DNA of 64,000 nucleotides. It comes from Rickettsiales bacterium (GTDB taxonomy: Bacteria > Pseudomonadota > Alphaproteobacteria > UBA8366). The translations under genes were made by a program, and so were the position numbers. Under the pieces are notes generated by a model. That model was not told the origin of the DNA, did no database searches, and saw only the letters and a list, made by a program, of their open reading frames with translations. Of this stretch, positions 1 to 64,000 are shown piece after piece; within the stretch, counting starts at the first letter, position 1, and each line of letters opens with the position of its first letter. The stretch is taken from the NCBI GenBank assembly GCA_038131165.1, contig JAYPOZ010000008.1:3891-67890 (forward strand). The letters run 5' to 3'.

Positions 1-360
1 GAGCCAGCCTGCCAATCCGTCCAGCGCGGGGGCGACGTCATGGGTGATTCCGTTGAAGACACGGAACGCGGACTCCGGGATGGGGCACACCATTGCCGCC
101 ATCGCCGCCTTGCCGAAATATTCGATTCCGGGAGCGCAAACACCGAACCCGACGGTGCCCACCCAATGGGGCACGCCGGTGGTCTGGCGTAGAAAAACCG
201 CAATATCGTTCAGCGAATCCGCGTAATCGTCGGTAACGTAGAGGAATCCCAGGCGGTGGTCCGCGGTGATCGGAGTCAGGTCGAGAATGATCCGCGCCGC
301 CGCGTCCTGCCATTTCGGCGCGCTCGCGTGGGCCACGAGAAAATCTTTACGATCGCTCAC
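1..360 (-). CDS. FIST-domain-like signalling protein, first 120 codons only (the rest lies beyond position 1)
   Basis: Absent from the ORF track because there is no stop inside the window. My minus-strand translation from GTG 358-360 reads VSDRKDFLVAHASAPKWQDAAARIILDLTPITADHRLGFLYVTDDYADSLNDIAVFLRQTTGVPHWVGTVGFGVCAPGIEYFGK..., and the frame stays open to position 1. The GTG overlaps the tesA-like stop (GTGA, 357-360). The FIST assignment comes from remembered family patterns only. Confidence 0.45.
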   Translation of the reverse strand, partial: MSDRKDFLVAHASAPKWQDAAARIILDLTPITADHRLGFLYVTDDYADSLNDIAVFLRQTTGVPHWVGTVGFGVCAPGIEYFGKAAMAAMVCPIPESAFRVFNGITHDVAPALDGLAGWL

Positions 361-1070
361 TTGTCGTCCTTTCCCAGCGCCTTGATGACGAACGGCAGAA
401 TACGCTCGACGATGATTGTAACGCCTTTTGCATTGGGGTGCATGCCGTCTTGCTGGTTGAGGTCCGGATAGGCCGCGACACCGTCGAGGAAGAACGGATA
501 GAATGCGACGCCGTTGCGTTTTGCGATACCCGGAAAAATGCCGTCGAAGGCACGGGCGAAATCCGGACCCAGGTTACGCGGTGCCTTCATGCCGGCGAGA
601 AGGACGGCGGCGCCCGAGTCCTTCAATTTGTCGACGATCAGACTCAAATTCTTTTCCGTGACGCCCGGGTCGACCGCCCGCAAGGCGTCGTTGGCGCCGA
701 GTTCGACGATCGCGAGGTCATAGGGCTTGTCCATCAGCCAATCGAGCCGCTGGAGCGCCCCCGATGTCGTGTCGCCGGACACGCCGGCATTTACGATCTC
801 GGCCGCGATCCCGGAATCGCGCAATGCGGTGGCGAGGCGTGCGGGAAAGGAATCGGCCTGGGACAACCCGTATCCCGCCGTGAGACTGTCGCCGAGAGCC
901 AGGATGCGCAATTGATCCGGTGCCGCCCCAGCGTTCGTACCAAGACCGAGATAGATCGCCGCGCCCACGATAAAGGCGTTGAATCCAAGGAAACCTTGGC
1001 CATATGGACGGAACACTCTACCGATACGTCTGCAGAGTCGCGCCTTAGGTGTCTGGATCGGAACGAACAT
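357..1070 (-). CDS. tesA: SGNH/GDSL hydrolase, TesA-like arylesterase/thioesterase I
   Basis: All four GDSL blocks are present: ILALGDSLTAGYG, NAGVSGDT, ELGANDALR and QQDGMHPN. There is a signal-peptide-like N-terminus, and the gene is divergent from a YbbA/YbbP-type ABC pair as in E. coli. The track ORF 357..1280 is over-extended. ATG 1068-1070 collides with the divergent ABC start, so GTG at 1014-1016 is an equally plausible start. Confidence 0.8.
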   Translation of the reverse strand: MFVPIQTPKARLCRRIGRVFRPYGQGFLGFNAFIVGAAIYLGLGTNAGAAPDQLRILALGDSLTAGYGLSQADSFPARLATALRDSGIAAEIVNAGVSGDTTSGALQRLDWLMDKPYDLAIVELGANDALRAVDPGVTEKNLSLIVDKLKDSGAAVLLAGMKAPRNLGPDFARAFDGIFPGIAKRNGVAFYPFFLDGVAAYPDLNQQDGMHPNAKGVTIIVERILPFVIKALGKDDK

Positions 1071-1788
1071 GAACTCTTCTTTATCAGCTGAAACGATGGT
1101 CCGGCTCCACGGCGTGGAGCTTACACTTAAGAGCGATGCCGGCGAGATCAACATCCTGCGAGGGATCGATCTTTCCGTCGGGCGCGGCGAATCGGTCGGC
1201 GTGGTCGGCCCGTCGGGTTCCGGCAAGACGTCGATGATCATGGTGATCGCGGGATTGGAGCGTATCTCGGCGGGCCGCATCGAGGTCGCCGGCCGCGAGG
1301 TCTCGAGCCTCGATGAGGACGCGCTGGCGGTCTTCCGGCGCGACGAAGTCGGCGTGGTGTTTCAATCCTTCCACCTGATCCCGACCATGACGGCGCAGGA
1401 GAATGTCGCGGTGCCGATGGAATTGGCCGGCCGGGCCGATGCCTTCGTCCGGGCCGCGGAGACATTGGCGGAAGTCGGCCTGGGGGAGCGTCTGCTGCAC
1501 TATCCGGGGCAGTTGTCGGGCGGCGAGCAACAGCGGGTCGCGCTGGCCCGCGCGTTCGCCAGCGAACCGCATCTCCTGCTCGCGGACGAGCCGACGGGCA
1601 ATCTGGACGGCGAGACGGGCGCGCGCATCGTCGAGATGATGTTCGGCCTCGCGGCACGCAACGGCACGACGCTGATGCTGATCACGCACGACCCGGCAAT
1701 TGCCGCCCGGTGCGACCGGATCGTCCGCATGGTGGACGGACAGATCGCCGAAGCGCCGCAAGCGGCCGCTGCCGGGCTCGGCGCATGA
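1069..1788 (+). CDS. ABC transporter ATP-binding protein (YbbA/LolD-like)
   Basis: Walker A GPSGSGKTS, signature LSGGEQQRV and Walker B LLLADEPTGNLD are present. I chose the internal ATG at 1069 of track ORF 979..1788. Its stop overlaps the next start (ATGA at 1785). Confidence 0.9.
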   Translation: MNSSLSAETMVRLHGVELTLKSDAGEINILRGIDLSVGRGESVGVVGPSGSGKTSMIMVIAGLERISAGRIEVAGREVSSLDEDALAVFRRDEVGVVFQSFHLIPTMTAQENVAVPMELAGRADAFVRAAETLAEVGLGERLLHYPGQLSGGEQQRVALARAFASEPHLLLADEPTGNLDGETGARIVEMMFGLAARNGTTLMLITHDPAIAARCDRIVRMVDGQIAEAPQAAAAGLGA

Positions 1789-4313
1789 GCGATTGGGCGA
1801 TCGCGGCCCGGTTTGCCGTGCGGGAGCTGCGCGCGGGCGTGCGCGGATTTCGCGTTCTCATCGCCTGCCTGGCGCTGGGAGTCGCGTCGGTCGCCGGGGT
1901 TGGCTCCGTCTCTTCGGCGTTGAAGGCGGGCCTGAAATCCGAGGGCCGGGTTCTGCTCGGCGGCGATGTCGATCTGGCCTTCACCCACCGCCACGCCTCG
2001 GCGGAGCAGCTCGAATGGCTGCGCGCCAACACAGCCTCGATTTCCGAGATCACCGAATTGCGGACCATGGCGCGGCGGATCGGCGGGGGCCAACAGCGTC
2101 TCGTGGAGTTGAAAGGCGTCGACGGGAACTATCCCCTCTATGGCGGGCTGAAACTGCGGGGCGACGCCTCGCTCGCGAGCCTCTTGAAGCGGGACGGGCC
2201 GACATGGGGTGCGGCGGTCGATCCGCGCGTCCTGGATCATCTCGATCTTCGGCTCGGCGATCAATTCACCGTCGGCGACAGCCGGTTCACCGTCGCGGGG
2301 ATCATCGAGCGCGAACCGGATCGCGGCACCCGGGCATTCAGATTGGGCCCGCGCGTCATCGTCTCGAGCGACGCGCTGGCGGAGACCGGCCTCATTCAGC
2401 CGGGCAGCCTGATCCGCTATCACTACCGGCTGGCCTTGCCCGAGGGCGCGAATCTGCGGGCGTGGCGCAGTCAATTGGAGACGCGTTTCGCCGGCGCCGG
2501 ATGGCGGGTCCGGGATGTCGAGAATGCGGCACCCGGCATTCAGCGCTTCGTCGACAGGGTGGCGCTGTTCCTCTCCCTGATCGGGTTGACGGCGCTGCTG
2601 GTAGGCGGCGTCGGTGTCGCCAATGCGGTCCGCTCGTTCATGGAAACGCGGGTCCGCTCGATTGCGACCCTGAAATGCCTGGGCGCGTCGCGGGGCCTGA
2701 TCTTTCGAATATATGCGCTGCAGGTGGCCGCGATGGCCCTGGTCGGCGTGACCATCGGGCTCGTCGTCGGCATTGTGATGCCGTTGCTCGTCGCTCCCCT
2801 GCTCGAAGGGCGCTTGCCGGTGACGGGGCAGTTCGGGGTCTATCCGATACCGCTGTTGACCGCCGGCGCCTTCGGCCTTCTGGTGGCGGCGATCTTTACA
2901 CTCTGGCCCCTGGGTCTGGCGGGAGAAGTCCGGGCGACGGCGCTCTTCCGATCCGCCGGCGAGGGTTTGTCGGGACGGCCGTCGCGCGCCATCCTCGGCG
3001 CGATCGCGGTGCTGTCCGGGCTGATCGCCGTGCTGGCGGTCGCGACCGCGGTGCGGCCCGGCATGGCATTCGGATATATCGTCGGCGCCATCGTCGTCTT
3101 CGCGCTCTTCCGCCTCGTGGGGAGCGGCGTCGTGCGGGGGTTGCGGCAATTGCCGCGGCTGCGCCAACCCTTGCTGCGGCTGGCGCTCTCGAACCTCCAT
3201 CGGCCCGGCGCGCCGACGACCGCGGCGCTCCTGTCGCTCGGGCTCGGGCTGACGGTCCTCGTCGCCGTCGCCTTGTTGGAGCATAATCTCGAACGTCAGA
3301 TCGGGCAGGTGCTGCCGGAAGAAGCGCCCGGATATTATTTCATCGACATTCAACCCGCCGATGCGGCGGCCTTCGAGAAACTGGTGGGCGCCCATCCGGG
3401 GGTCGGCGTCACCCAGAGCGTCCCGATGCTGCGCGGCCGGATTACCCGAATGAACGGCACGCCGGTCGCGGAGATTACGCCGCCGCCGGATTTCGCGTGG
3501 ATTTTGCGCGGCGACCGCGGCTTGACCTGGTCCCGCCAGCCGCCCGATGCGGGCAGCCGCATTACCGACGGCGAATGGTGGCCCGCCGACTATACGGGCG
3601 CGCCGCTGGTCTCCTTCGATGCGCGGGCGGCGAAGGCGTTCGGGCTGGAGGTCGGCGACAGCCTGACCGTCAATGTCCTGGGCAAGGAGGTCTCGGCGCG
3701 GATCGCCAATCTGCGGCTGATCGATTGGACCAGTCTCGGCATCAATTTCGTCATGGTTTTCTCGCCGGGCATGCTCGAAGCCGCGCCGCAAAGCCAGATC
3801 ATGACCGTCCAGATCGCGCCGGATCAGGAACTGGCCTTGGAGCGGGCCGTGGCGAAGGCGTTTCCGCACGTCACCGCGATCCGCGTGAAAGAGGTGTTGG
3901 AGGACGTCAACGAAGTGCTCGGCAATCTTGGGATCGCGGTGCGCGGGATCGCGGCCATCGCCATTTTCGCGGGGATTCTTGTGCTCGGCGGCTGCATCGC
4001 CGCGGATCACCGCCGCCGGGTCTACGATGCGGTCGTCCTCAAGGTGCTCGGGGCGACGCGGCGGCGTATTTTTCTCGCGTTCCTGGCGGAATCCGGATTG
4101 TTGGGGGTGCTCGCCTCGGCCATCGCGGCGGCGGTGGGAACCGTGGTTGCCTGGGGTGTCGTCGTCCACGTGATGAACATGCGCTGGGATTTTGCGCTCG
4201 CGCCGGTATTGTGGACGCTGGCGGTCGCGGTCCTGATCACCTTAGTGCTGGGATTCGCCGGGACCTGGCGTGCTTTGGCGCTGAAAGCGGCGCCGCTTTT
4301 GCGCAACGATTGA
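1785..4313 (+). CDS. ABC transporter permease, duplicated FtsX/MacB-type (YbbP-like)
   Basis: About 840 aa with two FtsX-like hydrophobic blocks. It is translationally coupled to the ATPase. The start is the internal ATG of track ORF 1710..4313. Confidence 0.85.
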   Translation: MSDWAIAARFAVRELRAGVRGFRVLIACLALGVASVAGVGSVSSALKAGLKSEGRVLLGGDVDLAFTHRHASAEQLEWLRANTASISEITELRTMARRIGGGQQRLVELKGVDGNYPLYGGLKLRGDASLASLLKRDGPTWGAAVDPRVLDHLDLRLGDQFTVGDSRFTVAGIIEREPDRGTRAFRLGPRVIVSSDALAETGLIQPGSLIRYHYRLALPEGANLRAWRSQLETRFAGAGWRVRDVENAAPGIQRFVDRVALFLSLIGLTALLVGGVGVANAVRSFMETRVRSIATLKCLGASRGLIFRIYALQVAAMALVGVTIGLVVGIVMPLLVAPLLEGRLPVTGQFGVYPIPLLTAGAFGLLVAAIFTLWPLGLAGEVRATALFRSAGEGLSGRPSRAILGAIAVLSGLIAVLAVATAVRPGMAFGYIVGAIVVFALFRLVGSGVVRGLRQLPRLRQPLLRLALSNLHRPGAPTTAALLSLGLGLTVLVAVALLEHNLERQIGQVLPEEAPGYYFIDIQPADAAAFEKLVGAHPGVGVTQSVPMLRGRITRMNGTPVAEITPPPDFAWILRGDRGLTWSRQPPDAGSRITDGEWWPADYTGAPLVSFDARAAKAFGLEVGDSLTVNVLGKEVSARIANLRLIDWTSLGINFVMVFSPGMLEAAPQSQIMTVQIAPDQELALERAVAKAFPHVTAIRVKEVLEDVNEVLGNLGIAVRGIAAIAIFAGILVLGGCIAADHRRRVYDAVVLKVLGATRRRIFLAFLAESGLLGVLASAIAAAVGTVVAWGVVVHVMNMRWDFALAPVLWTLAVAVLITLVLGFAGTWRALALKAAPLLRND

Positions 4314-4392
4314 TTTAGGAAATTGTTGCAATCGGGCGTCGGCATTCCAATATTCAGGCCAAGTGACGTCTTGTAACTGGGGGTAACTTGAG

Positions 4393-5118
4393 ATGGCTTT
4401 CGATCCGCGTAACAGAACGATGGCGCAAACGGCGGGACGAGTCGGCACAAACGCCGATATCGACGTCGGACTGCGCAGCTATATGCTGAATGTTTACAAC
4501 TACATGGCACTTGGCGTCGCCTTCACGGGCATCATCGCCATGGTCGTGGCGTTGAATCCGGCGATCATGCAGGCCGTGGCGCTCGGGCCGATGAAATGGG
4601 TGTTGTTTGCCGGAATCCTCGGTCTCGGTTTCTTTTCCGGAAAGATCATGTTCAGTGCCAGCCCGGCGATGGCGCAGGGCGCCTTCTGGCTCTACGCGGC
4701 CATGTGGGGTGCTTTGATGGCGCCGATGTTCATGGTGTACACCGGCGAAAGCATCGTGCGCGTGTTCTTCATCACGGCGGCGGCCTTCGGCGGCACCAGC
4801 CTCTACGGCTACACGACCAAGAAGGACCTGACGACCATGGGACGGTTCCTGTCCATGGCGACCATCGGTATCCTGGTCGCGGTCGTCGTGAACCTCTTCA
4901 TGCAGAGCGCGATGTTCCACCTCTTCCTGTCGGTCGTCGTGGTCCTGGTTTTCGCCGGGCTCACCGCCTACGAGACCCAGAACATCAAGGAAGCCTATTA
5001 CGAAGGCGACACCAGCGACTTGCAAAACCGCAAGGCGATCTTCGGCGCCTTCATTCTCTACGGCAGCTTCGTGACGATGTTCATCTGGTTGCTGTCGATC
5101 TTCGGCAGCCGCGAATAG
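4393..5118 (+). CDS. Bax inhibitor-1/YccA family membrane protein
   Basis: 241 aa and multi-TM. The N-terminal pattern GLRSYMLNVYNYMALGVAFTG is typical of the BI-1/YccA family. Confidence 0.85.
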   Translation: MAFDPRNRTMAQTAGRVGTNADIDVGLRSYMLNVYNYMALGVAFTGIIAMVVALNPAIMQAVALGPMKWVLFAGILGLGFFSGKIMFSASPAMAQGAFWLYAAMWGALMAPMFMVYTGESIVRVFFITAAAFGGTSLYGYTTKKDLTTMGRFLSMATIGILVAVVVNLFMQSAMFHLFLSVVVVLVFAGLTAYETQNIKEAYYEGDTSDLQNRKAIFGAFILYGSFVTMFIWLLSIFGSRE

Positions 5119-5142
5119 GGTTGCGAATTCGGATGCGCAACG

Positions 5143-5174
5143 CCGCCCGGGCTCGTCCCGGGCGGTTTCGTTTT
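5143..5174 (+). terminator. Rho-independent terminator after the BI-1 gene
   Basis: CCGCCCGGG-ctcgt-CCCGGGCGG followed by TTTCGTTTT. Indexing was checked against the BI-1 stop at 5116-5118. Confidence 0.65.
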
Positions 5175-5200
5175 GGGGAATGGCGCGCCATGGTCCCGGC

Positions 5201-5929
5201 ATGATCCTGCTCTATACCGATTTCGGTTATGACGGCCCCTATGTCGGCCAGATGAAAACCGTGCTGCACCGGATGGCGCCGGGCGTGCCGGTCGTGGACA
5301 TCATGCACGACGCGCCGGTCTGGGACCCCAGGCGCGCGGCCTATCTTCTCGCCGCCCTGGCACGGGAAAGCGAGGCCGGCGATGTCTGGCTCTGCGTCGT
5401 CGATCCCGGCGTCGGAGGAGAGCGCTTGGCCCTGATGCTGGAATGCGACGGTGTCAGTTTCGTCGGGCCCGACAACGGCCTCTTCGAGCTGATCTACCGG
5501 CGCCTGCCCGGCGCCCGCCGCAAAGCCATCGAGTGGCGGCCCGCGGCGCTGTCCGCGACGTTTCATGGGCGCGACCTGTTTGCCCCGGTCGCGGCCATGG
5601 CCGCCTCTGGCGCCGAGGTTCCGGGGCGCTATCTCGCGCCGACCGCCGAGCGCCCGGGCGCGGAGTGGCCCGACGATCTGGCGGAGATCGTCTATATCGA
5701 CGCCTACGGCAATCTCGTCACCGGGATTGCGGGCTCGGCGCTCGGCGACAACCGAACAATCCGCATCGCGTCGCAGGAACTGGCGCACGCGGGTACTTTC
5801 TCCGCGGTCGCGCCGGGGGCGCTGTTCTGGTACCGCAATTCGAGCGGGCTGATCGAGATCTCCGCCAACCAGGCCCGCGCGGACGCGCTTCTGGGTGCCG
5901 CCATAGGCGCGGCGGTGGAAGTGATCTGA
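5201..5929 (+). CDS. SAM hydroxide adenosyltransferase / SAM hydrolase (DUF62 family)
   Basis: MILLYTDFGYDGPYVGQMK..., GPDNGLF and FHGRDLFAPVAA are present. ATG 5201 is preferred over 5180 because 5180 lies only 6 nt after the terminator. Confidence 0.8.
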   Translation: MILLYTDFGYDGPYVGQMKTVLHRMAPGVPVVDIMHDAPVWDPRRAAYLLAALARESEAGDVWLCVVDPGVGGERLALMLECDGVSFVGPDNGLFELIYRRLPGARRKAIEWRPAALSATFHGRDLFAPVAAMAASGAEVPGRYLAPTAERPGAEWPDDLAEIVYIDAYGNLVTGIAGSALGDNRTIRIASQELAHAGTFSAVAPGALFWYRNSSGLIEISANQARADALLGAAIGAAVEVI

Positions 5930-5953
5930 GAGGGAATCGTCCGAGGGGGGAGG

Positions 5954-6029
<76 letters not shown>

Positions 6030-6238
6030 ATTGACCGCGACAGTATAGCGCCATCGCGACGCGCGCGCGACCATATGCTTGAGGGCGGAAAGACGCAAGA
6101 TTCTAGTGGGCGAAAATGTGACGAAAAAATCTGCTCTCCTGTGACGCGGATCACTGCCGCCCGCATCGCTCGCGCGTATTCTGGGATTACTGGAACGGGG
6201 CCTCCAAACTGATCAGACACATCCTCCCTCCCGTTTCG

Positions 6239-6279
6239 AGCCGGCTTCAGATTGACGAGGCCGGCTTCTTTCTTTTGCG
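6239..6279 (+). terminator. Terminator-like hairpin oriented for the + strand
   Basis: AGCCGGC-N14-GCCGGCT followed by TCTTTCTTTTGCG. The U-tract exists only on the + strand, yet no + strand gene ends here. Confidence 0.35.
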
Positions 6280-8148
6280 TCAGGTTTTCTTCGGCTGCGC
6301 GGCCAGCAGGAAGGTCTGCGCTTCGGCGAGGAAGACCGGGTCGTCGAAGATGGCGTCGGCACCCGCCGCGATCCGGGCTTCGATCTCCCGACGAAACGCG
6401 GAATCGGTGCCGAGGCAAAGCGCGATGCGGGCAAAATCGGCGGCATCCTGGGCGACGCAATCCATGACTCTCATATGGCGGTAGATCGCCAGGCTTAGGC
6501 GGCCGCGCAAATAATCGCCGGGCAAAGTGACGACCGGCGTGCCCATGGCCAGCGATTGGTAGGTGGTATTGCCGCCGCAAAACGGAAAACTGTCGAGGCT
6601 GACGTCCGACAAGGCCAGCAGGCGCATGTAATTCTCATGGGATTGCCGTGGCAGAACGACGATCCGGTCCGCGAGATTCCCGAGAGTTCTGCGAAAGCGT
6701 TCGAGCAGGATGCCGCTCCAGTTCCGGTCCTGTCCTTCCAGCAGCAGGACGAGGGCGCGCGGGTCGCGGCGCAGGATCTCGCCGAGCGGCGCATCCATAT
6801 CGGGGTGAATCTTGAAGAGATTCTGGGCCAGGAAATAGATCGTGGCCGCCTCCGGCAGGCCGAAGTCGGCCCGCGTGCCGAGCGGGTCCGGTCGCGCCGG
6901 CCGGCGGTAGGAGAACGGCAGGCCCCCCAGGCGGACCAGCGTCTCGCTGTAATGCGCCTCGGCGCCTTCCGGCTCCGCCGCGTCGCAGGAGAGGTAATAG
7001 TCGATTGTCGGCATGCCGGTCGTCACCGGATGGCCCCAGGTGGCGCATTGGACCGGCGCCAGGCGCGCCTGCGCAAGGTAATATGTGACCGGGTCCATGC
7101 CGATGTCGGGGTAGAACAGAACATCGAGCTCGGCCGCCGCGATGGCCTCGCGCGCTTTCTGCAAATCTCCGGGCAGGACGGTGGTTTTTTCGGCGAGGGT
7201 CTCGATTTCGCGGCGCAGATCGTCGTCCTGCGGCGGCACGGCATGGAACAGGAAAATCCGGCAATCGTCGCGTCCCCGCATATGCGCGAGCAGGCCGACC
7301 ATCAACCGGCCGATCGAATGATTGTGCAGGAACCGCGACGCAATCCCGATACGGCGCGGGGTCGCGAGGGGCCGGGCGGTCCGGCAATGCGGCGCGGTCC
7401 ACGACAGGGAGGGACACGCGGTTCGAAGCAGCCGTGCCATGCCCTCCTGCAAGGGTCTGTCGTCCAATCCGTGATACGCCATGAAGAAGCGGTTTCCGCC
7501 GGCCTCGCGAATGGGATCGCCGACGGTAGGCGGCGACTCGAGAAAGCGTTCGAGAGTTCGGGTATACTCGGCGCGGGCGGCGGCATAGGTCTCCGCGGAG
7601 GTGGCGATGATGGGGACCTGCAAATCCCGCCGCAGGACGAAGCCGGCGGGCGCCCCCAGCGTCATGGCCTCGTCATAGGCCTCGGCGGAATCCTCGTACT
7701 CGCCGCGCGCTTCATGCAGGGCGCCGCGATAGAGATGCGGATCGATCCAGTTCGCCCGGTGCTGTCCGGCGGCGCGGTAATGCGCGATGGCGCCGCTGGC
7801 GGTGCCGCGCTTCTCGAGCAGCCGAGCCAGGCCGAAATGCCCCTCCGCGTGATCCGGCTGGAGCGCGATCGCGGCCCGATACGCCGTGATCGCGGCTTCG
7901 TTCTGCCCGGCTGCTTCAAGCGCCGCCGCAAGCCCGAAGCAGGGTGCCGCCCAGTCCGGTTTCAGTTGCGCGGCCTTTGCGAAGGCGCGGATGGCCTCGT
8001 CGAAGCGGCCGGCCGCGGCCGCCGCCTCGCCCAACCGGTGCTGGCACGCAGCGTCCTCCGGCGCCGCCTCGGCTGCGGCGCGCGCGGCGGAAAACTCCGG
8101 AGTCTGCGTTCTGTCATCGGGGCCGCTCATGGCTCTAAGCGATACCAT
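6280..8148 (-). CDS. TPR-repeat protein with C-terminal GT41 (OGT/SPINDLY-like) glycosyltransferase domain
   Basis: The N-terminal ~170 aa are TPR-like (AAxxxP..A..xLG repeats). The C-terminal part carries WGHPVTTGMPTIDYYLS, FGLP...IYFLAQNLFKIHP and GGNTTYQSLAMGTPVVTL, typical of COG3914-type proteins. Confidence 0.8.
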   Translation of the reverse strand: MVSLRAMSGPDDRTQTPEFSAARAAAEAAPEDAACQHRLGEAAAAAGRFDEAIRAFAKAAQLKPDWAAPCFGLAAALEAAGQNEAAITAYRAAIALQPDHAEGHFGLARLLEKRGTASGAIAHYRAAGQHRANWIDPHLYRGALHEARGEYEDSAEAYDEAMTLGAPAGFVLRRDLQVPIIATSAETYAAARAEYTRTLERFLESPPTVGDPIREAGGNRFFMAYHGLDDRPLQEGMARLLRTACPSLSWTAPHCRTARPLATPRRIGIASRFLHNHSIGRLMVGLLAHMRGRDDCRIFLFHAVPPQDDDLRREIETLAEKTTVLPGDLQKAREAIAAAELDVLFYPDIGMDPVTYYLAQARLAPVQCATWGHPVTTGMPTIDYYLSCDAAEPEGAEAHYSETLVRLGGLPFSYRRPARPDPLGTRADFGLPEAATIYFLAQNLFKIHPDMDAPLGEILRRDPRALVLLLEGQDRNWSGILLERFRRTLGNLADRIVVLPRQSHENYMRLLALSDVSLDSFPFCGGNTTYQSLAMGTPVVTLPGDYLRGRLSLAIYRHMRVMDCVAQDAADFARIALCLGTDSAFRREIEARIAAGADAIFDDPVFLAEAQTFLLAAQPKKT

Positions 8149-8261
8149 TGTATCTTCCCAGTCCCCAGTAAATTTCGGATTGCCCCGCGTCTTAAGATTG
8201 CAAATGGAGCAAGGATTGCGTAACCATCCCGCTTCAAAGTGACCGAACCCTCCAAGGCAAG

Positions 8262-9137
8262 ATGAAAAACCCCGTCGGAAACACGGCCGAAGATGCTCAG
8301 CGACACTTCCGCGCCGCCATGGCGGGCGGGTCGCAGGTCGTGCTCTCGCCGGTTTCCGCGTCGACGTCGAACTACGTCTATCTGACCGATACGGGCTGTA
8401 TCGTCAGGTTCCCCCATAACGACTGGGTGCGGGAAGGGTTCTACCGGGAACGAAAGCTGCTCGATCTTCTCGATGGCCGCCTCGGCATCGCCATTCCGCG
8501 CATCGCGCATTTCAACGAGTCGCCCGTCTTCATGAGCTACAAGGCGATCGACGGGATGGTGGCGTCGCGCGACGTCGTCAGCACGCTCGACTCGAAGCGG
8601 CGCGCACGGTTCGGCGCGACGCTGGGGGATTTCATGGCGCGCCTGCATGGCGAACCGCTGGAGCGCTACGACTTCCTGCCGCGGCACTACGGCGAAGACC
8701 TGCTCCGGCAATTGCGGGAGAACGCCGAGACGATCGGAAGGCGCGATCCGGAAGGCCGTGTCGGCGGCCTCCTCGCGGAATCCCTCGAAGCCTGGGAAGA
8801 GGTCCGCAACGGCGACGATCACAATGTGCTGTTGCATCAGGACCTGCACGGCCAGAACCTGATCTGCAATCCCGATACGGGAGACCTGGTTGGCGTGCTC
8901 GATTTCACGCTGGCCTGGATCGGCGATCCGCTATGGGACTTCCCGGAGGTCTATCGCTGCGGCGCCGATATTCTCGAGCATACGGTGGCCGTGTATACGG
9001 CGCAGAGCGGCAGGCACATCAATACCGAAGCCGTGAAGATCATTTCCCGTCTTCAGTTGATGCGCAGCCTGGACCGCGCCCAATGCGGCAGCGCGCGCGA
9101 AGCGCAGGTGCTGGAGCGGATTCGGGCCCACCCCTAG
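8262..9137 (+). CDS. APH-fold phosphotransferase family protein
   Basis: The catalytic loop LLHQDLHGQNLI and the metal-binding VLDFTLAWIGDPLWDF motif are present. Confidence 0.75.
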   Translation: MKNPVGNTAEDAQRHFRAAMAGGSQVVLSPVSASTSNYVYLTDTGCIVRFPHNDWVREGFYRERKLLDLLDGRLGIAIPRIAHFNESPVFMSYKAIDGMVASRDVVSTLDSKRRARFGATLGDFMARLHGEPLERYDFLPRHYGEDLLRQLRENAETIGRRDPEGRVGGLLAESLEAWEEVRNGDDHNVLLHQDLHGQNLICNPDTGDLVGVLDFTLAWIGDPLWDFPEVYRCGADILEHTVAVYTAQSGRHINTEAVKIISRLQLMRSLDRAQCGSAREAQVLERIRAHP

Positions 9138-9847
9138 CCCAGGCGCGCCGCACCCTTGTGGGCATGCAGAATGAGGCGTTCCTGTCGAAAGGCGCCGCCG
9201 TATCCGGGAACGTCCCGGGGTCGGTGCCGGGCCAGCCGGTCGATGGCGACGAATCCGGCATCGCTCAGCATCTCGCCGAGCATGCTTTCGTTCGGCAGCA
9301 GGATGCGCCGCCCTTTCGCGCTGCGCCGCATGAGTGCCTGAGGGTCGCGCTGAAAGGCCGCGTCGTCCGCGATCTTGACCGCCACGGGGATTTCCATGAT
9401 CGCCGTCGTCCGGGTCGCGGACGCGATCAGGTCGAGCGCCAGATACGGGTGATCCAGGTGCTGGAAGACGGAGAGGAATATCACCAGATCGAAAGGGGCG
9501 CCGGCCAGACGGGCGAGATCGTAGACGGTTTTATCCTCGAACTCGATCCGCGATCCCGTGATCTCTTTCAGGAGCGCGATCTTTTCGCCGAGATGCGGGG
9601 CCCTGTCGATGCCGACGATGCGGGCCGCAAGGCGCCGCTCGGCTTCGAAGCAGAAGAAACCCTCGCTGCATCCGATGTCGAGGACGGATTTCCCCGATAG
9701 GTCTGCGGGCATCTGCAGCATCGGCAGTTTTTGTGTGGTGTAGGTGTCTTCGCCGGGCGTCGCGTAATCGCCCCCCAACGGGATGCGCTGGTACCAATCG
9801 AAGCGGTCGATCCGGGCACGGAGTTCGGGTGGCGGAAGATTTTCCAT
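9134..9847 (-). CDS. Class I SAM-dependent methyltransferase
   Basis: Motif I VLDIGCSEGFF and a post-I acidic residue (GIDRAP) are present. The stop overlaps the APH stop inside CTAG. Confidence 0.75.
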   Translation of the reverse strand: MENLPPPELRARIDRFDWYQRIPLGGDYATPGEDTYTTQKLPMLQMPADLSGKSVLDIGCSEGFFCFEAERRLAARIVGIDRAPHLGEKIALLKEITGSRIEFEDKTVYDLARLAGAPFDLVIFLSVFQHLDHPYLALDLIASATRTTAIMEIPVAVKIADDAAFQRDPQALMRRSAKGRRILLPNESMLGEMLSDAGFVAIDRLARHRPRDVPGYGGAFRQERLILHAHKGAARLG

Positions 9848-10006
9848 CTGCGGAGACAGTCGCCGGGTGTTTGTGAAAGAGGCGGATCATAGGGGAAGGC
9901 GGAACCGCCTCGCAAGCGCTGGACTTGGCGTGCCGAACCTTGCAACGTTGCGGTCACGCTGGCCTTGTAGTGGTATCGGCCATGGAAACCGTGTGGGAGG
10001 CTGTCG

Positions 10007-10567
10007 ATGATCCGAGAGACCGGTATCCGGGAGGAGCTGGCGTCGCTATTGGCGACGCTGGAACAGGTGAACCCGCTGTTCACGGAGCACAATCAGATCG
10101 GCGTTACCGCCAGGCCCGGTGTCGCCGATCCGTTATACGATGCGGTCGGCTGGTTGCCGGAAGGGGCGGCCGAAGCCGATTATTCGGAGATCAACGAGCC
10201 CTTTCTCGGCACCGCGATCGAAGACCTATTGCGAAAACTCCCTTTCGCTTACGGCCGCACGCGGTTGATGCGCATGCGCCCGAAATCCTGTCTGTCGATC
10301 CATGCCGACCCGACCCGCCGTTATCATTTTGCCTTAATCACGAATCCCGGTTGTTTCATCGTCGGCGTGTCCGGAGATAAGGGCGGTTTCCATCATATTC
10401 CGGCGGACGGGCAGCTTTACGAGATGGATGCCCACCGCACGCACACGGCGATGAATACGGGCAATCAGGACCGCATTCACCTGGTCATCACGCCGGCCGA
10501 TCCGACTCGCCCGCCGAACGCCGATCCCGTCGGCAGGCGGCGTTTGGAGACGCGCAATGGCGCATGA
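10007..10567 (+). CDS. Cupin-fold 2OG/Fe(II) oxygenase, aspartyl/asparaginyl beta-hydroxylase-like
   Basis: LSIHADP (HxD), RYHFALITNPGCFIV, and the distal His in DAHRTHTAMNTGNQDRIHLVI are present. Family assignment is by remembered pattern. Confidence 0.6.
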   Translation: MIRETGIREELASLLATLEQVNPLFTEHNQIGVTARPGVADPLYDAVGWLPEGAAEADYSEINEPFLGTAIEDLLRKLPFAYGRTRLMRMRPKSCLSIHADPTRRYHFALITNPGCFIVGVSGDKGGFHHIPADGQLYEMDAHRTHTAMNTGNQDRIHLVITPADPTRPPNADPVGRRRLETRNGA

Positions 10568-10711
10568 ATTTGTGCGATGGCAGAGCGCTCATTGTCATGC
10601 TAAGACTCTGCCGGTCTCAGGGAGAGGCCGGAGGTGCGGCACGATAAAGAATGCGCGTCCTTCGGAGAGTGTCGACCTGGGATTGCGGGGAAGGTTTGGT
10701 AATTCGACGAT

Positions 10712-12619
10712 TTGGGGGCTGGGGGCGAGCCGTTGACCGACTTGCTGACTGTTAAGGATTTACGGGTTAAGTTCCGCGTTCACGGGGGGATCGTCGACGC
10801 GGTGAAGGGTGCGTCGTTCACCATCCGCCAGGGCTCTACCGTCGCGCTCGTGGGCGAATCGGGTTCGGGTAAATCGGTCATTTCCCAGTGCGTAATGGGA
10901 ATATTGCCCAACGTCGGCGAAATTACCGGCGGCGAGATTCTGTTCGCCGACCCTCAGAAACCGGGCGAGATTGTCGACATTGCGAAGATGCCGCAGGACA
11001 GCGGGGAGATGCGAGGCATCCGCGGCGGTCGCATTTCGATCATTTTCCAAGAACCGATGACGTCTCTGTCGCAGCTGCACACGATCGGCGATCAGATCGG
11101 CGAAGCCCTGCATCTTCACCGCGACGTCAGCAAGCCGGAAGGCGTGCGTCTGGTCACCGAAATTCTCGGTCTCGTCGGTTTTCCTGACCCTGTGCGGGCG
11201 CTCAGAATGTATCCCTTCGAGCTGTCGGGCGGATTGCGCCAGCGCGCAATGATTGCGATGGCCCTGGTCTGCCGGCCTGCCCTGTTGATTGCCGACGAGC
11301 CGACGACCGCACTCGACGTTTCGATCCAGGCGCAAATCCTGAAACTGATTGGCAATCTTCAGGATGAACTTGGCATGGCCGTATTGATGATCACCCATGA
11401 TCTGGGGGTTGTTGCCAATATCGCCGAGGAAGTCGTCGTGATGTATCACGGCGAAATCATGGAATGCGGCACGGTCGGCGATATTTACGAGAATCCGCAG
11501 CATCCCTATCTCAAAGGGTTGATGAAGGCGGTGCCCCACTTCGATATGAAGCCGGGCGAACGGCTGGTCCCGCTCCGCGAAATCGTTCAGCAGACGGGCC
11601 CGGTGATGGTCGAGCGGGAGCCGTGGCCGGAAGGCGCAGACGCCGCCGGGCCGTTGCTCGATGTCCGCAATGTCGTAAAACGCTATACGACCCGGAAGAG
11701 CGGGCTGTTCGGCGGGGGCGCGGAGACGTCGGTCGCGGCGGTCAACGATGTGAGCTTCGAGATCCGGCGCGGCGAATGTTTCGGCCTCGTGGGGGAAAGC
11801 GGTAGCGGGAAGACCTCCGTCAGCAAGCTCATCATGCGGGCGGTGACGCCCGACGAAGGACAGATTCTGTACAACGACCGCGGTGTGCAGACGGACATAT
11901 TGAAGCTTGAGGATCAGGCGTTGATGGATTTCCGCCGCAAGATCCAAATGGTATTCCAAGACCCCTTCGGATCCTTGAACCCGCGGATGACGGTCTTCGA
12001 CGTCATCAGAGAGCCCTTGATCATTCATGAGATCGGCGACGCGAAAACCCAGGGCGAGATGGTGCAGGAACTGATGCGGCTGGTCGGACTCGATCCCCGG
12101 TTCCTCAATCGCTATCCGCACAGTTTTTCCGGCGGCCAGCGCCAGCGGATCGGGATCGCGAGGGCCTTGGCGCTAAAGCCCGATCTGCTCATTTGCGACG
12201 AGCCGGTCTCCGCGCTCGATGTTTCGATCCAAGCTCAGATACTTAATCTATTCAAGGATATGCAGGAAGAGCTCGGTCTGACCTACCTGTTTATTTCGCA
12301 TAATCTCGCGGTCGTCGACTATGTCGCCGATCGCATTGCAGTCATGTGCCGCGGCGAAATTGTCGAAATCGCTCCGCGCGAGACCCTCTTCCGGAATCCG
12401 GTGCACCATTACACGCGCTCGCTGATGGCGGCGGTGCCCTACCCGGATCTTAATCGGCGATTGGACTTCGACGCCTTCGGAAGCGGGGGAATTTCGGACC
12501 CCGCGAGCTGGCCGGAGCCCTTCGCTTTCAGCCAGGGCCGGGCCGTGCGCATGCACGATCTGGGGGATGAACATTTCGTGTTGGCGGCGGAAGATGCGGC
12601 AATGGAGGCTTATCAATGA
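10712..12619 (+). CDS. Peptide/nickel-type ABC transporter, fused double ATP-binding protein (YejF-like)
   Basis: Two complete NBDs: GESGSGKSV...LSGGLRQR...[11 protein letters not shown] and GESGSGKTS...FSGGQRQR...[11 protein letters not shown]. The track start is TTG, and TTG 10733 is also possible. Confidence 0.9.
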
Positions 12620-14529
12620 TCCAGTTACCCCGTAGCCTGGCGGTGATGACGCTGGGTGTTATCGTGGCCGTTATCTCTCCGGCAATGGCGGAACGGCCGA
12701 CGCTTGTCGAGACGCCCAGCCTCGCCGACGACGTTAAAGCGGGTAAATTGCCGCCGATCGGCGAGCGTGTGCCCGTGGATGTCGATGTGATGAATATGAA
12801 ATCGCTCGGCAAGGTGCCCGGACAGCACGGCGGAAAACTCCGTTTCCTGATGGGGAAGCAGAAAGATACCAAGATGATGATGGTCTACGGGTATGCGCGG
12901 TTGATCGCGTATGACCGGGGCCTGAACTTCGTCCCGGATATATTGCAGAGCTTCGACGTGAAGGAGGAACGACAATTCACGTTCCGGCTACGCAAGGGGC
13001 ATAAATGGTCGGACGGCCATCCCTTCACGGCGGAGGACTTCCGCTATTACTGGGAGGACATGGCGACCGACAAGGACGTCTCCCAAAAAGGTCTGTCGTC
13101 CGCCCTCTTGGTCGATGGCGAAGGACCGACCTTCGAAGTCCTGGACGAGACGACCGTGCGCTATACCTGGGCCAAGCCAAATCCGAATTTCATCCCCTGG
13201 ATTACCCGGCCCCGCCCGTTGCTGCTGTACCGGCCGGCGCATTACCTCAAGCAGTTTCACGCCAAATACTCGGACGAGGCGAAACTCAACGAGATGGCGA
13301 AGACGGAGAACAAGCGCAATTGGGCGGACATCCACAACGACCGCGACCGATGGTACCGCATGGACAATCCGGACCGTCCGACCTTGCAGCCCTGGTATAA
13401 TTCGGTCACGCCACCGTCGGAGCGGTTCATCTTCAAGCGCAATCCGTATTACCACAGGATCGACGAGAACGGCCGTCAGTTGCCCTATATCGACGACGTG
13501 GTCGTCAACCTCGGGGCCACCAACATGGTCCCGGCGCGCACGGGTTCCGGCGAGGCCGACCTTCAGGCGCGCTATTTGCGCTTTGACCATTTTACCTTTC
13601 TCAAGGAAAGCGCCGAGCGTTACGACTTCACCGTGCGGTTATGGCGCAAGGCCCGCGGATCGCAGATCGCATTGTTTCCGAACCTGAACGCCAAGGACGA
13701 GACCTGGCGCAAACTGTTCCATGATGTGCGGTTCCGGCGAGCGCTTTCGGTTGCGATCAATCGCGCCGAAATCAACCAGGTCATTTACTATGGTTTGGCA
13801 AAGGCCAGCCAGGACACCGTCCTGGAGGAAAGCCCCCTCTTCAAGCCGAAATACCAGACGGCCTGGACGGAATTCGACACCAAGAAGGCGAACCAACTCC
13901 TCGACGAGATCGGATTGACGAAACGCGATGCGGAGAACATTCGGCTTCTGCCGGACGGCCGGCCCGCCGTGATCACCATCGAGACGGCCGGCGAGAGCAC
14001 GGAGCAGACGGATGTCCTGGAGTTGGTGCGCGATGGCTGGAGCCGGGTCGGAATCAAGCTGCTGACCAAACCGTCCCAGCGCGAAGTCTTCCGCCAACGC
14101 ATCTATGCGGGCGATACCATCATGTCGGTCTGGTCGGGGGTATCGAACGGTATTCCGACGGCGTTGATGAGCCCGGAAGAGTTCACGCCCTCCAACAAGC
14201 TGCAGTTCCAGTGGCCGCATTGGGGACACTACGTTCAGTCCGAAGGCAAGGCGGGAGAGGTCCCGGATTTGCCGTCGGCAAAGCGGCTGGTCGAACTCAA
14301 TAATGCCTGGCTGCATGGGATCGATCGGCAGGAAAAGGCCAAGATTTGGCATGAGATTTTGCAAATCCACGCGGATAATGTATTCGTGATCGGATTGATC
14401 AACGCAACTTTGCAGCCGATTGTGGTAAATAAGAATCTGCGCAATGTCCCGACGGAAGGGTTCTACAATTGGCACCCTGGGGCCTATTTCGGGATTTATC
14501 GGCCGGCGACGTTCTGGTATGCGAAATAA
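12616..14529 (+). CDS. ABC transporter substrate-binding protein, family 5 (peptide/opine/nickel)
   Basis: 637 aa with an N-terminal signal-like segment. There is an ATGA overlap with the ATPase gene. The SBP_bac_5-like length and composition fit. Confidence 0.9.
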   Translation: MIQLPRSLAVMTLGVIVAVISPAMAERPTLVETPSLADDVKAGKLPPIGERVPVDVDVMNMKSLGKVPGQHGGKLRFLMGKQKDTKMMMVYGYARLIAYDRGLNFVPDILQSFDVKEERQFTFRLRKGHKWSDGHPFTAEDFRYYWEDMATDKDVSQKGLSSALLVDGEGPTFEVLDETTVRYTWAKPNPNFIPWITRPRPLLLYRPAHYLKQFHAKYSDEAKLNEMAKTENKRNWADIHNDRDRWYRMDNPDRPTLQPWYNSVTPPSERFIFKRNPYYHRIDENGRQLPYIDDVVVNLGATNMVPARTGSGEADLQARYLRFDHFTFLKESAERYDFTVRLWRKARGSQIALFPNLNAKDETWRKLFHDVRFRRALSVAINRAEINQVIYYGLAKASQDTVLEESPLFKPKYQTAWTEFDTKKANQLLDEIGLTKRDAENIRLLPDGRPAVITIETAGESTEQTDVLELVRDGWSRVGIKLLTKPSQREVFRQRIYAGDTIMSVWSGVSNGIPTALMSPEEFTPSNKLQFQWPHWGHYVQSEGKAGEVPDLPSAKRLVELNNAWLHGIDRQEKAKIWHEILQIHADNVFVIGLINATLQPIVVNKNLRNVPTEGFYNWHPGAYFGIYRPATFWYAK

Positions 14530-14607
14530 TCGGCGGAAGAATGTTGTGAACAAGTTGGACCGGCACGCGCACGAGAGCAGATCGGCGGAAGGGCGAACGA
14601 GAGTTTA

Positions 14608-15606
14608 ATGCTGCAGTACCTCGTTCGCCGAATTCTCATTATGATCCCGACCTTGCTCGCGATCAGCCTCATCGTCTTCTTGATCATCGAGCTGCCGCCC
14701 GGCGACTACCTCGAAAGCTATATCTCCGAGCTTCAGGCGCAGGGCGAAACCGTCGACCAGAAGCATATCGAATTTCTGCGCGAGCAATACGGCTTCGACA
14801 AGCCGGTCATGACGCGGTACTGGGAATGGCTCACCGGCATGATGGTCGGCGATTTCGGTTTTTCCTTCGAATATCGCCTGCCGGTTTCCGAGGTCGTCGG
14901 CGACCGTTTGTTTCTGACGATCCTGGTGTCTACCGTCACCATAATATTCACCTGGGTCATCGCGTTCCCGATCGGCCTCTATTCCGCGACCCATCAGTAC
15001 AGCTGGGGCGACTACGGCCTGACCTTCATCGGTCTGCTCGGATTGGCGACGCCCAACTTCCTGCTCGCGTTGATCATGCTGTATTTCGCGAACGTCATCT
15101 TCGGCACGTCGATCGGCGGCTTGATGGATCCCGACTATATCGACCAGCCGTGGAGTTGGGGCAAGTTCCTCTCGGTCCTGGAGCACCTGTGGATTCCCGT
15201 TGTCGTCATCGGTACGTCGGGGACGGCCGGCATGATCCGGCGGTTGCGGGCCAATCTGCTGGATGAATTGCAGAAGCAATACGTGACCACCGCGCGCGCC
15301 AAGGGGTTGCCGCCGCTGCGGTTGCTGTTGAAATATCCGCTTCGGACGGCCATCAATTTCTTCGTCGCGGACATCGGCAGCCTGCTGCCCAACATCATAT
15401 CGGGCGCCGAACTCGTCGCGGTCGTCCTGTCCTTGCCGACGACCGGCCCTGTGCTGATTGCGGCGCTGCAGAGTCAGGATATGTACCTGGCCGGCTCATT
15501 CTTGATGTTCCTGGCCTCGTTGACCGTCATCGGGGTTTTGATCTCGGATATTCTATTGGCCTGGCTCGATCCGCGCATCCGCCTTGCCGGGGGAGCCGCG
15601 AAATGA
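14608..15606 (+). CDS. ABC transporter permease (DppB/YejB-like)
   Basis: Six-TM BPD_transp_1 type with an EAA-like loop TARAKGLP. Confidence 0.9.
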   Translation: MLQYLVRRILIMIPTLLAISLIVFLIIELPPGDYLESYISELQAQGETVDQKHIEFLREQYGFDKPVMTRYWEWLTGMMVGDFGFSFEYRLPVSEVVGDRLFLTILVSTVTIIFTWVIAFPIGLYSATHQYSWGDYGLTFIGLLGLATPNFLLALIMLYFANVIFGTSIGGLMDPDYIDQPWSWGKFLSVLEHLWIPVVVIGTSGTAGMIRRLRANLLDELQKQYVTTARAKGLPPLRLLLKYPLRTAINFFVADIGSLLPNIISGAELVAVVLSLPTTGPVLIAALQSQDMYLAGSFLMFLASLTVIGVLISDILLAWLDPRIRLAGGAAK

Positions 15607-16775
15607 GCGCCGACACCGGCAGCGGCCGCAAGCTCGAGCATTTTGTCTCGCAGGCGCCTTTCGATCCGCACGCCATCGAGGCCCTGTCGCCGGAGCAGGA
15701 ACGCTATTACATGGCGTCCCAGTGGCAGCTCATGTGGTGGAAATTCATCCGCCACCGCCTGGCGCTGATTTCGGGCGGTTTCCTGCTGATCATGTACGCG
15801 TCGATCCTGATCAGCGAGTTTCTGGCGCCCTACAATCTACATACCCGGAATATCAACTCCATCTACGCGCCGCCGCAATCCCTGCACATGTTCCACGAGG
15901 GCGCGTTCATCGGGCCGTTCGTGTATGGAAATCGCTTTACGTTGAACCTCTCCACGCTGAGCCGGGAATATAAGGAAGACACGACGAAGATTTACCGGGT
16001 TCAGTTCTTCTGCCGGGGAGACGCTTATAAATTCTGGGGTTATCTCGATAGCGACCTGCACCTTTTCTGCGTTGAAGAGGGCGGTACGCTGTTTCTCCTG
16101 GGAACCGACCGCCTCGGCCGGGACATCCTGTCGCGCATGATTTACGGCGCGCGGATTTCCCTGACGATCGGGTTGATCGGCATTACGCTGAGTTTTCTGC
16201 TGGGCATGGTGATCGGCGGCATCGCCGGATACTACGGCGGGGTCATCGATCTGGTGGTCCAGCGCATGATCGAGATTCTGCAGTCCTTTCCGCAAATCCC
16301 GCTCTGGATGGCGCTCTCCGCCGTCTTGCCCGTGACGTGGAGTCCCTTGCTGATTTATTTCGGCATTACGGTGATCCTGGCGATGATCGATTGGACGGGT
16401 CTGGCGCGCGCCGTGCGCTCGAAGCTGCTGGCGTTGCGCGAGGAGGATTATTGCCTGGCCGCGCAATTGATGGGCGCCAAGCCGAAGCGAATCATCGGCC
16501 GACACCTGATGCCGGGCTTCATGAGCCACTTGATCGCGTCGGCGACCTTGTCGATCCCGACGATGATCCTGGGCGAGACGGCGCTGTCTTTCCTGGGGCT
16601 GGGGCTGCGGCCGCCGGTGACAAGTTGGGGCGTTCTGCTGAACGAAGCGCAAAACATCAGCGTCGTCGCGCTCTATCCCTGGTTGATCCTGCCGGTCGTG
16701 CCCGTCGTGCTGGTCATCCTGGCGTTCAGTTTTCTCGGCGACGGTCTCCGCGACGCGGCCGACCCCTACAAGTAG
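15603..16775 (+). CDS. ABC transporter permease (DppC/YejE-like)
   Basis: There is an ATGA overlap with the preceding permease. LGTDRLGRD and AAQLMGAKPKRIIGRHLMP motifs are present. Confidence 0.9.
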   Translation: MSADTGSGRKLEHFVSQAPFDPHAIEALSPEQERYYMASQWQLMWWKFIRHRLALISGGFLLIMYASILISEFLAPYNLHTRNINSIYAPPQSLHMFHEGAFIGPFVYGNRFTLNLSTLSREYKEDTTKIYRVQFFCRGDAYKFWGYLDSDLHLFCVEEGGTLFLLGTDRLGRDILSRMIYGARISLTIGLIGITLSFLLGMVIGGIAGYYGGVIDLVVQRMIEILQSFPQIPLWMALSAVLPVTWSPLLIYFGITVILAMIDWTGLARAVRSKLLALREEDYCLAAQLMGAKPKRIIGRHLMPGFMSHLIASATLSIPTMILGETALSFLGLGLRPPVTSWGVLLNEAQNISVVALYPWLILPVVPVVLVILAFSFLGDGLRDAADPYK

Positions 16776-16800
16776 ACACCCGGCGCCGCCGCTCCGTGCT

Positions 16801-17511
16801 TCAGAGGGCGGCGGTATGGCGCTCGAAATTGCGGGTGCAGATATCCTTCAGGACGGCCGGCATATACGAATAGTAGCGCCCCTTGCGCGATTGCCGCATG
16901 GCGTCGAAGCCGCCGCTTTCCTGAAACCGCTCCAGCGCGGACAGGGCCATGCCGACGGATAGGTCGCAGGCGGCCCGCCGAAGGTCGGCCAGCGGCATGC
17001 CGCGCGAGAGCGGCACGGGCCTGCGGTCGACGATGGCCCCGGTGTCCAGTTCCGGCTCGATCCTGTGCAGAGTCATCCGCAGGGCGTCGAAGTCGCGGTG
17101 ATAGATCGGCCAGAGATGGCAATCGAGGCCCCGGTACTCTTCCGGATCGCCATTGTGAAAATTCAGAATGCCGTCGCGGCAGCAATCCAACACTTCCGCG
17201 CCAAGCGGCCCGGTCCCGTAGACCAGCACCACTTCGGGCTTCAACGCGCGCAGCGAGGCGACCGCCGCGGGGTCGTTCAAGGTCTCGTGGCGTTCCGTGG
17301 CCGCGATATCGTCGAATCTGGGCGGCGACCCATTGTACCAATGCGCGCTCTCCCGCTCGTTGCGCGCCGTGTCCAGCGGATGGTCGGTCGGGATTGGCGG
17401 TGGCGGATCGCGGGTCTCGATCATGACTTTCGCGACGGCGAAGCGCTGCTGCAGCCGTTCGACGAAATAGCGGCGCCGTACCGAGCCCGTGGTGAGGACG
17501 GCTAGGCGCAT
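16801..17511 (-). CDS. Formyltransferase-fold protein (catalytic N-domain only)
   Basis: NFHNGDPEEYRGLD matches the N-x-H...RG motif and EPELDTGAIVD matches the catalytic Asp region. At 236 aa there is no Fmt C-terminal domain. Confidence 0.65.
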   Translation of the reverse strand: MRLAVLTTGSVRRRYFVERLQQRFAVAKVMIETRDPPPPIPTDHPLDTARNERESAHWYNGSPPRFDDIAATERHETLNDPAAVASLRALKPEVVLVYGTGPLGAEVLDCCRDGILNFHNGDPEEYRGLDCHLWPIYHRDFDALRMTLHRIEPELDTGAIVDRRPVPLSRGMPLADLRRAACDLSVGMALSALERFQESGGFDAMRQSRKGRYYSYMPAVLKDICTRNFERHTAAL

Positions 17512-17674
17512 CGCTTTTCACTGTCGCGCAGGAACATGCTGGAACTTCGCGGTTTTTGTTACTGACCCTTCCATAGATATGTCATATGGTTACGAAAATC
17601 ACGCGAGCTGAAGCGAAGCGGGGGCGGGGAATGGATTATGCTCCGAGGGATCAACGGAAATTTCCGGATGCCAA

Positions 17675-18892
17675 ATGACTGATCGTATGGACGGTGTCAG
17701 GGTCCTGATCTACAGCCACGATACGTTTGGGCTGGGGCACCTGCGCCGGTGCCGCACCATCGCCCATGCCCTGGTCGAGAAATATAAGGGGCTCTCCGTC
17801 TTGATTCTTTCGGGCTCGCCGATCATCGGGAGTTTCGATTTCAGGGCGCGCGTCGATTTCGTCCGTATTCCGGGCGTGATCAAGCTCTATAACGGCGAAT
17901 ACACCTCGCTCGGGCTGCATCTGGACCTGTCGCAGACCATGGCGATCCGCAGCTCGATCATCCAGCATACGGCGGAGATTTTCGCGCCGGACCTTTTCAT
18001 CGTCGACAAGGAACCGCTGGGCCTGCGCGGAGAGCTGCAGGAGACGCTTGCCATGATGAAGGCGCGCGGGACGACCTTGGTGCTCGGGCTTCGGGACGTC
18101 ATGGACGAGCCCGGCCTGCTGCGGCGCGAATGGCAGTCGCGCGATTTGCTGCCGGTTCTCGAGAATCTCTATGACGAGATATGGGTCTATGGCCATAAGC
18201 GCTTCTGGGACCCGCTCGCGGAAATGGATGTGCCCGACTCCGTGCGCGATAAAATGATCTATACGGGATATCTGCGGCGCACGGTGCCGCAAGCGACGAA
18301 ACTGCCCCCCGCCGTGGATTTGGAGCAGCCTTATCTGCTGGTGACCGCCGGCGGCGGCGGCGACGGCGACCAGATGATGGACTGGGTGTTGCGCGCCTAC
18401 GAGACCGGCGCGGATCTGATGCGGGCCGTATTGGTCCTGGGGCCGTTCATGAAACCGGAAATGCAATCGGAAGTGCGCGAGCGCGCCGCAGCACTCGACG
18501 CGGTTCAGGTGCTGACCTTCGACAGCCATCTGGAAATTCTGATGGAAAAGGCGGCAGGCGTGGTCGCGATGGGCGGCTACAACACCTTTTGCGAGATATT
18601 GTCGCTCGATAAGCCGGCGCTGATCATGCCCCGGGTCGCACCGCGCAAGGAACAGCTGATCCGGGCGCAACGCGCGGCGGAACTGGGTATTGCCCGCATG
18701 TTCGATCCGTCGGAACCGCAGAGTGTCGACGGCTTTGTCGCTGCGTTGCGGCAGCTGCCCACGCAACCGCCACCGTCGCGATCGATGCTGCCGGGCTTCA
18801 TGGACGGCATCGAGAATGTGGGAGAGCTGGCGGGACGTCATTTTCATCCCAAGGCCGCCCGGCGATTGTCGCTGGTGGAAACCGGCGGGTAG
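17675..18892 (+). CDS. GT-B glycosyltransferase, MurG/GT28-C-like (COG4671-type as far as I recall)
   Basis: N-terminal VLIYSHDTFGLGHLRRCRTIAHAL and C-terminal GGYNTFCEILSLDKPALIMPR are present. Confidence 0.7.
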   Translation: MTDRMDGVRVLIYSHDTFGLGHLRRCRTIAHALVEKYKGLSVLILSGSPIIGSFDFRARVDFVRIPGVIKLYNGEYTSLGLHLDLSQTMAIRSSIIQHTAEIFAPDLFIVDKEPLGLRGELQETLAMMKARGTTLVLGLRDVMDEPGLLRREWQSRDLLPVLENLYDEIWVYGHKRFWDPLAEMDVPDSVRDKMIYTGYLRRTVPQATKLPPAVDLEQPYLLVTAGGGGDGDQMMDWVLRAYETGADLMRAVLVLGPFMKPEMQSEVRERAAALDAVQVLTFDSHLEILMEKAAGVVAMGGYNTFCEILSLDKPALIMPRVAPRKEQLIRAQRAAELGIARMFDPSEPQSVDGFVAALRQLPTQPPPSRSMLPGFMDGIENVGELAGRHFHPKAARRLSLVETGG

Positions 18893-18901
18893 GGCGCTCC
18901 C

Positions 18902-20173
18902 GTGTCGGGCACGATCGTCTTCGTCCTCAAGGGCTATCCGAGGCTCTCGGAAACCTTTATCGCACAGGAAATCGCGGCGCTCGAACAGCGTGGCCTGCCG
19001 ATCCAGATCGTATCGCTCAGGCATCCGACCGACGCCGAGAAGCACCCGGTCCACGACGAAATTTCCGCGCCCGTGCGATATCTTCCGGAGTATCTCCATC
19101 AGGAGCCGGTACGGGTCGTGCGGGCGTGGTTCCGGCAGCGCAAGGGCCCGCATTTCAGGGCCGCGATGGCGACATGGTGGCGGGATTTTAAGCGCGGCCC
19201 GTTCCGCAATCGGCTGCGGCATTTCGGACAGGCGATCGTGCTGGTCGACGAACTCGATAAGGGATGCCGGCATCTGCACGCCCATTTTCTGCACACGCCG
19301 GCGTCCGTCGCGCGCTACGCGGCGGTGCTGAGCGGCTTGAAGTGGAGCTGTTCGGCGCACGCAAAGGACATCTGGACCACGCCAGATTGGGAGAAGGCCG
19401 AGAAGCTCGGCGAAATGGAGTGGCTTGTCACGTGCACGGAAGTCGGCCGCGCCCATCTGGCGGCGCTGGCGCCCGACGAGAACCGCGTGGAATTGGTCTA
19501 TCATGGGCTGGATTTCAGCCGCTTCGCCGAATTGGAACGCCCGGCCCGGCGTAAGGACGGCAGCAATCCGGCGGACCCCTTGTTGATTCTCTCGGTGGGC
19601 CGTGCGGTGCCGAAGAAGGGCTACGATGTGTTGTTGCGCGCGCTTGCAGGGCTGCCCGGCTCGATGCATTGGCGGTTTATCCATATCGGCGGCGGCGCGA
19701 TATTGAGTTCCCTGAAGGAGCAGGCGCGCAAACTGGGGATCGAGGACAAGGTAACGTGGCGAGGCCCGCAAGCGCAGGAAGCGGTGCTGCGCGCCTATGG
19801 GGAAGCGGACATCTTCGTTTTGGCCAGCCGGATCGCCGAGAACGGCGACCGCGACGGGCTCCCGAATGTGCTGTTGGAAGCGCAAAGCCAGGGATTGCCG
19901 TGTGTCTCGACACGGGTGTCGGCCATTCCGGAATTGGTACGGGACGGAGAGACGGGGCTGCTCGTCCCCCAGGAGGACGACGTGGCACTACGGGGAGCGT
20001 TGGAAACCCTGATCACCGACCCGCCGCTCCGCCATCGTCTGGCGCGCGCGGGGTTTGCGCGGGTGCGCGAGGTGTTCGCGCACGAAGCGGGGATCGCGCG
20101 GCTTGCCGAAAAATTTGGGTTGGAGCCGCCACGGGGGTCGCTTAAGACCGGGTCTCTCAAAGAACGGGCATGA
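18902..20173 (+). CDS. Glycosyltransferase family 4 (group 1)
   Basis: GTG start 9 nt after the preceding stop. An EX7E region is present: GLPNVLLEAQSQGLPCVSTRVSAIPELVRDGETGLLVP. Confidence 0.85.
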   Translation: MSGTIVFVLKGYPRLSETFIAQEIAALEQRGLPIQIVSLRHPTDAEKHPVHDEISAPVRYLPEYLHQEPVRVVRAWFRQRKGPHFRAAMATWWRDFKRGPFRNRLRHFGQAIVLVDELDKGCRHLHAHFLHTPASVARYAAVLSGLKWSCSAHAKDIWTTPDWEKAEKLGEMEWLVTCTEVGRAHLAALAPDENRVELVYHGLDFSRFAELERPARRKDGSNPADPLLILSVGRAVPKKGYDVLLRALAGLPGSMHWRFIHIGGGAILSSLKEQARKLGIEDKVTWRGPQAQEAVLRAYGEADIFVLASRIAENGDRDGLPNVLLEAQSQGLPCVSTRVSAIPELVRDGETGLLVPQEDDVALRGALETLITDPPLRHRLARAGFARVREVFAHEAGIARLAEKFGLEPPRGSLKTGSLKERA

Positions 20174-20206
20174 CCGCGCTTTCGGACGAAGGGAGTTGAA
20201 GGCGAT

Positions 20207-21367
20207 TTGAGCGTCTCGATAAAAACCCGCGTCTTTTTCTACGTCCAGCATCTGCTCGGTATCGGCCACCTGCGCCGGGCGGCCCTCCTCTGCCGCGCGA
20301 TGTCCCTCGCGGGATACGACGTGGCCATGGCGATGGGCGGCATGCCGGTGCCCAATCTCGATGTGGGAGATTCCGAGATCGTCCAATTGCCGCCGCTGCG
20401 AATCGGAGACGGCGGATTCAACGATCTCGTCGATCAGGCAGGCGGAAAGGTCGACGAAGCCTGGAAGACCGCCCGCCGGGAGCGGCTGATCGCCGCTTTC
20501 GAGGCGCATGCGGCGCATGTCTTGATCACCGAGGCGTTTCCGTTCGGACGCCGGCAAATGCGGTTCGAATTGATGCCTCTGCTGGAGGCGGCGGCGCGGC
20601 AGGACCTGCCGCCTCTCGTCGTCTGTTCGGTGCGCGATTTGCTCAAATCGCGCCTCAAGCCCGGGCGGGCGGAAGAGACGGTCGATCTCATTACCGAGTA
20701 TTACGACCTGGTCATGGTTCACGGAGATCCGTCGTTCGCCGAGCTGCGGGAAACCTTTCCGGGGGCGGACGCGTTCGCGGCGAAGATTCGGTATACCGGT
20801 ATGGTCGCGCCGCCTAAGGCGGACGCGGGACGGCCTGCTTCCGATATGCCGGCGGTGCTGGTCTCCGCCGGTGGCGGCGCGGTGGGCGAGCGCCTGTTTC
20901 GGACGGCTTTGGAAGCGCGGCCGCTGAGCCGGTTCGGGTCGGCGTCATGGTGGCTGCTCGTCGGACCGAATTTCGCGGAGGAGAGCTTGGAGGAATTGCG
21001 GCGATCCGCGCCTGATGGAGTGCGGATCGAACGCTACCGGAAGGATTTTCCGGCGTTGCTGGAGAGCTGCGCGGTTTCGGTCTCGCAGGCGGGATACAAC
21101 ACCGTGGCCGATATCCTGCAATCGGGCGCGGCCGCCGTCTTGGTGCCGTTTGACCTGGATGGGGAGGACGAGCAGCCGAGACGGGCGGCGAAACTCGCGG
21201 CGCTGGGGCGCGTTCAATCGATCGTGGGCGACGAATTGACGCCGGAGAGCCTCGCGGATGCGATAGACCGCGCCACCGACGCGCCGGAGGTCGAATGTAC
21301 GTTGGACTTGTGCGGGGCGGCGCATTCCGTGGCCGTGCTGCGCCAGGCGATCGAGAAGCGCGGCTGA
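20207..21367 (+). CDS. GT-B glycosyltransferase, paralog of the 17675 gene
   Basis: TTG start. FFYVQHLLGIGHLRRAALLCRAM and AGYNTVADILQSGAAAVLVP are present. Confidence 0.7.
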   Translation: MSVSIKTRVFFYVQHLLGIGHLRRAALLCRAMSLAGYDVAMAMGGMPVPNLDVGDSEIVQLPPLRIGDGGFNDLVDQAGGKVDEAWKTARRERLIAAFEAHAAHVLITEAFPFGRRQMRFELMPLLEAAARQDLPPLVVCSVRDLLKSRLKPGRAEETVDLITEYYDLVMVHGDPSFAELRETFPGADAFAAKIRYTGMVAPPKADAGRPASDMPAVLVSAGGGAVGERLFRTALEARPLSRFGSASWWLLVGPNFAEESLEELRRSAPDGVRIERYRKDFPALLESCAVSVSQAGYNTVADILQSGAAAVLVPFDLDGEDEQPRRAAKLAALGRVQSIVGDELTPESLADAIDRATDAPEVECTLDLCGAAHSVAVLRQAIEKRG

Positions 21368-21369
21368 GG

Positions 21370-22110
21370 TTATTTTCGGCCGATCAGCATGAAGCGGGTA
21401 TATTTATCGAACTCCAACGCGCCGTCGAACAGGCGTTCGCCGAGCGGCACCTGCGCCTTAAAGCTTTCCAGGTCGGGGACGCAATTGATGTGCTCCGGCT
21501 CGGAGAAATAATCGTTCGACTGAAGGACCAGCAGGACACCTTCGGGCAGCCCCTCGAACCATTCCTCGAAACGGTCCAAATGCTCGCAACTGGTGTTGAT
21601 GATCAAATCTGGCGACGGCAGGGCGTTGCGACCGGCACGGACGCCTGCGGGACCATAGCTCAGCTCGACAATGTCTGCGGTGACCGGCGTGAACAGCCCG
21701 TCCTCCACGGCCGCCGCATTCAGGCTATTGGCAATGGGGGCGCATGCCGGATCGAGATCGAAGCTGACCACATGATCGACCTCGAAACGGGAATCGTGCA
21801 CGAAGAGCGCCGCCAGAACGCCGTACCAACCGCCAAGGACATGAACCGTGCCCAATTGTCCGCCATGGGCTTCGAAGAGCCCGTCGAGGAGCCAAAGCTT
21901 GGACGCGGTCTGGCGGCGATTAAGCGCATTTCCCAAACCGGAGGCGGGATAGGCAAGCGCTGTATTGCGGATATCCGAGATGAAGCGGCTTTCATAGAAC
22001 AGCGACAGCCCGTCCAGGATATCCTTGTAGAATTGATCCTTCTTCAGCATCGGGCCCGCTTTACGGGTCGCGCCGAAATTGTCTGTCCGTGCTGCAAGTG
22101 TACCCTCCAC
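21370..22110 (-). CDS. Hypothetical protein, possible Rossmann-fold methyltransferase
   Basis: VHVLGGWYGVLAA resembles a degenerate motif I, and VVSFDLDP resembles post-I. The start is uncertain (GTG 22110 or ATG 22050). It lies downstream of, and in the same orientation as, the cNMP-ABC gene. Confidence 0.45.
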   Translation of the reverse strand: MEGTLAARTDNFGATRKAGPMLKKDQFYKDILDGLSLFYESRFISDIRNTALAYPASGLGNALNRRQTASKLWLLDGLFEAHGGQLGTVHVLGGWYGVLAALFVHDSRFEVDHVVSFDLDPACAPIANSLNAAAVEDGLFTPVTADIVELSYGPAGVRAGRNALPSPDLIINTSCEHLDRFEEWFEGLPEGVLLVLQSNDYFSEPEHINCVPDLESFKAQVPLGERLFDGALEFDKYTRFMLIGRK

Positions 22111-22215
22111 ATTCCGCTAGAGAGTGCACAATCGCATGCGCGAATTCAAAGTCAAACTGCGGCGCCGAGGTGCCTTTCGGTACCGTCGAAGATGCGGCAT
22201 GACCTGAGGAACGCC

Positions 22216-25200
22216 CTAGGCAGCGTCCTGAAGTTGTTCCGTCATGCTGTAAAGGCGGTCGCTCATGACACGGGCGATATGCGCCGCGACATGTGGACTG
22301 CCTTCGAGCAAGTCGAGGAACAGATCCTTCTTCAGCTCCAGTACGGTCACGTCCGTATTCGCGCGGACCGTGGCGGAACGGGGCTTCGTACTCAGCAATG
22401 CCATGTCTCCCACCAACTCGTTCTGCTCGAGGTGGTTGACGATGAGCTCTTCGTCTCCCTCTCCGATAATGATATCGACGGCGCCGTCGAGAATGACGTA
22501 GGCCGCGGTTCCGGGGTCGCCTTGATGGAACAGATCCTCGCCTTTGGCGTAAGTCAGACGCTCGCTGGTAAAGGCCAGCAGCTTGAGCCGCGAGGGATCC
22601 ATTTCGGAAAAGAGGGGCACTTGTCCCAAAGCGGAAATTTCCGCATTGAGGATGGTGCCGCCGTCTTCGACATCGCTCTCGACTGCACCGACGGCGGACG
22701 GCAACGGTGCCTCCTGCTCCGAAATGCGTTCTTCGATACGGCCGTTGCGAAGGACCAGTACTTGGTCGAACTCGCTCGCGTCCGGCATTTCGCTGTCGAT
22801 CCAGATGATGGTCGTCTCCGGTAGCAGCGCGTTGATTTTCAATCGGATGCGGTCGCGAGTCTCCCGGTCGTGAGCGCTCAGAGCTTCGTTGATCACCAGG
22901 ATTTCCGGTCGTTTCACGATGCTGCGCAGTAACACGATGCTTTGGCGCGCCGCCAAAGGTATCCGCCGTCCGCCAATTCCAACGTCGAAGTCCGCGGCCG
23001 CAAGCACGACCTCGGTTGTCAAATCCATCTCGTCGAGCACGTCGCGAAGGATTTGATCGACCTTCTCTTCCGCCTGCGGCCTTCCGGCGTTGACGCGGCC
23101 CATGATAAGATTGGATCGAAGCGGAAGCTGTGAGTTGAATTCCTCGGGATTGAAGAAGGAAATCGCATCCCGCCGATCTTCCGGAAGCTGATCCCGGAAT
23201 CGGCGCCGAGCGTCCAGAATGCGCGACTGCATATCGTCATCGATATGGCCGAGGCGATGGCGTTCCACAACCAATTCGAACGTCAACGAAATAAGGCGGG
23301 CATTATCCTCTTCGTTCAACGCATCGTTCCCGTCGCGTTTCGCCAGAGCGACAATTCGTTTCAATTCCTGTAAGGAATCGTCGTCGACGAAATTGAACTG
23401 CTCGAAGATCGGAGCATCCGACGACATACCGTCGAACATATCGATCAGAGTGGCGGCAACTTGAAGGCCGATGTCCCGGAACCTGTTCGTCAGATCGCAG
23501 GCATCCAAAATCGAGCGAACGAAATCGTTGCCGCCAAGGTTCTTGAGCGAGAACTGTCCGTCGACCGAAACGCCGAAAATCAGGTTCGCACCGACGGTTG
23601 CACTGACATTGTACTCGTCGAAATCGAACGGATGGATAAGGTCGGCCAGGGTGCTGTCGTCCCGCATGCGCTCCAGGACGCGATGCCGCGCACGTACGAT
23701 ATTGGCAGCCAGTTCCGGATTCGCATCGGCATCGATGGTCATGTTCATGGCGCGGCCATACATGAAATCTTCGAGTTCGACCGCATGCAGCGTTTGATAC
23801 CACCAAGCCAATAATTCCTCGTGGCTGGAGACCCTGGCATCGCCATAGTCGATCCATTCGGCTTGAATGTCGTGGGCGCTGTTGCCCGAGGAGGCGGCTT
23901 CAATGCGGTCTTTTTCGCGTTCAGGGTCGTCATCCGGAAGGACGACCGGCTGATGTTTCAGGCCGTAGAACACATTGTAGCCGATGGTGCCGTCGAACAC
24001 GTAGGAATCGGGGCCGGCATAGCCGACGCGCTTGCCGATCACCGCCTCGTGCAACTGAGTGTAATCGTGCTCCCCGACCGAGATGCGTCCCTGCGACGGT
24101 TGAAGCAGCCGGGTAAGGAGATGCGCCAGGTTGTCTCTACCGCTGCCGCCAGCGACGACGGCGATTCGGCTGCCGGGCGGCGCGTCGAAGGAAATGCCGT
24201 CGAGCGACTTTACGCCGTCCTCGTCTGAAATGGAAACATTGCTTACGGCCAACCCGGCTCCCAGGTTTGGAATTGTCTCGGGCCGATCCGTCAACAAGAG
24301 CGATTCGGGTATCATATCGGCCGGATCGAACTGTTCGGTCACCTGCTGGTATTTGATTTTTGCGTCCATCATCCGCTGGTAGTACTTCAGCAATTCCTTC
24401 CAGGGCTGCATCAGCTGGCTATAGGCGCCGAGAACGGCGACCAGCTGCCCGATATCGAGCTTGCCTTCGAGAATGAGCACGCCGCCCACCGAATAGAACA
24501 GCAGCGGCGTCAGCTTCAGCAGGAAATTATTGAGGAACTTCAGGAACGCCTTGTTCTGATAGATCTTCATGCGGACTTTGAAGATTCCGGTCAGGTGATG
24601 CGTGAAATCCGCCAGGGAGAACGCCGCCGTGTCGTGAGTATGGATGTCGTTGACGCCGGAAACCGCTTCGCTGATGCGTCCCGCGACACCCCGGATGCGG
24701 ACCACGCGTTCCTTGGCCAGGAGATTTATTCGCTTTTGCAGTTTCGGGATGATGTAGGCTTGCAGCGGAATGATCGAAATGCTCGCCAGACCCATAATCG
24801 GGTCCTGGACGAAGACAAAGACGAGGACGGTCAGCATGGTGCCGCCTTGAAAAAGCGGCAGTTCGACGGCGTCCGCGAAGAATTGGCTGAACGGCTCGAC
24901 CTCAGCGGTGATCATCGAAGTGATTTCGCCTTGCGAAGTCTTTTGAAACTGCTTGAGCGGGAAACGGTGGATGCGTTCGAAGAGTTGATAGCGCAAGCGG
25001 CGCAGGAGGCGCTCCGAGGTAATGCCCTTAAAGACGAACAGCGACATCATGATGCCGCCGTTCACGATCAGGAGGATGAGAAAGAGACCGCACAGCGTCA
25101 GCAGATATTCCTGCTGATCGAATTCGATTCCGAGATAAGTGCGCGGAAAAGGGATGGCATCGGGTTTCGAGCCCAGGGCATCGTTGACGATAATCTTCGG

Positions 25201-25311
25201 TAGTTCCAGCGAGTAGTAGAGAAGCGGAAAAGATGCGACCGTCACGCACAGAATGACGAGCTGATATCCCCGACTATAACGCCAGATAAAACCGTAAAGT
25301 CCCTTTTCCAC
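22216..25311 (-). CDS. ABC-exporter-fold membrane protein with degenerate NBD and C-terminal cyclic-nucleotide-binding domain
   Basis: GTG start with GAGAGGA 8 nt upstream. There is an N-terminal six-helix type-I exporter TMD. The NBD-like region carries AGGSGRDNL, IGGRR, ILVINEALSAHD and IIWIDSEM. The C-terminal region FHQGDPGTAAYVILDGAVDI...ELVGDMALLSTKPRSATVRA is CAP/cNMP-like. Confidence 0.8.
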   Translation of the reverse strand: MEKGLYGFIWRYSRGYQLVILCVTVASFPLLYYSLELPKIIVNDALGSKPDAIPFPRTYLGIEFDQQEYLLTLCGLFLILLIVNGGIMMSLFVFKGITSERLLRRLRYQLFERIHRFPLKQFQKTSQGEITSMITAEVEPFSQFFADAVELPLFQGGTMLTVLVFVFVQDPIMGLASISIIPLQAYIIPKLQKRINLLAKERVVRIRGVAGRISEAVSGVNDIHTHDTAAFSLADFTHHLTGIFKVRMKIYQNKAFLKFLNNFLLKLTPLLFYSVGGVLILEGKLDIGQLVAVLGAYSQLMQPWKELLKYYQRMMDAKIKYQQVTEQFDPADMIPESLLLTDRPETIPNLGAGLAVSNVSISDEDGVKSLDGISFDAPPGSRIAVVAGGSGRDNLAHLLTRLLQPSQGRISVGEHDYTQLHEAVIGKRVGYAGPDSYVFDGTIGYNVFYGLKHQPVVLPDDDPEREKDRIEAASSGNSAHDIQAEWIDYGDARVSSHEELLAWWYQTLHAVELEDFMYGRAMNMTIDADANPELAANIVRARHRVLERMRDDSTLADLIHPFDFDEYNVSATVGANLIFGVSVDGQFSLKNLGGNDFVRSILDACDLTNRFRDIGLQVAATLIDMFDGMSSDAPIFEQFNFVDDDSLQELKRIVALAKRDGNDALNEEDNARLISLTFELVVERHRLGHIDDDMQSRILDARRRFRDQLPEDRRDAISFFNPEEFNSQLPLRSNLIMGRVNAGRPQAEEKVDQILRDVLDEMDLTTEVVLAAADFDVGIGGRRIPLAARQSIVLLRSIVKRPEILVINEALSAHDRETRDRIRLKINALLPETTIIWIDSEMPDASEFDQVLVLRNGRIEERISEQEAPLPSAVGAVESDVEDGGTILNAEISALGQVPLFSEMDPSRLKLLAFTSERLTYAKGEDLFHQGDPGTAAYVILDGAVDIIIGEGDEELIVNHLEQNELVGDMALLSTKPRSATVRANTDVTVLELKKDLFLDLLEGSPHVAAHIARVMSDRLYSMTEQLQDAA

Positions 25312-25692
25312 CGTTCAAATCCTCTCATGGTCAAGACGGAACGCCGTCAAAAGATAATGACGCGCGAGCTGGGGTTGCCCAGTGCCGATTTTCGGTATGG
25401 TACGAATACGACAGAATGCATTAGCGGTCGCGCGTCTGGTCACATGGATCCCAGTCGAGCGTCGCCAAAGGTCTGTATCCGTCAAACTCCCCAAAATGTA
25501 GCGTCAATCATATGAATCAATCGCAAGATTAGACAACCAAACAAGGCGTGGTAGGGCATCGGCAGGTTGCCAGTTTCGGGCCTTCGGCAATAAATATGGA
25601 CGTCTTAGGCTTGGAAATCTCCCAAATATTCCGGAACTGAGTTACACTTAATAAAAAAGACGGAGTAACCTCAAACCAGACTGAGGGACGTC

Positions 25693-25983
25693 ATGCCGAT
25701 ATATATTAGCTTAGTGAACTATACCGAGTCGGGTCTGCGCGACATTAAGAAATCGCCGGATCGGTTGGCGGCGGCTCGCCGCGAGGCCAAGGAATTAGGG
25801 GGCACAATCGATAAAGTGTACCTGACAATGGGCGATTTTGATTTAATGACGATCGCCGATTTTCCGGACGATGCGACGGCGGCGACCTTTGCGCTGCGTC
25901 TCGGCGCGCAAGGAAATGCGCGCACAAAAACCATGAAAGCCTTCCCCGAGGAAGCTTTCATAGAAATCGTCAAGGCGATCTAG
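25693..25983 (+). CDS. GYD domain-containing protein
   Basis: 96 aa. MPIYISLVNYTESGL...YLTMGDFDLMTIADFPDD matches the GYD-family pattern. Confidence 0.8.
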   Translation: MPIYISLVNYTESGLRDIKKSPDRLAAARREAKELGGTIDKVYLTMGDFDLMTIADFPDDATAATFALRLGAQGNARTKTMKAFPEEAFIEIVKAI

Positions 25984-25995
25984 AACAGCGCAACG

Positions 25996-28900
25996 TCACT
26001 CGGCGGCGACGTCAGATTTCGCCTGTGGGTTCCTGAATTCTGCCAGTAGTTCGATTTCACGCGCTTTGGCCTCGGAGATGCTTTTCTCCTTGATATGTCC
26101 GTAGCCTCGGATTTGTTCCGGCAGGGAGGCGATTTCGACGGCGACGCCATGATTTGCCGGCGTCAGGTCGCGCAGCAGGCTTTCGGTCGTCGCCTCGTAT
26201 TCTTTTATCAGCTGACGTTCCCGCTTGCGTTCTTGGGTATATCCAAAGGCGTCCAGCGGCGTTCCCCGCAAAATTTTCAGGCGCGCTAAGGCACGAAACG
26301 CCGGCAGAATCCATTCCCCGACTTCCATCTTTCTAGGTACGCCCGTATCCGGGTCGCGCCGGGCAAACATCGGCGGCGCCAGATGGAACTTCAGTTTATA
26401 CCCTGGCTCGAACTTATCGCCGACTTCCGCCAGGAAATCCGTTTCCGTATGCAGCCGGGCAACTTCGTACTCGTCCTTATAGGCGAGCAATTTGAAATAG
26501 TAGCGGGCGACCGCCAGTGTCAACGCTTCGGCACCCTGCACGCGATGTGCCTCGGACGTCTGTACCTTCACGACAAAGTCCTTATAGCGCCGCGCGAGCG
26601 CCCGGCCTTGATACCCGGTGAGGAAGTCGACGCGGCGCTCAACATGACTTACGAGAGTATCCGCTTGCTTTGGTTCGTCGATGCCGACGTCTTCGTCGCT
26701 GCTCGCCATCTTTCGGACAAGCGCCAGATCGTGTGCAGCCCGCCGGCCCCAGGTAAAGGCCTGCTTGTTCGCTTCGACCGCCACACCATTCAGCTCAATG
26801 GCCTGGAAGAGCGCCTCGCGCGAGACCGGCACGAGGCCCTTTTGCCAGGCGCAGCCGAGCATGAACATGTTGCTGGCGATCGAGTTACCCAGCAATTCGG
26901 TTGCAAGCTTGGTCGCTTCGAGAAAATCCGTCCTGTCGCTGCCGACGACTTTTGCGATGGTTTGGTGCAGTTCGTCGCCTGGAAAAGACATATCGGGATC
27001 GCGGGTGAAATCGCCTGTGATCGTCTCGTGACTGTTCACGACGGCACGGGTCGTGCCGGGCGCGACTTTGGAAAGCGCGTCGAAACCGGCCGCGGTGACG
27101 ATATCGCAGCCCAGCATCATATCGGCGCCGCCCGCCGCGATCCGCACCGCGTGCAGATCTTCCGGACGATCTGCGATCCGGATATGGGTGAGCACGGCAC
27201 CGCCCTTCTGCGCCAGGCCAACCATGTCCAACACCGAACAGCCCTTGCCTTCGATATGGGCCGCCATGGCGACAATGGCGCCGATCGTCACCACGCCGGT
27301 CCCGCCGATGCCGGTGACCAGCATTCCAAAAGGTTCCGCCGTGCCGGGGAGGACCGGTTCCGGCAGAGCCTCGAAAATATCGGGAACCGAGATTTCCTGG
27401 CCCGACGTCCGGGGCTTTTTCAGGTCTGTGCCATGGACGGTCACGAAACTGGGGCAGAAGCCGTTTACGCAAGAATAATCCTTGTTGCAGCTCGATTGGT
27501 CGATGGTTCTCTTGCGGCCGAATTCCGTTTCCTTCGGCACGACCGAGAGGCAATTCGATTTAACCGAGCAATCACCGCACCCTTCGCAAACCAGATCGTT
27601 GATCATCACGCGCTTGAGGGGGTCCGGAAAGGTGCCGCGCCGGCGGCGGCGGCGTTTCTCCGCGGCACAGGTCTGGTCGTAGACGAACACGGTCACGCCC
27701 TTTTCGGTGCGCAACTCCTTCTGCACCTTCATCAAATCGTCGCGGTGGAAAATCTTGGTGCCTTTGGCGAATCCCGCGTCGCTCGGATATTTGTCCGGCT
27801 CGTCGGTTACGACGACGACCCGCGTGGCGCCTTCCGCCATCATCTGTTGCGTGATGCGCGGCACGGTCAACGGCCCGTCGTGGGGTTGTCCGCCGGTCAT
27901 CGCGACGGCGTCGTTGAACAGAATCTTATAGGTCATGTTCACGCCGGCGGCGATGGATTGCCGGATCGCCATCAAGCCGGAGTGATAGTAGGTGCCGTCG
28001 CCGATATTGGCGAAGACATGCTCTTCGTCGGTAAAGGGCGAGATGCCGACCCAGGGAACTCCCTCCGCCCCCATATGGGTGAAGGTTGCGGTGTTTCGCT
28101 CCATCCACTGCGCCATGAAATGGCAGCCGATTCCCGACAAAGCCCGGCTGCCGTCCGGCACCTTGGTCGAGGAGTTGTGCGGACAGCCGGAACAGAAATA
28201 AGGCGTCCGCTGGAACCCTTCGGCATTGCTTTGCAAGGCCTGTTCCTGGGATTCAAGATATTTGACCCGGTCGTCGAGCTGACGGCTGGTATGGAATTGG
28301 GTCAGCCGCTTGGCGATCACGCGCGCGATCTGCGTGGGCGTCAGCTCGCCGATCGACGGCAGAATCCATTCGCCCGCCTCGTCGAATTTTCCGATCACCC
28401 GCGGCCGCCGGTCCGCGCGCCAATTGTAGAGTTGTTCCTTCAGCTGATTTTCGATCAGCGCGCGCTTCTCCTCGACGACCAGCACTTCCTCCAGGCCTTC
28501 ACAGAACTGGCGAATGCCCTCGCGCTCGAGCGGCCAGGTCATGCCCACCTTGTAAATCGATAGACCGATGGCGCGGGCGTAATCCTCGTTAATGCCCAGT
28601 TCTTCGAGCGCTTGGCGCACGTCCAGATAGGACTTGCCGCAGGTCACGATGCCGAAACGCCGGTTGGGGCCGTCCAGCACGGCCTTGTCCAGTTTGTTGG
28701 CCCGCGCGAACGCCAGGACCGCGTTGATCTTGTAGCGGTGAAGCCGTTCCTCCATTTCCAGCGGAGTATCCGGATAGCGGATGCTCAATCCCCCTTCCGG
28801 CATCGCGAAATCGTCGGGCCGGCGAATATCGACCCGGTGCGGATCGACATAGACAGAGGCCGAACTGTCGACCGTCTCGGCGATCAATTTGAACGCCGTC

Positions 28901-29487
28901 CAGCACCCGGAATAGCGCGACATCGCCCAGCCGTAGAGGCCGAGATCGAGAAATTCCTGGACACCTGCGGGATTCAGGACCGGGATCATCGCGTCCATGA
29001 ACGCATATTCCGTCTGATGCGCGGTTGTCGACGATTTGCAGGTATGGTCGTCGCCCGCCAGCAAGAGGACACCGCCCGTCGGCGAAGAGCCGAACAGATT
29101 ACCGTGCCGCAGAATATCGCCGGAACGGTCGACGCCGGGGCCCTTCGCGTACCACATGGAAAAGACGCCGTCGTAATTGGCGCCGATCGACATGTCCAAC
29201 TGCTGCGTGCCCAAGATGGCGGTCGCCGCGAGATCTTCGTTGACGCCCGGCTGGAAACGGATGTGGTGCTTCTCGAGAAAGGCCTTGGCTTGCCAGAGCT
29301 GCTGGTCGACCAGGCCGAGCGGCGATCCGCGGTAACCGGATATGAAGCAGCCGGTATTCAGCCCCGCGGCTTCGTCGCGGCGGCGCTGCATCATCGGCAG
29401 GCGGACCAGGGCTTGCGTACCCGTCAGGAAGACTCGGCCTGATTCCAAGGCGTACTTATCGTCGAGAGAAACGGGCGCAAGCGCCAT
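25996..29487 (-). CDS. Indolepyruvate/2-oxoacid:ferredoxin oxidoreductase, fused IorA-IorB type
   Basis: 1163 aa. A TPP-binding region GDGTYYHSG and a 4Fe-4S Cys cluster CEGCGDCSVKSNC...CNKDYSCVNGFCPS are present. Confidence 0.9.
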   Translation of the reverse strand: MALAPVSLDDKYALESGRVFLTGTQALVRLPMMQRRRDEAAGLNTGCFISGYRGSPLGLVDQQLWQAKAFLEKHHIRFQPGVNEDLAATAILGTQQLDMSIGANYDGVFSMWYAKGPGVDRSGDILRHGNLFGSSPTGGVLLLAGDDHTCKSSTTAHQTEYAFMDAMIPVLNPAGVQEFLDLGLYGWAMSRYSGCWTAFKLIAETVDSSASVYVDPHRVDIRRPDDFAMPEGGLSIRYPDTPLEMEERLHRYKINAVLAFARANKLDKAVLDGPNRRFGIVTCGKSYLDVRQALEELGINEDYARAIGLSIYKVGMTWPLEREGIRQFCEGLEEVLVVEEKRALIENQLKEQLYNWRADRRPRVIGKFDEAGEWILPSIGELTPTQIARVIAKRLTQFHTSRQLDDRVKYLESQEQALQSNAEGFQRTPYFCSGCPHNSSTKVPDGSRALSGIGCHFMAQWMERNTATFTHMGAEGVPWVGISPFTDEEHVFANIGDGTYYHSGLMAIRQSIAAGVNMTYKILFNDAVAMTGGQPHDGPLTVPRITQQMMAEGATRVVVVTDEPDKYPSDAGFAKGTKIFHRDDLMKVQKELRTEKGVTVFVYDQTCAAEKRRRRRRGTFPDPLKRVMINDLVCEGCGDCSVKSNCLSVVPKETEFGRKRTIDQSSCNKDYSCVNGFCPSFVTVHGTDLKKPRTSGQEISVPDIFEALPEPVLPGTAEPFGMLVTGIGGTGVVTIGAIVAMAAHIEGKGCSVLDMVGLAQKGGAVLTHIRIADRPEDLHAVRIAAGGADMMLGCDIVTAAGFDALSKVAPGTTRAVVNSHETITGDFTRDPDMSFPGDELHQTIAKVVGSDRTDFLEATKLATELLGNSIASNMFMLGCAWQKGLVPVSREALFQAIELNGVAVEANKQAFTWGRRAAHDLALVRKMASSDEDVGIDEPKQADTLVSHVERRVDFLTGYQGRALARRYKDFVVKVQTSEAHRVQGAEALTLAVARYYFKLLAYKDEYEVARLHTETDFLAEVGDKFEPGYKLKFHLAPPMFARRDPDTGVPRKMEVGEWILPAFRALARLKILRGTPLDAFGYTQERKRERQLIKEYEATTESLLRDLTPANHGVAVEIASLPEQIRGYGHIKEKSISEAKAREIELLAEFRNPQAKSDVAAE

Positions 29488-29793
29488 GTTGCCATCCCCA
29501 AAATGCCGTCAGAGTGAGATTAGAAGGGTACCTTGTGTCGCCGCGAATTCAAATCTAATAGGGGTCGTTGCGATGGATTCGTAACAATTATGCGTGTAAT
29601 GCGCGGCGGAAACGGAATTATTGCGGGGCGAGGCCTGTTCCGGACACGAAAGGGAAAGCGCCCTGCGAAGGAGGCAGTCGAATATTTCTTCGGATACCTC
29701 TTGTTCCAATGAATATGATGGAGTTTGTAAAGTCTTGAGGGAGGGTGACGGGCGCGAAGAGCGACGTGTCGAGTCTCAAGTTGGGGAGCATTC

Positions 29794-30246
29794 ATGCAGG
29801 TAAGACAATTGTTGGCCGGCAATCGGGGGCCGGTGGAAACGACCACGCCGGCGACGGTCATCCACGAAGTCGCCAAGATTTTGCGGAATAAAAAGATCGG
29901 TCTGGTTGTGGTGTCGGGGGAGAAAGGTGCAATCGCCGGCGTGTTGTCGGAGCGCGATATTATCCGCGGATTGGCTGATCGGGGTGCCGGTATCGTCGAG
30001 ACGACCGTCTCGGAATTGATGACGCGGGATGTGCTGACGTGCCTGCCGAGCGACGATACCGCCGCTGTATTGCGTCGGATGTGGATCAACAATATCCGCC
30101 ATATGCCGGTCGTCGAGGATGGGGAGCTCGTCGGCATTCTGAGCGTCAGGGACTTGCTGAAATCCATTACTCAGGAAGGCGGCGCCCGCGCCAGGGATAT
30201 TCTGATCGAGGTCCTTCGGGAGGGCCGCTATTATCCAGGTACTTGA
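29794..30246 (+). CDS. CBS domain pair protein
   Basis: Two CBS motifs are present: GVLSERDIIRGL and GILSVRDLLK. Confidence 0.85.
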   Translation: MQVRQLLAGNRGPVETTTPATVIHEVAKILRNKKIGLVVVSGEKGAIAGVLSERDIIRGLADRGAGIVETTVSELMTRDVLTCLPSDDTAAVLRRMWINNIRHMPVVEDGELVGILSVRDLLKSITQEGGARARDILIEVLREGRYYPGT

Positions 30247-30358
30247 ATTCCGTCGTCCGCGGCGCGGTTCGTTTTCCGGCCGCCGGTCATCAAGGGGATG
30301 ATTTTCCCTGCCAGACGCGCTATATGGGCGCAGCTCGTTTTACCTTGAAGAGAAATCA

Positions 30359-31336
30359 ATGGCCGTTCTACTCACCGGCGGTGCCGGATTCATCGGATAC
30401 CATACGGCCGAAGCGCTCCTGGAACGGGGCGAGCGCGTCGTCGCGGTCGATAATCTAAACGATTATTACGATGTGTCGTTGAAACAGGCACGGCTCGCGA
30501 GGCTTGAACGCCACGATGGGTTTTCGTTCCACCGAATCGATATCGCCGATCGCACGGCCATGGAGACCCTGGCGGCGGCGAATCCGGATATCGACGGCAT
30601 CGTCCATCTCGCGGCGCAGGCCGGCGTTCGGTATTCCCTGGAGAATCCCTACGCCTATGTCGAAACCAATCTCGTCGGTCAGATCGTGATGCTTGAGGTC
30701 GCGCGGCATCTGTCCGGCTTGAAGCACATGGTCTATGCCAGCTCCTCCTCCGTCTATGGCGGCAACGAGAAACTGCCGTTCGCGCTCGAGGATCGGGTCG
30801 ATATGCCGGTCTCGCTTTATGCGGCGACCAAGCGCGCCGACGAACTGATGGGGCATTGCTACAGCCATCTCTATCGAATTCCGATGACGGGGTTGCGCTT
30901 CTTCACGGTCTATGGCCGCTGGGGCCGCCCGGACATGGCCGCGTTCCTGTTTACCAAGGCGATCCTCGAGGGGCGGCCCATCGACGTGTTCAACAATGGC
31001 GACATGAAGCGCGACTTCACGCATGTCAGCGACATTGTTCTCGGCATCCTCGCTTGTCTCGACCGGCCGCCGGCAGATGTCGGTGCCGCCCCGCACAAGC
31101 TCTACAATCTCGGCAACAACAAACCCGAATCCCTGATGCGCTTTATCGAGCTGATCGAACGGTCGAGCAATCATAAGGCCGAAATCGCGTTCAAGCCGAT
31201 GCAGCCGGGCGATGTGAAGGAGACGTTCGCCGATATCGAAGCGAGCCGCCGCGATTTGGGGTTTGCGCCGAAGACGCCCATCGACGAAGGGATACCGGAT
31301 TTCGTCGAATGGTATCGCGAGTATCACGGCGTCTGA
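30359..31336 (+). CDS. NAD-dependent epimerase, UDP-glucuronate 4-epimerase-like
   Basis: LLTGGAGFIGYH, YAATKRADE (YxxxK) and the RFFTVYGRWGRPDMA pattern are present. Confidence 0.85.
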   Translation: MAVLLTGGAGFIGYHTAEALLERGERVVAVDNLNDYYDVSLKQARLARLERHDGFSFHRIDIADRTAMETLAAANPDIDGIVHLAAQAGVRYSLENPYAYVETNLVGQIVMLEVARHLSGLKHMVYASSSSVYGGNEKLPFALEDRVDMPVSLYAATKRADELMGHCYSHLYRIPMTGLRFFTVYGRWGRPDMAAFLFTKAILEGRPIDVFNNGDMKRDFTHVSDIVLGILACLDRPPADVGAAPHKLYNLGNNKPESLMRFIELIERSSNHKAEIAFKPMQPGDVKETFADIEASRRDLGFAPKTPIDEGIPDFVEWYREYHGV

Positions 31337-31422
31337 AAACCGAATTTCTGCGTTTGCCGAGGGACTTCTTCCCGATACGCGCTAAATCCATCTCAGGAAT
31401 TGGCCGATAGGGAGAAAAGGCG

Positions 31423-32445
31423 ATGCAGTTCGGCATCATGATGCGGGGACAGTTTCCCCGCGAAGAGGCGGTCGCGGAGCGATTTCAGGAAATGCTCGAG
31501 CAGGCCCGCATGGCGGAGCGGCTCGGCTATCATTCGATCACCAAGGGGGCGCATTACAGCACCTACCCGTTGCAGGACTTGCAACAGGTGCCGTTCTTGT
31601 GCCGGGTCGCCGCCGAAGCGCCGAGCCTGCGTCTCAATACGGGCGTCTTGCTGTTGCCGCTGCACAAGCCGTTGGACGTCGCGGAGCAGCTCGGCACGCT
31701 GGATATCATGACCAACGGCAAGCTCATCTTCGGCTGCGGTGTCGGCTACCGGGATATCGAGTTCAAGGCGTTCGGGACCTCCAAGTCCGAGCGGGGCAAG
31801 CGCTTCGAGGAGAACCTGCTGGCGATCAAGCGCCTGTGGACGGAAGACAAGGTGACGATGAAGGGGACGCATTTCGAGTTGGACGAGGCCTCGTGTTCGG
31901 CGCGTCCGGTCCAGCAGCCGCACCCGCCGATCTGGATCGGCGCCGCCGCCGATGCGGCGATCGTCCGGGCGGCGAAGATGGGTACTTGCTGGTATGTCGG
32001 TCCCAACGACCGCCTCGACGGGATTGCGTCGCAGCTGGAGACGTACAAGCGGGCGCTCGACGCGGCCGGCCGGGAGTTCCCGGAAGAGTTTCCCGTTCGC
32101 CGCGAGGTCTTCGTGGCGCCGACCCGCGAGGAGGCCTACGAACTGGCGCGCGAGCCGATCATGACGAAATACCGAGCCTATCATTCCTGGGGGCTCGGCC
32201 AGGCCCGCGTCGGTGCCGGCGAGGCGGACGAACTCGGTCAGCCTTTCGAGGAGTTGCTGAAGGATCGTTTCTTCATCGGCTCTCCCGACGACGTGGCGGA
32301 GCAGATTATTAAGTTCAACAAGCGCATCGGCATGAATCATATTGTCATGAGCATGCATTGGCCGGGTCTCGAAGTGACCCGTTCGATGGAGGCGATGCAA
32401 TTGCTGGCGGAAGAGGTGTTTCCGCGGGTGCGCCAAGGCCTTTAG
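31423..32445 (+). CDS. LLM-class flavin-dependent oxidoreductase
   Basis: Luciferase-like fold pattern: MQFGIMM..., HPPIWIGA and FIGSPDDVAEQI. Confidence 0.85.
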   Translation: MQFGIMMRGQFPREEAVAERFQEMLEQARMAERLGYHSITKGAHYSTYPLQDLQQVPFLCRVAAEAPSLRLNTGVLLLPLHKPLDVAEQLGTLDIMTNGKLIFGCGVGYRDIEFKAFGTSKSERGKRFEENLLAIKRLWTEDKVTMKGTHFELDEASCSARPVQQPHPPIWIGAAADAAIVRAAKMGTCWYVGPNDRLDGIASQLETYKRALDAAGREFPEEFPVRREVFVAPTREEAYELAREPIMTKYRAYHSWGLGQARVGAGEADELGQPFEELLKDRFFIGSPDDVAEQIIKFNKRIGMNHIVMSMHWPGLEVTRSMEAMQLLAEEVFPRVRQGL

Positions 32446-32469
32446 ATCGAAACCCGGAAGGAGTAGACG

Positions 32470-33045
32470 ATGAGTGCAGATCCACATCGCGTCGTGTTGA
32501 CGGGAGAGAATCCCTTTATCCGCCTGAGCGGCTCGAAGGACGGACCGGTCTCCACCAATGCCAGCTTTTGGCGCATTCTGTTCTCCCCGGCGGGGCCGGG
32601 CCATGTGCTCTACATCAAGAGCGAGCTCACGGACAATCAATGGCGGATTTATTCGGACAACATCTCGATGACGCGGTGGCTGCAGAAGACCGTGCAGGGA
32701 ATGCTGAACGAGGAGCTGGCGGACACCTCGATTTCCGTCATCGAATCGGAGTTTACCCGTTTCGGCGATTTCCGGGACGGCTGGACGGAACGGGTCGAGG
32801 CCTACGACGACGAGCTTGAGCTGACGTGGTACGACGTCGGCGATCCGCTGTTGATTCATACCGAGCCTGGAGAACCGGCCGGCCGCGCCTACGGGGTCTG
32901 CACGGTCTTGGTGCCGGCGCTCGGTGCGCGCCTCACGCGGAACGGGGTCGAGGCGTCGGGGCAAGCCTGGCCGGTCGAACGCGAGGGCCGGCCCTTCAGT
33001 ACCTGCGCGCTCGCTTTCTCGGAAAGCTGGACGGAAAAACGATAA
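32470..33045 (+). CDS. Hypothetical protein (no motif recognised)
   Basis: 191-aa ORF with genome-typical GC3-rich codons. It sits tightly between the LLM and SDR genes (24-nt and 31-nt gaps). Confidence 0.6.
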   Translation: MSADPHRVVLTGENPFIRLSGSKDGPVSTNASFWRILFSPAGPGHVLYIKSELTDNQWRIYSDNISMTRWLQKTVQGMLNEELADTSISVIESEFTRFGDFRDGWTERVEAYDDELELTWYDVGDPLLIHTEPGEPAGRAYGVCTVLVPALGARLTRNGVEASGQAWPVEREGRPFSTCALAFSESWTEKR

Positions 33046-33076
33046 ATGGGCGCGAGCCCGGAAAGCGAGTCATGAT

Positions 33077-33862
33077 ATGCTAAAAGGCAAGGGCGCCCTG
33101 GTCACCGGATCGTCGGGCAGCATCGGCACCGCCATCGCCAACGCGCTGGCGGAAGCGGGGGCCAACGTAATGCTCAACGGCTTTCGAAATCCGGAGGCCA
33201 TCGAGGCGCAACGCGACCGGATGATCGCGGATTACGGCACGAAGGTCGACTACCGGATCGCCGATCTGAACGATCCCGACGCGATCGAAAAACTCGTGGC
33301 CGACAGCGAATCCTCGCTCGGTTCACTCGACATTGTCGTCAACAACGCCGGCGTTCGGCACACGGACAAGATCCAGGATTTCCCGAACGATGCCTGGGAG
33401 CGCGCCTTGCGGGTCTATCTGTCGGCCTGTTTCTATACGACGCGCCAGGCGGTGCCGAAGATGCTGGAGCGCAACTGGGGCCGGATCGTCAATATTTCCT
33501 CGATCTACGGCACCTTGGCGGTGCCGAACCGCATCGACTACGTCACCACCAAGGCGGCGCTCGACGGGATGAGCCGGGGTGTCGCGCTCGAGCTTGCGGA
33601 GACGGGGATCACCTGCAATTCAGTGGCGCCCGGCTGGGTACTCGGGACCCACAGCCAGCGGGTGGTGCAGGCGCATATGGACAAGACCGGGCAGACCTTC
33701 GAGGAAGCGGAATACGACCTCATGGGCATCCGCCAGCCGACCCGCCGTTTCGTGCAGCCGGAACAGGTTGGGGCGCTCGTCGTGTTCCTGTGTTCCGATG
33801 CGGCGAGCGAGATCACCGGTGCCACGATGCCGATCGACGGCGCCTGGTCGGCGAAGTCCTGA
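33077..33862 (+). CDS. Short-chain dehydrogenase/reductase (3-hydroxybutyrate dehydrogenase-like)
   Basis: TGSSGSIG, NNAG and YVTTKAAL are present. The start is the internal ATG of track ORF 32924..33862. Confidence 0.9.
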   Translation: MLKGKGALVTGSSGSIGTAIANALAEAGANVMLNGFRNPEAIEAQRDRMIADYGTKVDYRIADLNDPDAIEKLVADSESSLGSLDIVVNNAGVRHTDKIQDFPNDAWERALRVYLSACFYTTRQAVPKMLERNWGRIVNISSIYGTLAVPNRIDYVTTKAALDGMSRGVALELAETGITCNSVAPGWVLGTHSQRVVQAHMDKTGQTFEEAEYDLMGIRQPTRRFVQPEQVGALVVFLCSDAASEITGATMPIDGAWSAKS

Positions 33863-33904
33863 AGTCATGCGGCCGCCGGGTCGGCCGGGGGCCGCTGGGC
33901 GCGC

Positions 33905-35284
33905 TTACGAATACTTGTCGATCAACGCCCGCGCCCGGGCGGCGGATTCTGCGGGGATCGTATGGCGCGGCGGGAAATCCCCGCCCGGTTTCGTCGCGTC
34001 GATGATCATTTTCGCGGTCAGGCCGTTATGATTCGAGGGATCGAGAATTGCACCCATGCAGTTCTTCAGGATATCCACGTCGGTGTCCGCCTGCATGCGG
34101 GTGCAGATCGCCCACATCACGTCCTGATCGCTGGTAATATCGACATCGCTGTCGACGACGACCGCCAGCTTTAAGCTAAGGTCCTCGCCGAGCGCGGTCG
34201 CCGCCGCATTCTTGGCCTGTCCCGGAGCGGGATTGTTCATGGCGATATAGACATGCATGCGGCAGGTCCCGGATTTGGGCATCGCGACACCGGTCACATT
34301 GGGATAATTTTGCCGCAGCACCTTCAGCAGGCGCGCCTCCATCGGCACCGCCAGCAGCCCGGTATGCTCGTCGGAAATGCCGGAAACGATGTCCTGATAG
34401 ATCGCGTCGCTGCGGTGCAGGATCGCCGAGACTTCGATGACATGCTGTGTCGAGCGGGCCGAGGCGTAGCCGGTGAATTCGGCGAATGGTCCTTCCGCCA
34501 CCTGTTCTCCCGGCAGGATATGGCCTTCGATGACGAACTCGGCATGCGCCGGCGCCTCGACGGGGACCGTCACGCCGTCGACCAGCTCCAGGGGCTGCCC
34601 CATGAATCCGCCGGCGACGGCGTATTCGTCGGCGTCGATCGAGCCTTTCCAGAGGCCGCTCCCGAACGCAAACCGCGGATGGCCGCCGATGACGATCGAC
34701 ACGGGAATGGGCTCATTCCGTTCCGCCGCGCGCTCGGCATAGTTCCACAGATGGCGGCGGCTGTGCAGGCTGGTGCCGAAACGCGTTTTGCCCATCACCT
34801 GGAGGCGGTGATAGCTGGCGTTGCGCACGCCGGTATCCGGGTCCTTCGCCACCACGATACCGTTCGTCACATAGCGCCCCCCGTCTTCCGCGAAATGATT
34901 GAGGATCGGCAAATAGTCGAGATCGACGTCGCCACCAGTCATCACCACGTCCAGGATCGGGCCGGTATCGCGGATGACCGGCTCAATCGTCTCCTCGCCG
35001 AGCCCGGCCCAGGTTTCGATCAGCTTGTCCTCCGGGACACCGAGCGCCTGCGCGTAGCGGCGTCGATTCCCGAAGAGATTGGTGACGACGGGAAACGGCG
35101 AATCGCCGACCTTGTCGAACCACAGCACCGGGGCGCGGCCGAGCCGCTCCAACTCCATCGCCAGCGCCGTCACATCGAAATCGAGCCCGACCGGCTCCGG
35201 GATACGCAGAATGCTATCGGGGTCGGCCTCCTCCAATTCCGCGAGAAAGCTTCTAAGATCGAGCGGTCTCTCATTCGCACGCAT
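33905..35284 (-). CDS. UbiD-family (prFMN-dependent) decarboxylase
   Basis: 459 aa with UbiD-like blocks (VTNGIVVAKDPDTGVRNASYHRLQV and EGPFAEFTGY). No UbiX/prenyltransferase gene is present in the window. Confidence 0.9.
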   Translation of the reverse strand: MRANERPLDLRSFLAELEEADPDSILRIPEPVGLDFDVTALAMELERLGRAPVLWFDKVGDSPFPVVTNLFGNRRRYAQALGVPEDKLIETWAGLGEETIEPVIRDTGPILDVVMTGGDVDLDYLPILNHFAEDGGRYVTNGIVVAKDPDTGVRNASYHRLQVMGKTRFGTSLHSRRHLWNYAERAAERNEPIPVSIVIGGHPRFAFGSGLWKGSIDADEYAVAGGFMGQPLELVDGVTVPVEAPAHAEFVIEGHILPGEQVAEGPFAEFTGYASARSTQHVIEVSAILHRSDAIYQDIVSGISDEHTGLLAVPMEARLLKVLRQNYPNVTGVAMPKSGTCRMHVYIAMNNPAPGQAKNAAATALGEDLSLKLAVVVDSDVDITSDQDVMWAICTRMQADTDVDILKNCMGAILDPSNHNGLTAKMIIDATKPGGDFPPRHTIPAESAARARALIDKYS

Positions 35285-35380
35285 GGAACATGCCCCCTAA
35301 ATAATCTCGGCGATTCGAAATTTTCGCCGCACCCTATCCGGCGTCCCTCGATTCCCGGAAACTGTCTCCTTCGGCCCGTC

Positions 35381-36790
35381 TCAGTCTACGACGACCGGCT
35401 CGATCGTCTCCAAAATCCAGCGCGCGATGGCGGTCATCCGGGCATCGTCGCCCTGCTGGCCGATCACCTGGGCGCCGACCGGCAGGCCGCCGACGCCGAG
35501 CAGCGGCATCGTGACCGCCGGCGCGAACAGCATCGAGCTTGGATAATTGAAGATGGCATCCCCCGTAGGGCGCGGCGCCAGCGGCTTGCCGGGCTCGTCG
35601 CGCGGCATCAGAGGGGCGGGGCCCGGGCAGGATAGGCTGATCATCGCGTCGGCGAAGGGGCCGACGCGGGCATGCGCCATCTGCGCCCGGTCGCGGGCCA
35701 GCAGCGCGGCGCGGTAGTCGTCCGGCGTCATGGCTTCGGCCTTGGCGAGGGTGGCCTGGGTCCGGGCGCTGACGCCATCGGGGTTCTCGTTCACGAGATT
35801 GCGCTGCGCCCACCGGTTCTCCCAGCCCGTGATCGCGCTGCACACGGCGCCGGCCCCCTCGACCGCCGTTTCCAGAGTTTCGTAGGACGGGTTGTCGGAC
35901 CGACGCAGAATCTCGACGCCGGCGTCCGCCAGCCGGTCGAGCAGCGTCTCGAAAGCAGACTTGCTGGCCGCGTCGAGGATTTTCCAGCCGTCGCCTTCGA
36001 GCACGAGCAGACGGTTGGGGCGTGCGGCCTTTGGCGTCGTCGCCGGGCCGACAAGGCCCGGATAGCCGCGGTCGCCGCCGGCCCGGTTGGCGATTTCGAT
36101 CGCGATCTGCCACATGTCCTCGATGCATCCCGCATGCGGTCCATGGGTACTCATGCTGGTCGCCATGCGTTCGCCGCGGTTGATGCCGCCCTGGCTCGGT
36201 TTCAGGGCGACATTGCCGCAGAAGGCGGCGGGGCGGATGATCGAGCCGCCGACCTGGCTGCCGATGGCGGCGGGCAGCATCCGCGCGGCGACGGCGGCGG
36301 CCGATCCCGAAGACGAGCCGCCCGGCGTGCGGGCCGGATCGAACGGGTTGGTCGTCGGGCCTGGATGCGAGCCGCCAAGCTCCGCGGTCACGGTCTTGGC
36401 GACGATGACGGCGCCAGCCTCGCGCAACGCCCAGACGGCGGCATTGTCGCGCTTCGGGAAATTCCCCGCATAGGCGGCGCAGCCCATTTGGGTCGGCATG
36501 TCCTTGGTCTCCAGGAGATCCTTGATGCCAATCGGCAGTCCGTCGATGGGAGAAAGCGGGCTACCGTCCTTCCAGCGCGCGGTGCTGGCATCGGCGGCGG
36601 CGCGCGCCCCCTCGGCATTCAGGGCCGGGAAGGCCTGGACGACGGGTTCCCGCTCCGCGATGGTCTCGAGGCAACGTTCCAGATAGTCGCGCGGCGTGTC
36701 CGAGCCATCTCGGAAAGCCGCTGTCGCATCGTGGAATGTGAGCGCCGAAAAGCTGCGCGGGTCGTATTTCGTTGGGGTGACGGCGTCCAT
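35381..36790 (-). CDS. Amidase-signature family amidase
   Basis: GGSSSGSAAAVAA and the Ser-cisSer-Lys family pattern (IGIKDL) are present. Confidence 0.9.
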   Translation of the reverse strand: MDAVTPTKYDPRSFSALTFHDATAAFRDGSDTPRDYLERCLETIAEREPVVQAFPALNAEGARAAADASTARWKDGSPLSPIDGLPIGIKDLLETKDMPTQMGCAAYAGNFPKRDNAAVWALREAGAVIVAKTVTAELGGSHPGPTTNPFDPARTPGGSSSGSAAAVAARMLPAAIGSQVGGSIIRPAAFCGNVALKPSQGGINRGERMATSMSTHGPHAGCIEDMWQIAIEIANRAGGDRGYPGLVGPATTPKAARPNRLLVLEGDGWKILDAASKSAFETLLDRLADAGVEILRRSDNPSYETLETAVEGAGAVCSAITGWENRWAQRNLVNENPDGVSARTQATLAKAEAMTPDDYRAALLARDRAQMAHARVGPFADAMISLSCPGPAPLMPRDEPGKPLAPRPTGDAIFNYPSSMLFAPAVTMPLLGVGGLPVGAQVIGQQGDDARMTAIARWILETIEPVVVD

Positions 36791-36835
36791 GTTCTGCTCC
36801 TTGTTCTTCGGCCTCGTGCTCTCGGTCTTCGACGC

Positions 36836-37696
36836 TCAGGCCGGCGGCGTGCCGACGACCTGGACCCGCCGCATGTCGCGGCGGTATCCGTGGTAGTCGT
36901 TGACGGCGATATGGTTCACGCATCTGTTGTCCCAAAAGGTCACGGAACCCGGTGCCCAGCGGAAGCGGAAGGTGTATTCGGGACGGGCCGCGTGCCGGAA
37001 GAGATAGTCGAGCAGCGGCGCGCTCTCCGCCTCCGTCATCCCTTCCAGGCGCCGCGTATAGGAGATGTTCACGAACAGGGATTTCCGTCCGGATTCGGGA
37101 TGGGTGCGCACGATGGGATGGAGGCTTTCGGTCGGCCGCCAGGCGTCATCTTCGCGCACGCCCGTGGAGCGCCCTCTGCTGGCCTTCGATTGCGGCCCCG
37201 CAACCCGGGTATCGTTGTGTACGGCGCGCAAGCCGCCCAGAAGCTCCTTCATGCCGTCCGAAAGGGCTTCGTAGGCCAGATATTGATTGGCGAACATTGT
37301 GTCGCCGCCTTGCGGCGGCGTCTCCAGCGCATACAGAATGCCGCCCATCGGCGGGGCCGCCAGGCATGTCGTATCGGCGTGCCAGTCCTCGCCCACGACC
37401 CGCGTCGCGTCGGGTTCCTTCACGATATGGACGACTTCCGGATGCGGGCCGGCCTTAATCAGGTTGGGGTGAACCAGCAGGTCCCCGAAGCGCCGCCCGA
37501 ACCGCATTAGGGCCTCGTCGTCCAGCGACTGGTCGCGGAAGAAGATCACCAGGTTGTCGATCAGGGCCCGGCGGATTTCCGCGATGGCCTCATCCGGCAG
37601 GTCATGCGACAGGTCGACGCCGGAGACAATTCCGCCACCGGCACCGGCGAGGCGTTCGACGTCGATATGGCGGTATCCCAGAGCGTTTCCGTCCAT
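36836..37696 (-). CDS. TauD/TfdA family 2OG/Fe(II) dioxygenase
   Basis: WHADTT (HxD), GGDTMFAN and WDNRCVNH are present. Confidence 0.9.
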   Translation of the reverse strand: MDGNALGYRHIDVERLAGAGGGIVSGVDLSHDLPDEAIAEIRRALIDNLVIFFRDQSLDDEALMRFGRRFGDLLVHPNLIKAGPHPEVVHIVKEPDATRVVGEDWHADTTCLAAPPMGGILYALETPPQGGDTMFANQYLAYEALSDGMKELLGGLRAVHNDTRVAGPQSKASRGRSTGVREDDAWRPTESLHPIVRTHPESGRKSLFVNISYTRRLEGMTEAESAPLLDYLFRHAARPEYTFRFRWAPGSVTFWDNRCVNHIAVNDYHGYRRDMRRVQVVGTPPA

Positions 37697-37788
37697 GGTT
37701 TACATTCGGCGCAAGCCGTCCTCTGTAAAGTCACGATGTTTGCCTTGAAGGGACAGTAGGTTTCCCCGCATCGAATAGAAGATGGGGG

Positions 37789-38712
37789 TTACACATCTTC
37801 CCAAAATTGAACCATGCGGCGACGCATTGCCCGGTCGGGGAGAGGCCCGGCGCCGGCGCCGAGATTGTCGATCATGTGCGCGGGATCGGCGGTCGCGGGG
37901 ATGGCGCAGGTGACGGCAGGGTGCGACAGGATGAACTTGAGAAAGAACTGGCTCCAGTTGGCGCAATCGAATTCCGCCGCCCATTCCGGCAGGGTCTCGC
38001 CCTCGACGGACTGGAACAGCCCGCCCCCTTCGTAAGGCCGGTTGGCGATCACGGCAATGCCGCGCTCGGCCGCGACGGGCAGCAGTCTCGTCTCGACCGC
38101 CCGCTCGCCGATGGAATAGGCCATCTGCACAAAGTCGATGTCTTCGCTCTCCATGATCGCGACCAGATCGTCGATGGCGCCGCTGGTATAATGGGTGATG
38201 CCGATATAGCGGAAGATGCCGGCGGCCTTCCAAAGGTGCAGGGTCTCCAACTGGGTGCGCCAATCGACGAGGTTGTGGATTTGCATGAGGTCGACGGTGC
38301 CGGTCCGCAGGCGGCGCAGCGACTCTTCCATCTGCGCGATGCCCCGGTCGCGGCCCTCCGTCCATACCTTGGTCGCGAGGAAGGTTTGCTCGCGGGTCTC
38401 CGCCGCCGTCAGCAGGTCGCCGACGACGCCTTCCGCCCGCCCATACATCGGCGAGGCATCGACGACGCTGCCGCCCGCCCCGTACATCAATTGCAGGACT
38501 TCGCGCTGCGGGCCGCGGGCGGCGGTGTCTTCCGGCACGTCGAAGGCCTGCCAGGTGCCGAGGCCGACAATGGGGAGCAGCTCGCCGGTCTTGGGGATGG
38601 CGCGTCGTATCATGGGAGGCATGGCAATGGAGGCTCCAGTCAAGACCAGCGCCGCGCTGCCGGCTGCCGCGAGTTGCATAAATTCCCGCCGGGTGACGTC
38701 TCGCACGCTCAT
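37789..38712 (-). CDS. Aldo/keto reductase with twin-arginine (Tat) signal peptide
   Basis: The N-terminus reads MSVRDVTRREFMQLAAAGSAALVLTGASIA, followed by an AKR core (GLGTWQ, YGRAEG, THYT). The start is the internal ATG of track ORF 37789..38826. Confidence 0.85.
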   Translation of the reverse strand: MSVRDVTRREFMQLAAAGSAALVLTGASIAMPPMIRRAIPKTGELLPIVGLGTWQAFDVPEDTAARGPQREVLQLMYGAGGSVVDASPMYGRAEGVVGDLLTAAETREQTFLATKVWTEGRDRGIAQMEESLRRLRTGTVDLMQIHNLVDWRTQLETLHLWKAAGIFRYIGITHYTSGAIDDLVAIMESEDIDFVQMAYSIGERAVETRLLPVAAERGIAVIANRPYEGGGLFQSVEGETLPEWAAEFDCANWSQFFLKFILSHPAVTCAIPATADPAHMIDNLGAGAGPLPDRAMRRRMVQFWEDV

Positions 38713-38722
38713 CGCCGCAACG

Positions 38723-39982
38723 TCAGCCGGCGGCCGTGATTCTTGCGACCTGTTCGTCGCGGGCGAAGATTTCGATCTCCTCGCCGACGCCGCGCAACGG
38801 ATGCCGCCCGACGGACCGCCAGCCATCCGGCGCGAGGTCGACGAAAGCCCGGCTCGCCAAGGCGTCGCGGCCGACCGTCTTGGTCAATGATTCGATTCGC
38901 GCCGCTTCGTTCGCGGCGGCGCCGATGACGCTGAACTCGACCCGCGCCGGGACGCCGATATTGCCGTAGAGGACCTCGCCCACATGCAGGCCGATGCCGA
39001 AGGAAATTTCCGGCTTGCCGTCTCGGGCGCGCCCGGCATTGGCGCCCTTGAGCCGTGCCGTCGCCTCTCGCAGAGCCGACGTCGCGGCGGCGGCGGCCTC
39101 CTCGGCGGTCATTTCGCCCTCGCCGATCGGGAAAATGCCGAGCACGGCGTCGCCGATAAACCGCAAGACTTCGCCGCCGTTGGCGATGACCGCGCCGGCC
39201 GTGACCTCGAAATAGTCGTTCAGGGTGGCGAGGAACTGCGCCTTGGACATGGATTCGGCCAAGGGCGTCGAGCCCCGCAGGTCGCTGAACCAGATCACGG
39301 CATTGATTTCCTCGCCGTCGCCGAGCTTGATCTGTCCCTGCAGGACGCGCTTGCCCGCGCTGCGGCCGAGATAGGCATCGAGAACGTTCCGCGCTGTCTG
39401 TTCCTTGATGGTGACCTTGCAGGCGACGGCCAGGCGCTTCTGAATTCGCATCAGCGCCGCGATGTCCCGGTCGCTGAATCCCGAGGGCCGGTCCGTCAGC
39501 CAGGAGGCTATCATCCCTTCTGTGTTCGAATATGCGGTTGGCGTTTCGGAAAATGCGGACGCATTGATTAGATAATCGGTCGCGCCTTCGTCCCGAAAGG
39601 TTTCCAGCACCGAAAAATCGACCAGCGCGTCGTCTCCGGTAAGCCGGCGGCGCAAGAAGGGCGTGCCGGACTCGAGGACAACGGCAATCGGGCTTTTCTG
39701 GAAAGCTTCGGTGTTCAGCATCTCGCCGTGCAGGAAGCTTTCCGAAACCAGCCCTTCGCCCGGCTTCCAGACCAGGCTCGTTCCGGCGAAGAGCGGGTGC
39801 AGGGTGCTGAAGCCGATCGAGCCGCGCGAGATCGGAATCCCGGCGGCGCGAAGCCGATCGCAACAGCCGCCGAAAAGCGTCTCGATATCGGCGCCGGTGA
39901 GCGCGCGCGTGATCAGCCAGTCCGCGACCTGATCGATCAGCGTGTCGCCGTAACTCAAAGCTTGGTGGTCGAGTTCGCTCAT
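38723..39982 (-). CDS. Class III adenylate/guanylate cyclase with uncharacterised N-terminal domain
   Basis: The cyclase core VIWFSDLRGSTPLAE...RFIGDAVLGIFP...GLHVGEVLYGNIG is present. The alternative upstream ATG at 40018 would overlap the acyl-CoA ligase gene by 29 nt. Confidence 0.85.
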   Translation of the reverse strand: MSELDHQALSYGDTLIDQVADWLITRALTGADIETLFGGCCDRLRAAGIPISRGSIGFSTLHPLFAGTSLVWKPGEGLVSESFLHGEMLNTEAFQKSPIAVVLESGTPFLRRRLTGDDALVDFSVLETFRDEGATDYLINASAFSETPTAYSNTEGMIASWLTDRPSGFSDRDIAALMRIQKRLAVACKVTIKEQTARNVLDAYLGRSAGKRVLQGQIKLGDGEEINAVIWFSDLRGSTPLAESMSKAQFLATLNDYFEVTAGAVIANGGEVLRFIGDAVLGIFPIGEGEMTAEEAAAAATSALREATARLKGANAGRARDGKPEISFGIGLHVGEVLYGNIGVPARVEFSVIGAAANEAARIESLTKTVGRDALASRAFVDLAPDGWRSVGRHPLRGVGEEIEIFARDEQVARITAAG

Positions 39983-39989
39983 CCGAAGC

Positions 39990-41786
39990 CTATCCGCGGT
40001 AGAGCGCTTCGAGCGCATCTCCGAACCGGGCCTTAATCATGTGCCGGCGAATCTTCATGCTCGGGGTGAGCATCTCGTTGTCGATGCTGAAGGGCTCCGC
40101 GGTCAGGATGAACTTCCGAACCCGCTCGATCGTATTGAGCCGTCCGTTGATCCGGTCGAGCGCCTCGCGGACAGCGGTGCTGAACGCCTCGTTCTCGACC
40201 AATTCGGAAAGATCGGGCGCCGTGCCGTTCGCTTTCGCCCAATCGTGGGCGAAGTCGGTATCGGGGACGATCAGCGCCACCAAATGCGGGCGCTTGTCGC
40301 CATAGACCATCGCCTGGGCGATCTCGGGCTCCGCCGTCAGCATGCCTTCGACCCGTTGCGGGGCCACATTGTCGCCGCCCGAATTGACGATGATGTCCTT
40401 CTTGCGGTCGGTGATGCGGATATAGCCGTCTTCGTCGATCTCGCCGATGTCGCCGGTGTGGAGCCAGCCGTCCTGAATCGCTTCGGAGGTCGCTTCCTCG
40501 TTGTTCCAATATCCCTGCATGACCAACTCGCCGCGCACCAATATCTCGCCGTCTTCGGCGATCCGCACCTCGACGTCCTTCATCGGCGGTCCGACGGTGC
40601 GCATCTTGTTCGGATGGGGCGGATTGCAGCTGACGACCGGCGCCGATTCCGTCTGGCCGTATCCTTGCAGGATCGTCAGGCCGAGGCCGGTGAAGAAGAC
40701 CCCGATGTCGTAATTGAGCGGTGCCCCGCCCGAGACGAAGGCCTTCAGGCGGCCGCCGAAGCGTTCCTTCACCTTGCTGCGCACCAGCTTGTCCATGAGG
40801 CCGTCGAGCAGCGAATCGATGGGGCCGAGGGAACCCGGCGCCTCGTAGCGGCGGCGGCCGAGGTCGACCGCTTTCATGAACATCTTTCTCTTCAGGCTGC
40901 CGCTCTGTTCCACGCCGCGGATGATGCGGCCATGCATCGCTTCGTATAGGCGCGGCACGGCGGTGAGGATGGTCGGGCGGACTTCAGAGATGTTGCCTGT
41001 CAGTTTTTCGACGCCTTCCGCGTAATAGATTTGCGCGCCGATGGAGATCGGCAGGAACTGGCCCGCCGTATGCTCGTAGGAATGCGAGAGCGGCAGGAAC
41101 GAGAGAAAAATCTCCCGCCCCTCCTCGAAGCCCGGCAGTTGCTCGAGAAATTCATGTGCGCCCATGCAATTGCAAAGGATGGCGCCGTGGCTCAGCATCA
41201 CGCCCTTCGGCGTGCCGGAGGTGCCGGATGTGTAGATCAGGCAAGATGTCGCGTTGCGGGGAATTTCCGTCGGTTTCGGCAGCGCCGTGGGGTCCGCCGT
41301 CTCGCCGCGCAGGAGCGCTTCCTCCCAGGTCAGGGTCTCGAACGGATGACTGCCCTCCGGCAGGGCGTCGATGGAGATGACAAAGCCGAGATCGGGGCAT
41401 TGTATCGCCGCGGCGCAAACTCGGTCGGCAAGGGCCTTGCTCGAGACGATCACGCCCTTGGCCCCGCTGTCGGACAGAATGTGCAGATGGTCTTCAACCG
41501 TGTTCGTGGTATAGGCCGGAACCGAAATGCCGCCCGCCGCCATGACCGCGATATCCGCCATCATCCATTCGGGGCGGTTCTCCGCCACCAAGCCCACCCG
41601 GTCGCCGGCTTCGACGCCGAGCGAGCGAAGCGCCCGGGCCAGACGGGTGACCGTATCGGACGTCTCCCGCCAGCTGGTCGAGGACCACTCGCCGTTCGAT
41701 TTCGCCCAAAGAAACGGCGCGTCGCCATAATGCTCCACGCGGTCGTAGAACATTTCGACCAGATTCGGCATTGCCTGATAGTCCAT
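39990..41786 (-). CDS. Long-chain fatty-acid--CoA ligase (AMP-dependent synthetase)
   Basis: The AMP-binding motif LIYTSGTSGTPKGV and the GWLHTGDIGEIDEDGYIRITDRKKD motif are present. The start is the internal ATG of track ORF 39990..41870. Confidence 0.9.
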   Translation of the reverse strand: MDYQAMPNLVEMFYDRVEHYGDAPFLWAKSNGEWSSTSWRETSDTVTRLARALRSLGVEAGDRVGLVAENRPEWMMADIAVMAAGGISVPAYTTNTVEDHLHILSDSGAKGVIVSSKALADRVCAAAIQCPDLGFVISIDALPEGSHPFETLTWEEALLRGETADPTALPKPTEIPRNATSCLIYTSGTSGTPKGVMLSHGAILCNCMGAHEFLEQLPGFEEGREIFLSFLPLSHSYEHTAGQFLPISIGAQIYYAEGVEKLTGNISEVRPTILTAVPRLYEAMHGRIIRGVEQSGSLKRKMFMKAVDLGRRRYEAPGSLGPIDSLLDGLMDKLVRSKVKERFGGRLKAFVSGGAPLNYDIGVFFTGLGLTILQGYGQTESAPVVSCNPPHPNKMRTVGPPMKDVEVRIAEDGEILVRGELVMQGYWNNEEATSEAIQDGWLHTGDIGEIDEDGYIRITDRKKDIIVNSGGDNVAPQRVEGMLTAEPEIAQAMVYGDKRPHLVALIVPDTDFAHDWAKANGTAPDLSELVENEAFSTAVREALDRINGRLNTIERVRKFILTAEPFSIDNEMLTPSMKIRRHMIKARFGDALEALYRG

Positions 41787-41956
41787 TCCCGCGTCCCGCT
41801 TCCCTGTAGTCCCATGAATTTTTCTACCGTTGTTATATAGGGAAGCGGATACAAGAAAAACCACCTCCACGCCGGCGGGCCGCCGCTATTGAAGCGATGA
41901 TTGCTTGTGAGGCTCCCTCCGCGCGCCTATATCGCCTGAAAGCAGGGAGTATGAGC

Positions 41957-43735
41957 ATGAATGACGCCGCACGGCTTGGAGCTTTGCCCACGTGGGATTT
42001 GGCGGATCTTTATCCGGGTACCGAATCGCCCGAACTGGCCGGCGATCTGGAAGCGGCGGCCGCCGAAGCCGAGACCTTCGCGGCGCAATACGAAGGCGGA
42101 CTGGCTGCGCTCGACGGGGCGGCGCTGGGCAAAGCGGTCGCTGAGTATGAACGCCAGGAGGAACGTCTCGGGCGCATCATGAGTTTCGCCCATCTGCTCT
42201 ATGCCGGGGACATTACGAATCCCGAAACCGGGCGGTTTTTCCAGACCATGCAGGAAAAGGTCAACGCGGTCGCCTCGGTCCTGCTTTTCTTCGAGCTGGA
42301 ACTGCGCCGGATCGAGGACGACGAGCTTGAAGCGAAATTGGCGGACGACGGACTCGCCAAGTACCGGCCCTGGCTGCGCGACATGCGTGCGTTCCGGCCC
42401 TATCAACTGTCCGACGAGGTGGAGAAACTGCTGCTCGAGAAATCCGTCGCGGGGCGCGCGTCCTGGGTGCGGCTCTTCGACGAGACGATCGCCGATCTCC
42501 GCTTTCCCTTCAAGGGGCGCGATCTGACCGAGACCGAGATCCTCGACCATCTCAGCGACCCGGACGGGGACAACCGCCGCGAAGCGGCGCAATCGCTCGG
42601 CCAGGTTCTGGGAGAGAACATCCGGCCCTTCGCGCTGATTACGAACACGCTGGCGAAAGACAAGCAGATCGAGGACCGGTGGCGCGGCTACAAGCGGCCG
42701 ATCTCGGCGCGCAATCTCTCGAACTTCGTCGAGGACGAAGTGGTGGACGCCCTGCTCTCGGCGGTGCAGGCGGCCTATCCCCGTATCTCGCACCGCTACT
42801 ACGCCCTGAAGGCCCGCTGGTTCGGCAGCGACCGGCTCGACTACTGGGACCGCAACGCGCCGCCGCCCGACAAGGACGAGCGGATCGTGCCCTGGGAGGA
42901 GGCCCGCCGGACCGTGCTCGGCGCCTATGGCGATTTTTCCGGCACCTTGGCCGATATCGGCTGCCGATTCTTCGAGAAGCCCTGGATCGACGCGCCCGTG
43001 CGCCCGGGCAAGGCATCCGGCGCCTTCGCGCACCCGACCGTGCCGTCCGCGCATCCTTATCTGCTGCTGAACTATCAGGGGAAGACCCGCGACGTGATGA
43101 CCTTGGCGCATGAGCTCGGCCACGGCGTGCATCAGGTTCTCTCGGCGAATCAGGGGCATTTGATGGCCGACACGCCGCTGACCCTGGCGGAGACGGCGAG
43201 CGTGTTCGGCGAGATGCTGACCTTTCAGGCGATGCTGAAGAACACCACCGACCCCGTTGCACGGCGGGCCATGCTGGCCGGCAAGGTCGAGGACATGATC
43301 AATACGGTCGTTCGCCAGACCGCGTTCTGCCATTTCGAGCGCGACATCCACGATGCCCGCCTGAAAAGCGAGTTGACCTCCGACGAGATCGGCGCGATTT
43401 GGATGAACGTACAGCAGGAGAGCCTCGGGCCGAGTTTCCGGTATCACGACGAATACCGCCATTACTGGGCCTATATCCCGCATTTCATCCATTCGCCGTT
43501 CTATGTGTATGCGTACGCGTTCGGCGATTGCCTCGTGAACGCGCTGTACGCTGTCTATCGGGACGCGGAAAGCGGGTTCGCGGAGAAATATCTGGAGATG
43601 CTGCAGGCCGGCGGTACCTTACGGCACAAGGAGTTGCTGGCGCCGTTCGGTCTCGATGCCACCGATCCGGCGTTCTGGGACAAGGGTCTGGGCGTGGTGG
43701 AAAGCCTGATCGACGAGCTCGAGGCGGCCTTTTAG
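41957..43735 (+). CDS. pepF: M3B oligoendopeptidase F family
   Basis: HELGHGVH zinc motif. ATG 41957 has better spacing from GGGAG than ATG 41951. Confidence 0.9.
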   Translation: MNDAARLGALPTWDLADLYPGTESPELAGDLEAAAAEAETFAAQYEGGLAALDGAALGKAVAEYERQEERLGRIMSFAHLLYAGDITNPETGRFFQTMQEKVNAVASVLLFFELELRRIEDDELEAKLADDGLAKYRPWLRDMRAFRPYQLSDEVEKLLLEKSVAGRASWVRLFDETIADLRFPFKGRDLTETEILDHLSDPDGDNRREAAQSLGQVLGENIRPFALITNTLAKDKQIEDRWRGYKRPISARNLSNFVEDEVVDALLSAVQAAYPRISHRYYALKARWFGSDRLDYWDRNAPPPDKDERIVPWEEARRTVLGAYGDFSGTLADIGCRFFEKPWIDAPVRPGKASGAFAHPTVPSAHPYLLLNYQGKTRDVMTLAHELGHGVHQVLSANQGHLMADTPLTLAETASVFGEMLTFQAMLKNTTDPVARRAMLAGKVEDMINTVVRQTAFCHFERDIHDARLKSELTSDEIGAIWMNVQQESLGPSFRYHDEYRHYWAYIPHFIHSPFYVYAYAFGDCLVNALYAVYRDAESGFAEKYLEMLQAGGTLRHKELLAPFGLDATDPAFWDKGLGVVESLIDELEAAF

Positions 43736-43767
43736 GGCGCGCCGGTGCGCGCCGGGAGTGTTGGGAG

Positions 43768-45027
43768 ATGAAGTCGGGCAAGGTAGCCGCTAGATCCGCC
43801 ATCGTCATCGGGGCGGGCATTGCCGGGGTTTCCTCGGCGCTTTACCTGCAACGGGACGGCCATGCGGTGACGCTGCTGGATCCGGCGCCGCCCGGTTCGA
43901 TGGCGTCTTTCGGCAACGCGGGCCTGATCGCGACCTATGCGACGATTCCGACGGCGACGCCGGATATTCTGATGCGGGTGCCCAAGATGCTGATGGACCC
44001 GGCGGGTCCGCTGAGCCTGCGCTGGACTTATCTGCCGCGCATGATGCCCTGGCTGATCTCGCTGGTTCGCAACAGCACGCCGGAACGCATCCGCCAGAAC
44101 GCCCTCGCGAAATCCGCCTTATTGGACCGGGCTTGGGAGGATTACCGGCCGCTGATCGACGACGCCGGCGCCCACGATCTCGTCTATGCGGGGGGCATGC
44201 TCCGCGTCTTCCGGACCGACGCCGCGTTCGACGCCATGAAGGCGCGGGAGATCGAGCTGATGGACCTGACGGGCCGCGCCTACGAGCTGCTGGGCGCCGA
44301 CGAAATCCGCCAGATGGAACCGGGACTGGCGCCCCTCTTCAAACACGCGATTTACTCCACTGACACGCAGAATATCCGCAATCCGGGACGCCTGACCGAG
44401 ATGTTCGCAAGCCACTTTCAGGCCAAGGGCGGTACCGTGAAGGCGGAATCCGTGACCGGCCTCGAGCGAAGCGGACTGGGCGGATGGCGGGTGCGGACGG
44501 ACCGGGGCGAATATTCGGCCAGTATCGTCGTCATTGCGGCGGGTGCCTGGTCGCGGCGCATTGCCGAGATGATCGGGCTGCGAATATTGCTGGATACGGA
44601 GCGCGGCTATCACGTCATTCTGCCCGCTCCCGAGCCGGGCCTGAACCGTTCCGTCCATTTCGGCGAAGAAGGTTGCATGCTGTCGCCGATGGAAATGGGC
44701 TACCGGCTTACGACAGGTGTCGAATTGGCCGGTATCGATGCGCCGCCCGATTACCGAAGGATTCGCCGTGCGGCGGGATTGGTGGAAGGCTATGTAAAAG
44801 GCTTGAAATGCGCGGAGCAGTCGATCTGGATGGGCCGGCGGCCTTCGACGCCGGATACGGTGCCGATTCTGGGGCCGGTGCGGGGCGCTTCGGGACTCTA
44901 TTTCGCGACCGGCGGCGCGCATATCGGCATGAGCCTCGGGCCGACCTTCGGGCGGATCATCGCGGATCTGGTGGCGGACCGCGACCCCGGGGTAAATCTC
45001 ATGCCGTATCGGCCGAACCGTTGGTAA
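43768..45027 (+). CDS. FAD-dependent oxidoreductase, DAO/DadA-like (paralog A)
   Basis: The IVIGAGIAGVSSALYL dinucleotide-binding motif is present. The C-terminus ends PYRPNRW. Confidence 0.85.
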   Translation: MKSGKVAARSAIVIGAGIAGVSSALYLQRDGHAVTLLDPAPPGSMASFGNAGLIATYATIPTATPDILMRVPKMLMDPAGPLSLRWTYLPRMMPWLISLVRNSTPERIRQNALAKSALLDRAWEDYRPLIDDAGAHDLVYAGGMLRVFRTDAAFDAMKAREIELMDLTGRAYELLGADEIRQMEPGLAPLFKHAIYSTDTQNIRNPGRLTEMFASHFQAKGGTVKAESVTGLERSGLGGWRVRTDRGEYSASIVVIAAGAWSRRIAEMIGLRILLDTERGYHVILPAPEPGLNRSVHFGEEGCMLSPMEMGYRLTTGVELAGIDAPPDYRRIRRAAGLVEGYVKGLKCAEQSIWMGRRPSTPDTVPILGPVRGASGLYFATGGAHIGMSLGPTFGRIIADLVADRDPGVNLMPYRPNRW

Positions 45028-45043
45028 GAAGGAGGCAGGCGAA

Positions 45044-46300
45044 ATGAGCGAGACACCATCGACCGACCCGAAATCCATTGTCGTCATCGGCGCCGGGATC
45101 GTGGGAATAGCCTCGGCGCTGTTTCTCCAGCGCGACGGGCACAAGGTGACGGTGCTCGACCCGCGCGGTATCGGGGAAGCGGCGTCTTTCGGCAATGCGG
45201 GCACCATCGCCACGACCTCCTGCGTGCCGACGGCGCGGCCCGATATCCTGAAACGGGTGCCGAAGATGCTGATGGACCCGACCGGGCCGCTCAGCATCCG
45301 TTGGTCCTACCTGCCGCGCCTGGCGCCCTGGCTGATCGATCTGGTGCGAAACAGCACGCCGGAGCGAATCCTGGCGAACGCGCAGGCGAAGACGGCGCTG
45401 CTGAACCACGCGATGGCGGCCTACAACGAGTTGATCGCGGAATCCGACGCCGAAGACATGGTCGTGCGCAACGGCATCCTGCAACTCTACGAAACCGACG
45501 CCAGCTTCAACGCCAGCGCGCGCGAGCGGGCCCTGATGCAGGCATGCGGCCACAAGCTCGATATCTTGCCGGGCGAGGAAATCCGCCAGATGGAGCCGGC
45601 GCTCGCCACCGGGTTCAAGCATGCGGTCTATCTGGAAAACCATGCGACGATCAAACATCCGGGCGACCTGACGAAGCGTTTTGCGGCGCTGTTCGACTCC
45701 AAGGGCGGGGTGTTCGCCCGGGAGCAGGTGACCGGCCTCTCGAAGCAGGGGAGCGCCTGGGCGGTCTCGACCGACAAGGGATCGTATGTCGCCGACCGGG
45801 TGGTCGTGGCGGCGGGCGCCTGGTCGCGCGAGGTCGCCCGCATGCTCGGCATTCGCATGCTGCTGGATACGGAGCGCGGCTATCACGTGATGGTGCCGCA
45901 GCCCGACCCGGCGCTGAAGCGGCCGGTGCTGCTGGGCGACCATTCGGTGTTCCTGGTGCCGATGGCGCACGGCATGCGGGTGACCAGCGGGGTCGAGCTC
46001 GGCGGCCTGGAACTGCCGCCCGACTACCGGCGCATCCGGGCGATGGTGCCGTTCGCCAAACGGGTGCTGCCGCATCTCGACGAGACCGAAATGTCGGCCT
46101 GGATGGGCTTCCGCCCTTCGACCCCGGATACGCGGCCGATCCTCGGCGAATCGCCGGGCGCGGAAGGTGTTTTCTTCGCGACCGGCGGCTCGCACATCGG
46201 CATGACGCTGGGCCCGGTCATGGGCAAGATCACCGCCGACCTGGTGGCGGGGCGCGATCACGGTTTCGACCTCGAACCGTACCGGCCGGATCGCTGGTAG
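45044..46300 (+). CDS. FAD-dependent oxidoreductase, DAO/DadA-like (paralog B)
   Basis: VVIGAGIVGIASALFL is present, with GGAGG 8 nt upstream of the start. It is collinear with paralog A along its whole length and ends PYRPDRW. Confidence 0.85.
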   Translation: MSETPSTDPKSIVVIGAGIVGIASALFLQRDGHKVTVLDPRGIGEAASFGNAGTIATTSCVPTARPDILKRVPKMLMDPTGPLSIRWSYLPRLAPWLIDLVRNSTPERILANAQAKTALLNHAMAAYNELIAESDAEDMVVRNGILQLYETDASFNASARERALMQACGHKLDILPGEEIRQMEPALATGFKHAVYLENHATIKHPGDLTKRFAALFDSKGGVFAREQVTGLSKQGSAWAVSTDKGSYVADRVVVAAGAWSREVARMLGIRMLLDTERGYHVMVPQPDPALKRPVLLGDHSVFLVPMAHGMRVTSGVELGGLELPPDYRRIRAMVPFAKRVLPHLDETEMSAWMGFRPSTPDTRPILGESPGAEGVFFATGGSHIGMTLGPVMGKITADLVAGRDHGFDLEPYRPDRW

Positions 46301-46317
46301 GGCTTCCGGCGGACGAT

Positions 46318-46347
46318 AAAAAAGGGCGCCCCGGAGGGCGCCCTTTT
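46318..46347. terminator. Bidirectional rho-independent terminator
   Basis: AAAAAA-GGGCGCCC-cgga-GGGCGCCC-TTTT. It lies between the convergent oxidoreductase gene and the chemoreceptor tail. Confidence 0.75.
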
Positions 46348-46368
46348 CCGTAAGCTGCCGGTCGGTGT

Positions 46369-48384
46369 CTACGCCGCCCGAATGCCGTTCAGGAAGTCCT
46401 TCACCAGGTTGTTCAGGCTATCGGCCTGCTGGGAAAGTTCCCGGGCCGCGCCGAGCACCTCTTCCGCCGCGTTTCCGGTCTCGCCGATCGACTGCGAGAC
46501 GGATCCGATGTTCGACGTCATCTCCTGGGTGCCGCTGGAGGTTTGCTCGATATTGCGGGAAATCTCCTGAGTCGCGGCCTGTTACTGTTCCACCGCGGCC
46601 GAAATGCTCGTTCCGACCTGATTGATGTCGCGGATGGTGTTGGCGATCAGCTCGATCGCCTCGGCCGCCTGCCTGGTCGCGGCCTGGACGCTGCCGATCT
46701 GCGAGCTGATCTCCTCGGTGGCTTTCGCGGTCTGGCTGGCAAGGCTCTTGACCTCGGCGGCGACCACCGCGAAGCCCTTGCCCGCATCGCCGGCGCGTGC
46801 GGCCTCGATGGTCGCGTTGAGCGCCAGCAGGTTGGTCTGCTCGGCGATGTCGGTGATCATGTTGACCACCTCGCCAATCCGCTCCGCCGTATCCACCAAC
46901 CCCTGGACCTGTTCGGTCGTCTGGGCGGCCTGTTGTTCGGCGTTGTTCGCCATCCGGCTGGACTCGACCACTTGGCGGCCGATTTCGGTGATCGAGCTGG
47001 CGAGCTCCTCGGTGGCGGAAGCCACGTGCTGGACGTTTTCCGCCGCCTGTTCCGCCGCCGTCGCGACCACGCTGGCCCGCGAGTTGGCGTCGTTGGCGGT
47101 ACCCGTCATGGTCTCGGCGGAAGCTTCCATTTCGGTCGCGGCCGAGGAGACGGAATTGACCACGCCGCCGACGCCGGCGTCGAAATCGTCGGCCAGCTTC
47201 CGCATGTCCGCCTTCCGCTTTTCTTCGGCTTGCAGTTCCGTTTCTTTCTGCTTTTCTTCGAGCCGCCTGACCTCGATGGCGTTGTCTTTGAAGACCTGCA
47301 CGGCCGCCGCCATGTTGCCGATCTCGTCGCCGTGATCCTGGCCGGGGATTTCGGTATCGAGATTGCCGGCCGCGAGCGATTCCATGGCGTTGGTGATCGC
47401 GGCAATCGGCCGGGAGATACCGAAGCCGATCAGCAACGCGGCAGCGATGCCGAAGATAACGGCAAAGCCAGCAAAGACCGCTACGAACACCTCCGATTGT
47501 TTGACGGCTTCTTCCGCCGCCGGACCCAGCGTGTCTTGCTCTTCTTTGATGGACAGTTTTATCGACTCGATTTCCCCGGCAACCTTCGGGCCGACCTTAT
47601 CGAGGGTCTCGCGAATAATGGCGTTCCGCGCCAGGATCGTGTCGTTGACCGTCTCGAACGTCGCCTCGTATGTCTTGTGAAGTTCGTCGAATTCGACCGC
47701 GAGCTTGCGCCGGGTCGGATTCTGCGGATTATCGAGCAGCACCGCCGACAGGTCCTTCATCGCGGCCGATTCGGCGATGACCCGCTCGAAGGACGGCTTG
47801 TCGTTGGTGACCAGAAATTTCGTCGCGTAGAGCCGCATGAGCAAGAGGGTGCGCTGCGTCATGCCGGCCCGGAACGCCGCTTCCGCGTCGTTGTCGTCGT
47901 AGGCGCTTTTCATGATGGCGGTGAGGTTCCGCTCCATCTGCGGGCCGATCTTGTCGAGGGTCCCGAGGACGAGCTCGTTGCGTTTCGCCTGCAGCGCCGT
48001 CACCTCGTCGAAGGCCTTGAGATAGGCGACGATTTCCTCGTCCGCCCGATCGACGACTTCCTTGAGTTCGGGCTTCGTCATCATCCCGTTCAATTCATGA
48101 GTGAAATCGAGCGTTTTCTGGGCACGGTTCTTGACCGCTTCGATTGTTTTCTCGTTCGGGCTGATAATGAAATTTTTAACCGCCAGGCGTGCCTCTAGAA
48201 GATTCGCCTGCACCCGACCGGCCTGGTTGGTCTGGCGCGCGATCTGACGATAACGCTGAAAATTGTCGCTAGATTCGACGAGGCTGATCTCGCCGATTCC
48301 GGCGACGGCGATCAGCAGGACGATGACGATGCCGAATCCGCCGAAAACCTTTGGCGCGATTTTTATGCCCTTGAGTAGGTTCAT
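46369..48384 (-). pseudogene. Methyl-accepting chemotaxis protein interrupted by an in-frame TAA at 46582-46584
   Basis: Track ORF 46582..48384 carries an N-terminal TM segment, a helical periplasmic domain, a HAMP domain and the tip motif [35 protein letters not shown], and ends at ...ISAAVEQ. The same frame then continues for 70 homologous codons (QAATQEISRNIEQTSSGTQEM...LNGIRAA) to TAG 46369-46371. Confidence 0.8.
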
Positions 48385-48489
48385 TGCTGGTGCGCTCCTG
48401 AACGGTTCCGGGCCTTAGGGGAAGCACCCTGCCGGCCGGCACGTCAAAAGGAAAAGTTAAAGTGTAGCGGCATAAAGAAACCGACTTAC

Positions 48490-48521
48490 TGTCCGGATTT
48501 GATCCCGCATAAGTCCGGACA
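48490..48521. promoter_or_regulatory. Perfect 8-bp inverted repeat TGTCCGGA-N16-TCCGGACA in a divergent intergenic region
   Basis: Read directly from the sequence. Indexing was checked against the stop of track ORF 48486..48848. Function is unknown. Confidence 0.3.
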
Positions 48522-48825
48522 AAAAGTATGGTAGATTAAAAATCCACTAACGCATTTGGAATTTTTTTTCCATCCTATTGGTATGGATAGGTAGGGCGGA
48601 GGGGCGAAATTACGGCCGCGCTTGTTTTCTTCGATGAAGCGGGTGCCGATGAACTTATCGCAAATCGGTATCGTTCCGCTCCTGAAGAAAACGCGGTCCC
48701 AATTGCCGCATCGGTGAAGGCGTTTATGGGGGCCCCGTCGGCGGGACAACACCGTTTCGACCGGAATGCGCCGGGCCGTCGCGGCGCTTGCGCATGTACC
48801 GCCGAAACACGATATTCTGGCGGTA

Positions 48826-50163
48826 ATGGCATCTTCCGACGATAACACGATGGGCCGGCGGGCTCGGCGGTATGCCCGGGTGGGCGGCGCCGTCGGCGGT
48901 CTCGCCGCGCGGTTCGTGGGCTCGCGCTATCTGGGGCTTGGGCTCGATAAGGAAAAGCATGCGGGCGAGCTGACCGCGGCGCTCGGCGGGCTCAAGGGGC
49001 CGTTGATGAAGGTGGCCCAACTGATGGCGACGATCCCCGACGCGCTGCCCGACGAATATGTGCAGGAACTGAAGCAGTTGCAGGCGAACGCGCCGTCGAT
49101 GGGCTGGCCTTTCGTGCGCCGGCGCATGGCGTCGGAGCTGGGTCCCGACTGGCGCCGGGAATTCGCGGAGTTCGAGCGCGAAGCGGCGCACGCGGCCTCG
49201 CTTGGCCAGGTACACCGGGCGACCGGGCACGACGGCGCGCGGCTTGCCTGCAAATTGCAATATCCCGACATGTCGTCCGCCGTCGAGGCGGACCTGAACC
49301 AGCTCGATCTGGTGTTCAAGCTCTACGCGCGGGCCGACAAGGCGGTCGATACCCGCGATATTCACGCGGAAATCTCGGCCCGTCTGCGCGAGGAGCTGGA
49401 CTACGATCTCGAAGGCCGCCACATGGCGCTCTACGGCGCGATGCTTGCCGGCGAAGACGGCGTCCATGTGCCGCAACGGGTGGCGGGTCTTTCCACCGGG
49501 CGGCTCTTGACGATGAACTGGCTCGACGGCGCGCCCTTGATGAGCTTCGCGGACGCGCCGATCGAGGCCCGCAATGCAGTGGCGCGCAACATGTTCCGCG
49601 CCTGGTACGTGCCGTTCTACGAATACGCCGTCATTCACGGGGACCCGCATCTCGGCAATTACAGCGTCCGCCCGGATCATAGCGTGAACCTCATGGATTT
49701 CGGGTGCGTGCGGGTGTTCGAAGCCTCCTTCGTCGGCGGCGTCATCGACCTGTATTACGCGCTCCGAGACGGCGACCGAGACCGCGCCGCGCACGCCTAC
49801 GAGACATGGGGTTTCGCGGATATCTCGAACGAATTGATGGATGTCCTCAATATCTGGGCGGAATTCGTCTATGCGCCGCTGTTGAAGGACCAGGTGCAGA
49901 AAATCCAGGAAAGCGAAAGCGGCCTCTACGGCGCGACCGTGGCGAACAAAGTGCATGCGGAATTGCGCAAACTGGGCGGGGTGCGCCCGCCGCGCGAGTT
50001 CGTCTTCATGGACCGCGCCGCCATCGGTCTCGGATCCGTCTTCATGCATCTGAAGGCGGAGATCAACTGGCACGCCATGTTCCACGGCCTCATCGACGGC
50101 TTCGACGCGGCGGCGCTCGCGGCCCGTCAGCAGGCGGCCCTGCACCGGAACGGGTTGGCCTAG
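48826..50163 (+). CDS. ABC1/UbiB (COQ8-like) atypical kinase family protein
   Basis: The GPLMKVAQLMATIPDALPDEYVQELKQLQ and IHGDPHLGN motifs are present. The start is the internal ATG of track ORF 48766..50163. Confidence 0.85.
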   Translation: MASSDDNTMGRRARRYARVGGAVGGLAARFVGSRYLGLGLDKEKHAGELTAALGGLKGPLMKVAQLMATIPDALPDEYVQELKQLQANAPSMGWPFVRRRMASELGPDWRREFAEFEREAAHAASLGQVHRATGHDGARLACKLQYPDMSSAVEADLNQLDLVFKLYARADKAVDTRDIHAEISARLREELDYDLEGRHMALYGAMLAGEDGVHVPQRVAGLSTGRLLTMNWLDGAPLMSFADAPIEARNAVARNMFRAWYVPFYEYAVIHGDPHLGNYSVRPDHSVNLMDFGCVRVFEASFVGGVIDLYYALRDGDRDRAAHAYETWGFADISNELMDVLNIWAEFVYAPLLKDQVQKIQESESGLYGATVANKVHAELRKLGGVRPPREFVFMDRAAIGLGSVFMHLKAEINWHAMFHGLIDGFDAAALAARQQAALHRNGLA

Positions 50164-50741
50164 GTCGCGGCCAGATAGGCCATGGCACCCAGATTGTTGG
50201 CGGCATGGAGGACGATGCCGGGCCACAGACTGCGGCTTTTCTCGAAGAGATACGCGAGCCCGATGCCGATGGCGAAGATTTCCAGCGTCATCGCGGCGCC
50301 GATGACGCCGCCCGGCGCCAGAATATGGAAATGCACCAAGGAGAAGACCGCGGCGCTGGCGAGGATGGCCGGCCAGGCGGCGACCCGATGGCGCATCCAT
50401 TGGTACAGCAGACCCCGGAAGAGGGTTTCCTCCATCAGCGCGGCAATCGGTCCGACCGCGAGAAAGAGCGGGATCGCGAGCAGGAGGGACGGGCGTTCCG
50501 GCATCAGCGCCTGCCGCTCGAAGGCCATGGTGCGGTCCCACATGCCGAGCGCCTGATACAGGTAATAGTCGGCCGCCCACCACAGAATCAGTCCGACCAG
50601 CGCAATCACGTACCATTCGGGCGGTGAGGTACGGAATCCGATCGCCGGCCAACCGAAACCGCGCCGCCGCACGATCCACCAATGAATGGCCGCGAGGGCG
50701 GCGAGATAGAGGCCCGCGATCGAGACGGCGGCGTGCAGCAT
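50160..50741 (-). CDS. CPBP-family intramembrane glutamic endopeptidase (CAAX protease/Abi-like)
   Basis: Motif 1 EETLFRG, motif 2 FSLVHFH and motif 3 LHAANN are present. The N-terminus may be longer (see finding). Confidence 0.75.
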   Translation of the reverse strand: MLHAAVSIAGLYLAALAAIHWWIVRRRGFGWPAIGFRTSPPEWYVIALVGLILWWAADYYLYQALGMWDRTMAFERQALMPERPSLLLAIPLFLAVGPIAALMEETLFRGLLYQWMRHRVAAWPAILASAAVFSLVHFHILAPGGVIGAAMTLEIFAIGIGLAYLFEKSRSLWPGIVLHAANNLGAMAYLAAT

Positions 50742-50940
50742 CCGCCCCTCGCCCGTCAGCGCTCCCGCCCAAAGCCGATCGGCCCAAAGTCGATCGACGA
50801 GGAAGGTCAGGCCGACCCAGAGCAGGCCCGGCGCGATCAGGCCGCAGGCGACCGCGATGGCGATATCCCGCAGGCGGAGCGCGGGGCGAGTGTTTTCGGA
50901 GGGGTCGGTTATGGCCGAATACCGCGAAAGGGGCCGCGCC

Positions 50941-51129
50941 TCAGAAACAGATAAAGGCGAAGCTCATGGTGTCGACGAACATCACGAGATAGGAATCGGC
51001 GACATGGCGGAACAGGCCCATGCCGACGGCGCGCGCCCCGTCGAACAGAAAAGCCGCTGCGCCGAGCGCGCCGAGACTCGCGGCGACGAGCGCCTCGGGG
51101 CGGCGGAGAGCCTGTATCATGCGTGACAT
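50941..51129 (-). CDS. Possible small membrane protein (62 aa)
   Basis: Internal ATG of track ORF 50941..51231. It has one or two hydrophobic segments (LVAASLGALGAAAFLF and YLVMFVDTMSFAFICF). No homology was recognised. Confidence 0.25.
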   Translation of the reverse strand: MSRMIQALRRPEALVAASLGALGAAAFLFDGARAVGMGLFRHVADSYLVMFVDTMSFAFICF

Positions 51130-51221
51130 CCGATAAGTTTCGCACGAAAAAACGGACGCTTCAATTCTGCTGCCGTGACAGCTCCGAAAGCGGCTGATAG
51201 GGTCGCGCCGGAGGTCCTCGA

Positions 51222-52622
51222 ATGCTGGCACAACAGCTCGCGCAAGCGGAAGAACATTTTATCGCGGGTCGGTTCGATGCGGTCGCCGAAATCTGCACCG
51301 ACCTGATCTCGTCCGATCCGAACTGCCACCAGGCATTCTATCTGCTGGGCCGGACCTGCCTGACCGTCGGGCGCGGCGAGCAGGCGCTGGAGCTGGTCGG
51401 TCGCGCCGTGCAGCTGAACGAGGCGGCGGCGCCCTACCATACCGAACTCGGCAATATTCTGGCATCGAACGGACAGTACGAAGCGGCGGCCGATTGCTAC
51501 CGGCGGGCGATTGAGCTGGCACCGGATTTCGTGGATCCGCTGGTCAATCTCGGGGCCGCGCTGCAATTGCTGAACCGGCCCGAAGAAGCCGTCGAAATTT
51601 ACCGAAAGGCCATCGAGCTCGTCCCCGACGCCGCCATGCTGCACTACAATCTGGGGGCCGGGCATCGGGCTTCGGGAGACGTCGAAGGCGCCATCGACAG
51701 CTACCGCCGGGCCGCGGAACTGGAGCCCGGTTGGGCGGAGCTGCATCAGAAGCTGGGCAGCGCGCTGAACGATCACGGCGATTTCGCCGACGCCATCGAG
51801 TCCTATCGCCGGGCCCTGAGCCTGGCGCCGGAAGACCCGGAGAACCATATCGGCCTGGCCCAATCGCTGCTGGCCTCGGGCAAGGCAAAGGCCGCCTTGT
51901 CGACCTGCGACGCTTACATGGCCTCGCATCCCTATAACAGCGGGCTGGTCGCGTGCCGGGCGTTGGTGCTCAACGAGCTGGGGTCGCGGGATGCCGCGGC
52001 CCGGCTGCTCGATCTCGGCACTTTCGTTCGGACATTCGATATCGCGCCGCCGGCCGCCTTCGGCAGTCTGGAGGCTTTCAACGCGGCGCTCGCCGAGGAA
52101 GCCGAACAGCATCCGACCCTGGAATTCAATCCGCCCAAGCTGGCGACGCGCGAAGGCTATCAGTCGCGCGAGATGTTCGACCGGCCCGGCCCGGCCGTGG
52201 CCCTTCTGATGGAGCGTGTCGACGAGTCGGTGCGGCGCTACATCGCCGGTCTGCCGGACGACCCTTCCCATCCCCTGGTCGCCAGCGCGCCCCGGCGCTG
52301 GTCGTTGACCGGATGGTCGGTGATCCTGCAAGCGCAGGGACATCAAATGCCCCATATCCACCCATCGGGATGGTTGAGCGGTGTCTATTATGTCGACATT
52401 CCAAGCGTGGTCGCGGAGAGCGGCGACGCCCATGAAGGATGGATCGAGTTCGGCCGCCCGCCCGGCGACTGGGCCTGCGCGGCGGATCCCATTGTCGAAC
52501 TCGTGCAACCCGAGGCCGGGCGCATGGTGTTGTTCCCCTCCTATGTCTACCATCGGACGATTCCGTTCGAGAGCGACGAGCGGCGCATATGCTATGCCTT
52601 CGATATCATGGCCCGAGCGTGA
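51222..52622 (+). CDS. TPR-repeat protein with C-terminal 2OG-Fe(II) oxygenase-like domain (2OG-FeII_Oxy_5 type)
   Basis: There are about 7 TPR-like repeats. The C-terminal part carries MPHIHPSGWLSGVYYV and GRMVLFPSYVYHRTIPF. Confidence 0.75.
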   Translation: MLAQQLAQAEEHFIAGRFDAVAEICTDLISSDPNCHQAFYLLGRTCLTVGRGEQALELVGRAVQLNEAAAPYHTELGNILASNGQYEAAADCYRRAIELAPDFVDPLVNLGAALQLLNRPEEAVEIYRKAIELVPDAAMLHYNLGAGHRASGDVEGAIDSYRRAAELEPGWAELHQKLGSALNDHGDFADAIESYRRALSLAPEDPENHIGLAQSLLASGKAKAALSTCDAYMASHPYNSGLVACRALVLNELGSRDAAARLLDLGTFVRTFDIAPPAAFGSLEAFNAALAEEAEQHPTLEFNPPKLATREGYQSREMFDRPGPAVALLMERVDESVRRYIAGLPDDPSHPLVASAPRRWSLTGWSVILQAQGHQMPHIHPSGWLSGVYYVDIPSVVAESGDAHEGWIEFGRPPGDWACAADPIVELVQPEAGRMVLFPSYVYHRTIPFESDERRICYAFDIMARA

Positions 52623-52638
52623 GAGGGAGAGACCGGAA

Positions 52639-52932
52639 ATGAGCGACGACCGACCCGCCGCCGTGCCGACCGTGCAGATGGAGACCGACCGGGTAAAGGT
52701 GACCGAATGGCGCTTCGTGCCGGGGGCGGCGACCGGCTGGCACCGCCACGAATACGACTACGTCGTGGTGCCGATGACCACGGGCAAGCTTCTCCTGAAG
52801 GAGCCAGACGGCGAACGTCACGCGGAATTGACCGCGGGCGTGTCCTACGGCCGCGAGGCCGGCGTCGAGCACGACGTGATCAATGCCAACGATTACGAGT
52901 TCGTGTTCGTCGAAGTGGAGATGAAGCCCTAG
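52639..52932 (+). CDS. Small cupin-domain protein
   Basis: 97 aa. GWHRHEYDYVVVP and the later HDVIN form a cupin-like metal motif. The start is the internal ATG of track ORF 52381..52932. Confidence 0.7.
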   Translation: MSDDRPAAVPTVQMETDRVKVTEWRFVPGAATGWHRHEYDYVVVPMTTGKLLLKEPDGERHAELTAGVSYGREAGVEHDVINANDYEFVFVEVEMKP

Positions 52933-52948
52933 CCGAAACGCGGCGGCT

Positions 52949-53803
52949 TCAGACCGGCCTTTCGCCCTTCAGCGTGACCCGCCGCATCTGGCGGCGCGCG
53001 CCGTCATAATCGTTCAGCGCCAGATGCTGGGTGCAGCGGTTGTCCCAAAAGGCGACCGAGCCCGGTCGCCACCGGAACCGGCAGGTGTATTCCGGGCGAT
53101 GGCAGTGGTCGTTGAGGAAATCGAGCAACGGCTGCGATTCTTCTTCCGTCAAATCCGCAAAGCGGATCGTGTAGACCGGATTGACGAACAGTCCCTTGCG
53201 GCCGGTCTCCGGGTGCGTGCGGACGACCGGATGGGCGGTTTCCGCGTCGCCTTCCTCATTCGCCTCGATCCGCATGCTTTTCACGTCGAGGGTCGCGAAG
53301 CGTCCCTGACTGCCATAGGAACGCTTGGCGCTGTGCATGGCCGTCATGCCGTCGAGCAGGCGGCGCATCCCGGCGGACAGGCCTTCGTAGGCGGCTTCCA
53401 TGTTGCAGAAGATCGTATCGCCGCCGGTCCTGGGGATATCGACGCCGTAGAGGATCGAGCCCATCGGCGGGGCCTCCTCGAAACTCATATCCGTGTGCCA
53501 GCGGCCGCCAAAATTGGCGACCTTCGTCTCCGTCGCTTCCTTGACGATCTCGATGACGTCGGGCTCCTCCGCCATGCCGGCGACAAAGGGGATCTGATAG
53601 GGCGCGCCGAACCGTTTGCCGAAGGCCACCTGATCCGCCGGCGTCAGCTGCTGGTCGCGGAAAAATATGACCCGATACGCCAACAGGGCGCTGCGAATTT
53701 CGGCAATCTGTTCCGGGCTCGCGTCGCCGCCCATATCGACGCCGTGAAGCTCCGCGCCGATGGCGCCGGCCAAGGGTTCCACATCGATCGTCCGGTTCTT
53801 CAT
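52949..53803 (-). CDS. TauD/TfdA family 2OG/Fe(II) dioxygenase (second copy)
   Basis: WHTDMS, GGDTIFCN and WDNRCTQH are present. The start is the internal ATG of track ORF 52949..53920. Confidence 0.9.
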   Translation of the reverse strand: MKNRTIDVEPLAGAIGAELHGVDMGGDASPEQIAEIRSALLAYRVIFFRDQQLTPADQVAFGKRFGAPYQIPFVAGMAEEPDVIEIVKEATETKVANFGGRWHTDMSFEEAPPMGSILYGVDIPRTGGDTIFCNMEAAYEGLSAGMRRLLDGMTAMHSAKRSYGSQGRFATLDVKSMRIEANEEGDAETAHPVVRTHPETGRKGLFVNPVYTIRFADLTEEESQPLLDFLNDHCHRPEYTCRFRWRPGSVAFWDNRCTQHLALNDYDGARRQMRRVTLKGERPV

Positions 53804-53987
53804 GGTCCGTAAATTCCGATCTGCAAAGGCTGTTTCATCCACAATAGAAGTCTTCAGGCTTTGGGCAAACGGGGCGCGGCCATTGAGCGCACGTAAAATT
53901 GTGCGGGCGAAGCTTGGCAAGGCTCGAACTTGCTGGCATTTTGCCGGACAACTTCAAAGCGCCAGCCCACGAAGGGGGTCAGAGTAG

Positions 53988-55214
53988 ATGAAAATCGCCA
54001 TCCTAAAGGAACGGCGGCCTCATGAAGCGCGCGTCGCGGCCTCCGCCGAGACCATCAAGAAATTCGTCGATATGGGAATGGACGTCACCGTCGAAAAGGG
54101 CGCGGGGCAGGGTGCCAGCATTCCGGATGCGGATTTCAAGGCGGCGGGTGCCACGATCGCGGCAACCGCCGACGCGGCGCTGAAGGGCGCGGATCTGGTG
54201 CTGAAAATTCAGCGACCGATGATGGCCGGCGAGAAGCAGGACGAGCTGGCGGCGTTCTCGCCGGGCCAGGCGCTGGTCTGCCAGATGAACGCGCTGACGG
54301 ATTCCGCCTTCGTCGCCGCGATGGCGGAGGCCGGGGTTACGGGGTTTGCGATGGAACTGATGCCGCGGATCAGCCGCGCGCAGTCGATGGATGTGTTGTC
54401 CTCGCAATCCAATCTTGCGGGATATAAGGCGGTCTTGGACGCCGCGTCGGAGTTTGGCCGCGCGTTTCCCATGATGATGACCGCCGCCGGGACCGTGCCG
54501 CCGGCCCGTGTCTTGGTGATGGGCGCCGGGGTGGCCGGCCTGCAGGCAATCGCAACCGCGCGGCGGCTCGGCGCCGTCGTCTCCGCGACCGATGTCCGCC
54601 CGGCCACCAAGGAACAGGTCGAATCGCTGGGCGCGACCTTCGTCGCCGTTCAAGACGCGGAATTCGCGCAAGCGCAGACGGACGCGGGCTACGCCAAGGA
54701 GATGAGCGACGCCTATAAGGAGAAACAGGCGGCGTTGATCGCCGAGACCATCGCGAAGCAGGACATCGTGATCTGCACCGCGCTTATTCCTGGGCGCCCG
54801 GCGCCGGAATTGATCAGCGCCGAGATGGTCGCATCGATGAAGCCGGGCTCCGTGATCGTCGATCTGGCGGTGGAATCGGGCGGCAACTGCGCGCTCTCGC
54901 AATTGGATAAGGTGGTCGTGAAAGACGGGGTGAAGATCGTCGGTCATGCCAACACCCCGAGCCGGGTCGCGACCGATGCCAGCCGGCTGTTCGCCAAAAA
55001 CCTGCTGAATTTCCTGAGCCCCTTGATCGACAAGGAAACCGGCGATTTCACGATCGATATGGAGGACGAGACCGTCTCCGGGACCCTGGTGACCCGCGAG
55101 GGCGAGATCGTCCATCCGCTGCTGACGAAAGAGACGCCATCCGAACCGGTGGAAGTCGCGCCGGAAGACGCGGCCGAGGAGTCGCACGGCGACGTGGCGG
55201 CGACCGCCGACTAA
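53988..55214 (+). CDS. pntAA: NAD(P) transhydrogenase subunit alpha part 1
   Basis: It begins MKIAILKERRPHEARVA, has the Rossmann motif VMGAGVAGLQA, and lies in a three-gene split pnt operon. Confidence 0.95.
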   Translation: MKIAILKERRPHEARVAASAETIKKFVDMGMDVTVEKGAGQGASIPDADFKAAGATIAATADAALKGADLVLKIQRPMMAGEKQDELAAFSPGQALVCQMNALTDSAFVAAMAEAGVTGFAMELMPRISRAQSMDVLSSQSNLAGYKAVLDAASEFGRAFPMMMTAAGTVPPARVLVMGAGVAGLQAIATARRLGAVVSATDVRPATKEQVESLGATFVAVQDAEFAQAQTDAGYAKEMSDAYKEKQAALIAETIAKQDIVICTALIPGRPAPELISAEMVASMKPGSVIVDLAVESGGNCALSQLDKVVVKDGVKIVGHANTPSRVATDASRLFAKNLLNFLSPLIDKETGDFTIDMEDETVSGTLVTREGEIVHPLLTKETPSEPVEVAPEDAAEESHGDVAATAD

Positions 55215-55232
55215 CCCGAGGGATATGGACTG

Positions 55233-55640
55233 ATGGAATCGGAAAAGCTTGTCGAAAGCGCCGAGGCGCTGGCCAATTCGGCGCGCGCGCTGGCGCAACA
55301 GGCCGAAGGCGTCCTGAGCCAGGCGACGCAGATCGTCGTCAATCAAGGGAGCGCAGGCGGAGACAATTTCGTCCTGCTGTTCGCGGTCTTCGTCCTGGCG
55401 GTGTTCGTCGGATACTATGTTGTCTGGAACGTGACGCCGGCGCTGCATTCGCCGTTGATGAGCGTTACCAACGCGATTTCGTCGGTCATCATCGTCGGCG
55501 CCCTGATCGCCGTCGGGCCTGCGGGTCTCAACCTGTCGACGGTCCTGGGTTTCATCGCCGTCGTCCTGGCCTCCATCAATATATTCGGCGGGTTCATCGT
55601 GACCCAACGCATGCTGCGCATGTACCGGAAGAAGAAATAG
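55233..55640 (+). CDS. pntAB: NAD(P) transhydrogenase subunit alpha part 2 (membrane)
   Basis: 135 aa and hydrophobic, with [13 protein letters not shown]. Confidence 0.95.
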
Positions 55641-55650
55641 GGGGCCTGAT

Positions 55651-57039
55651 ATGTCCGAAAATCTCGCTTCCTTCGCCTATCTGATCTCCAGCGTGTTGTT
55701 CATCATGGCGCTGCGGGGGCTGTCCTCTCCGGTGACGGCGCGGTCCGGCAATGTCTATGGCATCATCGGCATGGTGATCGCGGTCGCGACGACGCTCGCG
55801 GCACCCGGGGTCGTCAGCTACTGGATGATCCTGGTCGGCATTCTGGTCGGCGGTTCCATCGGCGCCTTCATCGCGTGGAAGATCGAGATGACGTCGCTGC
55901 CGGAACTGGTCGCCGCGTTCCACAGCCTGGTCGGCCTGGCCGCGGTCTGCGTCGCCGCCGCCGCCTTCTTCCAGCCCGCCGCCTACGGCATCGGCACGCC
56001 CGGCAATATCGGAGTCGCCAGTCTGATCGAGATGAGCATCGGCACCGCCATCGGCGCGATTACGTTCACCGGATCGATCATCGCCTTCGCCAAGCTCCAG
56101 GGCATCATGAGCGGCGCGCCCATCGTCTTTCCGGGGCAGCACGCGCTGAACGCGCTGCTGGGATTGCTGATGATCGCGCTCGTGGTCTGGTTCTGCGATG
56201 CGCAATCGGGGACATTGTTCTGGGCCATCGCCCTATTGGCCTTCGTCATCGGTGTTTTGATCATCATTCCGATCGGCGGCGCGGACATGCCTGTCGTCAT
56301 CTCGATGCTGAACAGTTATTCGGGCTGGGCCGCCTGCGGCATCGGTTTCACCTTGTCGAACATGGCCTTGATCGTGACCGGCGCCTTGGTGGGCTCGTCC
56401 GGCGCGATCCTCAGCTACATCATGTGCAAGGGCATGAACCGCTCGTTCTTTAACGTCATCCTCGGCGGATTCGGCGGCGAGACCGCGGGATCCGCGGAGG
56501 ATATGGGCGACCGTTCGGTACGCGCCGGCAGTGCCGAGGACGCCGCCTTCATTCTAAAGAACGCGGGCAGCGTGATCATCGTGCCGGGCTATGGCATGGC
56601 GGTCGCGCAGGCGCAGCATGCCTTGCGCGAAATGGCCGATATGCTGAAGAAGGAAGGCATCAAGGTGCGCTACGCGATCCACCCGGTGGCGGGCCGGATG
56701 CCGGGACATATGAATGTCCTGTTGGCGGAGGCGAACGTTCCCTACGACGAAGTCGAGGAGTTGGAGGAGATCAACCGGGATTTCGCCTCCACCGACGTGT
56801 CCTTCGTGATCGGCGCGAACGACGTCGTCAATCCGCTGGCGAAGACCGATCCGCAATGCGCGATCTACGGGATGCCGATCCTCAACGTCGAGGAATCGGG
56901 CACGGTGTTGTTCGTGAAACGCTCGATGGCGTCGGGCTATGCGGGGATCGACAACCCGCTGTTCTTCCGCGACAACACGATGATGCTGTTCGCCGACGCC
57001 AAGGCGATGTGCGAGGACATCGTCAAGGCCCTCGAATAA
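55651..57039 (+). CDS. pntB: NAD(P) transhydrogenase subunit beta
   Basis: 462 aa with an N-terminal multi-TM region and a C-terminal dIII domain (IVPGYGMAVAQAQH and ANDVVNP). Confidence 0.95.
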   Translation: MSENLASFAYLISSVLFIMALRGLSSPVTARSGNVYGIIGMVIAVATTLAAPGVVSYWMILVGILVGGSIGAFIAWKIEMTSLPELVAAFHSLVGLAAVCVAAAAFFQPAAYGIGTPGNIGVASLIEMSIGTAIGAITFTGSIIAFAKLQGIMSGAPIVFPGQHALNALLGLLMIALVVWFCDAQSGTLFWAIALLAFVIGVLIIIPIGGADMPVVISMLNSYSGWAACGIGFTLSNMALIVTGALVGSSGAILSYIMCKGMNRSFFNVILGGFGGETAGSAEDMGDRSVRAGSAEDAAFILKNAGSVIIVPGYGMAVAQAQHALREMADMLKKEGIKVRYAIHPVAGRMPGHMNVLLAEANVPYDEVEELEEINRDFASTDVSFVIGANDVVNPLAKTDPQCAIYGMPILNVEESGTVLFVKRSMASGYAGIDNPLFFRDNTMMLFADAKAMCEDIVKALE

Positions 57040-57047
57040 GGGACGCA

Positions 57048-57101
57048 CCCGCTTATCGGACGTGGCCCGCTTATCGGACGTGGCCCGCTTATCGGACGTG
57101 G
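57048..57101. repeat. Perfect tandem repeat, 3 x 18 bp (CCCGCTTATCGGACGTGG)
   Basis: Read directly from the sequence: units at 57048-57065, 57066-57083 and 57084-57101. The third unit contains the last codons and the TAA stop of the minus-strand DUF3179 gene. Confidence 0.9.
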
Positions 57102-58078
57102 ATCGTCCGGTCCGGGAAAAAGGCGTGATAGGCGAACGCGAAATCCACGAAATACGGCACGTCGACCGGCCCGTCCGGTCCGTGCCTGGTCGCGGTGACA
57201 TTGCCCACGTCGCGGCCCCGCGCGATTTCCGAGGTGTCGAGCGCGGAGTTCTGCCCGGGGGTCCAGCGCAAGATGACGCCGTTCGGGAGTTCGAGTTCCT
57301 TCTTTTTCCGCAGCAGCGCCATCGACCAGGCCTCGCCCTTGTCTTCGAGTGATATCACCCGAAGCATCGCCGGTATGCCTTGCGGCATGTTGACGGTGAG
57401 AAAATGCGGGTAGGGGCCGGGCTGGGAGTCGTAACCGCCATAGGGATTGCAGCAATAGGTGTCCATCGAGGCAAAGGTCCCGGTCGGCGCCAGGACCTGC
57501 CCTTGCGGAAACCGTTTCCTGTAATTCTCCCAGGATTCGAGCCGCGCCGGCAGGGCCTTCAGCTTGGTGCCGGTCATCGTCCCGACGATGGCTTCGCCCA
57601 GGAACTGCTGCCACCAGCTCTCGGTCTGCCGGTCCCACATCACCAGGTCCGAGTTGCGCAGTTTGCCGGTGGTGCCGAAGTCCAGCACTTTCCCGCCGAC
57701 GCGGCGGTCGAAGACCACGGCGGCGTTGCACAGCGGGCAAAACGTCACCGAGATCGGCACGCCGCCCAACTCGTCGTTGACGATCTCGTGGCGCATCAGG
57801 ATGCGCAGCGGATAGGCCTTCGCCGCGCCATTGATCGAGAGCCCGATCACCGGCTCGGTCGCCACCAGGGCCTCGATTTCGCCGGCCGGCTTGAAGGCCG
57901 GATTATCAATCGGCGGAATGCCGTCCTTCGGCGGCCCGCCTGAGAGGATTTCCTCGAAGGGAACGGAGTGTTTGGAGAAATCCGTCTTGGGCCATTCGTG
58001 GCGCCAGAAATCGGGACTGGCCGCCGCGTTTGCCGCCCACAGACAGACGAGTGCGATCACGCTGACAATCTGTTTCAT
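57089..58078 (-). CDS. DUF3179 domain-containing exported protein
   Basis: Signal peptide MKQIVSVIALVCLWAANAAA. KDGIPPIDNPAF is typical of DUF3179. Confidence 0.8.
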   Translation of the reverse strand: MKQIVSVIALVCLWAANAAASPDFWRHEWPKTDFSKHSVPFEEILSGGPPKDGIPPIDNPAFKPAGEIEALVATEPVIGLSINGAAKAYPLRILMRHEIVNDELGGVPISVTFCPLCNAAVVFDRRVGGKVLDFGTTGKLRNSDLVMWDRQTESWWQQFLGEAIVGTMTGTKLKALPARLESWENYRKRFPQGQVLAPTGTFASMDTYCCNPYGGYDSQPGPYPHFLTVNMPQGIPAMLRVISLEDKGEAWSMALLRKKKELELPNGVILRWTPGQNSALDTSEIARGRDVGNVTATRHGPDGPVDVPYFVDFAFAYHAFFPDRTIHVR

Positions 58079-58141
58079 CGAACGACTGTCGGCGATCTGG
58101 CCGATAAACCGCAATTCAAGCTTGTGTGAGGTATGGAGCGC

Positions 58142-58585
58142 CTAGCCGCTGTTCACCGGCACGTCGGGGACCCAGCAATAGCCGTCGGGATCGAGGATAT
58201 AGACCTCGCGCAGCCCGTGCGCCTTGTCCAGCGCGCCCGCCAGCACGGTATAGCCGCCTGCCCGCGCGCGCGTCTCCGCAGCGTCGGGGTCGACGCCGTG
58301 TAGCCTGATTTCCGCACCGATGCCCCGGCCCTCGGCGCCGGCAACGAATCCGGAAAGCGGATGATTCTCGTAGGTATGGTCGGCGTGCAGCATCCACTCG
58401 CCGCCCTCGAGACGCATGACCGCGAAATCGGGATCGGCATAGACTGTCTCCGCGCCCAGCACGGATTGCGCGAACGCGACCGACGCCGCGACGTCGGAGA
58501 CCAGCAGGTTGACGCCGAGACCCCGCAGCGAGGCGCCGTATTTCGGCGCCGGCATCCAGGGATCGCCTGTACGTTTCTTGGCCAT
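58142..58585 (-). CDS. VOC/glyoxalase-bleomycin-resistance family protein
   Basis: 147 aa with a beta-alpha-beta-beta-beta-type pattern ending LREVYILDPDGYCW. Confidence 0.75.
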   Translation of the reverse strand: MAKKRTGDPWMPAPKYGASLRGLGVNLLVSDVAASVAFAQSVLGAETVYADPDFAVMRLEGGEWMLHADHTYENHPLSGFVAGAEGRGIGAEIRLHGVDPDAAETRARAGGYTVLAGALDKAHGLREVYILDPDGYCWVPDVPVNSG

Positions 58586-58627
58586 TCTCGCGCCCTTCCT
58601 TTTTGCGATGCTCAGAATCCGCGCAAT

Positions 58628-58658
58628 GAAAAACGCCCGTCCGGCAGGGCCGCGGGCG
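58628..58658 (-). terminator. Rho-independent terminator downstream of rpsU
   Basis: The minus strand reads CGCCCGCGG-ccctg-CCGGACGGGCG followed by TTTTTC. Indexing was checked against the start of track ORF 58116..58661. Confidence 0.7.
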
Positions 58659-58691
58659 CATTCGTCTCCATATCCAGTCTTAGGCGAAAGA

Positions 58692-58898
58692 CTAGAAGCC
58701 TTCGCGCTCCAAACGCTTGCGGAGCAGCTTGCGATGCCGGCGAACCGCTTCGGCCTTCTCGCGCGCCTTGCGTTCGGACGGCTTCTCGTACGAGCGGCGC
58801 AGCTTCATTTCACGGAATACGCCCTCGCGCTGCATTTTCTTCTTGAGCGCCTTCAGGGCCTGATCGACATTATTGTCGCGGACTGTGACGTGAACGAT
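58692..58898 (-). CDS. rpsU: 30S ribosomal protein S21
   Basis: Not in the ORF track. My translation is [68 protein letters not shown]. The frame is bounded upstream by TAG. There is no in-frame ATG/GTG/TTG before residue 22. AGGAGA (58905-58910) lies 6 nt upstream of ATC 58896-58898. Confidence 0.85.
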
Positions 58899-59026
58899 GG
58901 GACTTCTCCTGCCAAACTATATCTTAACGTTTTGAAGTGGTCGCGGCTTATATCACACGGAAATTGCCTTGTGAAGGGGCGTTCGCACCCCTGTAACCGA
59001 TAAAAACAACCCCCTATAATGGCCCC

Positions 59027-59593
59027 ATGGCTATATTGAAAATCGCAAAAATGGGCCACCCGGTCCTCCGCCGTCGGGCGGATGAAGTGTCCGATCCCCG
59101 TGCGCCGGAGATCCGGCAACTCGTCGAAGATATGATCGAGACCATGGAGGACGCGGATGGCGCCGGTCTCGCGGCGCCGCAGGTCCATGTGCCGCTGCGG
59201 GTCGTCATCTTTCACGTGCCGGAAGGCCGCGACGAGGATAATCCGGACCCGGTGCCGCTGAGCGTGCTGATCAATCCGGTCGTGGAGCCGCTGACCGAGG
59301 AACGCGAAGTCGATTGGGAGGGCTGCCTCTCCGTGCCGGGAATGATGGGCGCGGTGCCGCGCTTCACGAAAGTCCGCTACCGCGCCGTCTCCCTGGAGGG
59401 GGAGCCGATCGAGCGGGTGGCCGAAGGGTTTCATGCCCGCGTGGCGCAGCACGAATGCGACCATCTGGACGGCAAGCTGTACCCGCAGCGCATGGAGGAC
59501 CTGTCGCTGCTGATGTTCAGCGACCAGCTGCGCTACTTCGGCGGGCGGGACGATGTGGATGAGGACGCCCTGGACGAGGACCTACGGGAATGA
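59027..59593 (+). CDS. def: Peptide deformylase
   Basis: GAGLAAPQV, EGCLSVPG and HECDHLDG are present. Confidence 0.95.
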   Translation: MAILKIAKMGHPVLRRRADEVSDPRAPEIRQLVEDMIETMEDADGAGLAAPQVHVPLRVVIFHVPEGRDEDNPDPVPLSVLINPVVEPLTEEREVDWEGCLSVPGMMGAVPRFTKVRYRAVSLEGEPIERVAEGFHARVAQHECDHLDGKLYPQRMEDLSLLMFSDQLRYFGGRDDVDEDALDEDLRE

Positions 59594-60231
59594 CGGGCGG
59601 AACTTTGGCCGATGCGCCGCGCCTTGCCTTGCTGCGCGCCGTCCTGCCGCACGTGGCCTTCGACGGCTGGAGCGAGCGGGCGCTGAAGGCGGGTGCCGCC
59701 GACCTCGGTATGACGGCCGCCATGGCGCGGGCCCTTTTCCCGGGCGGCGGGACGGAACTCGTGGCGCTTCATTGCCGAAACATGGACGACGAGATGGCGC
59801 GCCTGTTGGCCGCACGCGGCCTGGATACCCTGCGGGTAAGAGACCGCATCGTTGCCGCCGTCCGGCTGCGCCTGGAGTTGGCGGGGACGGAACGGGAGGC
59901 GGTTCGCCGGGCGGTCACCCTGCTGGCGCTGCCCGGAAACGCCCGCTTGGGCGCGCGGCTGCTTTACGGCACGGTGGATGCGATCTGGCGGGCGGCGGGG
60001 GATACCGCGACCGATTGGAATTTCTATTCGAAGCGCGGCTTGCTTGCGGCCGTCTACGGGTCGAGCGTCCTTTATTGGCTACAGGATGAGTCCGAGGGAT
60101 ACGAGGACACCTGGGCCTTTCTGTCCCGCCGCGTCGATGATGTCATGAAGATCCCGAAGGCGGGTACGAAGATGCGCCGCCTGTTCGCGCCTTTTCGCCC
60201 TGCGCCGCGCCCGCAAGCACGCCGTCTCTAG
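59590..60231 (+). CDS. COQ9-family protein (the rpsU-divergently-transcribed family)
   Basis: There is an ATGA overlap with def. The RDRIVAAVRLRLE...LALPGN...FYSKRGLLAAVYGSS pattern fits the family, which I recall as TIGR02396. Confidence 0.75.
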   Translation: MTGGTLADAPRLALLRAVLPHVAFDGWSERALKAGAADLGMTAAMARALFPGGGTELVALHCRNMDDEMARLLAARGLDTLRVRDRIVAAVRLRLELAGTEREAVRRAVTLLALPGNARLGARLLYGTVDAIWRAAGDTATDWNFYSKRGLLAAVYGSSVLYWLQDESEGYEDTWAFLSRRVDDVMKIPKAGTKMRRLFAPFRPAPRPQARRL

Positions 60232-60259
60232 GGCACCGTCTTTCAGCGGGGGGTGCGGG

Positions 60260-60742
60260 TCAAGGGGTGTCGGGGACACTCTCGGATTGCCGGGTACGCC
60301 AATCGTCGAGGGCGCCGGCGATCCTTTCGTCGCCGAGGGCCAGGATGGAGGCGGCCAGGAGCGCGGCATTCGTCGCTCCCGCATCGCCGATCGCGAGCGT
60401 GCCGACCGGAATGCCGTCCGGCATCTGGACCATGGACAGCAGGCTGTCCTGGCCGCGGAGATCGGCGGTCTTAAGGGGAACCCCGAGCACCGGCACAAGG
60501 GTCAAGGCGGCGAGGGCGCCCGGCAGCGAGGCCGCCTTGCTGTCGCCCGCAATGAGCACCTTGAGACCTCTATCCTGCAGCGTGGCGGCATACTCCTGAA
60601 GGCGCGCGGGTGTCCGGTGCGCGGAAATCACGCGCGTCTCGTAGGGGATATCGAGCTTATCCAAGACCGTGGCGGCTTTCTCCATGGTCTCCCAATCCGA
60701 TTGGCTGGCCATGAGGATTCCGACAATCGGATCGTCCGCCAT
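60260..60742 (-). CDS. PurE-like (AIR carboxylase fold) protein with a substituted active-site loop
   Basis: SAHRTP, VPVLGVP and MVQMPDGIPVGTLAIG are conserved. The loop that is AGAGGAAHLPGM in E. coli PurE reads AGDSKAASLPGA here. Confidence 0.8.
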   Translation of the reverse strand: MADDPIVGILMASQSDWETMEKAATVLDKLDIPYETRVISAHRTPARLQEYAATLQDRGLKVLIAGDSKAASLPGALAALTLVPVLGVPLKTADLRGQDSLLSMVQMPDGIPVGTLAIGDAGATNAALLAASILALGDERIAGALDDWRTRQSESVPDTP

Positions 60743-60882
60743 ATGGTGCTCCTTTGGAAAACTTCGCGCTCTCGGTGCGGTGCGGCCGCCCGAGACTAAA
60801 TATTAGGCTGTCCAATTAGTAGCCGCGTCTCGGGACTTCAAGTAAGATTTTCCTGTCTGTCGAGAATACGCGGTGGGGCGCC

Positions 60883-61689
60883 TTGGCGCAAAACCCGCGG
60901 CGCGCGACGAAAGGACGGCTCAGTATGAAAGTCGACGAGACGAAACCCATCGAGCGGTCGCCACCGGTCAGACATCGCCCGCAGCCGGGCGAGTTGCCCG
61001 ACCGGACCGGAAAGGATGGGACCGGTGACAGGCCCGACAGTCGGGATACAGCGGCGGCGGACGAGGCTGTCGATATCGCGGCCTTTCACGGCCTGAATCA
61101 AGACCATCTGACGGAAAAGGCCCGGATTGCGATGATGGAGCTCATCACGGAAATCGGCGAGTTGCGCCAGGAATTGGCGCGGAACCGCAAGCGGATCGCC
61201 TATCTCTCCAATCTTGCCGATCATGACGATCTGTCGACGGCGCTCAATCGCCGCGCGTTCCTGCGGGAATTGTCGCATGCGCAGGTTCTGGCGCGCGACT
61301 ACGGCGCCGTGAACGTGTTGCTGTTCGTGACCGTCGAGAACCTGAAAGAGATCAACGAAGGATACGGGCATCAGGCGGGCGACGAGATGATCGAACATGT
61401 CGCCGCGGTTATGCTGCGCCATCTGGGGAAGGCCGATGTGGTCGGCCGGCTGGGCGGTGCGGAATTCGCGGTGGTCCTGGTGGGGCACGATACGGGCCGG
61501 GCGCGCGACACTGCGGACCGGCTCAAGAAATATGTCGAAGGCCAGCCCCTGATGGACGGCGGGACCGAAGTGCCGGCCGTCGTCGGCGTATCCGTGCATG
61601 GCCTCGATCCGGACGAGGACGCCGAGGACGCGCTGATGGCGAGGGAACGGGACGAGGCGGGAGAGGACAGTCCGCCGCAACAGGCCTAG
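60883..61689 (+). CDS. GGDEF-domain protein with a GGAEF variant motif
   Basis: There is a coiled-coil-like N-terminus. NEGYGHQAGDE and RLGGAEFAV are present. The alternative start is ATG 60925. Confidence 0.8.
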   Translation: MAQNPRRATKGRLSMKVDETKPIERSPPVRHRPQPGELPDRTGKDGTGDRPDSRDTAAADEAVDIAAFHGLNQDHLTEKARIAMMELITEIGELRQELARNRKRIAYLSNLADHDDLSTALNRRAFLRELSHAQVLARDYGAVNVLLFVTVENLKEINEGYGHQAGDEMIEHVAAVMLRHLGKADVVGRLGGAEFAVVLVGHDTGRARDTADRLKKYVEGQPLMDGGTEVPAVVGVSVHGLDPDEDAEDALMARERDEAGEDSPPQQA

Positions 61690-61886
61690 GCAATGATGTC
61701 GGGCAGCAACTGATCTTCGAGCGCGGCGATTTGATCCTTGAGGATGAGCTTGCGCTTTTTAAGGCGTTGGACGTGCAATTGGTCGAATGGAGGCTCTTCC
61801 GCGATCCGTGCAATGGCGAGATCGAGGTCGCGGTGCTCCGACTTGAGCGCTTCAAGCTGGCGGCGTATTTCGTCGTTCTGATCCAT
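61686..61886 (-). CDS. DUF465 (YdcH-like) small protein
   Basis: 66 aa. LKSEHRDLDLAI...LKKRKLILKDQIAALE fits the family. The start is the internal ATG of track ORF 61686..61928. Confidence 0.7.
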   Translation of the reverse strand: MDQNDEIRRQLEALKSEHRDLDLAIARIAEEPPFDQLHVQRLKKRKLILKDQIAALEDQLLPDIIA

Positions 61887-61997
61887 ACCGTCAGATCGTT
61901 TGTGATTGCGACAGAAGGAGTTTAACAAACTTCGTGCCGGTTCGGCGCGCGGGAATTAGCATGTCGCCGTTGGTCGGAAAAGGGAGCACATCAATTA

Positions 61998-63086
61998 ATG
62001 TCAAAGAAACGGCGCCTTGGCGTCCTTACCAGCGGCGGCGATTGCGCGGGCTTGAACGCTGCTTTGCGCGCCGTCGTCCATCGGGCGGTCTTGGGGCATG
62101 GCTGGGAAGTCCTTGGGGTGAAAAGCGGCACTTTGGGCTTGCTGGGTGAAGCGGCCCAGGTCCGCAAGCTGACTCCGGCCGATTTCGACGGCACGCTGCT
62201 GCGGCAAAGCGGAACCATTCTCGGCAGTACCAATTCCGGTAATCCCTTTGCGTTCGATATGGCGGACGGGACGATTCGCGACCGCTCCCAGGAAGCGCTC
62301 GACAATCTGGCGGCGCTAGAGGTCGATGCGTTGATTGGTATCGGCGGCGACGGCAGCTTGTCCCTGCTCAAGCGTCTCGCCGATCAGGGCGGGATTTCGC
62401 TGATTTGCATACCGAAGACAATCGACAACGATATCGGCGTGACGGAGGTCGCCGTCGGCTACGACACCGCCGTTCACGTGGCGACAGAGGCGCTGGATCG
62501 CCTACAGCCGACCGCCGCCAGCCATGGCCGGGTGATCATCCTGGAAGTGATGGGGCGGGATGCGGGCCACATCGCGCTGGTCTCCGGGATCGCCGGCGGC
62601 GCCGACGTTATCCTCATCCCCGAAATTCCCTACAGGCTGGATATCGTCGCCCGGCAGTTGGAGGCCGTGCATGCGCGCGGCCACAATTACGCGTTGATGG
62701 TGGTCGCGGAGGCGGTGCCGATGCCCGACGGCGGAGCCGTGACCGGCGGCAACGCGCCCGGTTCCGCCAATTACGGCGGTGTCGGCCATGCGATCGCGGC
62801 CCGCCTGTCCGACATGATCGCAGCGGAAATCCGGGTCACCGTGCTCGGGCACGTGCAGCGCGGCGGCATACCGACGGCGCGCGACCGCCTGATGGCCTCG
62901 GCCTTCGGCGTGCGTGCGGTCGATCTGGTTGCCGAAGGGACGCGCGACCGCATGGTTGTCTGGCGCGACCGTCAGGTGATCGACGTGCCGATCGCGGACG
63001 CGATATCGTCCTACCGCAATGTCGACGTCCAGGGTCCCGTCGTCGCGACGGCGCGCGGACTGGGGATTTCGCTGGGGGACGCATGA
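61998..63086 (+). CDS. pfk: 6-phosphofructokinase (PfkA family)
   Basis: GVLTSGGDCAGLNA, IGGDGS and PKTIDNDI are present. Confidence 0.9.
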   Translation: MSKKRRLGVLTSGGDCAGLNAALRAVVHRAVLGHGWEVLGVKSGTLGLLGEAAQVRKLTPADFDGTLLRQSGTILGSTNSGNPFAFDMADGTIRDRSQEALDNLAALEVDALIGIGGDGSLSLLKRLADQGGISLICIPKTIDNDIGVTEVAVGYDTAVHVATEALDRLQPTAASHGRVIILEVMGRDAGHIALVSGIAGGADVILIPEIPYRLDIVARQLEAVHARGHNYALMVVAEAVPMPDGGAVTGGNAPGSANYGGVGHAIAARLSDMIAAEIRVTVLGHVQRGGIPTARDRLMASAFGVRAVDLVAEGTRDRMVVWRDRQVIDVPIADAISSYRNVDVQGPVVATARGLGISLGDA

Positions 63087-63583
63087 GCGGGGCGCCGTCA
63101 TCGGAGTTTTGGAATTTTTCGCTGTCCTTGTACGCCCGTCCGGGCGTCGCCGAGGAGCTGATCGACCTGCAGGACCGCTTCGGCGCGGACGTGAATGTTC
63201 TGCTGTTCTGCTGCTGGTGCGGCACGACCGGACGTCGGCCGCTCGACACGGCGCTGTTGGCGCAAGCCATGGATATGACCGCAGCCTGGCAGCAGCGGGT
63301 GGTGGTGCGTCTCAGGGCGATCCGCCGCGATATGAAGGGCGGCGTGCCGGGGGTGCCCATGACGGCGGGCGATGCGCTGCGCGAGGAGATCAAACGGCTC
63401 GAGATCGAGGGCGAGCGCCTTGAGCAGCGGATATTATCGGATCTCGCGCCGGCGCCGCAGGGCGAAGGCTCTGGCGCCGAAATTCGCGCCGCGCTGACCG
63501 CCTATCTCATGATGCTCGATGATCGCGGATCGTCGGATTTTCATGCTGCGGTTGATCGGCTGGTCGCCACTTGCATCTCCTAG
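63083..63583 (+). CDS. Conserved hypothetical protein, DUF2390/TIGR02444-like
   Basis: There is an ATGA overlap with pfk. FWNFSLSLYARPGV...LQDRFGADVNVLLFCCW fits the family as I remember it. Confidence 0.6.
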   Translation: MSGAPSSEFWNFSLSLYARPGVAEELIDLQDRFGADVNVLLFCCWCGTTGRRPLDTALLAQAMDMTAAWQQRVVVRLRAIRRDMKGGVPGVPMTAGDALREEIKRLEIEGERLEQRILSDLAPAPQGEGSGAEIRAALTAYLMMLDDRGSSDFHAAVDRLVATCIS

Positions 63584-63759
63584 GCCCTGTCGCCGCGGAA
63601 TTGGGCCGGCGTTGGCGTGACAATCGGGTGACAGCGCCGGGAGATCGAACTAGATTTATAAACAGCGCCACGGATCGCCGGTCGCCGCATATGCGACAGA
63701 TGAATGATCGCTCTGGCTTCCGAAGGTCGATGGCGCAGAGACCACAAGGGAGACCGAAT

Positions 63760-63927
63760 ATGTCAGTGACAGATCACATCCAAGCCCTGAAACAAAAGCA
63801 TGCGGACCTGGAGACCGAGCTCGACGATGAGAGCCGCCGGCCGCTGCCCGATGCGGAGGTGCTTGCAGATCTGAAACGGCAGAAGCTGGCGATCAAGGAC
63901 CAAATCGCCAAGCTTTCGACCCACTAG
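63760..63927 (+). CDS. DUF465 (YdcH-like) small protein, second copy
   Basis: 55 aa. LKQKHADLETEL...LKRQKLAIKDQIAKL fits the family, with AAGGGAG upstream. The start is the internal ATG of track ORF 63571..63927. Confidence 0.7.
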   Translation: MSVTDHIQALKQKHADLETELDDESRRPLPDAEVLADLKRQKLAIKDQIAKLSTH

Positions 63928-64000
63928 GCGGTTATTCCCGACCGGGCTGTCAATGCCCGGCGGCTGATCTAACTGCAGCTATGGCGCCGCGTTTGCGCGC

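What the first reader, a model, noticed from the sequence alone, without database searches (positions are those of the whole stretch)
22216..25311. ABC-exporter-fold protein with a dead ATP site, a ~300-aa NBD insertion and a C-terminal cNMP-binding domain
The N-terminal ~330 aa look like a type-I ABC exporter TMD. In the following NBD-like region, every catalytic motif I can align by eye is altered:
- The Walker A position reads AGGSGRDNL, with no GK[ST].
- The signature position reads IGGRR instead of LSGGQ.
- Walker B reads ILVINEAL, so the Asp is replaced by Asn.
- The H-loop position reads IIWIDSEM, with no His.

About 300 residues of unrecognised sequence are inserted between the Walker A and signature regions. 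The last ~130 aa resemble a CAP-type cyclic-nucleotide-binding beta-roll (FHQGDPGTAAYVILDGAVDI...ELVGDMALLSTKPRSATVRA).

A homodimer would have two non-catalytic sites. The protein may therefore be a cNMP-gated conduit or regulator rather than an ATP-driven pump. It heads an operon with a methyltransferase-like gene and is convergent on the glycosyltransferase operon. By eye its codons are more A/T-rich than those of its neighbours, which may indicate horizontal acquisition. A class III cyclase lies 13 kb away.
Basis: partly seen in the sequence, partly recalled or inferred. Interest (0 to 1): 0.7.

Follow-up and report, generated by a model that had tools for sequence, protein, structure and literature searches.

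The report
ATPase-dead, cAMP-sensing ABC exporter relative
This gene encodes a membrane protein built like an ATP-driven ABC exporter, but it has lost every ATP-hydrolysis motif, carries a duplicated piece of its motor domain and a cyclic-nucleotide sensor, and belongs to a widespread, unstudied family that may show how this fold can work without burning ATP.

Summary
ORF 22216-25311 (-) encodes a 1031-aa protein: a type I ABC-exporter TMD, an NBD-like domain, and an intact CAP-type cNMP-binding domain (CNB).

- **Motifs:** Alignment to solved exporters shows every ATP-site motif is non-canonical.
- **Insert:** It is not foreign sequence. Residues ~536-695 are an internal duplicate of the canonical Q-loop-to-D-loop segment (~696-840). 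HMM cross-search hits 241-245 of 245 members; decoys give none.
- **Family:** It occurs in at least 569 species, mostly Alphaproteobacteria, and has no functional annotation or paper. None of 245 members keeps a full catalytic set. All domains are under purifying selection, and the TMD is the most conserved part.
- **Context:** In 29 of 80 loci the CNB is a separate downstream gene. Class III cyclases lie within 8 kb in 12 loci. A three-gene GT-B glycosyltransferase cluster is linked in 43 of 81. The downstream gene has a class I methyltransferase fold.
- **HGT:** Not supported.

Best reading: a homodimeric pseudo-ATPase of the ABC-exporter fold, controlled by cAMP, that acts with the linked glycoconjugate pathway. 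It is a new variant of a known kind. Mechanism and substrate are inferred.

The parts
22216..25311 (-). Whole ORF, 1031 aa: ABC-exporter-fold pseudo-ATPase with a C-terminal CNB domain
   Evidence: AF2 model: mean pLDDT 80.9. Foldseek hits to TmrAB, Atm1, TM287/288 and the cyclic-glucan transporter at E ~1e-15.
24322..25311 (-). Transmembrane domain (residues 1-330): six long helices, PF00664. It is the most conserved part of the family.
   Evidence: Mean pairwise identity 0.51, and 61 of 330 columns are >=90% conserved. dN ~0.05 against orthologs.
24016..24264 (-). N-terminal part of the NBD-like core (residues 350-432), including the degenerate P-loop AGGSGRDN (24130-24153)
   Evidence: Alignment to ABCB4 and Rv1273c/72c. 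Family census: R 145 / K 69, followed by D/E in 186 of 245. Coordinates verified.
23707..24015 (-). Unit 1 (residues 433-535): Q-loop position without Gln (GYAGPDSY), an N-x-x-x-G motif, and a family-specific segment with near-invariant G476, N477 and W486
   Evidence: Similarity to units 2 and 3 is only weak: HHalign scores 23-27 against a shuffled maximum of 16, and few HMM hits.
23227..23706 (-). Unit 2 (residues 536-695): internal duplicate of the Q-loop -> helical subdomain -> signature/D-loop segment. It forms the core of the 'insert'.
   Evidence: HHalign unit 2 vs unit 3: probability 96.6%, E = 6e-10, score 63.8, against a shuffled maximum of 18.8. HMM cross-search: 241/245 and 245/245 hits at E <= 1e-3, with no decoy hits. 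No Pfam or PDB sequence hit on its own. Found only in this family.
22912..23226 (-). Unit 3 (residues 696-800): the canonical-position helical subdomain, with the degenerate signature IPLAA (22948-22962)
   Evidence: Aligned to the signature regions of ABCB4, Rv1273c/72c and CydD. Coordinates verified.
22717..22911 (-). C-terminal part of the NBD-like core (residues 801-865): Walker B ILVINEA (D->N), D-loop SAHD, H-loop position IWIDSEM (His->Ser)
22642..22716 (-). Flexible linker (residues 866-890)
   Evidence: pLDDT < 50. Pairwise identity 0.19. dN/dS ~0.7. This is where the gene is split in 29 other loci.
22219..22641 (-). CAP-type cyclic-nucleotide-binding domain (residues 891-1031), with phosphate-binding cassette GDMALLSTKPRSAT (22369-22410)
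   Evidence: PF00027, E = 1e-21. Alignments to PKG, PKA-R and CRP. Cassette census.
21370..22050 (-). Downstream co-oriented gene (226 aa from the internal ATG; the longest ORF runs to 22110): class I SAM-methyltransferase fold with no Pfam family
   Evidence: No terminator found in the gap. 1900 homologs, mostly 226 aa. AF2 pLDDT 94.8. Foldseek hits to NodS, BioC, Coq5 and RebM at E ~1e-8. Adjacent to the ABC-like gene in the 10-11 closest loci.
17675..21367 (+). Convergent three-gene GT-B glycosyltransferase operon: GT28C-like 17675-18892, GT4 18902-20173, GT28C-like 20207-21367. It is linked to the family across rearrangements.
   Evidence: Pfam and NCBIfam. Linked in 43 of 80 loci by tblastn and 43 of 81 by ORF clustering, in both fused (22) and split (21) forms and in different orientations.
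38723..40018 (-). Class III nucleotide cyclase (431 aa), the probable source of the CNB ligand
   Evidence: PF00211, E = 2.4e-8. Full-length homolog (34-38% identity) of cyclases encoded directly after the CNB gene in L033, L041, L043, L050, L063, L064 and L067.

Best explanation
The gene encodes a half-transporter of the type I (type IV fold) ABC-exporter architecture. It most likely works as a homodimer whose two nucleotide-binding sites are both non-catalytic, making it a pseudo-ATPase.

Its NBD-like domain was enlarged by an internal tandem duplication of the Q-loop-to-D-loop (helical subdomain) segment, and it is followed by a functional cyclic-nucleotide-binding domain. I propose that cAMP, made by an associated class III cyclase, binds the CNB domain. 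That binding, rather than an ATP binding and hydrolysis cycle, would control how the two cytoplasmic pseudo-NBD modules associate, and so set the conformation of the highly conserved TMD. The TMD would then permit ATP-independent translocation or flipping of a product of the co-localised GT-B, phosphatase, deacetylase-like and methyltransferase genes. That product is probably a modified glycolipid or small glycoside.

Shown here:
- The fold.
- Loss of the catalytic motifs.
- The duplication.
- An intact CNB cassette.
- Purifying selection on every domain.
- Natural CNB split and fusion.
- Genomic linkage to cyclases and to the GT cluster.

Inferred:
- Homodimer.
- Absence of ATPase activity.
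- cAMP as the ligand.
- Gating of the TMD.
- The identity and direction of the cargo.
For: - **Motif loss:** The A-loop, Walker A, Q-loop, signature, Walker B Asp and H-loop are all non-canonical in residue-level alignment to solved exporters. None of 245 non-redundant members has more than 4 of 7 catalytic hallmarks, and none has the signature GG.
- **Not decay:** The ORF is intact in at least 569 species. dN is 0.05-0.2 in all structured domains against 0.35-0.55 in the linker, with saturated dS.
- **Inverted conservation:** TMD 0.51 against NBD core 0.34-0.35 mean pairwise identity. This points to a conserved TMD function and a relaxed or repurposed NBD.
- **Duplication:**
- **CNB:** The cassette has canonical Gly, Arg, Ser and Ala-Thr. 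CNB is either fused or encoded as a separate gene 15-66 nt downstream, often behind a GGAGG-type ribosome-binding site, in 29 loci. That is a Rosetta-stone link.
- **Cyclases:** Present within 8 kb in 12 of 80 loci and directly operonic in 7. The window's cyclase is a full-length homolog of those. The operonic cyclases carry the Lys/Thr pair typical of class IIIb adenylate cyclases (interpreted from my own knowledge).
- **GT linkage:** 43 of 81 loci, in both fused and split forms and in varied orientations.
- **No partner:** No canonical ABC half-transporter partner is found in the window or conserved across loci.
Against: - No biochemical data exist, so 'dead' is inferred from sequence alone.
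- The substitutions are patterned rather than random. [K/R][D/E] in the P-loop co-varies with Walker B Asn (odds ratio 14.6, not corrected for phylogeny), and the Walker B Glu/Asp and the D-loop are mostly kept. The site could therefore be remodelled to bind a nucleotide or another ligand.
- Some split-form members keep a canonical Walker A plus Walker B DE (for example P0263).
- GT linkage is absent in about half of the loci, including Ruegeria and Azospirillum.
- No classical polysaccharide-export partners were seen.
- Dimer geometry and CNB-NBD contacts could not be examined.
- HetC's CNB domain binds ppGpp, not cAMP (PMC10986499), so the ligand is not certain.
Confidence: 0.5

Rival explanations
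1. Remodelled but still nucleotide-dependent exporter. The non-canonical site ([K/R][D/E] P-loop, Walker B N-E, D-loop) would still bind, and perhaps slowly hydrolyse, ATP or another nucleotide, with the metal-binding carboxylate moved from Walker B to Walker A. cNMP would then only modulate an energised pump.
For: - The substitutions are conserved and co-vary: acid/Asn in 150 of 164 against S-T/Asp in 15 of 26.
- Walker B Glu/Asp is retained in 191 of 245, and the D-loop Asp in 197 of 245.
- The glycine-rich loop is kept.
- A few members have a canonical Walker A and Walker B.
- The NBD is under purifying selection.
Against: - In the window protein the P-loop is one residue short and has Arg for Lys.
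- The A-loop aromatic residue, Q-loop Gln, signature Ser-Gly-Gly and H-loop His are all missing.
- No member has a complete motif set.
- The NBD core is less conserved than the TMD, the reverse of active ABC transporters.
- The covariation was not corrected for phylogeny.
Confidence: 0.2
2. Pure sensor or regulator with no transport, similar to SUR. The ABC fold would act as a cAMP-responsive membrane scaffold that switches the associated glycosyltransferases or another partner on or off.
For: - Loss of the energy-coupling motifs.
- The CNB and cyclase association.
- GT linkage.
- Precedent, from my own knowledge: SUR1/2 are ABC-fold regulators.
Against: - The TMD, including a periplasm-facing TM1 motif LPKxIxNxA, is the most conserved region. 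That is easier to explain by substrate handling.
- No conserved membrane partner gene was found.
Confidence: 0.15
3. Obligate heterodimer with a canonical ABC half-transporter encoded elsewhere. This protein would contribute a fully degenerate NBD, as in TM287/288- or TmrAB-type asymmetric exporters.
For: Asymmetric exporters with one degenerate site are common (PMC7756269).
Against: - No ABC exporter gene is conserved next to the family in 80 loci, and none is in the window.
- This protein's signature motif is also degenerate, so even the partner's site would lack LSGGQ.
- Known degenerate subunits keep Walker A Lys-Ser/Thr and bind ATP (PMC7756269).
Confidence: 0.08
4. cAMP-gated cAMP efflux valve. 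The protein would release the cyclic nucleotide made by the adjacent cyclase once it accumulates.
For: ABC-CNB-cyclase operons occur in 7 loci. The CNB would sense cytoplasmic cAMP.
Against: - It does not explain the recurrent GT, phosphatase and methyltransferase linkage.
- Most loci have no adjacent cyclase.
Confidence: 0.07
5. Decaying pseudogene, or a recently acquired foreign gene.
For: All motifs are degenerate. GC is slightly lower than in neighbouring genes.
Against: - The ORF is intact in at least 569 species.
- dN/dS is about 0.14 or lower in all structured domains.
- Synteny is conserved with relatives.
- GC3 z is only -1.4, and orthologs show no consistent deficit.
Confidence: 0.01

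Closest known systems
Homodimeric type I ABC exporters (MsbA, Sav1866, Atm1, cyclic-glucan transporter Cgt/NdvA)
   Same: - Six-helix TMD and the TMD-NBD half-transporter order.
- Best sequence and fold matches.
- Several of these move lipid-linked or glycan cargo made by cytoplasmic glycosyltransferases.
   Different: - All ATP-site motifs are non-canonical.
- The NBD carries a ~260-aa insert that includes a duplicated helical subdomain.
- There is a C-terminal CNB domain.
- The TMD is more conserved than the NBD.
Asymmetric ABC exporters with one degenerate site (TM287/288, TmrAB, BmrCD, CFTR, SUR; review PMC7756269)
   Same: They tolerate non-catalytic nucleotide-binding sites. CFTR and SUR show that the fold can serve as a channel or a regulator.
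   Different: - In those proteins only one site is degenerate. It still binds ATP through an intact Walker A and is paired with an active site.
- Here every motif of the only subunit is altered, so a homodimer would have two non-canonical sites.
HetC of Nostoc PCC 7120 and related PCAT or NHLM-type exporters with a cNMP-binding-like domain (PMC10986499; NCBIfam TIGR03797 as a weak hit)
   Same: An ABC exporter fused to a PF00027 domain that is needed for function.
   Different: - HetC's domain is N-terminal, precedes a C39 peptidase, and binds ppGpp rather than cAMP in vitro.
- HetC's ATPase glutamate is essential.
- It has no NBD insert.
C-terminal regulatory domains on ABC NBDs (MalK, MetN, ModC; CBS domains of OpuA). 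This comparison rests on my own knowledge.
   Same: A ligand-binding domain attached C-terminally to the NBD that controls NBD dimerisation.
   Different: Those proteins are importer ATPases with active sites. Their regulatory domains are not CNB domains.
NodS, NodB, NodC and NodIJ logic of Nod-factor synthesis. This is an analogy for the neighbourhood only.
   Same: - Glycosyltransferases, a CE4-like deacetylase (present in 13 loci), a NodS-like class I methyltransferase fold and an ABC-type membrane protein are encoded together.
   Different: - The genes are not orthologous. The GTs here are GT-B (GT4 and GT28C-like), not GT2.
- NodIJ is a type II (ABC-2) exporter with an active ATPase.

Membership tests
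Type I (type IV fold) ABC exporter half-transporter | Six-helix ABC_membrane TMD (PF00664) with long cytoplasmic extensions | tested here: met
   PF00664, E = 1e-26. Six long helices in the AF2 model. Foldseek TMt ~0.6 to TmrAB, Atm1 and TM287/288.
Type I (type IV fold) ABC exporter half-transporter | NBD of the ABC_tran type following the TMD | tested here: met
   PF00005 just above cut-off (27.1 against 25 bits) and truncated. Two-stretch alignments to exporter NBDs.
Type I (type IV fold) ABC exporter half-transporter | Walker A GxxGxGK[ST] | tested here: not met
   Reads A-GGSGRDN: one residue short, K->R, S->D. Across the family, R 145 / K 69 and D/E 186 / S-T 27 of 245.
Type I (type IV fold) ABC exporter half-transporter | Signature motif LSGGQ | tested here: not met
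   Reads IPLAA in the window protein. LSxxQ at best elsewhere, and the GG pair is never present.
Type I (type IV fold) ABC exporter half-transporter | Walker B hhhhDE | tested here: not met
   Reads ILVINE: Asp->Asn (N in 178 of 245). The catalytic-position Glu is retained.
Type I (type IV fold) ABC exporter half-transporter | Q-loop Gln, H-loop His and A-loop aromatic residue | tested here: not met
   Gln->Pro, His->Ser, and the A-loop Tyr position is deleted. Across the family, Q is present in 14 and H in about 12 of 245.
Type I (type IV fold) ABC exporter half-transporter | ATP hydrolysis drives transport | not testable with these tools
   Needs ATPase and transport assays.
ABC exporters with a single degenerate site (TM287/288 or CFTR type) | One consensus site retained, and the degenerate subunit keeps an ATP-binding Walker A | tested here: not met
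   All motifs of the only subunit are altered. No partner gene is conserved. Criteria taken from PMC7756269.
CAP/CRP-type cyclic-nucleotide-binding domain (PF00027) | Beta-roll domain matching PF00027 above the gathering score | tested here: met
   76.7 bits against a cut-off of 27.5. 180 PDB CNB chains match at E <= 1e-3. The AF2 model shows beta-strands plus a C-terminal helix.
CAP/CRP-type cyclic-nucleotide-binding domain (PF00027) | Phosphate-binding cassette G-E-x-A-L...P-R-[ST]-A-[ST] | tested here: met
   Reads GDMALLSTKPRSAT: Arg, Ser, Ala and Thr present, with a conservative Glu->Asp. Most of the family has Glu.
CAP/CRP-type cyclic-nucleotide-binding domain (PF00027) | Binds cAMP or cGMP | not testable with these tools
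   Needs ITC or DRaCALA. HetC's PF00027 domain binds ppGpp instead (PMC10986499).
HetC-like CNB-PCAT exporters | N-terminal CNB, a C39 peptidase domain and a catalytically essential NBD | tested here: not met
   The CNB is C-terminal, there is no peptidase domain, and the NBD is degenerate.
Class I SAM-dependent methyltransferase (downstream 226-aa gene) | Rossmann-like seven-strand methyltransferase fold | tested here: met
   AF2 pLDDT 94.8. Foldseek hits to NodS, BioC, Coq5 and RebM at E ~1e-8, TMq 0.5-0.6.
Class I SAM-dependent methyltransferase (downstream 226-aa gene) | SAM-binding motif I (GxGxG) and an acidic post-I residue, recognisable by sequence models | tested here: inconclusive
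   No Pfam or NCBIfam hit. The conserved GGWYG stretch and the invariant D98 and D100 are candidates only.

The most novel reading that the evidence does not exclude
A widespread bacterial family shows that the ABC-exporter fold can run without ATP. The ATP-driven NBD 'engine' has been turned into a ligand-operated switch: a pseudo-NBD enlarged by duplication of its helical subdomain, driven by cAMP through a fused or separately encoded CNB domain. This switch would gate passive translocation or flipping of a glycolipid or glycoside made by a co-evolving GT-B cluster. That would be a second-messenger-gated, ATP-independent ABC 'transporter'.
Probability: 0.35. Interest if true: 0.85.

Novelty: new variant of a known kind. 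Interest (0 to 1): 0.68.

Why it matters
ABC exporters are defined by ATP-driven NBD dimerisation. Known 'degenerate' sites always come singly, still bind ATP and are paired with an active site. A large family under purifying selection in which the only subunit has lost every catalytic hallmark would be a natural experiment on what the ABC-exporter fold can do without ATP hydrolysis. This family has also duplicated part of its NBD and recruited a cyclic-nucleotide sensor.

It would also add a new output class for bacterial cAMP signalling, acting directly on a membrane translocator instead of through CRP-type transcription. And it would flag an uncharacterised glycoconjugate pathway that is common in marine and soil Alphaproteobacteria. 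Cultured hosts such as Ruegeria, Azospirillum, Marivibrio, Inquilinus and Granulosicoccus make it directly testable.

Tried and rejected
- **Foreign domain in the insert:** Rejected. There are no Pfam or PDB sequence hits. Unit 2 is homologous to unit 3 of the same protein.
- **Clean triplication:** Only partly supported. Unit 1 shares a short, weak similarity with units 2 and 3.
- **Catalytically intact subgroup carrying the insert:** None found. The maximum is 4 of 7 hallmarks.
- **Insert in other protein contexts:** None. All 608 representative hits carry it at the same position in this family.
- **HGT:** Not supported.
- **Pseudogene:** Rejected.
- **Homology between the 226-aa gene and the Methyltransf_17 genes found at the same slot elsewhere:** None. 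HHalign probability is 0.4%.
- **Sequence-profile search of the 226-aa family against PDB:** Nothing significant. Only the fold search resolved it.
- **Riboswitch, sRNA or palindrome in the 381-nt upstream region:** Nothing above chance.
- **Literature:** No paper on the family or on the GT families.

Full report
**Observation**

The minus-strand ORF 22216-25311 is intact. It encodes 1031 aa, starts at GTG and has an SD-like GAGAGG upstream.

Pfam finds three domains:
- ABC_membrane, residues 71-303, E = 1e-26.
- A weak and truncated ABC_tran match, residues 370-489, 27 bits, covering profile positions 1-104 of 137.
- cNMP_binding, residues 920-1003, E = 1e-21.

NCBIfam exporter models (MsbA best, E = 7e-46) match in two separate stretches, ~48-453 and ~716-865, all far below the family cut-offs.

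An AlphaFold2 model built from a 32-sequence family alignment is confident: mean pLDDT 80.9, with the NBD and insert mostly above 85. It shows six long TM helices, and only the 866-885 linker and two TMD loops are disordered. Foldseek against the PDB returns type I/IV exporters (TmrAB, Atm1, TM287/288, the cyclic-glucan transporter, Rv1273c/72c) at E ~1e-15 and TMt ~0.6.

**ATP-site motifs**

Residue-level alignments to ABCB4 and Rv1273c/72c show the following.

| Motif | Canonical | Window protein |
|---|---|---|
| A-loop | aromatic residue | deleted |
| Walker A | GSSGCGKST | A-GGSGRDN (one residue shorter, K->R, S->D) |
| Q-loop | Gln | Pro |
| Signature | LSGGQ | IPLAA |
| Walker B | ILLLDEA | ILVINEA (D->N, Glu kept) |
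| D-loop | SALD | SAHD |
| H-loop | His | Ser |

I compiled 245 non-redundant full-length family members. None has more than 4 of 7 catalytic hallmarks, and 170 have 0 or 1. The signature Gly-Gly pair is never present. Different lineages retain different subsets, and the window's clade is the most degenerate.

The dominant state is patterned: [K/R][D/E] in the P-loop together with Walker B Asn. The two co-vary (150 of 164 against 15 of 26, odds ratio 14.6). This count is not corrected for phylogeny. It leaves open a remodelled site rather than a simply decayed one.

**The insert**

The secondary structure of the model repeats a beta / short helix / beta / helices pattern three times, near residues 429, 559 and 717. 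Each unit has a near-invariant Asn at the equivalent position, followed by Gly in units 2 and 3: N446; N576 and G580; N734 and G738.

Unit 2 against unit 3:
- Profile-profile comparison of family sub-alignments shows that unit 2 (536-695) is homologous to unit 3 (696-~840). Unit 3 is the segment that aligns to canonical Q-loop -> helical subdomain -> signature -> Walker B -> D-loop.
- HHalign gives probability 96.6%, E = 6e-10 and score 63.8 over 135 columns. The maximum over 30 column-shuffled controls is 18.8.
- An HMM built from unit 2 alone hits unit-3 segments in 241 of 245 members at E <= 1e-3 (best 2e-16). The reciprocal search hits 245 of 245. Reversed and shuffled decoys give none.

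Unit 1 (433-535) shares only a short, weak similarity with the other two units. It also contains a family-specific stretch with near-invariant G476, N477 and W486.

Unit 2 alone matches no Pfam family and no PDB sequence. A search of residues 455-700 against 1.84 billion representative proteins finds 608 clusters. In full-length hits the insert always lies at ~455-720 of proteins of 870-1070 aa.

So the 'unrecognised ~300 aa' is largely an internal tandem duplication of part of the NBD, and it is specific to this family. Its length is constant at 240-280 aa.

**Family and selection**

- More than 120 full-length homologs share 41-100% identity, and none has a functional name.
They are mainly Rhodospirillales, Hyphomicrobiales and Rhodobacterales (Ruegeria, Tateyamaria), along with Azospirillum, Inquilinus, Marivibrio and Pacificispira, plus gammaproteobacterial Granulosicoccus and Ectothiorhodospiraceae.
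- Against the closest orthologous loci, synonymous sites are saturated. dN is 0.05 in the TMD, 0.07-0.09 in the CNB, 0.08-0.2 in the NBD and units, and 0.35-0.55 in the linker. Every structured domain is therefore under purifying selection.
- Unlike ordinary ABC transporters, the TMD is the most conserved part. Its mean pairwise identity is 0.51 and 61 of 330 columns are >=90% conserved, against 0.34-0.37 for the NBD core and units. A motif at the predicted periplasmic end of TM1, LPKxIxNxA, is among the most conserved stretches.

**CNB domain and cyclase**

The phosphate-binding cassette GDMALLSTKPRSAT aligns with the cassettes of PKG, PKA-R and CRP. It keeps Gly, Arg, Ser and Ala-Thr, with a conservative Glu->Asp. 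Most of the family has Glu.

In 29 of 80 loci the ABC-like ORF ends at the linker. A separate CNB gene of ~150-160 aa follows after 15-66 nt, often behind a GGAGG-type ribosome-binding site. This natural split-or-fusion pattern argues for a functional pair.

Class III cyclase genes lie within 8 kb in 12 loci. In 7 loci they directly follow the CNB gene on the same strand. The window's cyclase at 38723-40018 (PF00211) is a full-length homolog of those at 34-38% identity. The operonic cyclases carry the Lys/Thr substrate pair that, to my knowledge, marks class IIIb adenylate cyclases. The window enzyme has Arg/Ser at those positions.

**Neighbourhood**

- The gene is followed, after 165 nt with no detectable terminator, by a 226-aa gene. 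This gene has 1900 homologs and no Pfam family. Its model (pLDDT 94.8) has a class I SAM-methyltransferase fold, with top hits NodS, BioC, Coq5 and RebM.
- This gene accompanies the ABC-like gene only in the 10-11 closest loci. In 10 other loci an unrelated small methyltransferase (PF12692) occupies the same slot.
- The pair converges on a three-gene GT-B operon: GT28C-like, GT4, GT28C-like. Homologs of these GTs are linked to the family in 43 of 81 loci, in both fused (22) and split (21) forms and in different orientations.
- The GT cluster is often accompanied by a histidine phosphatase (16 loci) and a CE4-like 'WWRDDDA' protein (13 loci).
- The GT4's nearest solved relatives are BshA, MshA, PimB' and sucrose-phosphate synthase. 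These enzymes act on small-molecule or lipid acceptors, not on polymers. The likely product is therefore a modified glycolipid or small glycoside rather than a classical polysaccharide. This is an inference.
- Other recurrent neighbours are housekeeping genes.
- No canonical ABC exporter partner is conserved near the family, and none is present in the window.

**HGT claim**

The gene's GC z-score is -2.0 and its GC3 z-score is -1.4 relative to 45 window genes, with GC2 of only 0.36. Orthologs in eight other genomes have GC3 z-scores from -0.3 to +1.6. The IOR-(GYD)-ABC-MTase-GT synteny is shared with relatives at 73-82% identity. Recent acquisition is not supported.

**Interpretation**

The best-supported reading is a homodimeric pseudo-ATPase of the ABC-exporter fold. 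Its cytoplasmic module, an NBD enlarged by duplication plus a CNB, responds to cAMP and controls a strongly conserved TMD, in a functional unit with a glycoconjugate pathway.

Rivals:
- A remodelled but nucleotide-dependent site (0.2).
- A non-transporting regulator of the SUR type (0.15).
- A heterodimer with an unlinked canonical partner (0.08).
- A cAMP efflux valve (0.07).
- A pseudogene or HGT relic (0.01).

**Comparison with known systems**

- The review of degenerate sites describes only exporters with a single degenerate, ATP-binding site paired with an active one (PMC7756269).
- HetC is the published CNB-bearing ABC exporter. Its CNB is N-terminal and binds ppGpp, and its ATPase is essential (PMC10986499).
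- No paper on this family was found.

The protein fails the catalytic-motif criteria for membership as a functional ABC ATPase while keeping the fold. I therefore class it as a new variant of a known kind.

**Limits**

- All mechanistic steps are inferred from sequence, models and gene context.

Noticed in passing
window 21367-21370: The GT28C-like gene (+) and the methyltransferase-fold gene (-) end only 2 nt apart, stop to stop. No intrinsic terminator was detected between the convergent operons.
   Followed up: partly
L016, L017, L021, L030, L031, L035, L056, L058, L060, L061 (downstream of the CNB gene), compared with window 21370-22050: A PF12692 (Methyltransf_17) gene occupies the slot after the CNB in 10 loci. 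The window clade has an unrelated class I methyltransferase-fold gene there instead. This looks like non-orthologous replacement of a methyltransferase in the same module.
   Followed up: partly
window 21370-22050 (-): The 226-aa methyltransferase-fold protein has about 1900 database homologs but no Pfam or NCBIfam model. It has a distinctive set of invariant residues (GGWYG, NTSCEH, QSN, HxNC).
   Followed up: partly
L024 696-2558, L025 202-1764, L036 6047-7978 (and two further loci): A ~620-aa protein with an N-terminal Cys cluster and a HAD/FkbH-like middle region lies 31 nt upstream of the ABC-like gene on the same strand in 5 loci. It was not run against Pfam.
   Followed up: no
L040, L044, L052, L057, L065 (Granulosicoccus): The gammaproteobacterial members have a longer ABC part (~1050 aa) plus a separate CNB gene. 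The extra ~160 residues were not located or characterised.
   Followed up: no
window residues 37-45 of the ORF (nt ~25177-25203): The motif LPKxIxNxA, at the predicted periplasmic end of TM1, is one of the most conserved stretches in the family. That is unusual for an exporter's outward-facing loop region. Some clades carry a 15-20 aa insertion just after it.
   Followed up: no
window 25693-25983 (+) and 25996-29487 (-): A GYD-domain gene is divergent from the ABC-like gene. Next to it is a 1163-aa 2-oxoacid:ferredoxin oxidoreductase-like gene (TPP_enzyme_C, POR, DUF6537). The large gene is syntenic in L001, L002 and L006.
   Followed up: partly
window 10007-16775 (+): An Asp/Asn beta-hydroxylase-like gene is followed by an Opp/Dpp-type ABC importer operon: a fused double ATPase, an SBP_bac_5 protein and two permeases. 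GC3 is also slightly lower here than the window mean.
   Followed up: no
window 16801-17511 (-): A formyltransferase-like gene (PF00551, weak ArnA/Fmt similarity) is divergent from the GT operon. It may belong to the same sugar-modification pathway.
   Followed up: no
window 6280-8148 (-): A TPR plus GT41 (O-GlcNAc-transferase-like) protein is encoded about 14 kb from the locus.
   Followed up: no
window 23322-23407 (+): A sub-threshold Rfam match to mir-981 (24 bits against a gathering score of 51) lies inside the coding region. I treat it as chance.
   Followed up: yes
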